DNA of 64,000 bases from Malacoraja senta (Eukaryota). The stretch spans positions 4,280,001 through 4,344,000 of the forward strand of contig CM075993.1 in NCBI GenBank assembly GCA_038087875.1. The letters are read 5' to 3'. The position numbers and the translations under genes are program-made. Shown piece after piece: positions 1-64,000 of this stretch. The notes under the pieces are model-generated. The model was not told the DNA's origin, made no database searches, and saw nothing but the letters and a program-made list of their open reading frames with translations. Every line of letters begins with the position of its first letter. Within the stretch, counting starts at the first letter, position 1.

Positions 1-508
1 TGGTGGTTGGATTATTCAGTTGCCTGATAACAGCTGGGAAGATACTGTCATTGAATCCGGAGATATGTGTTTTCACACTTCTGTACCTTTTGCCAGAGGG
101 GAGAAGAGGGAGTGACCAGGGCGAGACTCGTCCGTAGCCTTGCCGAGGCAGCATGAAGTGTGGATGGAGTCAATGGATGGGAGGTTAGTTTGCTGGTGGT
201 CTGGGTATCATCTGGAGGACATCCGTAACATCCGGTATATGTTATTAATGAAAGAAACGTGTAAATGAGCAAACGCGATCCATTTTGGAATTCTGAAGTT
301 GGGTACATGTCTCTACCTGTTAAAAACCGCCAAAATGTTGAATTTATTCGCTGTAAAAAAATGTGGAAGTCGGGGTAAGTGTGAGGGACATGTACCCAAC
401 TTCAGAATTCCAAAAGTGAAACGAAATGAAGGTAAAGAGAAGCGACAGCTGAAGGGACAACAACAGCTAAAGTGCTTGGCGAACATTGGCCGTGCAGATA
501 TCGGAATA

Positions 509-1404
509 GGGAGGTTTCACGGCAGTCGGGTCACGACCCATGACCCGTACTGTTGCTACGCTACGCCAAATGGAGTACACGCGATGAACTGCAGGTAAGC
601 ACTTACCATTGTTTCCAGCGTAGCGGGCCCTTTAAAACCCGCTGAAATTGTCAAATTTGCGCTGTAAATAATTATGGAAATCGGGTTAAGCGTGAGAGAC
701 ATTTAGCCTACTTCAGAATTCAAAAAGTGAGGAGAAACGATGGTAGATAGAAGCGAGAGCTGAAGGGACAACAACAGCCAGAGTGCTTGGCGAACATTGG
801 CCGTTTGCTCACTGCATTTCATCAACTAAGGCATTATTTGTGTTTTTTCTTGATTCCTTTTTCATCTAAAAAGTCTCAGAAGGGATAAATCTGGCTGTAC
901 AATTTTAAAATCGCCCATGGTTCTCAAGTGGGTTTTCACATACAAAAAGAAAACTCCTCTGAAGCAAAATTTACAACCAGATTTATCACTTCTGAGACTT
1001 TTTAGATACCAAAGGAATCAAGAAAAAATCCAAATAATGCCTTACCGTTGATGAAATGCAGTGAGCAAACGCGATCATTCCCAATATTTTCAATTCCGAT
1101 ATCTGCACGGCCAATGTTCGCCAAGCACTTTAGCAGCTGTTGTCCCTTCAGCTCTCGCTTCTCTTTACCTTCATTTCGCTTCAATTTTGGAATTCTGAAG
1201 TTGGGTACATGTCTCTCACACTTACCCCGACTTCCACAATTTTTTACAGCGAAAAAATGCAACATTTTGGCGGTTTTTAACAGGTAGGAAAGTAGCGTTT
1301 CTTGCATTAATAACATATACCGGAAGTGACAGATGTCCTCCAGATTGATTGAGCGGCTGCGTGCTTCAAGCCCTATGACCCGGTGACCTTACGTGCAACC
1401 CCCC
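509..1404. mobile_element. Non-autonomous, internally palindromic DNA transposon (Sola-like?), nested in an inverted copy of itself (210..508 + 1405..1905)
   Basis: TIRs GGGAGGTTTCACG / CGTGCAACCCCCC (11/13); flanks AATA/AATT; flanking arms are reverse complements of the internal parts. Confidence 0.7.
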
Positions 1405-1909
1405 AATTGGAAATATTGGGAATTATCGCGTTTGCTCACTGCATTTCCTCAACAGTAAGGCATTATTTGTGTTTTTTCTTGATTCCTTTGGTATCTAAAA
1501 AGTCTCAGAAGTGATAAATCTGGTTGTAAATTTTGCTTCAGAGGAGTTTTATTTTTGTATGTAAAAACCCACTTGAGAACCACGGGCGATTTTAAAATTT
1601 TACAGCCAGATTTATCCCTTCTGAAACTTTTTAGATGCCAAAGGAATCAAGAAAAAACACAAATAATGCCTTAGTTGATGAAATGCAGTGAGTAAACGGC
1701 CAATGTTCGACAAGCACTTTGGCTGCTGTTGTCCCTTCATCTCCTCGCTTCTATCTACTGTCATTTCTCTTCACTTTTTGAATTCTGAAGTAGGTTAAAT
1801 GTCTCTCACGCTTATCCCGATTTCCATAATTATTTACAGCGCAAAAATTGACAATTTCGGCGGGTTTTAACGGGCCCGCTACGCTGGAAACAATGGTAAG
1901 TGCTTGTTG

Positions 1910-2130
1910 GTACACAAAAATGCTGGAGAAACTCAGCGGGTGCAGCAGCATCTATGGAGCGAAGGAAATAGGCAACGTTTCGGGCCGAAACCCTTCTTCA
2001 GTCTGATTCAGTCTGAAGACGGGTTTTGGCCCGAGACGTTGCCTATTTCCTTCGCTCCATAGATGCTGCTGCACCCGCTGAGTTTCTCCAGCATTTTTGT
2101 CTACCTTCGATTTTCCAGCATCTTCTTAAA
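1910..2130. mobile_element. Inverted pair of Penelope-like 3' termini (one example of many)
   Basis: Two ~95-bp arms in near-perfect inverted orientation around 2002..2008; same sequence as the tail of 52810..53228. Confidence 0.75.
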
Positions 2131-2571
2131 AACTCAGGAACTAATCTTCCTTTCTCTTTTTTTTTTGTGCTGTATGCATTGCTGGAAAGGCCAAGATTTG
2201 TTGCCTGTGCTCAATTGCCTTCCAGAAGGCGGTAGTGAGCTGTTGACTTAATGGTCAGCACCTCTGCAAAAACAAAAGGTTACAAGTTCTGGGCACGAAA
2301 AACCAAATTCCGTGCACGATTTAGCTCCAAGGAATGTATTGGTTCCCTGCAATGCACAGAGACAGCAGCTAACACGTGAGATTTGTTGCAAACAGTTTAT
2401 GTTTAATTGCTTGCATGGATTTTTTTTTTTGTTCTCCCCCGGAAGCATTATATTTTCTTCCGAGGGAAATTGGCGTGTGCAGCATTCGGCGGAATAAAGC
2501 TAGACGTGAATATTCCCTTCCTGTGTTTTCCCTCTCCAGTCCCTCCCCGTCCCGTCGGATGGAGTTGCCGG

Positions 2572-2670
2572 ATGGCGTCTGGATGCGCTCCCCCCAAACT
2601 CCAGGAGTACATCCTCACCGAAAAACTGGGCAGTGGATCATACGCCACTGTTTATAAAGCCTACAGGAAG
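2572..2670 (+). CDS. ULK3: ULK3 Ser/Thr kinase, first coding exon ([33 protein letters not shown])
   Basis: Gly-rich loop [11 protein letters not shown]; acceptor cctctccag ends at 2539 (suggests an upstream UTR exon outside the window); donor AAG|gtgaga at 2671. Confidence 0.92.
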
Positions 2671-3067
2671 GTGAGAGACAGCCCGCCCAGTGCATGTATC
2701 TGTGATGTTAGTTACTTTGCAAAGGACAGACACAAAATGCTGGAGTAACTCAGCGGGACAACTTGTCCCGCTGAGTTACTCCAGCATTTTGTGAAGCAGC
2801 ATCTCTGGAGAGAAGGAATGGGTGATGTTTCGGGTCGAGACCCCCTTCTTCAGACTTTGAGAACTCGTATTAAACGCAGCGTTTCTTTTTATCTCGTTAA
2901 TGCACTGTCAGATCTAATTAGAGCACATGTAGCAAATAATATCGTGGTGAAATCCTTTGGAAAGAGACTTTGGGGTAGAAGCCAGTTGGTCTATTTTCTC
3001 CAGTGTCTCCTCTTTCTGAAAGAGACAACAAGTGGTGTGAAATGTAAACAACCCCCAACAATATAAC

Positions 3068-3440
3068 AATATAAGATTGTTAAGGGTTTGGACACGCTAG
3101 AGGCAGGAAACATGTTCCTGATGTTGGGGGAGTCCAGAACCAGGGGGCCACAGTTTAAGAATAAGGGCTAAGCCATTTAGAACGGAGACGAGGAAACACT
3201 TTTTCTCACAGAGAGTGGTGAGTCTGTGGAATTCTCTGCCTCAGAGGGCGGTGGAGGCTGGTTCTCTGGATGCTTTCAAGAGAGAGTTAGATAGGGCTCT
3301 TAAAATAGCGGAGTCAGGGGATATGGGGAGAAGGCAGGAGCGGGGTACTGATTGGGGATGATCAGCCATGATCACATTGAATGGCGGTGCTGGCTCGAAG
3401 GGCCGAATGGCCTACTCCTGCACCTATTGTCTATTGTCTA
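3068..3440 (+). mobile_element. CR1-type LINE 3' fragment
   Basis: Same family as 19160..19670, whose translation has RTRGHSLRI...FFSQRVVSLWNSLP; ends in ctattgt repeats. Confidence 0.8.
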
Positions 3441-5171
3441 ACCCCTCTAGAGCAAAACTGGAGACAATCAGCAGGTCAGGCAGCATCTGTGGAGTGAGAA
3501 TCAGAATTACTGTTCAGGTTGGGCAACCAGGACCAAACTGGGAGGGAGGGGGCGAGAGAGAAAGAAAGAGAGGGGGGGAGGGGGTTGGTTTTCACCGAAA
3601 ATAAACACAAAATGACAATAGAAAATAGGTGCAGGTGTAGGCCATTCGGCCCTTCGAGCCAGCACCGCCATTCAATGTGATCATGGCTGATCGTCCCAAA
3701 TCAGTACCCCGTTCCTGCCTTCTCCCCAAATGCTGGAGTAACTCAGCGGATCAGCCGGCATCTCTGGAGAGAACGACTAGGTGACGTTTCGGGTAAGAAA
3801 CATAAACATAGAAACATAGAAAATAGGTGCGGGAGGAGGCCATTCGGTCCTTCGAGCCAGCACCGCCATTCATTGTGACCAGGGCTGATCGTCCCAAATC
3901 AATAACCCGTGCTTGCCTTCTCCCCATATCCCTTGATTCCACTAGGCCCTAGAGCTCTATCTAACTCTCTTTTAAATCCATCCAGTGATTTGGCCTCCAC
4001 TGCCCTCTGTGGCAGGGAATTCCACAAAGAGGGGTGAGTAGAACAAGGGGAATCGGGACCAAAGGGGGACAGTTACAAGCATGTTATGCTTCTTAGGCTA
4101 AAGGGGAATAAGAATAGTTGAGAACCATGCTACAGATATAGTAAGTAAATTGTATTTATATAGCACGTTTAAATCAACTTGCGTTGAAACCAAAGTGCTT
4201 TACATAGAAGAAGTAATTAAGTTTCCGTACATCTGTAGAAAAATTTAAAAAAATTTAAAAATGACACAACACATTATAGAATTCAACATGAACGTCCCCC
4301 CCACAACAGAATCAAAATTTTCTACTGTGGGGAAAGGAACCAGAAAGTTAAGTTCTCTTCCTCTGTGATCACCCGAGGTCGGGGCCTATTTGTGGCCTCC
4401 GCAGCCAGCCTGATGTTTTCAGGCCCTCTTGCCGGGAAGATGGAACTCCGCCGTCGGGTGAACACTCCTCAGCGGCTTGTAAATGTCTGGAGCGGCAGTT
4501 GTACAAGTCTTTCCTCTTTCAAGTATTTAAAATTGAGATGACAGAAGAAAATTAGGTTGGACAGCAGAGTGACGCAGCTGGTAGAGTTGCTGCCTCACAG
4601 CGCCAGAGCCCTGGTTTATCCCTGACCTTCAGTGTAATTTAGCTTAGAGATACAGCGCGGAAACAGGCCCTTAGGCCAAACGACTCTGCACCGACCAGCG
4701 ATCCCCGCACATTAACACTATCCTACACACACTCGGGACAATTTCACATTTATACCTAGCCAATTAACCTACAAATCTGTACGTCTGTGGAGTGTGGGAT
4801 GAAACCGAAGATATCGGAGAAAACTCACGGGGATAATGTACAAACTCCGTACAGACAAGCACCCGTAGTCGGGATCGATCCCGGGTCTCTGGTGCTGTAA
4901 AGCCATAGCACCACCGCTACACCACCGTGAGTGCTGTCTGCGTGGAGTCTGCACGTTCTCCCTGTGGCTTTCCTCGGGGTTTACATATCTGTAGTGGTGC
5001 TGCAAGCAAGTAAGGATCTCGACCCGAAACGTCACCCATTCCTTCTGTCCAGAGATGCTGCCTGTCCCGCTGAGTTACTCCAGCTTTTTGTACCTATCTT
5101 CAGTAAGTATTTCATTGTTCTGTTTCAGGGGCGTATGACAATAGAAACACTCTTGACCCTCTCTTTATCAG

Positions 5172-5312
5172 GTTAACAGCCGCGAAGTGGTGGCCATTAA
5201 GTGCGTGAGTAAGAAAAGTTTGAACAAAGCCTCGGTGGAGAACCTCCTCACGGAGATCGAGATTCTTAAGGCAGTCAAACACCCTCACATTGTCCAGCTG
5301 AAGGATTTTCAA
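5172..5312 (+). CDS. ULK3: ULK3 coding exon 2 ([47 protein letters not shown])
   Basis: VAIK lysine and helix-C glutamate; cag| acceptor, |gtaagt donor; 141 nt, phase 0/0. Confidence 0.95.
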
Positions 5313-5313
5313 G

Positions 5314-5911
5314 TAAGTCAAGTCACTTTTATTTATATAGCACATTTAAAAAACAACTCTCGTTGGCCAAAGTGCTTTACATTGGTGGAGGTACTGACGT
5401 TATACAACAGTGGTTCATAGATTAAGTACAAACATAAATACATACATATAGCCCTCACTCAGAGGACGTCAAGAAAGGCTTGAGAGTAAAGATTAATAAT
5501 AATAATAATTCATTTTATTTACTGGTGCCTTTCTAAAACCCAAGGACACCTTACAAGGTATAGAATCACAAAAAATATAAAACACATAATCGGAACAAAT
5601 TAAATATAAAAACACCACAGTACAGTACAGTTACAGTACAAAGATGAGTTTTAAGTCTCGATCTAAAGGAGTCGATGGAGGGGGCAGTTCTGATGGGAAG
5701 GGGGTGCTGTTCCACAGTCTAGGGGCTGCAACCGCAAAGGCGCGGTCGCCCCTGAGCTTATGCCTAGATGTTCAGTAACCCCAAGTCGGCTGATCTGAGG
5801 GACCTGGAGGTGGTGTGGTGGGTAAGCAGACTTTTGATGTAGGTGGGGGCAAGGCCCGTTAAGGGCTTTGTAGACGTAAAGGAGGATCTTGACATTTATT
5901 CGGAACCGCAC
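5314..5911 (-). mobile_element. L2-type LINE 3' fragment
   Basis: Minus ORF RFRINVKILLYVYKALNG resembles the L2 ORF2 C-terminus; 3' tail abuts the ULK3 exon 2 donor. Confidence 0.65.
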
Positions 5912-7342
5912 AGGAACAAGTCAAGTCAAGTCAACAAGACGCACAACTACATCAAAGTTAACAGAAACATCCACTACAGCGGCTCCCCCACACTCCTCAC
6001 TGTTATGGAAGGCTATAAAGTCTCATCTTCTTTCCTCCTTATCCTCCCGCGGACGAGGTAGTCGAACCGTCCGTAGTCGGGGCGATCGAAGTTCCTGCGA
6101 TCGGGAAGGTCGAAGCTCCTGCGGTTGGAGCTCCCTTTACGATGTCTCAATGGCATCTTTCCAATGGCAGGGTGGGCCAAAACTGAATGAAGACAATTGA
6201 AGAAGGGTCTCGACACGAAACGTCACCTATTCCTTCTCTCCAGAGATGCTGCCAGTCCCGCTGAGTTGCTCCAGCTTATTGTGTCTATCTTTGGTTTAAA
6301 CCAGCATCTGCAGTTCCTTCCTACACATTTTGAATGCTCCAAGTGTAGACTTGTACAACTTTAAATTTGTATCCCAGCTTCTATACCCCCATTGATGATG
6401 GCCAGCGTGCCAAAAAGAAAAGACACAAAGTGCTGGAGTAACTCAGGGGGTCAGGCAGCATCTCTGGAGAATGGTGACGGTTCAGGTCAGGACCCTTCCT
6501 CAGTCTGAACATGGTCAGTATCCATCCATTCCCTGCCTGTTCATGCATCCAACCCCATCACACTATGGTATTGTTCACTACAGACGATTGAATGCGGCTC
6601 CAGGGAGAGAAGGGGTCTGAGCTGAGGGGGGGGGGGGGCTGGGTTTATACATAGAACAGGGCAGCACAGGAACGGGCCATTCGGCCCACAATGTTTGTGC
6701 CGAACTAGACACCAAGTTGAACTGATGGGACTGGAGGGGCGTTTGCTCCCTGCAACTGTGTTTAGAAACATAGAAAATAGTTGCAGGAGTAGGCCATTCG
6801 GCCCTTTGAGCTAGCACCGCCATTCAATATGACAATGGCTGCTCATCCAAAATCAGTACCCCGTTCCTGCTTTCTTCCTTTCAGCCATGATCACAATGAA
6901 TGGCGGTGCTTGCTCGAAGGGCCGAATGTCCTCCTCTTGCACCTATTTTCTATGTTTCTATATGTTTCCCATATCCCTTGATTCCTTTAGCCCTAAGAGC
7001 TAAATCTAACTCCCTCTTGAAAACATCCAGTGAATTGTCCTCCACTGCCTTCTGTGGCAGAGAATTCCACAGATTCACAACTCTCTGGGTGCAAAGGTTT
7101 TTCCTCCTCTCAGTCCTAAATGGCCGACCCCTTATTCTTAAACTGTGTGACCCCTGGTTCTGGACTCCCCCCCCCCCCCCAACATCGGGAACATTTTTCC
7201 TGCATCTAGCCTGTCCAGAATTTTTTACGTTTCTCCAAGATCCCCTGTCATCCTTCTAAATTCCAGTGAATGTATAAGCCCATTCGATCCATTCTTCCAT
7301 CACATGTCAGCCGTATGACGTACCTCGTTCCTGTGTCCGCAG

Positions 7343-7463
7343 TGGGACGGGGAGAATATATACCTCATCATGGAGTACTGCGCTGGAGGAGATCTCTCCC
7401 ACTTCATCCGTAGTCGGAGGGTGCTTCCCGAGAGAGTGGTCTGCCGGTTTCTGCAGCAGCTCG
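7343..7463 (+). CDS. ULK3: ULK3 coding exon 3 ([40 protein letters not shown])
   Basis: Kinase hinge MEYCAGGDL; gcag| acceptor, |gtaagt donor; 121 nt; not in ORF track, read by hand. Confidence 0.95.
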
Positions 7464-8897
7464 GTAAGTGGAATCCCACTGGAATGGCGTCGTTTTTTTC
7501 CCTCTGATCCGCGGGAGGTTTAGTTCAATTTAGAGATACAGCGCGGAAACACAGGGTCCCCGTCGACCAGCGATCCCCGCACACATTAATACTGTCCTAC
7601 ACGTACAAGGGACAATTTTTTGGAAACATTTACATCAAGCCAATTCACCTACATCACTGTGCGTCTTTGGAGTGTGGCAGGAAACCGAAGATCTCGGGTG
7701 AAACCCGCGCAGGTCACGGGGAGGCCGTACAAACTCCGTACAGACAGCGCCCGTGGTCGGGATCGAACCCGGGTCTCCGGCGCTGCATTCGCTCTGTAAG
7801 GCAGCATCTCTACCACTGCGCCACCCGTGACGGCCGTGAAAGGTTCCAGTGCCTTTCTGGATCATCCGTTTTGCCGGACAGACAGAGGTCACGGCCTTGG
7901 GGAGGGCGGCGAGACACCAGCCCGTGAAGTCGCCCGTGGTGGTCGGCGATGGGAATGGATTTGCCGGCTCCAGCCGGGCCGGAGGTCCAGAGCCCTGGCC
8001 GCAGGGGGGCAAATTCGACCCGTCGATTGTCACGGAAGTCCCCGGTGAGGTCAAGATCGGCCGCCTCACCGTGGCCACAATTTCGGGGGGGGGGGATTTA
8101 GTCCGTCTGATCCGGGGGGGGTGGACCACCAGTTGCCGGGAAATCGGTGGTGGACCTGTACCAATTCAAGGAGACGTGAGGAACTGCAGATGCTGTAATA
8201 TTGAGCAAAACACAAAGTGCTGGAGGAACTCTGCGGCGCCAGGCCGCGTCCGTGGAGGTAAATGGGCAGGTGACATTTCGGGTTTCGGGTCTGAAGGAGG
8301 GTCCCGACCCGAAACGTCAGCTGTCCATTTCCCTCCACAGATGCTGCCTGGCCTGTTGATTTCTTCCAGCATTTGTTGATTTGGGAACTACTCATGTTCG
8401 AGGGACTTCAAGAATCGGCCCACATCTTACTAGGAGGTGAATGTTGCCAGGATTCTGAAAGCCAGTGAACGTTAGTCATCTTCACTGTGGGCGGCACAGT
8501 AGCGTGGCTGGTGGGGCTGCTGCCTCGCGGCGACATAGACCCGGGTTCGATCCTGACCTCTGGTACCATCTGTGTGTGTGTGTGTGTGTGTGTGGAGTTT
8601 GCTCGTTCTCCCAGTGACTGCGTGCGTTTCCTCCGGATGCTCCCGTTCCCCCCCACCCCCAAAGTTAACAGGCCGCTGTAAATTACCCCGAGTGTGTAGC
8701 TGAGGATAGATTCTCTGGGGAGTTGATTGTGGGGAGAATAGAATGGGATTGGTGCAAGTGGGAGGTCGATGGTCAGCATGGACTCTGTGGGCCGAAGGGC
8801 CTGTTTCACGGTGTGTAACTCTGAGTCTGACCTTCAGAGATGAGCTGGTTTTTCTCTCTCTCTCTCTCTATCTCTATCTATCTCTCTCCATCCACAG

Positions 8898-9002
8898 CCT
8901 CTGCTCTGCAGTATCTTCACCAGCGTCACATCTCTCATCTCGACCTGAAGCCACAGAACGTTCTGCTCAGTTCCCAGTCTTCTCCTCACCTCAAGCTGGC
9001 TG
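8898..9002 (+). CDS. ULK3: ULK3 coding exon 4 ([35 protein letters not shown])
   Basis: Catalytic loop HLDLKPQN; polypyrimidine tract + cag|, |gtgagt; 105 nt. Confidence 0.95.
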
Positions 9003-10390
9003 GTGAGTTCACGTCCGTCCCTCTCCATCCCTCCTTCATGCTGATAGTCACAGGATGCTGGAGTAACTCAGCAGGACAGGCGTCAATCATGGCCCTCTTC
9101 ACGTTGCTGCCTTTACCCCCCCTCCTCATCTCCGTTGCCCACCCACCCAATATATCAATAGCAATCAATCAATATCAGTTTTATTCGTCACTTGCACATA
9201 AAATGCAGTGAAACGAATTTGCCAGCAGCGGTACAATGAAAAAAACACACAAAAACACAATAAAAATTGAACACAAGCAGCCACTGTGGTGGAAGGCACA
9301 ACATTTGGCCAGTCCTCCTCCATTTTCCTCCTTGCAACTTTCACCGGTTGCAATCTCCGCTTTAGTTTAGTTTAGTGTAGAGATACAGCGCAGAATCAGG
9401 CCCTTCGGCACACTAACACTATCCTACACCCACGAGGGACAATTTTTACATTTACCACCAAGCCAATTAACCTACAAACCTGTACGTCTTTGGAGTGTGG
9501 GAGGGAACCGAAGATCTCGGAGAAAACTCACGGGGAGAACGTACAAACTCCGTACAGACGGCGCCCGTAGTCGGGATCGAACCCGGATCCCCGGCGCTGC
9601 ATTCGCTGTAAGGCAGCAACTCTACCGCTGCGCCACCATGACCGCCCATTAAAAATACTCAATGACTTGGCCTCCACTGCCCTCTGTGGCAACGAGTTCC
9701 ATGGATTCATCATCGTGTGAATAAATAAGTTCCTCCTCAACACCATTCTAAAGGCACGTCCTTTTATTCCGAGACGTTGCCCTCTGGTCCCTGACTCTCC
9801 CATTACTGGACCATCCTTTCTGCATCCACTCTATCCAAGCCTTCTGTAGTATTGAATGTGTACCGGCAATTGACCATGCTAGTAGATCGGATGGACTGAA
9901 TGGCCTTCCTTTGCCCCCTAAAGTTTCCAGATTGCTCTCTGAAGCCACTCGTACAATCATGGCATTTTAGGTAACAATCTTTACGCGGGCGGTGTAGGTC
10001 TTCATGGAGACCAGGGACTGCAGATACTGGAATCTGGATCAAAACACAAAACAGACTCATCCGACACTGCAAGAAATGGCAGAGAATTGTGGACGCAGCC
10101 CAGACCATCACATTAACCAACCCCCCTTCCTTTGAAGACAGACACCAAATGCCGGAGTAATTCTACGGGTCAGGCAGCATCTCCGGAGAAAAGGAATCGC
10201 GTCGAGACCCTTCTTCAGACTGAGACCCCTCCACTTACACCTCAAGCTGCCTCGGCAAGGCCAGCAGCATCATCAAGGACCAGTCGCACCCTGGTCACTC
10301 CCTCTTCTCCCCTCTCCCGTCAGGCAAGAGGCACAGAAGTGTGAAAATGCACACCTCCAGATTCAGGGACAGTTTCTTCCCAGCTGTTAT

Positions 10391-10960
10391 TCAAGATTCA
10401 AGAGAGTTTATTGTCATGTGTCCCAGATAGGACAATGAAATTCTTGCTTTGCTTCAGCACAACAGAACATAGTAGGCATGAATACATACAGAACAGATCA
10501 GTGTGACCATATACCATTATATAAATATATACACACATGGATAAATAAAACAGATAAGGTGCAAACAAACAGATAATGGTCTATTAATGTTCAGAGTTTT
10601 GTTACATTTGAGTTTAATAGCCTGATGGCTGTGGGGAAGTAGCTATTCCTGAACCTGGACGTTGCAGTCTTCAGGCTCCTGTACCTTCTACCTGAAGGTA
10701 GCGGGGAGATGAGTGTGTGGCCAGGATGGTGTGGGTCCTTGATGATACTGCCAGCCTTTTTGAGGCAGCGACTGCGATAGATCCCCTCGATGGTAGGGAG
10801 GTCAGAGCCGATGATGGACTGGGCAGTGTTTACTACTTTTTGTAGTCTTTTCCGCTCCTGGGCGGTCAAGTTGCCGAACCAAGCCACGATGCAACTGGTC
10901 AGCATGCTCTCTACTGTGCACCTGTAGAGGTTCGAGAGAGTCCTCCTTGACAAACCGACT
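10391..10960 (-). mobile_element. Rex1/Babar-type LINE 3' fragment, nested in a + strand fragment of a related element
   Basis: ORF 10591..10953: YRCTVESMLT...IIKDPHHPGH...LPSGRRYRS...RFRNSYFPTAIRLLN. Confidence 0.75.
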
Positions 10961-11391
10961 GAACCATTCTAGCAACAACTAGAGAGCAGTCCTGAGCTGC
11001 TATCTCCCTCATTGGAGACCCTCGGACTATCTTTGATTGGACTTTACTGGACTTTATCTTGCACTAAACATTATTCATGTTATTCCCTTTATCATGTCCC
11101 TGTACACTGTGTGGACGGCTCGATTGTAATCATGCATGGTCTATCCGCTGACTGGTTAGCACGCAACAACAAGCTTTCCACTGTACCTCGGTACACGGGA
11201 CAATAAACCGAACTCGAACTCGTAGCCGAGAGCTGGGAGAACTCAACGGGACGGGCAGCAAGTGTGGAGGAATCAGTCTGCCTCTTCCGCAGATGCTGCC
11301 TGAGGCGCGGAGTATCTTTTGTGCGTTTCCGGGACTGATGGCCCTACTTTTGTGTCCCATCCCCCCCCCCCCCCCCCCCCACCCACCGCAG

Positions 11392-11535
11392 ACTTTGGCT
11401 TTGCGCAGCACATGTCCCCGTGGGACGAGAAGCGCGTACTGCGCGGCTCCCCGCTGTACATGGCGCCCGAGATGGTTTGTCGGCAACAGTACAACGCCAG
11501 AGTGGATCTGTGGTCAGTCGGAGTCATTCTGTACG
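11392..11535 (+). CDS. ULK3: ULK3 coding exon 5 ([48 protein letters not shown])
   Basis: DFG and APE motifs; cag|, |gtgagt; 144 nt; phase matches exon 4. Confidence 0.95.
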
Positions 11536-22900: not shown

Positions 22901-25900
22901 TGGAATATCTCGCACACAATAACCTGTTACCCACGTCTGAGAGCATTCACACTTCCAGGGTGGAATGTGGATGTGTAGGAGCTGGGAAAATCTGAATGAC
23001 AATGGAACAGGCACTTGACATTTCTCGAGGGCTGTTTGCTTCCTCTATAAACATGCCTGACCTATTATCTGCAGCAAATGTTTCAAGTGTTTAGATGGGA
23101 CAGGTCCAGTCAATGACATTGTAATAGATCTTCCAATCCAATATGACCATCTTTCATCGATCTACACTTAGAATTGGCACACGTCCGCACAGTTTCAGCC
23201 TGGTCCCTGTTTTAAAGTGTGTAGGAAGGAACTGCAGGTGCCGAAGATAGACACAAAAAGCTGGAGTAACTCAGCGGGACAGGAGGCAGCATCTCTGGAG
23301 AGAAGGGAAGGGTTTAAAGCTGTCACTTTTATCCTCCCCCTGTTTAATTTCCCAGCCAATTCGCAAAATAAGACAAATTATGATTTTTGACCTGATTTTC
23401 GCGTTTTGCTGTGTGTTCTTCCCAGTTAATTCCTCTCATATTGAATTCCCTCTTTTATTTGATTTTCTTGAGATTAAATGATGGAAATAGAGTGAGGCAA
23501 ATTTTCAGAGATTCTGGTCAAACATGTATCTTGGCAAGTCAATACTTTCGTTTTAGTTTGGAGATACAGCAGGGGAAAGGGGCCCTTCGGCCCACCGGGT
23601 CCGCGCCGACCCGGCACATTAACACTATCCTACACACACTAGGGACATTTTTTAAAAACATTTACCAAGCCAATTAACCTACGTCTTTGGATTGTGGGAG
23701 GAAACCGAAGATCTCGGAGAAAACCCACGCAGGTCACGGGAAGAACGTACAAACTCCGTACAGACAGCGCCCGTGGTCAGGATCGAACCCGTGTCTCTAT
23801 GGCGCTGTAAGGCAGCAACTCTACCGCTGCGCCACCATGCCACCCCACTTGAAGTAATACTGAAACAACCCCCATTACCTGCTGGCTTTGTCAATGTTGT
23901 GGCGCCCAAGCGTTTTATACATTGAATTTCCAGCTGAATTAAAACTAAATTCAAAACATAAAGACTTACGCAGCAGCGAAAATACTGACCTAAAATCCTC
24001 GAAAAACCATCAGCAAAATTGTGTTACTGTCTTTAATTGACTAAAATATGTCTTTAATTAGAGTGGACAACTCTTTACCATCTAAGTGCTGGAGGAACTC
24101 AGCGGGTCAGGCAGCATCTGTGGAGGGAATAGACAGGCGCGGTTTCGGCTTCTTCAGATAGATTGGTTGATAGCACAGATGCTGTCCGAACCGCTGAGTT
24201 TAGTTTGGAGATATAGCGTGGAAACGGGCCCTTTGGCCCACTGAGTCCATGCCGACCATTAATTACTCATCAGTTATTCCACTTTCTAATACATCCCTTA
24301 CACACTGGGGGAAACATCGCCGGTCAATGTGTAGGAAGGAACTGCAGGTGCTGGTAGATAGACACAAAAAGCTGGAGTAACTCAGTGGGACAGGCGGCAT
24401 CTCTGGAGAGAAGGAATGGGGTGACGTTTCGGGTCGAGACCAGACCCGTCTCGAAGGGCCAAATGGCCTACTCCTGCACCTATTGTCTATTGACCCGAAA
24501 CGCGACCCATTCCTTCTCTCTATAGATGCTGCCTGTCCCGCTGAGTTACTCCAGCATTTCGTGTCCATCTTCGGTTTAAACCAGCATCTGCAGTTCCTTC
24601 CTACACATGGGGAAGATGGCATTGAGGCTGGGAAAGAGGGCAGAGAAACGCCTTCAAGTGTGAAAAAATAGTACAAAGCCTCAGTCGCCGAGCTTCCTAA
24701 ACTTTTAGCGCTGTTGATAATGGCATCGTTTTATTACCGTCTGCAATCACACCGCAATAAAAGCGCGCTCAGCCCTCTGTGCTGCGAATGGGTGTACTGA
24801 GCATCGGCGAGGCTGTTAAAACATTTTATATAGATGCAAAGAGACGGGCGAAAGCCCCCAGTTAATGCCTTGAGTCTGACCCTGTGCGAGGTAATTACAA
24901 ACAGATTGTACTTGGAACATTATTCCACAGAGACGCTAAGATTCCAATTCTTCACAGGGGCCTCTATGTTTTAACTAACCTAACCTTCACTGCGGTTCTG
25001 TTGTATGTTACCCCCCCCCCCCCCCCCCTCCCCTGCATCAATCGTTTATTGTCTACACAATGTATCCCACTAAATATTAAGGCGCTTCTTCTATTGCCCT
25101 GGAAGCTATTTTTAATCCCATGTTAAAAGTTCAATGAAGATTTAGAGGAAATCTAGCCTGCCAGTTTGTATACTGTTTGCTTTGCATTGAACATTTCTTA
25201 CCCTCTCTCCCTCTTCCCATCTCTCGTCTGTCTCCCCCCCCTTCCCCCCCCTCACTCCAGCCCACATCTCTCCACATAAACTCGAGTGCTTTCACTTTCA
25301 GTCTGTTTATGTAACTTGGTGCTGTTTCTGTACACACTGGCGCTCAGACAAAGGCCGATGACTACCAAATGTATACAGGTAGCGATTCCCTTCCAGAGTA
25401 AACTCTCACTTCTCTGTTCAATAAACAGCGGCCGTTCCACAAGGCGCCCACCCCCACCCTCCGCGCTTCTTGCTACAGCCGTGTTTATTTGAGTATTCGT
25501 GTTATTATGAACCATTAAAATTACAATCTGCCAGAGTAACTTTTGAGGGAAGAATGATTTATTTTTAAACAAAGCAGTTTAAAGTGAGATGATGCTGCCT
25601 CATGCCCCGCTGAGTTACTCCAGCATTTTGTGTCTATCTTCGGTTAAAACCAGCATCTGCAGTTCCTTCCCTCACAAAGCGGTTTAAATGTTTACGAAGG
25701 ATTCTTTAAAAGTAATATTTATTAAGACGTTGAAAGAGAAACATCATGAAATTCAGTGATAGCATTCACTATATTCCTGGTGGAACTCAGCGGGTCAGGC
25801 AGCATCTGTGGAGGGAATGGACAGATGATGATTCAGATCGGGAGCCTTCTTCACATTGGTGTGGGGAGGGGAGGGGTGTGAAGCTGGAAAAGAGAGGCGT

Positions 25901-25923
25901 GGACGGGTTAAAGTTTGTGTTTT

Positions 25924-26253
25924 TCTCAAGATTCCAGCATCTATAGTTCCTATAGCATCTCAAGATTCCAGCATCTATAGTTCCTATAGCATCTCAAGAT
26001 TCCAGCATCTATAGTTCCTATAGCATCTCAAGATTCCAGCATCTATAGTTCCTATAGCATCTCAAGATTCCAGCATCTATAGTTCCTATAGCATCTCAAG
26101 ATTCCAGCATCTATAGTGCCTATAGCATCTCAAGATTCCAGCATCTATAGTTCCTATAGCATCTCAAGATTCCAGCATCTATAGTGCCTATAGCATCTCA
26201 AGATTCCAGCATCTATAGTTCCTATAGCATCTTAAGATTCCAGCATCTATAGT
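25924..26253. repeat. 34-bp tandem minisatellite, about 9.7 copies
   Basis: Unit TCTCAAGATTCCAGCATCTATAGTTCCTATAGCA. Confidence 0.95.
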
Positions 26254-29200
26254 CTGAAGAAGGGTTTCGGCCTGAAACGTTACCTATTTCCCTCGCTCCA
26301 TAGATGCTGCCTCACCCGCTGAGTTTCTCCAGCATTTTTGTCTACCTTCTATAGTTCCAGACTTTGTCCTACCCCCACCACCCTTGTCCAGCTTTCTCCC
26401 CCTCCCCATGAGAGGAATAGATCGGGTAGATGCACAGAGTCTCTTGCTCAGGGTAGGGGAATCGAGGACCAGAAGACATACATTTAAGGTGAAGGGGAAG
26501 AGATTTAATAGGAATCTGAGGGGTAACCTATCCACACAAAGGGTGGTGGATGTATGGAACGAGCTGCCAGAGGAGGTAGTTGAGGCAGGGACCATCGCAA
26601 CATATAAGAAACAGTTAGACAGGTACATGGATAGGACAGGTTTGGAGGGATATGTACTAATGGGACTAGTGTAGCTGGGACATGTTGGCCTGTGTGGGCA
26701 GGTTTGTCCGAAGGGCCTGTTTCCACGCTATAACTCTACTCCAATCAGTCTGAAGAAGGAGGTACACAAAAATGCTGGAGAAACTCAGCGGGTGCAGCAG
26801 CATCTATGGAGCGAAGGAAATAGGCAACGTTTCGGGCTGAAACCCTTCTTCAGACTGATGATAGGATCCTGATCAGAAATGTCTTCCGTCCATCTCCTCC
26901 ACAGATGCTCCCTGACCCGCTGAGTTCCTCCAGCACTGTGTGCTTTATTCATGATGCCAGCATCTGCAGTTCCTTGCCTGGTCATGACATCTCAAAGCGT
27001 TTACCAATCCAGGGAGTTCATCTTTTGAAACATTGTGGCAGGTGTAACATGGCCACGGTTTGCACAGGTAGATCCCACAATCAGCAAGGTGATAAAGGCC
27101 AGGTGATCTTTTATTAACAATGATTGGGGGGAATAAATATTATCCTTGCTATTTTTTTCCGAAGTAGTACCATGTGATCTTGTTAGATCAGAGATCATAA
27201 GACATTAGGCCATTCGGCCCTTCGAGTCTCCTCCTTTTCCTTACCCAAGAGTGGGAAGGTCCTCATTTGGGCAGCTTACAACCTAGCGGTATGAATATTG
27301 ATTTATCTAACTTCAAGTAACCCCTGCATCTCTGTCCTTCCCCCACCATAATTGTTGTACCAGCTTCAAAACTGTCTTGTTCAGTCTCATTGTAATTCGT
27401 TTTCACCTAGCCCACAGCTCCTCTTCTTCTTGCGTATGGCGTGCACAGCCTAAAGTTGTAGGACAGCTTGTTCTATTTGATCTTATTTGATTGTGCACTC
27501 CGGGTCGAAACAAGACGGACCACGTGAAGGTTGCAACCTTCCACCCCAGCCCACAGCTAACAACGGCCTCTTTCCTTTATCATCGTTACTTGTTTGAATA
27601 TCTTGCATTCATCATTTCTGTATCTCTCTCGTTTCCCTTTCCCTTAGGCTCTCTGTCTGAAGAAGGGCCTCGACCCGAAATGTCACCTATTCCTTTTCTC
27701 CCGAGATGCCACCTGACCCGCTGAGTTACTCCAGCTTTTTGTGCCTTAAGAATGTCATTGTTCCGTGTTGGGACAAAAAAACATGACATTATTGACTCTT
27801 GCTGCAATAGGTCAGGCAGCATCTATGTAAAAAACAGCTACGATGTTAGCTGTTTCTTTTTCCCTCCACAGATGCTGCCCGACTTATTGGGTGTTTAATG
27901 CATTTTCAGCATCTGCAGTTTTGTTTCAGTTTTCATTTGTGTTGAAGGTAGACAAAAATGCTGGAGAAACTCAGCGGGTGAGGCAGCATCTATGGAGCGA
28001 AGGAATAGGCAACGTTTCGGGCCGAAACCCTTCTTCAGACTGAAGAACCCTTCTTCATTTGTGTTGATGCTGTCAATAACTTGGTGGGGGGAGGGGAAGG
28101 GGGAAGGGAGGGCAAAGACCCCAATGCAGAGTGCAGGGTGGAGGGGAGGGGAGGGGGTTGTCACTGGAGGAGGCTGTAGGAGCAAGAGTAAAAATGGTGA
28201 AGAGAGAGCTTTAAATGCTAACATCTAACAGGGAGGTGCTGACTAAGCGGAAATTATGGAGGCCAGTCGGGACAGAGAGGGCAGAAGACAGGGTGCAATC
28301 AGTCCAATGCACTTTGCCACAACCTTCTTTGGAGAGAGGTTGTCCCATTGACAATAGTAACTGTGACTGAGGGATACTCACAGAGAGACGATGAGGATTG
28401 GAAACTGCTGAAGAATTTGTCCCAGTGAAGATTAGAGATGAAAGTCACTAAATATTTTAAGCAAAACCTTTAGACCCGGTCCAGAGTAGCCCAGTCTGAT
28501 GTGGGATGGAACTGGCGATATGGGAATTAAAATACTTTATCCCTATAAGGTCGCTGTTCACATTCACAAGTCATAGGAGTAGAATTAGGCCATTCAGCCC
28601 ATCTAGTCTACTCTGCCATTCATGATCTCTGACTCCAAATCCCATTTTTCTGGTTTCTCCCCATAACCCTTGACACCCGTTCTAATCAAGAATTTGTCTA
28701 AGAGATAGACAATGTCCTAAGCCTTAACAATGTCCACTGACTTGGCCTTTACAGCCCTCTGTGGCAATGAGTTCCTCAGATTAACTACCCTCTGACTAAA
28801 GAAGTTCCTCCTCACCTCCTTTCTAAAAGTGCTGTTGCCCCTACCCGATCACACAAAGACCGCACAGCCAATGAATTACTTTTGCATGCAAAGTCCCCAC
28901 TGCGAACAAACACTTCAATCTGCGCACAGCCAAGATCCCAGAAGCAACAACGCAACCATACCAGCGATGCAGGGAACTGCAGATGTTGGATTTTAGAGCC
29001 AAGACAGAAAGTGCTGGAGGGACCCAGCGGATCAGGCAGCACCTGTGGACAGGTAACAAGCACCCCCTCCATGACACACTTGTCAACCTGAGGAGCACCT
29101 TCAGCAACAGGCTGGTTCCACCAAGATGCAGCACAGAACGCCACAGGAGATCCTTCTTCCCTGTGGCTATCAAACTGTACAACCCCTCCCCATCTGTCAT

Positions 29201-31758
29201 GGGGTAGACTGACCCCCCCCCCCCCCACCAATCTTCGCACATCCCCAATCCTTTCCACTCGTCACTTTAATTTAATGTTTCATGTACCTTGTGTTTTATG
29301 ACTGTTGGCAGAACAATTTCCCTCCTGGGATAAATAAGGTTCTATCGTATCGTACATTTGGGGTTGGGACCCTTCTTCAGACTGTGAGTAGGGAGGAGAG
29401 AGGTGGAAGAGAGGGGGCGGGACTGGGGAGTGATAGGTGGATACAGGTGAGGAGGGGGGTGGGAGGTTGATTGGCAGATGGGTGGTGTAAGTGGCATAAG
29501 CTGGAGATGAAAAGGAGACCAAATGGTTTTGTTTATTGTCACGTGTACCGAGGTACAGTGTTGCAGCTTTCGTTGCGTGCTATCCAGTCAGCGGAAAGAC
29601 AATACATGATTACAATCGAGCCATTTACAGTGTATAGATACATGATAAGGGAATAACGTTTAGTGCAAGGTTAAACCAGCAAAGTCCGATCAAGGATAGT
29701 CCGAGGGTCACCAATGAGGTAGATAGTAGTTCAGTAGTTCGGCTGGTGTCAGATAAAGAAAGAAGAGGAGGAGTGAAATGTAAAACTGGAGGGAGGGAGA
29801 TGGATGGAAGGGAACAGAGGGGAGGGGAAAGAGGGAAATATGGGAATCCCGGATGGGAGATGTGTGTATGGAGAGGGTGAGGAGTGGGGTGACTTTGCTG
29901 GTGGGAGAAATGAGCGTGTGGGGAGGGGGGGGGGGGACAGAACGGGGTTAGGACTGGGGTACTTCTCGAAATTGGAGAATTCAACATTCACACATAGAAA
30001 CAAAAAACTGCAGATGCTGATTATTACACAAAATGACTCTTTATGGGGTTTTTTTATAGACCTTTACAGGGATATGGTCCAAACGCAGGCATGTGGGACC
30101 AGTGTAGCTGGGGCATGTTGGCCGGTGTGGGCAAGTTGGGCCGAAGGGCCTGTTTCCACGCTGTATCACTCTATGAGTCTATGAATTCGTATCTTCAACG
30201 TTCATAGCATCGGGTTGTTGGTTACCTAAGCGGAACATGACGCGCGGTTCTCTTCCAGTTAATGTACCAAACATGCCATCACAATTCAGCTGAGACACAG
30301 GGGAACTGCAGATGCTGGAATCTTGATCGAGACACAAAGTGCTGGAGGAACTCAGCGGCTCAGGCAGCAGCTGGGGAGGGGAATGGACAGGCGACGTTTC
30401 GGATCTTCACACAGCTGACTGGCAGGTCAGTTGAGAATGAATAACAGCGACACAGGCTACACGTGTTCCGGACATCTGGCTAAATTTCCATTTCAATGTA
30501 AATAGGAGATAGACACACAATGCTGGAGTGACTCAGCGGGACAGGCATCATCTCTGGAGAGAAGGAATGGGTGACGTTTTGGGTCGAGACCCTTCTTCAG
30601 GGGAGAAATGGTGATGTGGTCGCGGGGTAAATACAGGTGGGATGCCACAGGGAGAGGGTGGGGTAGAATATTCCCCTTACTTTACGTGACATACAAGTGG
30701 CGCTTTAGTGACTTTTTGACGGCAGTGCGGGGGATAGGAGTATGGATTATAAACAGGCAGAGATGCTGCCTGTCCCACTGAGTTACTCCAGCTTTTTGTG
30801 TCTCTCTTCGGTATGGATCATATAGATAAACCCGAACTTGGCATTCATGTTCGGCACAGACATTGTGGGCCGAAGGGCCTGTTCTGTACTGTTTTCTGTA
30901 GGAAGGAACTGCAGATGCTGGTTTAAACCGAAAATAGACACAAAAAAGCTGGAGTAACTCAGCGGGACAGGCAGCATCTCTGGAGAGAAGGAATGGGTGA
31001 CGTTTCGGGTCGAGACCCTTCTGTACTGTTTTAACAGGCCCTTCGGCCCACCGAGTCCGCACCGACCAGCGATCCCCGCACACTAACACCATCCATCCTA
31101 CACACACTAGGGACAATGTACATGTTGTGTTACACAAGCCAATTATCCTACAAACCTTTTGTTTAAGAAGGACCTGCAGATGCTGGAAAATCGAAGGTAG
31201 ACAAAATTTTCCAGCATCTGCAGTTCCTTCTTAAACACTTTGTCCATCAGTCTGAAGAAGGGTTTCGGCCCGAAACGTTGCCTATTTCCTTCGCTCCATA
31301 GATGCTGCTGCACCCGCTGAGTTTCTCCAGCACTTTTGTCTATCCTACAAACCTATAGGTCTTTGGAGTGTGGGAAGGAAACCGGAGCACCCGGTGAAAA
31401 ACCCACGCGGTCACATGGAGAAAGATACTAGAGCGGAGAGCAGACCAAAGATACTATTCCCCGCTCTAGTATAGTTGGTACAGACTCCGTACAGCCAGCA
31501 CCCGTAGTCGGGATCGAACCCGGGTCTCGGGCGCTGTCAGGCAGCAACTCTACCGCTGCGCCACCCAACTCAGCCGCAACTTTCTGAGACCCGCTGAACC
31601 TCAACCGTGGAGACTGCGCGACAGACCGACTTGCAGTTTGATAACGGGATAATGGAGCAGGAAGTATCGGGTTCGCTGTCAATCCGCGCACACGGAGAGA
31701 GGGAAAAAAAACACAATTGCAGAAATCGAGCAAATCCAATACAAAACCGTGGCCCGAA

Positions 31759-31764
31759 TTTATT
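31759..31764 (-). terminator. Probable polyadenylation signal of the GAS1-like gene
   Basis: AATAAA on -, preceded by AU-rich UTR-like sequence and followed by a GT-rich element. Confidence 0.6.
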
Positions 31765-32167
31765 TCGAATATACAGTCGCTCAAAACCATAAATAGTGCC
31801 AAAAATGTGTACCAACAAAAATCTTCGTACAAAATCTACAAGTTGTCCCAGTCTTGCTGCCCCATCGTCAAGGGATCCTGTAAACTGTACACGAAACGCG
31901 GAGTTTTGTTCGGTTTGAGTCGAGTCGAGCCAAATCCCAAGATTGTAGAACGAGTGGATTTGCACATGGCGTTAAACAAAAATCCCAGCCGGGAAACGGG
32001 GGCTGATTGTAAGACAGAAATTATATCCGAGTCAATGTGATCTTGAGCAGAAACACAAGAAGAAAAGTGCTGGAGGAACTCAGCGGGTCAGGCAGCGTCT
32101 GTGGGGGGGAATGGACAGCGGGTATTTCGTGTCTTCAGAATGTGTCTGCGTCTTAATTTGATCTCAA

Positions 32168-32592
32168 TGTGTCTGTGCGCATCGTGTGTGTGTGTGTGTG
32201 TGGCTGTGTGTGGCTATGTGTGTGTGTGGCTATGTGTGTGTGTGTGTGTGTGGCTGTGTGTGGCTATGTGTGTGTGTGTGTGTGGCTATGTGTGTGTGTG
32301 CCTTTGTGTGTGCGCGCTTGTATGTGTATCTGTGTGTGTGCCTGTGTGTATGTATCTCTGTGTGTGCGTGTGCGTGTGCGCCATTGTGTGTGTGTGTGCC
32401 TGTATGTGTGTGTGCCTGTGTGTCTGTGTGTGTGGCTATGTGTGCCTGTGTGTGTGTGTGGCTATGTGTGCCTATGTGTGTGTGTGCCCGTGTGTGTGTG
32501 CCTCTGTGTGCGTGTGCGCCATTGTGTGTGTGTGTGTGTGCGCTTGTGTGTGTGTGTGTGTTTAGTTGCTAATCTGTAAACACTGCGGCGCT

Positions 32593-32624
<32 letters not shown>

Positions 32625-32640
32625 GAGAGAGAGAGAGAGG
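32168..32640. repeat. Compound (TG)n microsatellite in the predicted GAS1-like 3' UTR
   Basis: Direct inspection; lies between the stop (32698) and polyA signal (31759). Confidence 0.9.
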
Positions 32641-32697
32641 GGCAGAGCAGAGATTGAAAAAACAAACAAACCTGCAAATAATTGTTTGCACAAAGTA

Positions 32698-33464
32698 TTA
32701 TAGAAACCACAAGCCTGGAAGCAGAATGAGGAGAAGTGGGGAACACGTGTGTGCCGCAGAGAAGTTGGATTCCGGGACACTTTGGTGCGGTTTTAAATCT
32801 GTTCTGTTTATTTCATAATCCTCATATTCATAATTCTCATCGGAGTCCGGCGTGGCCGTCAGAAACGAGTGGCCGTTGATGGCACAGAATTTCTGAATGT
32901 TCTCCTTAACCACTTCACAGAAAGGCCTCTCCACGCCGTCGCAGACACATGTGTTGAGCAGAATGCCAGTGGGGATGGAGAGGAGGTAGTGGATGGTGTC
33001 CCGGCACACCGCCGTGCACCTCCTCCCGTTAAAGAGCTGCCCGCAGTTGGAGAGGTAATCCTTCATCGCCCCGTGACACACCGACTCATCCTCGCACTTC
33101 TGCCGCGCTTTGGTACAGCCGAGATCCGACTCGCCGCTGTACCTCCGGGGCAAGCACGGCTCGATGGCCCCTCTTGGCCCGCCTGCATTGGGCGTCCTGG
33201 TCGCAGTCACAGTTCTCCAGCTCCGGCCCGTTCACAGTCTGGTTGAGTTTGACCAAGGCGCCGATGCAGTGGCTGGGGCAGTGCCTCCGCAGGGCCCTTC
33301 AGGAAGGGCTCGCAAGCCGCGCTGTACTGGCTGTAAGCCCACTTGCACTCTTTCTCCTGCTGGCAACGCAGCAGCGCCTGCCAACACACCGACTGAGCCC
33401 CGGTCACCGGCCTAAAGCACGCCACGATCGCCAGGTACCAGCACAGCCCGACTGCCCGCAGCAT
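32698..33464 (-). CDS. GAS1-like protein (signal peptide, two Cys-rich GFRalpha-like domains, GPI signal); intronless; two +1 frameshifts in this assembly; about 254 aa when corrected
   Basis: Three frame segments: ...VCWQALLRCQQEKECKWAYSQYSAACEPFLKG / LRRHCPSHCIGALVKLNQTVNGPELENCDCDQDAQCRRAKR / AIEPCLPR...GCTKARQKC...CVCDGVERPFCEVVKENI...LLLILLPGLWFL*, matching GAS1 motifs (CWQALL, CPSHCI, AIEPCLPR, CVCDG.ERP.CE). Span 767 nt = 765 + 2. Confidence 0.9.
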
Positions 33465-34063
33465 TCTTCAGGGTTCGCACGACCATCCGCGCCCTGCTTT
33501 AAAGCGACCGCATCTCGCCAGCGGGATCCCAAGCGCTCGTCTCTCTCTCTGTGTGTAGGGAACCCTCGGAGTCGCATTCCAGCAGGGTCGGTGCACGGGT
33601 TAAAACATCTCCCCCCCTCTTTAATTCCCACCGGTGTTAGCGATCAAGCGAGAAGTTGACTCTGGCGAGTTCCCTGACGGTAGTGGCAGTATTGTTCACC
33701 AAATGACCCATTCCAGTTGAAGGCAATATCTTCCCCCCTTTGTTCTGAACTCTCCCAGTCCCAAACACACAGCTGGAAACGGAGATTTGCCGCCGTTTTT
33801 TACGAGACGCAAAGGCTTTTTTTTTCTCACAGTCCTTCAACCCGTCTCTAAAGTGCCAACTGTTCCACTTCACGCTTGATTTAACTTTCTTTTCTCTCTC
33901 CCCTCTTTTTTTCCTCCAGAAAAAAAAAAAGCCCAAACTCCCTGAAACTCTCGCCTTTCCCTCCCCAAAACGGGGTGACGGCAGAGAGAGAGAGAGTCCA
34001 CAAAAAAAAAAGTCAAAAAGAGAGAGGGGGAAAAAAAATCTCTTACTTTCATCCCGAAATGGG

Positions 34064-34150
34064 ATTGGTCGAGTTTTTTTTTAGGGTTGTACAGATTGGG
34101 ATTGGTTTCCATAGCGACTCTCAAAATTTTTTGGCAGGCCACACGTCACA
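34064..34150 (-). promoter_or_regulatory. Candidate GAS1-like promoter module: three CCAAT boxes, X-box-like site, CRE-like site
   Basis: ATTGG at 34064, 34095, 34101; GTTTCCATAGCGAC 34105..34118; ACACGTCA at 34141; about 600 bp upstream of the ATG. Confidence 0.5.
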
Positions 34151-37100
34151 TACTGATCAAATGTTTATGTATCAAATCGCGACGTGCGTGGTCTTCAACT
34201 TTTTTTTTATAACGTTAAAAAAAAACCAAAGTATAAAACACTAGGGGGGGGTGGCAGGATTCTGTAGAGAAGAGGAGAAGTGGTTATATTCAACATGTGA
34301 AATTCACAGGAGCTGACACTTAAAAAATAACCACCTCCCCCCGTCGTAGAAATGCAATTTCACATTCCTCCTCTCCAGAGATGCTGCCTGTCTTACTGCA
34401 GCGTTTTTTGTCTACGGTTTAAAACCAGCATCTGCAGTCCCTTCCTTCACATTTTGTTTGTGAAGATTGTTGCAAATTTTTGCTCAGCTAAAACCTGGGA
34501 GACTGATAAACAGGAACATGTTTTCATTTGGCTCAGATTCTTCCCTCCCCTCTCTCAATCTCACACCCTGCACCATCCCCCCCTTCCTAAAACTCCCTGA
34601 ATAGCATTTTCTGGCCCGTTTCATTCCCTTTGTGGCCGGCTCTCTCCCGCACTGAGTTTGTGCGTTCCTCGCCAGAGGGAATTGTTTACGCTTTGGAAGC
34701 CATGAATGGAGGCAGGCCGCGTGTGTTTTTCAAAGGGGGCCCCCTTTTTAATCGTAGGCCGGCCTCCACCATTCAACCGCACTTGAGACTCGCGATTTGG
34801 AAAACGCTTACAGTAGATTTCTTTATTTCCTTCCAACGACCCCCTCCCCGACGTCTCTCTCTCGCCCATTGAGATGTAAAATAACCGAATTCAGGAGTAA
34901 ATCGCGCGCCACCATGACCGGTTTTGACAGCCGAGTTGGCGGTGGGAGGGAGAGAATATTTAATAAACTCTCTTCCCCCGCCGCCGGTCATTTGTTGCGG
35001 AAACAGTGTTATGTTTTTCTTGTTGACATACGTTTTCAATCATTCTTGGAAGAAGGCGAGTTCACAGCCAGCTCTGCTTTGTGATTTGTCTCTAGACTTT
35101 CTAGAAGGGGGAAAAGACTTAATAGGAATCTGAGGGGTAGTTGAGGCTGGGATTATCTTCTTCACCCACAGGGTGGTGGGTGCCTGGAACAAGCTGCCAG
35201 AGGAGGTAGTTGAGGCTGGGATTATCCCAACCTTTGAGAAACAGTTAGACAGGTACATGGACAGGACAGGTTTGGAGGAATATGGACCAAACGCGGGCAG
35301 GCGGGACTAGTGTAGATGGGATATGTTCAAGAAGGAAAATCGAAGGTAGACAAAAGTGCTGGAGAAACTCAGTGGGTGCGGCAGCATCTATGGAGCGAAG
35401 GAAATAGGCAACGTTTCGGGCCGAAACCCTTTGTCTACCTTTGTAGCTGGGATATGTTGGCCGGTGTAGGCAAGTTGGGCTAAAGAGCCCGTTTCTGGTA
35501 TGACTTACCACTGTGAATCTGAAGAAGGGTCTCAACCCGAAACGTCACCCATTCCTTCGCTCCATAGATGCTGCCTCACCCGCTGAGTTTCTCCAGCATT
35601 TTTGTCTACCATCCACAGTGACTCTATGACTTTTAAAATCTTCAAACTATTTTTCCTGTTTCGGCACTGGCGCCAACAAATAATTATCCAACGAAATAAA
35701 CAAATCAATTTTGAAAACTCTCAGTGTGAAGAGAACACATAGAATGGGTGATCGATGGTCGGCATGAACTCGGTGGGCCGAAGGGCCTGTTTCCATCCTG
35801 TATCTCTGTAAGTTTAAAAAAATAGGTCAGGCAGCATCTGCGGAAAGAGAATCGAGTTAAGATTTGGGATTGAATACCCTTCTTCGAAGCAATTGTCGAA
35901 GCTATTAAACTGAAATAATTAAGATGAATTAATGGAAATAAGATTAAAGTGTGAATTTGAAGTGTGGCTTCCAAGGATTAGAGGATGTAAGGAGGGTTTG
36001 GCCTCAACTTGGATTGTTTTCTCTGGAAAGCCGGAGGTTGAAGGGAGACCTGATAGAAGTAGATAAAACCATGAGACACACAGATAGGGTAGACAGTCAG
36101 AACCTTTTCCCCCAGCGCGGAAATGTCGAAGACTAGAGGGCATAGCTTTAAGGTGAGAGGGGCAAAGTTTAGAGGGGAAATTGTGGGGTGAAGTTTTTTA
36201 CACAGAGGGTTGTGGGTATCTGGGTGGTGGTGGAGACAGATGTGAAAATTGGGTTTAAGAGGCTTTTAGACAGGTACATGGATATGCAGGGAATGGAGTG
36301 ATATGGATCATGTGCAGGCAGATGAGATTAGTTTATCCAGCACAGACATTGTGGGCCAAAGGGTCTATTGGGAGTGCTGTATCTTTACAAATGTTTTTAT
36401 TAAATTAGAGGAAACACATCTCATATTTCGCATGGGCACCTTACAACCCAGCGGTATGAGTATTGATTTCTCTAATTTCAAGTAACCCTTGCATTCCCTC
36501 TCTCTCCGTCCTTCCCCCACCCACCCGAGTCATCCTGCTAGTTCCACTGTTCGTACCCCTTTGTCATCACCTCCACAGACAACAATGGACCATTGTGGGC
36601 TCCTGGGTCATCGGTGCTGGGTCTGATTTGTTCTGCATCTTTTCATACCTCTAGTTTCCCTCTCCCCTGACTCTCAGTCCGAAGAAGGGTCATCGATCTG
36701 AAACATCACCTATTCCTTTTCTCCAGAGATACTGCCTGACCCGCTGAGTTCCTCCAGCATTTTGGGTCTCTCGTAAGAAACTTTGGGGTAAACCAGCATC
36801 CGCATTTCCTTCCTACACACTGAATCTTTCTATGTTTTACAGTATAAAATAAAGGATTAATCTGACTATTTGAATTAAGAAGTATTGAAATAATATCTGG
36901 TTTATTTATTTGTTGCTCAAGTTAAACACATATTTCCTGAAGTTGGTGGGCTGTTTATAAAAAGGTGTTTTACCGGTATGGTTAGGGTATTTAATGATCT
37001 AACTAATGGGGAAGTAACTACTTAGATGGTGTGCCCATGAATTATTCTGCACTGGTATAATTGACTCTTCAGAGGTGATCTGCCCTGGATTCAGATCAGT

Positions 37101-37910
37101 TCATATGAATTTTTTTTGTGGGATCAGCATTGTCCTGTTGGCCTGTAGCATCTTTTGCCGACTTAATGTAAATAACTTCTAACTTATTTATAATTGTACA
37201 TCCTAAACTATTTGTGGAATTTTCCAGCGGGAGGCCTTTTGGTAAACAAGCTGATGCGTAAAATTGCAGTAAATTGAGCAGGGAAGAGGCCATTCGGGCC
37301 TTTGTACCCATTCCATCTTTCAGTGAGATTATGGCTGAACTGTGACCTAATTCTGTATACCCGCCTGTTCCCCAATCCTTTCACACATTCAGTCATACAG
37401 CATGGAAACAGACCCTTCAGCCCAATTCGTACATGCTGATCCAGATGCCCCATCCAAGCCAGTCCCATTTCATAAATTCATGTGATAGGAGCAAAATTAG
37501 GCCATTCGGCCCATCACGTCCACTTTGCCATTCAATCATGGCAGATCTATCGTTTCCCTTTAATACTGCCTTCTCCCCATAATGCATGTCACCTGTATTA
37601 ATCAAGAACCTATCCAACTGTGCCTTAGAAATATGCATTGACTTACCCTCCACAGCCTTCTGTGGCAATGAATTCCACAGATTCACCACCCTCAGACTAA
37701 AGAAATTCCTCATCTCCTTCCTACAGGAACGTCCATTTATTCTGAGGCTTAGACCTCTGGTCCTAGACTCTTCCACTGGTGGAAACATCCTCTCCACATC
37801 CATTCTATCCAGGCCTTTCACTATATTGTAAGTTTCACTGAGGTCCACCCTCATCCTTCTAAACTCCAGCGAGTACAGGCCCAGTGCCGTGAAACACTCA
37901 TTATATGTTA

Positions 37911-38126
37911 AGGGCCGGTCCCACTTTCACGACCTAATTCACGACCTTTTTTACTCGTGGACATTTTTCATCAGGCTAGAAAAAACGCCCTAACCTACTT
38001 GATGCCACGAGTACCTACGACTAGCATCACGGCCTGCTACGACCTACCTACGACCTCATGGCGACCATGCTGCGAGTATGAGTCAAGGGCAAACTCGGCA
38101 GAGGTCGTGAAAGTGGGACGGGCCCT
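37911..38126. mobile_element. PIF/Harbinger-type MITE
   Basis: 25-bp TIR AGGGCCGGTCCCACTTTCACGACCT; TTA TSD on both sides; inserted in a CR1 fragment. Confidence 0.8.
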
Positions 38127-40220
38127 TTAATCTAATAATTCCTGGGTTCATTCACTATTCGGTAAGTAATCCCAGTAAATAATAATGGGGAAAACGTACA
38201 ATAGGTACGTTAGCTTGGGGAGTTAGTAATTCACTCTCTCTAGCCTTTTAAATAAGATCAAGGCTCATTCATAAGGTCCAGGTAGCCAATAAAATGGATG
38301 AGGAACAGCCCAAAGTGCAGTAATAAGTATTGACTGGAAAGTTAATCTGGTATGAATTTTAATTTTTCATTTGCATATTAGCAGTCACGATTTCAAATGA
38401 TGTGATGGTAATTAGATCAATTTAAATGTATTACGAGTGGAAATCATATACGAGAACAATTTTCTCAACAGGAACAGTGTGGCTGATTTTTTTCTAATTA
38501 GTTCTCCAGGGTTCATTTTAATCGCTACTTTCTGCAGATTGATGAGGACGGAGATTAGACATTAAATAATTGTGTGTGAACTTTTCATAAGAAATCATTG
38601 CGTGGGCAAGGTTATCTAAAAATTCGTCATATCCATATGTAATAACAAGGATAAAACCTATCCATCTGAAGAAGGGTCTCGACCTGAAATGTCACCTATT
38701 CCTTTTCTCCAGAGATGATGTCTGACCCCCTGAGTTACTCCAGCTTTTTGTGTCTATCTTCGGTTTAGACCAGCATCTGCAGTTCCTTCCTACACCGTAA
38801 CCTATCCATGTTCTCCAGAGATGCTGCCTGACGCGCTGAGTTACTCCAGCTCTTTGTGTCTTTTTTAGTTTTGTAAACCAGAATCTGCAGTTCCTTGTAT
38901 CTGTCTTCAGAGGCAGAGATAGACATGGAACCCATTGCAGTACAACTACTTTTGCTGATTCATGTATAGCTGATCTCTTCTCAACCAGGCTCAAACAGGC
39001 ACAAAGTGCTGGAGTAACTTAGCGGGTCAGACAGCATCTCTGGAGAAAAGGAATAGGTGATGTTTTGGGTTGAGACCCTTCTTCAGACAGAGTCAGGGGA
39101 GTGAGAAGCTAAAGGCATTGATATGAGTTTAGATCCTGAGTGTTGATGGGCTATTTTTCACTGGGGACAAGAATATTGGGGCATATCCTGATCTTGCTGA
39201 TTTTCCCACAGTTATTCCAGCACTTTTGTGTTTAACTCAAGAATTTCATTGACCCTCGTGCATATGACAATTAGATTCTCTTCACTTATTGACCATCCCG
39301 AAACTGTACGCTGACTCCACTTCCCAAATCCAGGAGGTCTAACAAGGAGGACAAATGGTACAGATCGATGGATGCACCCCAAATCCATGAGGTCTAAAGC
39401 AAGGTCAGATGGTGCAGGTGGAGGGAAGCCACCCCAGGCCGAAGGGGTCTAACTACAAGGACAGAAGAAGGGTTTCGGCCCGAAACGTTGCCTATCTCCT
39501 TCGCTCCATAGATGCTGCTGCACCCGCTGAGTTTCTCCAGCACTTTTGTGTAACTACAAGGACATGTGGAGGGTAGCCACCCCGAGTCAGTCTAACACCA
39601 AGATCAAGACGTCATAGGTGGAGGAATGTCACTCCAAGCCTGTAAATGGAGGGAAGCTCAAGGCCAGGTCTAACACCAAGCCCACAAAGTCTAACACCAA
39701 GTCTATGAGATCTAAAAGCAAGGACATGACATAAAGACTAAGAGGTCTAACAGCATGCCCATGAGGTCTAATACCAAGCCCAGGAGATCTAACACCAAGC
39801 CAGGAGGTCTAACAGTCAACCCAGGAAGTCTAACACTATGTCCATGAGGTCTCAAACCAACCTCTGGAAGTTTCACACCAGGTCCAGGAGGTTTAACATC
39901 ATGAGGTCTAACACCAAGACTAGGAGGTCCAACACCAAGTCCATAAAATCTAACACTGAAGAAGGGTCCGGACTCGAAACGTCACCCATTCCTTCTATCC
40001 AGAGACGCTGCCTGTCTCGCTGAGTTACTCTAGCTTTTTGTGTCTATCGTCGACTATGCCCATGAGGTCTAACATCAACCTCTGGCTGTTTAACACCAAG
40101 TCAATGAGGTTTAACACCATGAGGTCTAACACAATGAGCGTCTGACAGTAAGCCCATGAGGTCAAACACCAATTTCAAGAGGTCTAACATCCTGGGATCT
40201 AACACCATGTCCATTAAGTC

Positions 40221-40330
40221 TAAGCCCATGAGGTCTAAGCCCATGAGGTCTAAGCCCATGAGGTCTAAGCCCATGAGGTCTAAGCCCATGAGGTCTAAGC
40301 CCATGAGGTCTAAGCCCATGAGGTCTAAGC
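40221..40330. repeat. 15-bp tandem repeat, 7 perfect copies, with degenerate units back to ~39330
   Basis: Unit TAAGCCCATGAGGTC. Confidence 0.95.
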
Positions 40331-40332
40331 CA

Positions 40333-40514
40333 TGACGTCAAGCCCATGTCCAGGAGGTGGAGGGAGGAGCCAACACGTGCGGATCCACGGCATCGGGCGC
40401 CCCGCAGCCGCACATGCGCACTCGTACCACCGCTGCCACTTCCGCCCCGCTGGTGACGCGCCGCGCAGCCGGGACCCACCTGACTTCCGCCGGCCGCCCG
40501 GAAGTGGAGCTGCC
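40333..40514 (+). promoter_or_regulatory. FBXO22: FBXO22 CpG-rich housekeeping-type promoter
   Basis: CRE TGACGTCA 40333; E-box CACGTG 40374; NRF1-like GCACATGCGCA 40410; ETS sites (CACTTCCG ~40437, ACTTCCG ~40483, CCGGAAGTG 40498); GC box. Confidence 0.75.
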
Positions 40515-40630
40515 ATGGCCATGGACGTCGCCGAGCTGCGGAGCGGCGGGTCTGTGCTGAGCACCGTGGCCGAGGTGGTGGAGCAGATCCTCTTCTACCT
40601 GCCCACCAAGTCGCTGCAGAGAAGCGCCAG
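40515..40630 (+). CDS. FBXO22: FBXO22 exon 1 (MAMDVAELRSGGSVLSTVAEVVEQILFYLPTKSLQRSA, start of F-box)
   Basis: gccATGg Kozak; F-box-like EVVEQILFYLP; AG|gtaact donor. Confidence 0.92.
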
Positions 40631-40685
40631 GTAACTAACTCCAGGGGCTCCGGGCCCTTCTGGCCCGGCTCCCCGCCACAGGCCT

Positions 40686-41552
40686 CATCCCCCTAGCAAC
40701 CGCTCCCCCAAATCCCCTAGCAACCGGTCTCCATCCCCCTAGCAACCGCTCCCCCAAATCCCCCATCCCCCTAGCAACCGCTCCCCCAAATCCCCCTGGC
40801 AACCGCTCCCCCAAATCCCCCATCCCCCTGGCAACCACTCCCCCAAATCCCCCTAGCAACCGCTCCCCCAAATCCCCCATCCCCCTAGCAACCGCTCCCC
40901 CAAATCCCCCTAGCAACCGCTCCCCCAAATCCCCCTAGCAACCGCTCCCCCAAATCCCCCTAGCAACCGCTCCCCCAAATCCCCTAGCAACCGGTCTCCA
41001 TCCCCCTAGCAACTGCTCCCCCAATACCCCCATTCCCCTAGCAACCGCTCCCCCAAATCCCCTAGCAACTGATCCCCCAAATCCCCCATCCCCCTAGCAA
41101 CCGCTCCCCCAAATCCCCCATCCCCTAGCAACCGGCCTCCATCCCCCTAGCAACCGCTCCCCCAAATCCCCCTAGCAACCGGTCTCCATCACCTAGCAAT
41201 TGATCCCCCATCCCCCTGGCAACCGCTCCCCCAAATCCCCCTAGCAACCGGTTTCCATCCCCCTAGCAACCGCTCCCTCATCCCCCTGGCAAATGCTCCC
41301 CCATCCACTAACATCCGGTCTCCATCCCCCTAGCAACCGCTCCCCCAAATCCCCCATCCCCCTGGCAACCGCTCCCCCATCCCCTAGCAACCGGTCTCCA
41401 TCCTGGTACCCCATCCCTTAGCAACCGCTCCCCCCCATTTCCCCTAGAAACTGCTCCCCCAAATCCCCCATCCCCTTAGCAACCGGTCCCCCCATCCCTA
41501 AACAACCGCTCCCATCCCCCTGGCAACCGGTCTGCAACCCCTTAGCAACCGA
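40686..41552. repeat. C-rich minisatellite in FBXO22 intron 1
   Basis: Variable 19-31 bp units built on CCCCTAGCAACCGCTCCCCCAAAT; about 29 cores by eye. Confidence 0.92.
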
Positions 41553-41796
41553 TGTTCCCATCCCACTGGCACCCGGTCCCCCCCATCCCCTGTCAACAGA
41601 TCCATCGTTCCCCAGCAATCAGTGCCCCCCCCCCCCATACCCTTGAAAACCAGCCCCCCCCCTCCTCCCATCCCTGAGTAACTGGTCACCCATGCCCCTC
41701 ACATACAATCCTTCATGACCCAACAAGCGGTCTTCCCCACTTGCTAGTAAACCATGCCATCACTTCTTGCCCTATGTTTGCCGCTTTGTGCCTCAG

Positions 41797-41941
41797 TGTG
41801 TGCAGGCTGTGGAGTGACTGTGCGCGAAGGGTCTTGAGGAGACACCGAAGACTGTCGTGGATCACGACCAAAGGCCATGCTTACGCAGACGGGGAACATG
41901 GACAACACTTTCTGGTGAACAAAATGATCGAGGAACTGGAG
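41797..41941 (+). CDS. FBXO22: FBXO22 exon 2 (SVCRLWSDCARRVLR...MIEELE)
   Basis: F-box end VCRLW; ctcag|, |gtaaat; 145 nt. Confidence 0.92.
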
Positions 41942-43061
41942 GTAAATGTTGCAAAAAATAAACTGATGGTGCTGGGAATCGGAAATTAAGAGAGAAGACA
42001 CTGAAAACGCTCAGCAGGTTGGGCAGAAGTAGAGGAAAGGGAAACAGAGGTAATGTTTCTGGTCACACATCTTTTGTCAGAACAAAGAAAGTGAAACAAG
42101 TTAAGTCAAGTTGCGGAGAGAATATTCGGGGCAGAGGAAAAAGATGATCATTGAGGCCAGGATTTGCCCAGGAGGTCTGGATGTTTATAGACTATAATCT
42201 GTTTAATAGATTAACCAGTCAGTTTTGTGAAAATTAGAAAGATAACAAATTAAAGCACATGTTGAAGCAATTAATTGTCAATTAGATCTGTCCCTGAAAC
42301 TAAAAGCAGAATGGCCAACTGGCCAGTGTGTGTGTAGAGCGAAACCCTGAGTTAATATTGCAGATGGATAATCTTGCATCAGAACTGGCCAGATCTGATT
42401 TAAAGAGAAATCTGATTTCTGCAGGGATCCTGATTGACCTGCTGAGTTACTCCAGCACTTTGTGTCTTTCCTTGGTAAAGCAGCAACTACAGTTCTGCAC
42501 CCTGGCCTCACGATATCAGCAATGTTCCTTTATACTATCCATCCATTCTTTATTCTCCATTTTCTCGTTAACTCTCTCAGTTTAGTTTAGTTTTAGTTTA
42601 GAGATGTAGAGAGGAAATGGGCCCTTCGGCCCACTGAGTCCACACCTACCAGCAATCCCCGTACACTAGCACTATCCTTCACACGAGGGACAATTTACAT
42701 TTTTTTAATACTAAATCCATTTAACATACAAGTCTGTACATCTCTGGAATGTGGGTGGAAACTGGAGCATCTGGGGAAAACCTACATGGTCACAATGAGA
42801 AAGTATAATCTCCGTACCGACAGTATCCGTAGTCAGGATTGAACCCAGGTCTCTGGCGCTGTAAGGCAGCAACTCTCCCTGCTGCCCCAACCACAACTGT
42901 TAACTATGTTTCTCATTCACAGATGCTGCCTGACTTTGTGTTGTTAACACTTGTTTTTATTGTAGATATCCAACATCTGTATTTTTTTTTTGATTTTCAA
43001 TATAAAAAATAATATTCTGGCTTGAGACCAAATCTGTAAACATTATCTTTATTTTGCACAG

Positions 43062-43146
43062 GAGGTATATGTACTGCCAGAGACAGTACTTTACATGGCT
43101 GGCACTGATACCTTCTGCGTACAGAGTTCCAGTAGATGGAGGAAAG
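43062..43146 (+). CDS. FBXO22: FBXO22 exon 3 (EVYVLPETVLYMAGTDTFCVQSSSRWRK)
   Basis: LP.TVLYMA motif; acag|, |gtaaac; 85 nt. Confidence 0.88.
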
Positions 43147-43249
43147 GTAAACATGTTTTAAAAATATCAACAGGGCATCGCTGTGAGGAGTTTATTATCT
43201 TTCTGCCTGGGAAAATAAGCTTGAATTCAGTTAAGCAGTACCAGTAGAT

Positions 43250-43668
43250 AGAAACATAGAAAATAGGTACAGGAGTAGGCCATTCGACCCTTTGAGCCTG
43301 CACCGCCATTCAATATGATCATGGCTGATCATCCAACTCAGTATCCTGTACCTGCCTTCTCTCCATACCCCCTGATCCCTTTAGCCACAAGGGCCACATC
43401 TAACTCCCTCTTAAATATAGCCAATGAACTGGCCTCAACTACCTTCTGTTGCAGAGAATTCCACAGATTCACCACTCTCTGTGTAAAAAATGATTTTCTC
43501 ATCTCGGTCCTAAAAGACTTCCCCCTTATCCTTAAACTGTGACCCCTTGTTCTGGACTTCCCCAACATCGGGAATAATCTTCCTGCATCTAGCTGTCCAA
43601 CCCCTTAAGAATTTTGTAAGTTTCTATAAGATCCCCCCTCAATCTTCTAAATTCTAGCGAGTACAAGC
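43250..43668 (-). mobile_element. CR1-type LINE 3' fragment
   Basis: ORF 43338..43568: SRTRGHSLRIRGKSFRTEMRKSFFTQRVVNLWNSL. Confidence 0.8.
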
Positions 43669-44781
43669 TAGAATTTATGTGTGGATTTGAAATAAATATC
43701 TTTTGAGTTCAGTGATTTTAGTTTCAGATACAGCGTGGAAACAGGCCCTTCGGCCCACTGAGTCCACGTTGACCATTGGTCACCTGTTCACACTAGTTCT
43801 ATGTTATCCCAATTTCACACCCTCTCCCTACACACGAGGAGCAATTTACAGAGGCCAATTACCTACAAACCTGCATGTCTTTGGGGTGTGAGAGGAAACT
43901 GAGCACCCAGAGGAAACCCACGAGGTTACAGCGAGAACGTGAAAACTCCATGCGGACAGCAACCCAAGGTCAGGACTGACCCCGGGTCTCTGGGCGCTGT
44001 GAGGCAGCAGCTCTTCCAGCTTTGCCACCTTTCATTTCGTTATAAGTTGCTTCTGCATTTTGAAGTCCACACCTGAGATATGTATGTTTTCAATGTACAT
44101 TAATTCTTGAGTCAATGTTCGCTTTCTATTCGGACTTTACTACAAAACATATAACTGTTACAGAAATTCTTTCATATTTAACCAAATTTTCTGTCAGCGG
44201 CAGGAAGATACAGCCTTTGATTCTGAGGGAACTTGCACTTGTTATAGTCCTGTTAAGACATGTGTTTTAATGGGAGTTTTTACACAGAGTGCCTGGAATG
44301 TGCTGCCAGGGGTGGTGGTAGAGGCAGATACAATAGTGGCATTTAGGAGACTTTTTGGTAGGCACATGGACATGCAGGGAATGGAGGGATATGGATTATA
44401 TGAAGGTAGATAAGAATTGGTCTTGGCATCATGCTTGGCACAGACATTGTGGACCTTGAGCCTGTTCTTCTGGTATACTGTTATATCCCGATGCTGTGTT
44501 CAGCTAGGCAGCAGTTTTGAGACCATTTTACAAATCTCCCCTCTTAAATTAAGATTTATTAAATTAAAATTGGTTTAGATTGAAACCATTTTCATGACAT
44601 TATATCTTTATTGTTGCTCATTTGATAAAAGTTTGTTTGCGGCAGCAGCCCAATATAAAACAGTCTAGCTGCCAATTGCTTTGTTGCCGTGCCACATGGT
44701 TGTTTATCATTTACTTATATGGATGTATATGTTTGGCCATTGTTAATCATTTTCTTTCTTTTTGTGATTTGACTTCCACAG

Positions 44782-44895
44782 AGCGAAGAGATGAATCTGC
44801 AATGAAAAGTAAAGATGCAGAAGTGGCCACAAAGTTTGAGAAACTTCTGCCAATGAATTGCAAATCATTGGGAATCAGTTGCCCTGGAATTGTCT
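44782..44895 (+). CDS. FBXO22: FBXO22 exon 4 (ERRDESAM...FEKLLPMNCKSLGISCPGIV)
   Basis: acag|, |gtaagt; 114 nt; phases consistent. Confidence 0.88.
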
Positions 44896-46501
44896 GTAAG
44901 TGGCTTCTCTTAGGAGTTCCTTGTAGCTTATGCAGTTGTTTGTAATATTAAATTGTGTTTAGGTTTAGGTTCTGTTATTGTCACGTGCACCGAGGTACAG
45001 TGAAAAACATTATTTTTCATGCTATCCAATCAAGTCAGATAATAGACACTAAATGCTGGGGTAACTCAGCGAGGCAGGCAGCATCTCTGGAGAGAAGGAA
45101 TGGGTGCCGTTTCGGGTCGAGACCCTTCTCAGACAGTCAGATAATAAATACTCTCCTTAGCTAGAGTACGGTCCTGACCTCTCATCTACCTCATTGAAAA
45201 CTTTTGAATTCTCTTTAATCAGACAGTATTGGACCTCAATGTTATGAATAGTCTATAGATGACCATAATTCTGGATGTAAAGGGAAAATAAAATTTGAAC
45301 TCTTGCGTAAATGGTGGTTGATGCATGAGGAATTAATTTTAAATCTGAGATCAACAAACTTTTGTTAACTGAAGTTTAAGAGGTATGGTGTATATGTGGA
45401 TCCATCATTTTAAGACACACATAGATCATGATGTTAATGAATAGTGTAAAAGCCAATATGACCTCAGACTCTTCATATATTCCGGATGTACATAGAAAGG
45501 TCACCTGTTCATTTGAAAGGTACTGAATTCTCACTGTTTCTTATTACACTCACACTTACGCAATGACAAATTCTTTGTATAAATGTCACAGTTTAATGTA
45601 ACGAGTTATGGACACAAAAGGTTGGAGTAACTCAGCGGGTCAGACTCCATCTCTGGAGAAAAGGAATAGGTGTCGTTTCGGGTTGAGACCCTACTTCAGA
45701 CTCCTACACTAATGTGATGACTTTGCAGGTTGTTCTTAACAGTTGTCTAACTGGCTCAGTTATTGTACTTGTGGAGGCATCGCAACAAAAGTCCCCAGTT
45801 TTTGCGTTTCATGGCAAATATTCCCCACCATTATCCCCCCTCTGCTCTCCCCACATCACCTGCAACATCTGTCAAGCAAAAAAAGAAGATATCACTTCGG
45901 CCTTTTCACTCTAACATTTTGCTAAACAAGACCATAAATGGAATGATTTGCATTCAGAAAGAACTTGTACTTCAGAACCGAATTGGTTTCACTTGATTCT
46001 CGGATCCAAAAAAGTACTGTGACTGAACAATATGGACGATGGCTTGTTCAGTTGTTGAGATTGTTTAGAAATCCCATCTTACATGGTTTGATTCCTTGTG
46101 CAATCTTTGTGCTTTCAGCCTGGATGTGAATTTCCGAAAGGTATTCTTTAGGAGAAAATGACTTGTGGAAAAAGAGGCCTCTGTGGTCTCAAATTGCTGC
46201 CAGGGCCCTAATGTTTTGAAAAGAGACTGCAGTTTGAATAGAGAGGTGTACATATGTTCAGAGAGTACCTGATTGTATTCCTGAGATTGGTAACATTTAA
46301 CTTTACAGTCTGTTTCTCTGACACTCTATCTTTCAGTAAATATAACCCCTCAGATCTGGTCTGCAATCTGAGGGGTTATATTTACTATCTTTTTGTCAAG
46401 TCGTTCAATTGAGTATCATTTCCCAAAAGAAGGAAACGGTGAAGCAGTAATAATCCATCTTGTAGAATTTCTCTTAAGATATCTTCAAAAATTAACTTTT
46501 T

Positions 46502-47948
46502 TATTTATTTATTTTTTTTTTTTTAATTTATTAGAAGTACATTACATTACAACCAATTACATTAGTACTCGTCACATATATCTCATTACAATTAATGTAC
46601 TCCGTTTATTTTTTACACTAATAAAGGGAAAGGATGAGATTGAGAGAAAGAAGAAAGTGAAGGGAAAAAGTGAAAGTGTAAAAAACGTGACAACAAAAAA
46701 AACAAAAAACAAAGACCCGATAAGAAAGAAATTAAAAACAAAAAGAAAGAGTTAAGAAATAGACCCCGAAAAAGAAGAAAAAAGAGAAAGAGGGAAAAGA
46801 GACAAACAAATACTTTTTTGTAAGCATCACGCAAATGGGACATACCAACTCTCCAGCTTTCATCCCCCCTTACCTGACCTCAGTTTTTTTTAGTACTTTT
46901 GCACCCTATACTTGTAATAATTCTATAAATGCAGACCACGTCAGGTGGAAGTGATCTGGTTTACCTGCCAGGAGGAGTCTTATCTCTTCTCGGTGTAATG
47001 TTTCGAACATATTTGAAATCCACATGTTTATAGTTGGTATTGGAGCGTTTTTCCAGAATTTTTGGATTAACTTTTTTCCAGTGGAGCGATCCTTCTCTCA
47101 CCAATGAAACTGAATAACATAAATTATAACAAAAACCCAATTATACATAGTACAATCAGAACTTGGAAACAAATAAAACAAAATTTAAAATGAAGAAATT
47201 TATCGCTTTTATCTCCCATAATTAATAACCCTTCATTTAATCCCTCTATTACAGACAAATCTTTCATACAATGGGATAGACTAGGAATTAAAATGTTCGG
47301 TGACTTGTACGAAACTGGAAAATTACTATCATTCCAACAATTACAAATAAAATATAAACTCGGAAATAATCAATATTTTAAATATTTTCAAATATGTGAC
47401 TATTTGAAAAAATATACAAAAGATCATTATAATAGCCCAGCAGATGTATTGGATGAAGCAATGCAGATAAAAGCTGAATCAGCAAACTTAATATCATATT
47501 TGTATAATATTATCTTAAATGTAGAAAAACCATCTACGGAAGGTATTAGAAGAGACTGGGAACAAGAATTAGCTATTAAAATCTCAAAGGAAAGGTGGAA
47601 TGAACATTTATTAAACGTGCATAGATGTTCGATTAATGTAGGACACACTTTAATACAATTTAAAATTTTACATAGATTATATTATTCTAAAACTAAAATC
47701 AATAAAATTTTCCCAAATGTATCATCAATTTGTGATAAATGTCAATCTCAAGAAGCTACTATAGCGCACTCATTTGTTTTCTGTACAAAAATTCAAAAAT
47801 GTTGGATTGAAATTTTTGAAATCTTTACAAAATTATTTAAAATAAAACTGATACCCAAAGCAGAATGGATTATCTTCGGAACAACGGAAGATAGTCCAGA
47901 ACTAAATGTGTTCCAAAAGAAATTAATAGACTATGGGTTAATAACTGG
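46502..47948 (-). mobile_element. L1-clade retrotransposon, 5'-truncated and 5'-inverted, in FBXO22 intron 4
   Basis: ORF2 C-terminal zinc knuckle CDKC...HSFVFC on + (47083..47953); its continuation, 3' UTR and polyA on - (47082..46502); TSD AAAAATTAACTTTTT. Confidence 0.85.
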
Positions 47949-48367
47949 AAAAATTAACTTTTTAATCATGACATTTGAGATGGAGTATTCTTGTATTTAC
48001 CTTGTAACATCAAATTTTACAAACACAATCACTTATGCAACTGTTAAGAACAACTTGTTATGCCATTATATTAAACTGTGGCATTTATGTAAAATAATAG
48101 TTTTTGTGTAAAGTATGCATATATTTATTACACATTTTATTAAGTTCCAGAAACGTGAAGGAATTTTGCAGAATTTGAGTTATTTCAGTAATAGGTTGTT
48201 CCTATTAGTTATAAGAGAACTTAATTAAATATTAGTAACATTTTGCTAATAAATTATTTTGCTGCTCAGTTGGTCAATATTTTAACTAGGTGGAATTTTG
48301 GTTATATCAAATCGATATTTGTTGTTGTGTTATATCAAACCTATTGCTGGGGTATCTTGCCTTTCAG

Positions 48368-48535
48368 ATACTCCTATGGGCAATGGCAAGCAGAGACCTC
48401 TCGAGGTGGAAGATGGAATTGCAGGATTTGCTCTGCTCCTGCCCAAAATTGAAGGGGTGACGATTAAATGCTTTCACCTGTCAAACAAAGATTTGAAGAA
48501 TAACACTTTCGATCAAAGAAAACTCCAAGCAGCAG
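48368..48535 (+). CDS. FBXO22: FBXO22 exon 5 (YTPMGNGKQRPLEVEDGIAGFALLLPKIEGV...KLQAA)
   Basis: TPMG and GFALL.P.IEG motifs; tttcag|, |gtaagt; 168 nt. Confidence 0.92.
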
Positions 48536-51476
48536 GTAAGTACTCCTTCCCTTCACCCGTGCTAATTGAGACAATATGAAACTGTGTTGAAGAGTCAGGA
48601 GTAAATTTCAAGCACAAATTAACTATGCAGTTTTAGAAACCAGGAGCTGCTGATGTTGGTTTACTCAAAAGGTCTCAAAGTTGGTCTGGGTCAAGCAGCA
48701 TTTCTGGAGAACATGGATATGTGATGTTGCAGTTTGTGACCCTTCCTCAGAAGTCACCCTTCTTCGGACACAAGAAAGAAAGACACAAAAAGCTGGAGTA
48801 ACTCAGCGGGACAGTCTCTCCAGAGATGCTGCCTGAGCCGCTGAGTTACTCCAGCTTTTTGTGTCTATCTTCGATTTAAACCAGCATCTGCAGTTCCTTC
48901 TTACACAATGCATTTCTAGAGTCTGATGAAGGGCCCCAACCCGAAACGTTATCTGTCAATTCCATCCACAGATGCTGCCTGACCCGCTGAGTTCCTCCAG
49001 CACTTTGTGTTTTGCTCAATTCCAGCATCTGCAGTTTCTTGTGTCGCCATCAACATTTCTTTTATTTTCCAAGGATTGCTTTTGTTTAGCTACTGAGACT
49101 GGTTCACCAGGACATTGTTAAATTAATCAAATTAGTGAGAGAGGAAACTCAATTAATTATAGTGCTAGGGTAGTTTTCCAGGGATTACTTGTACCTCAGT
49201 TAAAAGACCTGAGCACCAAAATCTAATATGCAGGGTGTGGATTAGAAAGTGGAATAACTAGCATGAATGGGTGATTGGTGGTTGTTTTCAACTCAGTGGG
49301 CTGAAGGGCCTGTTTCCACACTGTATCTTTTCTTTGAGATACAGCGTGGAAACAGGCCCATTGGCCCACCGCGTCCGCGCTGACCAGCGATCATGCGTAC
49401 AATAGTTCTAGTCCTGTACACTTCACAATTTACAGTAGCCAATTAACCTGCAAACCTGCACTTCAGTGTGGGGGAAACCGGAGCACCCAGAGAAAACCCA
49501 AGGGGTCACAGGAGGAACGTACAAACTCCATACAGATAGTACCCTTGGTCAAGATTGAACCCGGGTCTCTCTCGCACTGTGTCACTGTGCCGCCCTATTT
49601 TTCAATGTTTCAATAAACGAAGTTTGATATTTGTACTGCTGTCACATTTTACGCATAGTGTACTGAGGCTTGTTTGCTCCCACGGTGGGTGGTTAGAAGG
49701 GAAAAGACTAACGGTGGAATGTGTAGGAAGGAACTGCGGATGCTGGTTTAAACCGAAGATAGCCACAAAAAGCTGGAGTAACTCAGCGGGTGAGGCAGCA
49801 TCTCTGGTGAAAAGGAATAGGTGACGTTTTGGGTTGAGACCCTTCTTCAGACAGAGAGTCAGGGGAAAGGGAAACTAGACGGAGATGTAGATATAGAACA
49901 AATGAATGAAAGATATGCAAAAAGGAACGACGATCAAGGAAAGGTGGAGCCCACAATGGTCCATTGTTGACTGTGGGGTAGGTGATAATGAGCTATACAG
50001 ACAGTGAAACTCAACTGGACGACAGTGAAATTAGTACAACGACTATGGTGGGGGAGGGTCGGAGGGAGAGACGATGCAAGGGTTACTTGAGGTTAGAGAA
50101 GTCAATATTCATACTGCTGGGTTGTAAGCAAACGAAACAGTGGAATATTGGGCTGCTTGAATGCACTGAGCCTGCTGTAAGCCATCCATCGTAGAAACGA
50201 GGCTTCTATTTCCTGGCGACGTGCTCTATGAAGCTCTCCGCAGGAACAGATATAGCACTGGTATTTCCAAATATTTAAGATGTTAAAATTTAAACACAGA
50301 ATCTTGAAACGGAAATTGGCCTTAGTAACGGATATAAAAGTGCGGGGAAATAAATTTGTTCTTTATATCTGCAAATATACACACTGCAGCTGTGCATTGT
50401 ACTCTCCTTTGGAAACTTGGTCCCATTGACAGGGTATGGCAAACCGCCACAGCTATTTAAGAGTTTTTATGCAGATAATGGAAGAAGAATTGTCTATTCC
50501 CCAACTTGCTGACCTTGCATCTACAGTCAGGCAGTGTGGAAGGATCTATACATTTTGACTAGATTCTTAACTGTGTGCAATTTGTTTGCAATCCATAATA
50601 ATACTGAAATGAGGGAAGGAAATAAATCTAGACACACCAATTATTACCTTGAGTTTGCGCAATGTAAACTCATTAAATAGCAACCTATCCTCCAACTTCC
50701 TGCCTTTTGGATTCAATACATTTCAGATACTCAGCATTTTAGGCAGTAATTTCAGATTTCCAGCATTCTGTCTATATTTTCATTGGTGAATTTAGGTGAT
50801 AATTGCGCATTTATGTCTGACGTATTATCTTGAACCATCATACCTTTAATTGTTTCCGTTTATTCTACCCGTTCATGTATCTGCCCTTTTCTGTTCTTCC
50901 TATTGCTTGTTCCCCACCCATCAGCTTGCTTTAGCTCCAATTATTCTCAATTGTGGCAAAAGATCTCCATCTGATATTTTAGCTCTGTCTTTTCCCTCGC
51001 TCTCCACCGGCTCCTGAAAAGCTGAGGATTTCCTGCATTTTCTGCTTCATTTCTGATTCCCGATTAGCAGGACTTTGTTTTAGTATTCTCCTGTTACCCC
51101 TCCACAAAATGTGCCAACTATCTCTTTGGATGCGCAATCTGTTGCTGTACCTTCGTGTTTAGAAGCGATATTGCTTTTGGATTGTAAGTAGTTTTGCCTC
51201 GACTTCCCAAAGCCTTTCCACCTTCCTGGATGAATGCAGTTGCAACAACACTGAAAACTATCCAGTTCAAAGCAATCTGCTTGATTGGCATTCACTTCTC
51301 CATGGTGCTCTGTATCGACAGCACTCACCCTCTACAAAATGCACTGCCGATACTCTGGTTCCAACTCCCAGAAGCTGCACTCTCTACTTAGAAGGACAAT
51401 GGCAGCAGGGGCCATTTATCACTTTCACCCCTGCCCGTCTTACCTATCACAATTTTCACATCATCTGTCTTGTTTA

Positions 51477-51965
51477 AGGGGCTGTCCCACTTGGGTGACC
51501 TAATTGGCGAGTTTAGAGGAGTTTGAAAAAAGGACATATTGAAGACCTCCTTCGACTATGTTGAAGACTAGCTACAACTAACTTCGGGAAAATTGGACAC
51601 CGAATAGTGGAGAGTGAAGACGACCTCCTTCGATCTCCCTTCGACTATGATGAAGACTATCTACAACTACCTTCGACTACCCTCGATTACCTACGACTAA
51701 CGTGCCGACCTACTACGGCTAAACCTACGAGTAAAAAAGTACTGATTTTTCCGTGGCGACCTTTTTTTACTCGCGGGCAGTTTTTAACATATTGAAAAAA
51801 AACGGCGCGACCTAGCTGAGCCCTCGAGTACGCGGAGACCACTCTCAAGCATGAAGGAGAGTTACGAAGACCTCCTACGACCTTGTGTCGATCATGCTGC
51901 GAGTATGAGTCGAGGGCAAACTCGCCAGAACTCGCGGATTAGGTCGCCCAAGTGGGACAGGCCCT
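51477..51965. mobile_element. PIF/Harbinger-type MITE, related to 37911..38126
   Basis: TIR AGGGGCTGTCCCACTTGGGTGACCTA; TTA TSD; shares subterminal CATGCTGCGAGTATGAGTC.AGGGCAAACTCG. Confidence 0.8.
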
Positions 51966-52809
51966 TTACCATCTTCCCTGTTATCAGGCTTCTGAACTGT
52001 CCTAACATAAGCTGTTCGATTCACCTCTAGCCCATTGAGTACATTGGACTTTGACTATGGAACAGATGCGCTACAATGCTGAGAACTATATTCTGCACTC
52101 TGTATCTTCCCATTTGCTCTGTCTATTGTATTTGAGTTTGAGCTGATTGTATCTATATTTTGTATATCTGATCGGTTTGGATGGCATGCAAGCCAAAGAT
52201 TTTCACTGTACCTTGGTACATGTGACAATTATTAACTCTAGCATTTGTATAAACAAGGAACTTTAGATGCTGGTCTACAAAAAAAAGACACAAAGTGCTG
52301 GAGTAACTCAACGGGTCAGGAGGCATCCGTGTAGAACATGGATAGGTGACGTTCCCAGAGTCTGAAGACGGGTCCTGATTCAAAACATCACCTATCCATG
52401 TTCTTCATGGGATGCTGCCTGACCCACTGAGTTACTCCAGCACTTTGTGTTTTTGTTTCCCTTGGAAACATTTGTTTTTCATGGCTGGATCTATATCTTG
52501 GGATGCTCTACCCAACAATGTTGTGGGAGAACTTTCACCATAAGGAGTGCAGTGGTTCAAAATGTTGGCTCACCACCACCTTCTCGAGAGTGATTAGGGA
52601 TGGACACTCTTTGTAGTGACAGCACATCCCAAAGTAACGGGCGGCACAGTGGCACAGCAGTAGAATTGCTGCCTTACAGCACCAGAGGCCCGGGTTCGAT
52701 CCTGACTACGTGTTGTCTGTAAGGAGTTTGTACATTCTCCCTGTGACCGCGTGGGTTTTGTCCGGGTGCTCCAGTTTCCTCCCACACTCCAAAGATGTTC
52801 AGGTTTGTA

Positions 52810-53228
52810 TAACCAACCTGATCTCCCGGTGGCTCAGCACTTCAACTCCCCCTCCCATTCTGAAAACGACCTCTCTGTCCTGGGCCTCCTCCATGGCCAG
52901 AGTGAGCCCCACCGTAAATTGGGGGAGCAGCACCTCATATTTCGCTTGGGTAGTTTACACCCCAGCGGCATGAACATTGACTCTTCAATTTTGGGTAGTC
53001 CTTGCTTTCCCCCTCTTTCCCCTCCCCTTCCCAGCTCTCCCACAGCCCACTGTCTCCGCCTCTTCCTTTCTTCTTACCGCCCCCACCACCCGCACATCAG
53101 TCTGAAGAAGGGTCTCGACCCGAAACGTCACCTTTTCCTTCGCTCCATCGATGCTGCCTCACCCGCTGAGTTTCTCCAGCATTTTTATCTACCTTCGATT
53201 ATTCCAGCATCTGCAGTTCCTTCTTAAA
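52810..53228 (+). mobile_element. Penelope-like retroelement 3' fragment (GIY-YIG endonuclease C-terminus + 3' terminal region), inserted in a SINE
   Basis: PVAQHFNSPSHS...LGEQHLIFRLGSLHPSGMNID; flanking 10-bp direct repeat CAGGTTTGTA (52800..52809, 53229..53238). Confidence 0.8.
53102..53129 (+). ncRNA. Minimal type-I hammerhead ribozyme core (Penelope-associated), representative copy
   Basis: CTGAAGA-A-GGGT-CTCG-ACCC-GAAA-CGTC: CUGANGA and GAAA boxes, 4-bp helix II, palindromic ACGT, GUC triplet. Confidence 0.6.
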
Positions 53229-56200
53229 CAGGTTTGTAGGTTAATTGGCTTCTGTAAATTGTAAATTGTCCCTAGTGTGTAGGGTAGAGCTCGTGTACGG
53301 GGTGATCGCTGGTCAGCATGGACACGGAGACCGAAGGGCCTTTATTCATGCTGTATCTCTAGAGTCTAAAGTCAATGGTGTAAGGATGTCCCACCTGAGC
53401 AGAGAATAAGCAAGTTGAGGTTGTACTCTCTGTTTAGTGATTAAGGCTGATATGGCCTTCTCCACCAAAAGTACACCTCGCTGACCCTCAGACTAACCTG
53501 ATCTAAGTCTCGAGGCATTTGCCACTAGACCTGAGATGGATGGTTAACTAATTTTCCAAATTAATCATCTGGACAGCTGAAATTACAGTTTTTAACCATA
53601 CAGATTTATGCATAAAAGAATGTAAGGATGCACTTACTAACTTTATACCAAATATGTTTAATAATCGCTCCTTCCCATCCATTTGCAAAATGTAACCACT
53701 TATAACCCTGAAGAGCTAATTACAGCAAATCAACCATGATATCCCTGTTGTGAAAATTGTTGCTGTATCTGATTTCCATTCATAATACATTTAAATGGAT
53801 CTAATTATATTTGTCTCTCTGAGAATGATAACCAGCAGTCTGCAAATACGGAACAAAATTTCACAAAGACTTTGGGTAATACGTGCTGGTGCTTGAGTAG
53901 CTTGCTGCTTTTTGTCAGACGTGCTTTGGGGAAACTCCAATTTATTAACAAGGTCTTTTGCCTTTGCTTCTGGGCATTGTGCAATCTGGGTCAAGACCTT
54001 TATGGGGCCAGCACTGCTAAATCCAGTCTAGATGGGCAGGTTAAAAATGTCTTGTTTCTGCTTTCCTGACAGCTGTTAAATGCATTGTGGAAATATTTGG
54101 ACAGTTTTAAATGAATCCCCGGGGACTGCTCTATCGGAGTTCCATCTGGTCTATAACTGACTTAGTTATCTTGCTTTGCAATGTTGAGCCATTAAGTATT
54201 TTGACAAGGGAAGTAAAGTTCGACTGCTTTTCTGAACGTTTTGTGAGTTGTTGAAAAGAAGCCAGTGTCTACTGTGGGCGGAAGAATGTGTATGTGTACG
54301 TGACCAAAATACACACATGTGTGCACATCCATGCCTCTGATTGAAGGCTTACACACTCATTTTGTTACTACCATCGGGGTGAAGGAATAGGAGCTTAATC
54401 CCTTCGGTGGTGGGGAAGTCGATCCCAGGGATGGACCATGCAATGTCCACCACCTTCTGAAGCCACCTTCGTTCTTGAGCATTCAAATTACCAAAGCAAG
54501 CCCCGATACAAATGGTCAGTGTGCTTGCTGTCCACTGTACAGCTATAGAAAGTCAATAGATTATTTGATGACATTCAGAATCTCCTCCAACCTCTTGAGG
54601 AAGTTGAGGCATTGGTAAACTTTCTTTGTGATTGCAACTTTCGTGTTGGTTGGTAGCCTAACTGGCTGCTGTGAATTGCACTTAGTGTAGGTGGGTGGTT
54701 GAAGAATCATGAGTTAATTGACGTGAGAGAGAGAGAATGGGTTATTGGGAAATGGAGGTGGGAGAATGGGACTGCCCGGAAAGCTGGCATAGATTTGATG
54801 GGTAGAATAGTCTGATCCTGTGTCATAAGGAAATATGAGGAGGGTGGAAAGAGAAATGTTTTGCTAGTTTGAAAAACACAAGAGACTGCAGTGGCTGGAA
54901 TCTTGAATCAAATCACAAGGTGCCGGAGGAACTCAGCAGTCAGGCAGTAACTGGGGAGGGAATTGACAGGTGACGTTTCAGGTCGGGACCCTTCCTCAGA
55001 GAGGTGACCCTCAACATCGACTGTCCTTTCCCTCCCCAGATGTTGCCTGACCCGCCGAGTTCCTCCAGAACATTTTGTTTCCCGGTTTGCTTGATAATTA
55101 ATTCTGCTCTATTGTGACACTATTATCTGGTCTCTTGCCACTGGATGGCGCTGCAGGATTTTACAGTATCTTGTACCACACTTGATTAGACTGCAAACTA
55201 TGTTTCAACGGATTTACAGCGAAATTGGGACTGGAAGTGTGCAATGTAACACTGGAGGTTATTTCAGTGTGGAAGGTTGCTACAATGCGGCTCACAATCA
55301 GAATGTAGTTACCACTGCAAATTATAATCATCTGTGATTGATCCCGGATTTTCTGTTTGTAATAAAACTGGGTCATTTCGAGCCACAAGAAAATTGCTCA
55401 GTAGTTTTCTCCTCTGTTCCCTGCTGGAGGGAAAAGAAGAATTGCATTTCTATATTGCCACATCTCTCAAGCTTTTCTATGCTGTCACATCTCTCATTCT
55501 TTTGCATACAGTGAACTTGTTTGAAGTGCGTGCTCGTTATGTGATGTGGCATTCCCTGAGAAACATAATTCATAAAGAATAAGACAGGCATGTCACAATT
55601 GCTGTCTAGAGCAGGCAGTGAATAATGGAGGAAGGATGGACTGAAACAAAACGCTTGAAATTCCCAGCAATTTGGGTGGAGTGAGAACGGGGCCGATGTT
55701 AACATGAAACATTAACTCTCTCGCTGCACACGTGCTGTTCAACCTGCTGAGTTTTCCCAACGTTTCCTGCTTTGGTTTCAGGTTACAGAAAGGCCAAGAT
55801 ACAGTGGATGTGGCGACGATGTTTCCATGAGTGGAAGAGTCTAGGACAAGAGGCCTCAGAATGAAAGGATGTACCTTTAGAAAGGAGATGAGGAGGAAAT
55901 TCTTTAGCCAGAGGGTGGTGAATCTGTGGATTTCACTGCCACATGGCGGTGGAGGCCAAGCATTGGGTATTTTTAAAGCGATGATTGCTAGATTCTTGAT
56001 TAGTAAGGGCATCGAAGGTTATGGGGAGTAGGATGGGGTTGAGGGAGAAAAATAGATCATCCATGATGGAATAGCTGAGTAGACTCGATGGGCTGAACGG
56101 CCTAATTCTGCTCCTATGCCTTATGGTCCGCTGTCCATTGTATTTACATTTAAAAACGGATATACGTCTTTGAACAGAGGCTGAAGGTATTGCTTTTTAT

Positions 56201-56768
56201 TTGATGCAGAATAAAAGAGAAATTAGTGCCCCATTAATATGTTTTTTTTTACTCTGAAATCTGTTGGCCTGATTGGGTAGAGACTAGATATTCAACATCA
56301 TCCTCCAGGTGTCTTTTACATTGTGATGGGTGGAAATACACGGTATCTGTAGAAGGTCAACTAGATTGACGTGCAGGAAGGAACTGCAGATGCTGGTTTA
56401 AACCGAAGATAGACACAAAAGGCTGGAGTAACTCAGCGGGACAGGCCGCATCTTTGCAGAAAATGCAGAAAGCTTTTCTGTAATGCAAGCATTCCTTCTC
56501 TCCAGGGATGCTGCCTGTCCCGCTGAGTTACTGCAGCTTTTTGTGCCTAACAACTAGATTGATGTTGAGCTGGCAATTGCATTGCATGAGCTGTTATATG
56601 TGTAGCAGCACCTTATTGTCTACAAGTCTAGAACGCCTTATTGTCTGCAAAGCAGTGGTCCTGACTAACATCACCGGAAAACTGATTACCCATGCTACCA
56701 AACCTTCTGAATGCCCTGAACCTCACGGCATGATTAAGAGTTTTATTGTTTGGTTTCTCCTCTCCTAG

Positions 56769-56934
56769 GTCTTCTTGATAACCCAGACCTACGCACTGTC
56801 CTCCTGTTTGGATACAATATTTACAAGCCTCCGGCAGTTGACTTCATTCAGCGACTCACCAAGCCTATCAACGTGAGCAACACGATTATAGTAGGAGGTT
56901 ATGGTGACCGAGTCTTTTCACCCAGTTCTGAAAG
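56769..56934 (+). CDS. FBXO22: FBXO22 exon 6 (GLLDNPDLRTVLLFGYN...IIVGGYGDRVFSPSSE)
   Basis: GLLDNP.LR.VL.FGYN motif; cctag|, |gtgggt; 166 nt. Confidence 0.92.
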
Positions 56935-59900
56935 GTGGGTTTAATGTTAACGGCAAGGCCTTTGTCTGTTCATGTAGCTTATTAACATTGAGAAGAAAAT
57001 GTTTCTCTTCAGTCTTCATGCGATTCATCCATTTCCTGAAAATGAACCGTCTGTGCAACAGGATTCCTTTTAGTTTTTTTAGATTTAGAGATACAGCGCG
57101 GAAACAGGCCCATCTAGTCCACACCGACCACCACCCCGCACTCCAACACTATCCTACACACTAAGGACAATTTTACCAAGCCAATTAGCCTACAAACCTG
57201 TATGCCTTTGGAGTGTGGGAGTAAACCAAAGCTGCTGGAGATAACCCATGCAGGGCACCGGGAGAACGTACAAACTCCGTAAAGACAGCGCCCGGAGTCA
57301 GGATCAAACCTAGGGTGCTGACGCTGTAAGGCAGCAACTCTACCGCTGCGCCACCGAGCCGTCCTCTTGGGGGTAGTTAAGCTCCACTCCCGACGCCCTT
57401 GGAACCCATGGGAGACTTTGTGAAATTGCTCCTAAGGCTTGCTTAAAGTGCTGATGTGACTCGCAGCCCTGAAGAGCAGCAAATCCTTGCGATTGGCCTC
57501 GGATCCATTTTGAGCTCATTGTTCTGGGGTAAGTGTGCCCATTAATCCCAGCATCACTCAGCCAGAGAGAGGTTAAAATCATTACGAAGGGCGGCACGGT
57601 GGCGCAGCGGTAGAGTTGCTGCCTTGGAACGCTGGAGACTCGGATTCAAGCTGCTCCCTCATTAATCAGATGGAATCAATGGAATCCTTTAACTCCCTGG
57701 TTTATTACCACTATCTCACAAATATTCAAAGATTTTGCTTCCTCCAAATTTTAAGCAAGAGATTTTGGGAGAAAAAATTGTCATCTCTTTAAAAAAAAAG
57801 TAACCTCCTACTTTCTCCCACAAGAGAAAATATCAGCTTTGTATCCACCCGATCGATGAAGGCTCCTCAAGACTTCCTAAGTTTCAATCACGACCCCTTT
57901 CACTTTTTGAAAAAGACATCATTCCAATGGATATAAGCCTAGCCTGTCCAATCTTTCTTCATTAGACAACTCAAACCTTTCAGCTTTTGATCTAGTAAAT
58001 GCTCTTCAAATTGCTTCCAGCATCACAAAGGTGTTTTTCACCTGCTTGGTGTGCAGTATGTGGTGTTACGTACGAAAATGTGACCGCTTACCTGTGGAGG
58101 TTCACAACAGCACCATAGTGAATGACCTGTTGATCTGTTCCCTGGGATGTTAATCAGGCCATTAGACGAAACTCCTTGACCAGTTTGGGTGGTATGGTGG
58201 CAAAGTTGCTGCTTTACAGTTCCAAAGACTCAGGTTCGATCCTGACTGTCTGTACGTAGTTTATATGTTCTCCCCATGACCTGCGTGGGTTTTCTCCGGG
58301 AGTTCCAGTTTTCTCCCACTCTCCAAAGACGTACAGGTTTGAAGGCTAACATGCTTGGTATAACTGTACATTGTCCCTCGTGTGTTTCGGATAGTGCGGG
58401 GATCGTTGGCTGGTGCGGACCCGATGGGCCGAGGGGCCTGTTTCCGCGCTGTATCTCCGAATTAAAAACTAAACTGAACCGTCATGTTGAATCCACGAGG
58501 AATGGAGAAGTAAGGAACTGCAGATGCTGGTTTGCGGGGGGGGGAAATACACAAAGTGCTGGAGTAACCCAGCCAGTCAGGCAATGTCTCTGGAGAACAT
58601 GAATAGGTGACGTTTCGGGTCGCGATGCTTCGACAGAGTCAATAATATTAAGGTCCCTGGTTTGGAAACAACCAAGGGAGAGTTAATCTGGGGGAAGCAA
58701 GTGAAGCCGATAGCAAGATGCCCCCCGGACTGGAAGTGCAGCTGTGTTCACCTGAGGCGTCTGAGGCCAAAACATCATCCATCCTTGTCCTCCAGAGATG
58801 CTGCCGGACCCGCTGACTCACTCCAGCACTTTGCGTTCTTTTCAGTAAACAGCAAATTAGTCCTACTGTTTATTTTGTGAGTTTTTGTGTGTTTATTCAA
58901 CTGTTTGTTCTAGGCTCAGTGGAGTGTTTTTTGTGTTACTTATTTTTTAATTTATAATAATTTTTACGATTATTATGTTGAGAAAGTGACAATGCATGCA
59001 TGTCATCATTATCAGTGTAGCCTTTAAAAGGTTTGATTCTATGTAGATCTGCATCTTAAAGCTCCATAGAGCCTCCTTTCATAATGAGATGTTCCCATGT
59101 TCATAGGTACAGCCATTTTGTGGGAAATGCTGTCATCATGTTTTTAAACATCAATTGCTTGTTAGAACTCGCTCAAAAATGAGTCAGTGAAATTTACACC
59201 AAATGGAATGGGAACATCCAGTTAATGAACAAACCTTAACTGTACAAGGCAGCAGTTAGAGTTCTTGGTTTCAAGTCAAACATTTTTTTTTAAGTGGAAT
59301 TACTTTCTTGACAATAAGCAGCCGAATATGTAGCTAAGAGATGTTCTTGGCATCATGCTTGGCACAGACATTGTGGGCTGATGAGCCTGTTCTTGGGCTG
59401 TGCACTGTTCTATATTCCATATCTGGTATTCTTTCTAATTATGTATTTCATAGCCATACATACTTATGGTTATCAAAAATAGGGACACGAAGTGCTGGCG
59501 TAAATCAACACATCAGGCATCGTCTCTGGAGAACGTGGGTGGGTGACACTTTGGGGTTGTGCCCTTTTTCAGTAGCGGTTCTGTTCTCCAAATTTTTAGT
59601 TGAAGAAAGTCATTTTCCAAGTTTGTTTCCGATCCTTTCCTGTCTGGGATCAGCTATTCACTTTCTTCCAGTGTCTCAATTTGCCTGAAGCAGAGAAGTT
59701 TTGTTATAAACGATTCCCCTCGATCACTTGCTTAGTGAGGTGTCCTAGATACAGCAGGTACCTCGGACTAGAGAAGTGGTCCAAGAAGCGAGATAGCGAT
59801 TGGAAATTGCTGGTCAAGGTGAGAGATGTTGATGGGGTGTGGGATTTCATTCTGAGTAGAACCCATGGTCTTCAGAAAATCCCGTAGATGCCATGCATTC

Positions 59901-60997
59901 AGATGAGGAAGACTTCCTTCTACGCCCCCCAAACCATGAGCTTCACCTCTCTACGGAGCACCTCTTATTTCCAAAGCAGGCAATATTTCTAACGGAAGGT
60001 TGCAACCTTTATTGCTATCGAAGATAGACACAAAAAGCTGAAGTGGCAGGACAGGCAGCATCTCTGGATAGAAGGAATGGGTGGCTTTTCGGGTCGAGAC
60101 CCTTCTTCAGACTGAGCGTCAGGGTAGAGGGAGTTACAGAGATAAGGAAGAGTAAGAGATCAAAAGAGATGCAGATCAAGGAAAATGTAGAATAGACCAT
60201 TGTTAGCTAGGAGAAGGTGTCAACAGAGCAGACAGAGATACAGGGTAGACAAAAATGCTGGAGAAACTCAGCGGGTGAGGCAGCATTTATGGAGCGATGG
60301 AAATAGGCGACGTTTCGGGTGTGTGGATTCGATGTGTGGAGATCGCTGGTCGGCATGGACCCGGTGGGCCAAAGGGCCTGTTTCCGCACTGTATGTCTAA
60401 ACTAGACTAAGTGTTAGAGGTAGACGAAAATGCTGGAGAAACTCAGCGGGTGAGGCGGCATCTATGGAGTGAAGGAAATAGGCGACGTTTCGGGTCTTCC
60501 CGAAACGTTGCCTATTTCCTTCGCTCCATAGATGCTGCTTCACCCGCTGAGTTTCTCCAGCATTTTTGTCTACCTTCGATTTTCCAGCATCTGCAGTTCC
60601 TTCTTAGACAGAGATACAATGTAATCAGAAGGACAGTCAGACTTGTCGGAGAACTGGGAAGGGGGGGGGGGGGTAAACGGGGAAGGGCTATTACTGCCAC
60701 ATGTTATTCTCTTTGATTGGGCCTCTGCAACGAGCCTTTCATCTCTCCGATAGAGTTTGATTCTAAGAGGCTGTTGTCTGATGTGAAAGACAACAGCCTC
60801 TTGATTGCAAGAGACTGTTCCTCTTTAGAAATGCTTTTGATTGGACACAGCACAGTGCAATCAGTAACTCACCGCAGAAGCATTTTCCATCTCCGCGCAT
60901 AAAGCAATGAGCATCTTGTCAATTATTTTGCAACCGCTCTCTCTGGATCAAGTTTCGATGATCTATATTCTACTTTTATCCCCCAACTCCTTTCTAG

Positions 60998-61415
60998 TAT
61001 TGATGCCCGGCACATGTACGGCACAGTGGGCCTGTCGTTCAGTGGCAAGCCAGTCCAAGCAGCATCTATTCTCCTCGACGAAGACGTGGTGACGCCCGAG
61101 AGCGTCGAAGCTGCGATGAAGCGCCTCAAGGCGGCCAACATTCCTGAGCACAACACGGTGGGCTTCATGTGCGCCTGCATCGGCCGGGGTCAGAACTACT
61201 ATTCCATGGTGGAGAACGTGGAAGCAGACGCCTTCAGGAAGCAATTCCCAAACATTCCCCTCTTCGGCTTTTTTGGGAATGGAGAAATTGGCTGCGATCG
61301 TATCGTGACTGAAAACTTCTCACTGAGGGAATGCAGCTCCTCTCTAGAATACGATGAGTTAATTCATAGTTACACTACAGTGATGATGCTTCTTCACCTT
61401 GGGCCACTTAAATAA
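60998..61415 (+). CDS. FBXO22: FBXO22 exon 7, FIST C-terminal domain to stop
   Basis: [10 protein letters not shown] and [12 protein letters not shown] motifs; tttctag| acceptor; TAA ends 61415; seven exons total 1212 nt = 403 aa + stop. Confidence 0.95.
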
Positions 61416-61670
61416 TTGAAGCCGTCACGAGGCTCGCCAAGGATTGATGATTGCCCAAGGACACAAGCAAATTCAGGGTCTCTCTTTATGCCTCATACTC
61501 CCGTGGCAGTGATATAAATTGCTCAGACCAAGAACATCTCCAAAGTTGGCCTAAAGTGTAATCGTTTAGTAATCTCTAAAATAATCTGTTAAAACATTGT
61601 TCCTCAACTCGACTTTCTCAATTCAATCAATTGTACAGTTTTTGGTGATTTTGTTTGTCATCGTTAATAC

Positions 61671-61676
61671 AATAAA
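61671..61676 (+). terminator. FBXO22: Probable FBXO22 polyadenylation signal
   Basis: AATAAA about 255 nt after the stop. Confidence 0.6.
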
Positions 61677-63743
61677 TGTTAGGCTAATCATGGTTAAATA
61701 ATCCAATAATCGTTTTATGACCTCTCTGAATGAAATCAATGCAAAGGAGCTGTGGGACATGAGATGGGAAAGACATTTTAACGTTGGAAAATGACGATCA
61801 GTGGAGTCTTGGCTGTATCGCCAAGTTGCCCTGGTCCGTTTGGTGTCAGTAAGGCTTCAGTCAACCGAAACTGGGCACAGTAGTGAAATACGTTAGAACC
61901 ATGGTTTAATACTGACCATGGATGCTCAGTGCATGCAGTTTGCACATTCTGTGCCCTGACACCCATGTACATCCATAGAACCATACAGAGTGGAAACAGG
62001 CCCTTCGGCCCAACTTGCCCTGCCACGTCTATACTAGTCTGCCTGCATTTGGCCCTTGTCCCTCTAAACACACGGAGAGCAGCTGAAGGTTCTCCTCAAG
62101 GGTCCAAGGCTGTGGCAGAGGCTGTGGTAGACATAAAATGCTGGAGAAACTCAGCGGGTGAGGCAGCATCTATGGAGAGAAGGAATTGTCCTGTGTGTCG
62201 GTCGTGACTGGGGTGGGGGAAGAGTGATCCACAGGTGGTCCTGATCTGAGGAGCACGGGGGGGGGGGGAGGAGGAGGTGAAGTGGGGGTGCAGTTTTGAG
62301 TGGTGAGGAAATCAAGAGGGGTAGGGTTCAGCGGGAAGTAGGGCGAAGACTGGAAACTGGGGCACAGGTAGAGAAACTGAGGGAGAAACTAATTAAAAAA
62401 GGAATTGGGGTAAAGGATGTGAGGATGGGGAACAAAGGAAAAGCCAGAGGCCAAGACTGTCTGTCTGTCTGCAGAATGACACAAAATGCTGGAAAAACTC
62501 GGCAGGTCAGGCAGATGATGGAGCACATGAATAGGTGATTTTTTTTTGTTGGATTTTTTAAATTTTAAAATAGGTGCAGGAGGAGGCCATTTGGCCCTTC
62601 GAGCCAGCACCGCCATTCATTGTGATCATGGCTGATCATCCACAATCAGTACCCCGTTCCTGCCTTCTCCCCATATCCCTTGATTCCGCTAGCCCCTAGA
62701 GCTCTATCTAACTCTTTTTTAAATTCATCCAGTGAATTGGCCTCTACTGCCTTCTGTGGCAGAGAATTCCACAAATTCATGACTTTTCAGGATGGGAGCC
62801 ATCTTCAAGAGAGAGTTAGATTTAGCTCTTGGGGCAAAGGGAATCAAGGGATATGGGGAAAAAGCTGGAACGGGTTACTGATTTTGGATGATCATATTGA
62901 ATGGCGGTGCTGTCTCGAAGGGCCGAATGGCCTACTCCTGCACCTATTTTCTATGTTTCTATGTTTCAGACTGATGTCTGTCTACACCCATGTATGTGGT
63001 CAGAGTGCATCAGTATGTGCTTGGCATGTGTGTATCCATGCAGGTGTGTGCTAAGACGGGTTGCCCATCATCTTGGAAACATAGGCGCAAAATGCTGGAG
63101 TAACTCAGCGGGACAGGCAGCATCTCTGGAGAGAAGGAATGGGTGACGTTTCGGGTCGAGACCCTTCAGGCCATCGGTCTGAAGATGGGCCTCGACCGGA
63201 AATGTCACCCATTCCTTCTCTCCAGAGATGCTGCCTGTCCCGCTGGGTCACGCCAGCATTTTGTGTCCATCTTCGATGTAAACCAGCATCTGCAGTTCCT
63301 TCCTACACACCTTGGAAACGTACATCCCTCTCCCTCCCAAGACCGCAGCGCACTCTGTGTTAAAAGGAATCGCAAAGGAGAATCTTCCACGCCACAGAAC
63401 TGGAGAGGAATCGACTGTTTGCCCTGCCATCCCCTGTACAATCTGGTCCTTGTGTGAGCAGGTGGCAGTGTGCTGTCATGGGTTAACTACTGCGTTTGTG
63501 CAGGTGTGACCACTTGGTTGTTGCACGAGGGATCAATTATCTGAATTGGAAGAACTTTTGTTCCTGTAATTAAAGTTTCTAATTATATTCATTAAATTTC
63601 TTTTATAACTGAAAGATCTAAAATAAATGCATGCAAACTGACAATTTATCGCTGCCTTTTCTCGCTGTATAAAATTGCATACTGGTGTTAACACAAGAAT
63701 ATGATTATTTCCCAAAAATAAGAAAATAGATTCACAGTGGATT

Positions 63744-64000
63744 CACTTCTCCGTGGATTGTCACCTTGTCGTGGTGGAGAAGCTTGTGTGGTCCTGAGAT
63801 CCTGAGAGCGATGCCGTCTGGAGCTATGCTCCTGGTAGGGTCACCCATGGCGGTACCCATGACAAAGAGCAATCCAACCAAGACCTCAACGGTGGAACAG
63901 GCGGAGGACGATGGCTGACCTTACAACGGCTGGGAAGGCGGTTGAAGGCTGCAGCAGAAAAGGTTCTCCGGTAGTCTTGGACTCCATGCCACTGGATCCT
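63744..64000 (+). mobile_element. RTE-clade (Expander/Rex3-like) 5' end or RTE-derived SINE, runs off the window
   Basis: CACCTTGTCGTGGTGGAG...GAGCTATGCTCCTGGTAGGGTCACCCATGG resembles RTE 5' UTRs as recalled; no ORF visible. Confidence 0.5.

Follow-up and report, generated by a model that had tools for sequence, protein, structure and literature searches.

What is a gene of the GAS1 family doing between ULK3 and FBXO22 in the genome of the skate Malacoraja senta? GAS1 is one of the three Hedgehog co-receptors defined in the mouse. The human genome has a single GAS1, at 9q21, and human ULK3 and FBXO22 lie at 15q24. The stretch of DNA analysed here, 64,000 nucleotides of contig CM075993.1 and referred to as the window, contains the following features.

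2574..19952 (about), plus strand: ULK3, on the 3' side of the GAS1-like gene, tail to tail with it
32698..33464, minus strand: GAS1-like (second GAS1) coding sequence, one exon, 767 nt in the assembly and 765 nt (254 aa plus stop) minus two extra bases
33396..33464, minus strand: probable signal peptide, residues ~1-23, from hydrophobic windows at residues 4-21, with a presumed cleavage site
33290..33296 (~33292), minus strand: assembly error 1, a +1 frameshift, extra base in a G/C run, absent in contigs X1, X3, X4 and X16
33154..33386, minus strand: GDNF/GAS1 cysteine-rich domain 1, C27-C103, 10 Cys, N74 sequon (Pfam, alignment)
33169..33172 (~33168), minus strand: assembly error 2, a +1 frameshift, extra base in a homopolymer run, absent in contigs X1, X4 and X16
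32884..33117, minus strand: GDNF/GAS1 cysteine-rich domain 2, C116-C193, 10 Cys (Pfam PF02351), with six of the seven residues by which the two GAS1 clades can be told apart
32701..32883, minus strand: acidic low-confidence stalk, then a hydrophobic tail of the GPI-signal type, residues ~237-254 (hydropathy, model)
40530..61415, start approximate, plus strand: FBXO22, on the 5' side, head to head with the GAS1-like gene and ~7 kb off

The position between ULK3 and FBXO22, as given in the initial annotation, is borne out by a kinase exon that matches ULK3 in structure 6FDY (E 4.6e-12) and by a last exon of FBXO22 that matches 8S7D/8UA3 (E 6e-56) and Pfam FIST_C. The first exon of FBXO22 was read by eye, as were the other exons of ULK3, the non-kinase and terminal ones being recognised by comparison with human ULK3. 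None of the 126 repeat-filtered ORFs (at least 38 aa) of the interval between the two genes reaches a curated Pfam cut-off, and there is one weak sub-threshold match. ULK3 contains a gap of 200 N at 13127-13326 with a long CA/GT microsatellite on its flanks; exons that we would expect, on the plan of human ULK3, from about 13050 (where the kinase ends) to about 14410 (where the second MIT domain ends) are not seen, and several middle exons are apparently missing at the gap. Upstream of ULK3, at 48-1950, lie degenerate THAP-like copies in both orientations (Pfam THAP E 0.0023, below cut-off), which are probably transposon remnants. A 15-bp tandem array (40218-40348) lies immediately before the start of FBXO22, whose first intron opens with a C-rich minisatellite of 25 bp (40687-41513), and further inside FBXO22, at 47194-48111, there is a LINE-like ORF of 305 aa (zf-RVT E 0.0032, below cut-off) in an AT-rich stretch with a GC content of 0.28.

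The GAS1-family coding sequence begins with an ATG at 33464 on the minus strand and its TAA ends at 32698, and in the window it is split over three frames, with 56 codons in the N-terminal piece, 39 in the middle piece and 156 in the C-terminal piece. Comparison was made with contigs X1, X3, X4 and X16, which come from four of the 24 listed sequencing runs. Contig X1, from the same organism (99+% alike, depth 36.8), is without both extra bases and differs by a single change, in the third base of a codon; both bases are also absent from X4 and X16, which are from other species, and X3 lacks the base at 33292, its coverage not reaching 33168. Because the extra bases are missing from contigs of the same organism and of other species alike, we regard the two frameshifts as assembly errors and the true frame as one of 765 nt encoding 254 aa. 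X1 may come from the sample behind the window's own assembly, and the reading as assembly errors stands either way. Among the coding substitutions listed for X16 in the 40 rows covered of a 103-row table, 24 of 35 are at third codon positions, and the window protein, with X at the two breaks, is 97% identical to Leucoraja erinacea XP_055518506.1 (8 differences over 251 non-X positions).

Colinearity with skate proteins of 254 aa, together with the lack of joints in the contig comparison, indicates that there is no intron within the coding region. The initial annotation, which had described an intronless, CpG-rich GAS1-family ORF, was thus right about the family, about a real coding sequence and, for the coding region, about the lack of introns; what it called an ORF, however, is three frames here, of which its mention of a 'corrected protein' was a mere hint. 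The CpG enrichment is weaker than it had stated, as the observed/expected ratio of 0.79 lies above the 0.55 of the window but is equalled or exceeded in 7 of 64 1-kb bins. No further GAS1 copy was found in the window. Some 60 bases beyond the stop codon begins a long, imperfect GT microsatellite that gives way to an AG run (32184-32640), and the nearest AATAAA/ATTAAA on the strand of the gene is at ~31764.

The anatomy of the protein is that of its family. The Pfam GDNF/GAS1 profile matches the C-terminal piece above its curated cut-off (E 1.4e-6) and the N-terminal piece below it (E 0.011), with no Pfam match in the middle piece, and the intact orthologue has two matches to it; not one of the 20 core cysteines varies among 97 aligned sequences. 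Three sequons are present, and N74 is the one that aligns with human N117. The two cysteine-rich domains named in the initial annotation are present, with ten core cysteines each, and the hydrophobic termini make its signal peptide and GPI-type tail probable on hydropathy; GPI anchoring is predicted from the anatomy and the family. When the 97%-identical Leucoraja orthologue is modelled with AlphaFold (mean pLDDT 80.6), the best Foldseek match is chain 7rhq_G, the GAS1 of the PTCH1-GAS1-SHH complex 7RHQ (E 2.3e-13, 56% identity), and GFRalpha and GFRAL are far behind (E 4.4e-4 or worse); the modelled fold is that of GAS1 and not that of GFRalpha. The initial annotation had also stressed that the protein is compact and without the Gly/Ala inserts of mammalian GAS1. 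Its 254 aa agree with this, but the combined Gly and Ala fraction is 0.11-0.14 in canonical GAS1 of shark, skate, gar and coelacanth, which are equally insert-free, as against 0.26-0.28 in two eutherians, and since this lack is common to canonical fish GAS1, compactness says nothing on paralogy.

Whether the gene is a second GAS1 was addressed with trees of sequences gathered in three homologue searches, three cluster look-ups and one profile search; a preliminary quick tree had 55 rows. The cyclostome-rooted tree, built from 170 core columns and 42 rows (four of 46 were dropped: two from amphioxus, Myxine P0360 and Petromyzon P0238), contains a clade of 18 rows with the window gene (support 99/95) and a canonical clade of 21 rows (98/96). 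Rooting on amphioxus with all 46 rows again gives the window clade (98/93) and leaves the canonical clade unresolved. The window clade has members in rays, skates, sharks, a chimaera, gar, bichir, bowfin, teleosts, coelacanth, lungfish, a caecilian, salamanders, turtles, skink/lizards and marsupials, and the canonical clade in sharks and skates (as 'gas1a'), gar, teleosts (gas1a and gas1b), coelacanth, lungfish, frogs, a lizard and eutherians. As chondrichthyans, ray-finned fish, coelacanth, lungfish and tetrapods are represented in each of the two clades, the duplication must be older than the split of cartilaginous and bony fish. Four other placements were rejected by AU tests, namely a duplication specific to chondrichthyans (p 2.2e-7), a grouping of the marsupial copy with eutherian GAS1 (p 1.8e-8), gas1b as the orthologue of the window clade (p 7.6e-4) and a duplication confined to tetrapods (p 2.2e-3). 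The phylogeny across chondrichthyans, fish, coelacanth and tetrapods that the initial annotation had proposed as a check thus yields two clades with the window gene outside canonical GAS1, and that the gene is a paralogue distinct from canonical GAS1, as it had proposed, is close to certain.

The two clades differ near-fixedly at seven positions, six of them in domain 2, and both conserve (at least 80%) 66 of 172 core columns; over the core, the window protein is identical to the Leucoraja paralogue at 160 of 165 positions and to Leucoraja gas1a at 88 of 165. The tetrapod branch of the window clade is long and compositionally biased; its genes are rich in Gly/Ala codons and probably in GC, so that bird assemblies may lack them for technical reasons. 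We note in passing that P0372 is an unnamed protein of 2941 aa with 16 stretches that match the GAS1 profile, and that the Chrysemys paralogue model P0240 (UniRef) is out of frame in its middle part, an artefact of the same kind as the window's, the RefSeq model of that species being intact.

The relation to the teleost genes, which the initial annotation had left aside, follows from the same trees: gas1a and gas1b form one group (100/99) nested in the canonical clade, and the window gene is orthologous to a third teleost gene. In zebrafish this is the unnamed XP_068070970.1, and milkfish has the paralogue as well as gas1a and gas1b. The last two (Chanos P0249 and P0275) share a sequence of 63,121,898 bases, seemingly a single chromosome, an unusual arrangement for a pair from the teleost genome duplication. 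Among tetrapods, all 20 of the turtle sequences score as window clade, as do all five marsupial copies (Monodelphis, Dromiciops, Petaurus, Sarcophilus and Trichosurus), and the two marsupial copies put in trees group there. The claim that mammals lost the gene is therefore contradicted, as is the notion of a peculiarity of cartilaginous fish, the gene being found from chimaera to opossum; since marsupials keep it, any mammalian loss is a eutherian one. The 57 named eutherian sequences are all canonical, having been fetched through canonical queries, and the 20 matches of an opossum query (8000 candidates scored, swamped by low complexity) do not include any eutherian, monotreme, bird, crocodilian or snake sequence. 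It is likely that eutherians lost the window-clade gene, which fits the single GAS1 of the human genome. The sole frog sequence among those 20 matches is canonical, and no frog member of the window clade was found among the retrieved sequences; within the canonical clade two divergent frog lineages are apparent (P0235 of Hyla; P0362 versus P0115 of Gastrophryne).

How the two lineages arose is suggested by the chromosomes on which they lie in the little skate. In the supplement of PMC10115646, linkage group C comprises a 1-alpha copy on LER33 and LER36 (chicken chromosome 10, GGA10) and a 2-alpha copy on LER3 (chicken Z, GGAZ) (SI Table 3), and Ulk3 is placed on Leri_36C and Gas1-1 on Leri_3C (SI Table 10). 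A second gene, Gas1-2 (LE04891), appears in SI Table 5, and it seems to be the orthologue of the window gene; the tables examined give no coordinate for it and it is tied to Leri_36C through blocks of gene ids, the Gas1-2 block holding Scamp2, Scamp5, Arid3b, Tln2 and Hypk and the Gas1-1 block Scamp1 (Leri_3C). The nearest ids to Gas1-2 (Duox2, Hypk) are not neighbours in the window, so the ids are out of gene order. The chromosomal placement of the window gene is thus made through its neighbour Ulk3 and the id blocks, and we note that Leri_36C is at least 14.85 Mb long and that the sequence carrying XP_055518506.1, at 15.34 Mb, matches it. Since '1 versus 2' denotes the first duplication in the scheme of PMC7269912, and Ulk3 and Gas1-1 lie on 1-alpha and 2-alpha of linkage group C, the pair is best read as ohnologues of the first round (1R); 'gas1' is absent from the main text of PMC10115646. 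The earlier proposal of an ohnologue from vertebrate genome duplication is thereby supported, and a 1R ohnologue pair formed by the window gene and canonical GAS1 is, in our judgement, highly probable.

Other accounts of the gene were weighed as well. The three reading frames seen in the window would suggest a pseudogene disabled by two frameshifts, but contigs X1, X4 and X16 are without both extra bases and other skates have intact 254-aa orthologues, so that this account is very improbable. Even more remote is the view that the gene is canonical GAS1 itself, translocated and present as the sole copy in the genome: several databases do label window-clade members plainly as 'growth arrest-specific protein 1', but the trees place the window gene apart from canonical GAS1, each of the nine named ray and skate species that have the paralogue also carries a separate canonical gene, and human GAS1 scores higher with skate canonical GAS1 (251 bits) than with a ray paralogue (185 bits). 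A small-scale duplication on the gnathostome stem, with later movement of one copy to the ULK3/FBXO22 chromosome, has more to be said for it and is still improbable. A single-exon gene moves easily, and the cyclostome genes (two in hagfish and at least two in lamprey, with mixed diagnostic residues; P0121, P0238, P0239, P0359, P0360, P0361) fit neither clade clearly, their HMM scores for the two differing by -3.4 to +6.8 bits, whereas under a 1R origin some of them would be expected to sort. Set against this are the location of both genes on alpha copies of one ancestral linkage group and the parallel pair of Scamp1 versus Scamp2/5, both from the little skate tables (PMC10115646), as well as the single GAS1 cluster of amphioxus named among the four invertebrate matches looked up.

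For the function of this 1R ohnologue we are guided by canonical GAS1, which is GPI-anchored and binds Shh, Ihh and Ret (PMC3575649), with a higher affinity for Hedgehog than for RET (bioRxiv 2024.05.02.592197), engages the Hedgehog palmitate (10.64898/2026.02.06.704427) and helps the transfer of ligand to Ptch1 (PMC13181345). We consider it reasonably likely that the window gene is a conserved and intact second-lineage GAS1 of 1R origin whose GPI-anchored product acts as a GAS1-like Hedgehog co-receptor. The protein would be secreted and GPI-anchored with a two-domain GAS1 fold, would sit on the surface of Hedgehog-receiving mesenchyme, and would bind lipid-modified Hedgehog and hand the ligand to Patched1, partly redundantly with canonical GAS1 and possibly with a weaker modulation of RET. 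RNA-seq of the embryonic skate fin contains reads of Gas1-2 (baseMean 220, log2FC -5.8), which changes together with Gas1-1, Ptch1, Cdon and muscle genes and opposite to keratins (PMC10115646, SI Table 5). That table is titled as a comparison of anterior and posterior pectoral fin, and in it the values of Alx4, Pax9, Hoxa2, Hand2, Grem1, Hoxd10/11 and the myosins all lie below zero and those of most keratins above it, much like a contrast of mesenchyme with epithelium. Because anterior and posterior markers are both negative, we read no anterior-posterior pattern from it and take from it expression alone, which for Gas1-2 in the fin is probably mesenchymal.

The seven near-fixed differences and the long, biased tetrapod branch mean that the function may have shifted, and the same 1R ohnologue could have become a Hedgehog decoy or antagonist, or a modulator of RET or of another pathway. 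Core identity to canonical GAS1 is ~53-56%, six of the seven differences fall in domain 2, the gene has been kept beside GAS1 through the whole of gnathostome history, its tetrapod branch is fast, and mouse GAS1 itself has RET-related roles (PMC3575649; bioRxiv 2024.05.02.592197). The fold and the cysteine frame are nevertheless the same, domain 1 is nearly without fixed differences, the diagnostic changes are mostly conservative, and in the skate fin table the gene moves with Ptch1, Cdon and Gas1-1 (PMC10115646), and we regard such a divergence as unlikely, though it is the main rival. A little more tentative still is a broader proposal, that the ancestor of jawed vertebrates had BOC, CDON, GAS1 and the window gene as Hedgehog co-receptors, the last of the four with a role of its own (for example a tissue-specific or opposing control of Hedgehog or RET in the mesenchyme of fin, limb or craniofacial region); the gene would have been remodelled on the tetrapod stem, kept in marsupials and lost in placentals and perhaps in birds and frogs. 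Were it true, the mouse model of three co-receptors would be a derived, reduced state, and the unnamed third gene would mask the genetics of gas1a and gas1b in zebrafish.

Returning to the favoured reading of a GAS1-like co-receptor, we note that its orthologues are already in public databases as automatic predictions, including Leucoraja XP_055518506.1, Amblyraja XP_032870930.1, Monodelphis XP_056671314.1 and, presumably, little skate Gas1-2. Their names are inconsistent ('GAS1', 'GAS1-like', 'Gas1-2' and plain 'growth arrest-specific protein 1'), and those of the unduplicated canonical gene vary likewise, being 'gas1b' in gar and 'gas1a' in bowfin and sharks, with one hagfish gene called '1b'. 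A literature search, with most subscription papers and older papers on GFR/GAS1 evolution beyond its reach, found no description of the window clade as a separate lineage. Many of the fish and turtle entries called GAS1 are not orthologous to human GAS1, and functions borrowed from the mouse may therefore sit on the wrong gene. One lead to a possible further member of the window clade is a variant of 'gas1l' in Arctic charr, near wee1/dennd5a/tmem9b, with an FST of 0.66 between sympatric morphs, which was read through mouse Gas1 (PMC6802010). A second GAS1 lineage in zebrafish, skate, axolotl, turtles and opossum alters the set of co-receptors to be expected in most non-placental models: studies of Hedgehog signalling in fish and marsupials may overlook a player, and an unnamed third gene could hide phenotypes in gas1a/gas1b mutants. 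The finding owes its value to being open to direct test, in zebrafish as well as in Gas1-null cells.

Among known systems, the GFRalpha1-4 and GFRAL proteins share the Pfam domain and a distant similarity of fold (Foldseek E 4e-4 to 7e-2), but with 15-18% identity and a different packing of the domains (TM ~0.25), and a PDB search at E up to 1 gave no sequence match to them; membership of that group was rejected on domain arrangement and sequence similarity. The ESM Atlas offered clusters at the level of the family only. Canonical GAS1 (human NP_002039.2; 7RHQ chain G) shares with the window protein both GDNF/GAS1 domains and their 20 cysteines, the sequon equivalent to N117, a signal peptide (probable in the window protein), an acidic stalk, a hydrophobic tail and a single coding exon, with 48% identity between the human and window proteins over 201 aligned columns. 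It differs in having formed a separate clade since before the gnathostome radiation, in near-diagnostic residues (Q142, G166 and F181 in the window clade; K, A and I in the canonical clade) and in lying on a different ohnologous chromosome, with neighbours of the DAPK1/CTSL/PTCH1 type (skate chromosome 3) instead of ULK3 and FBXO22. Teleost gas1a and gas1b are of the same family and anatomy, with core identity to the window protein at 84 of 165 positions; in zebrafish, gas1a adjoins dapk1/ctsla (PMC7689362, PMC9210284) and gas1b adjoins c9/fbxw2/ncs1a (bioRxiv 2022.04.21.489004). The history of the window gene has its nearest parallel in a different family, in Kdrl and other ohnologues with a late loss in tetrapods, where a copy from whole-genome duplication was widely kept and then dropped in eutherians (PMC4898815), and as this is a known pattern, a loss of the second GAS1 in eutherians would come as a limited surprise.
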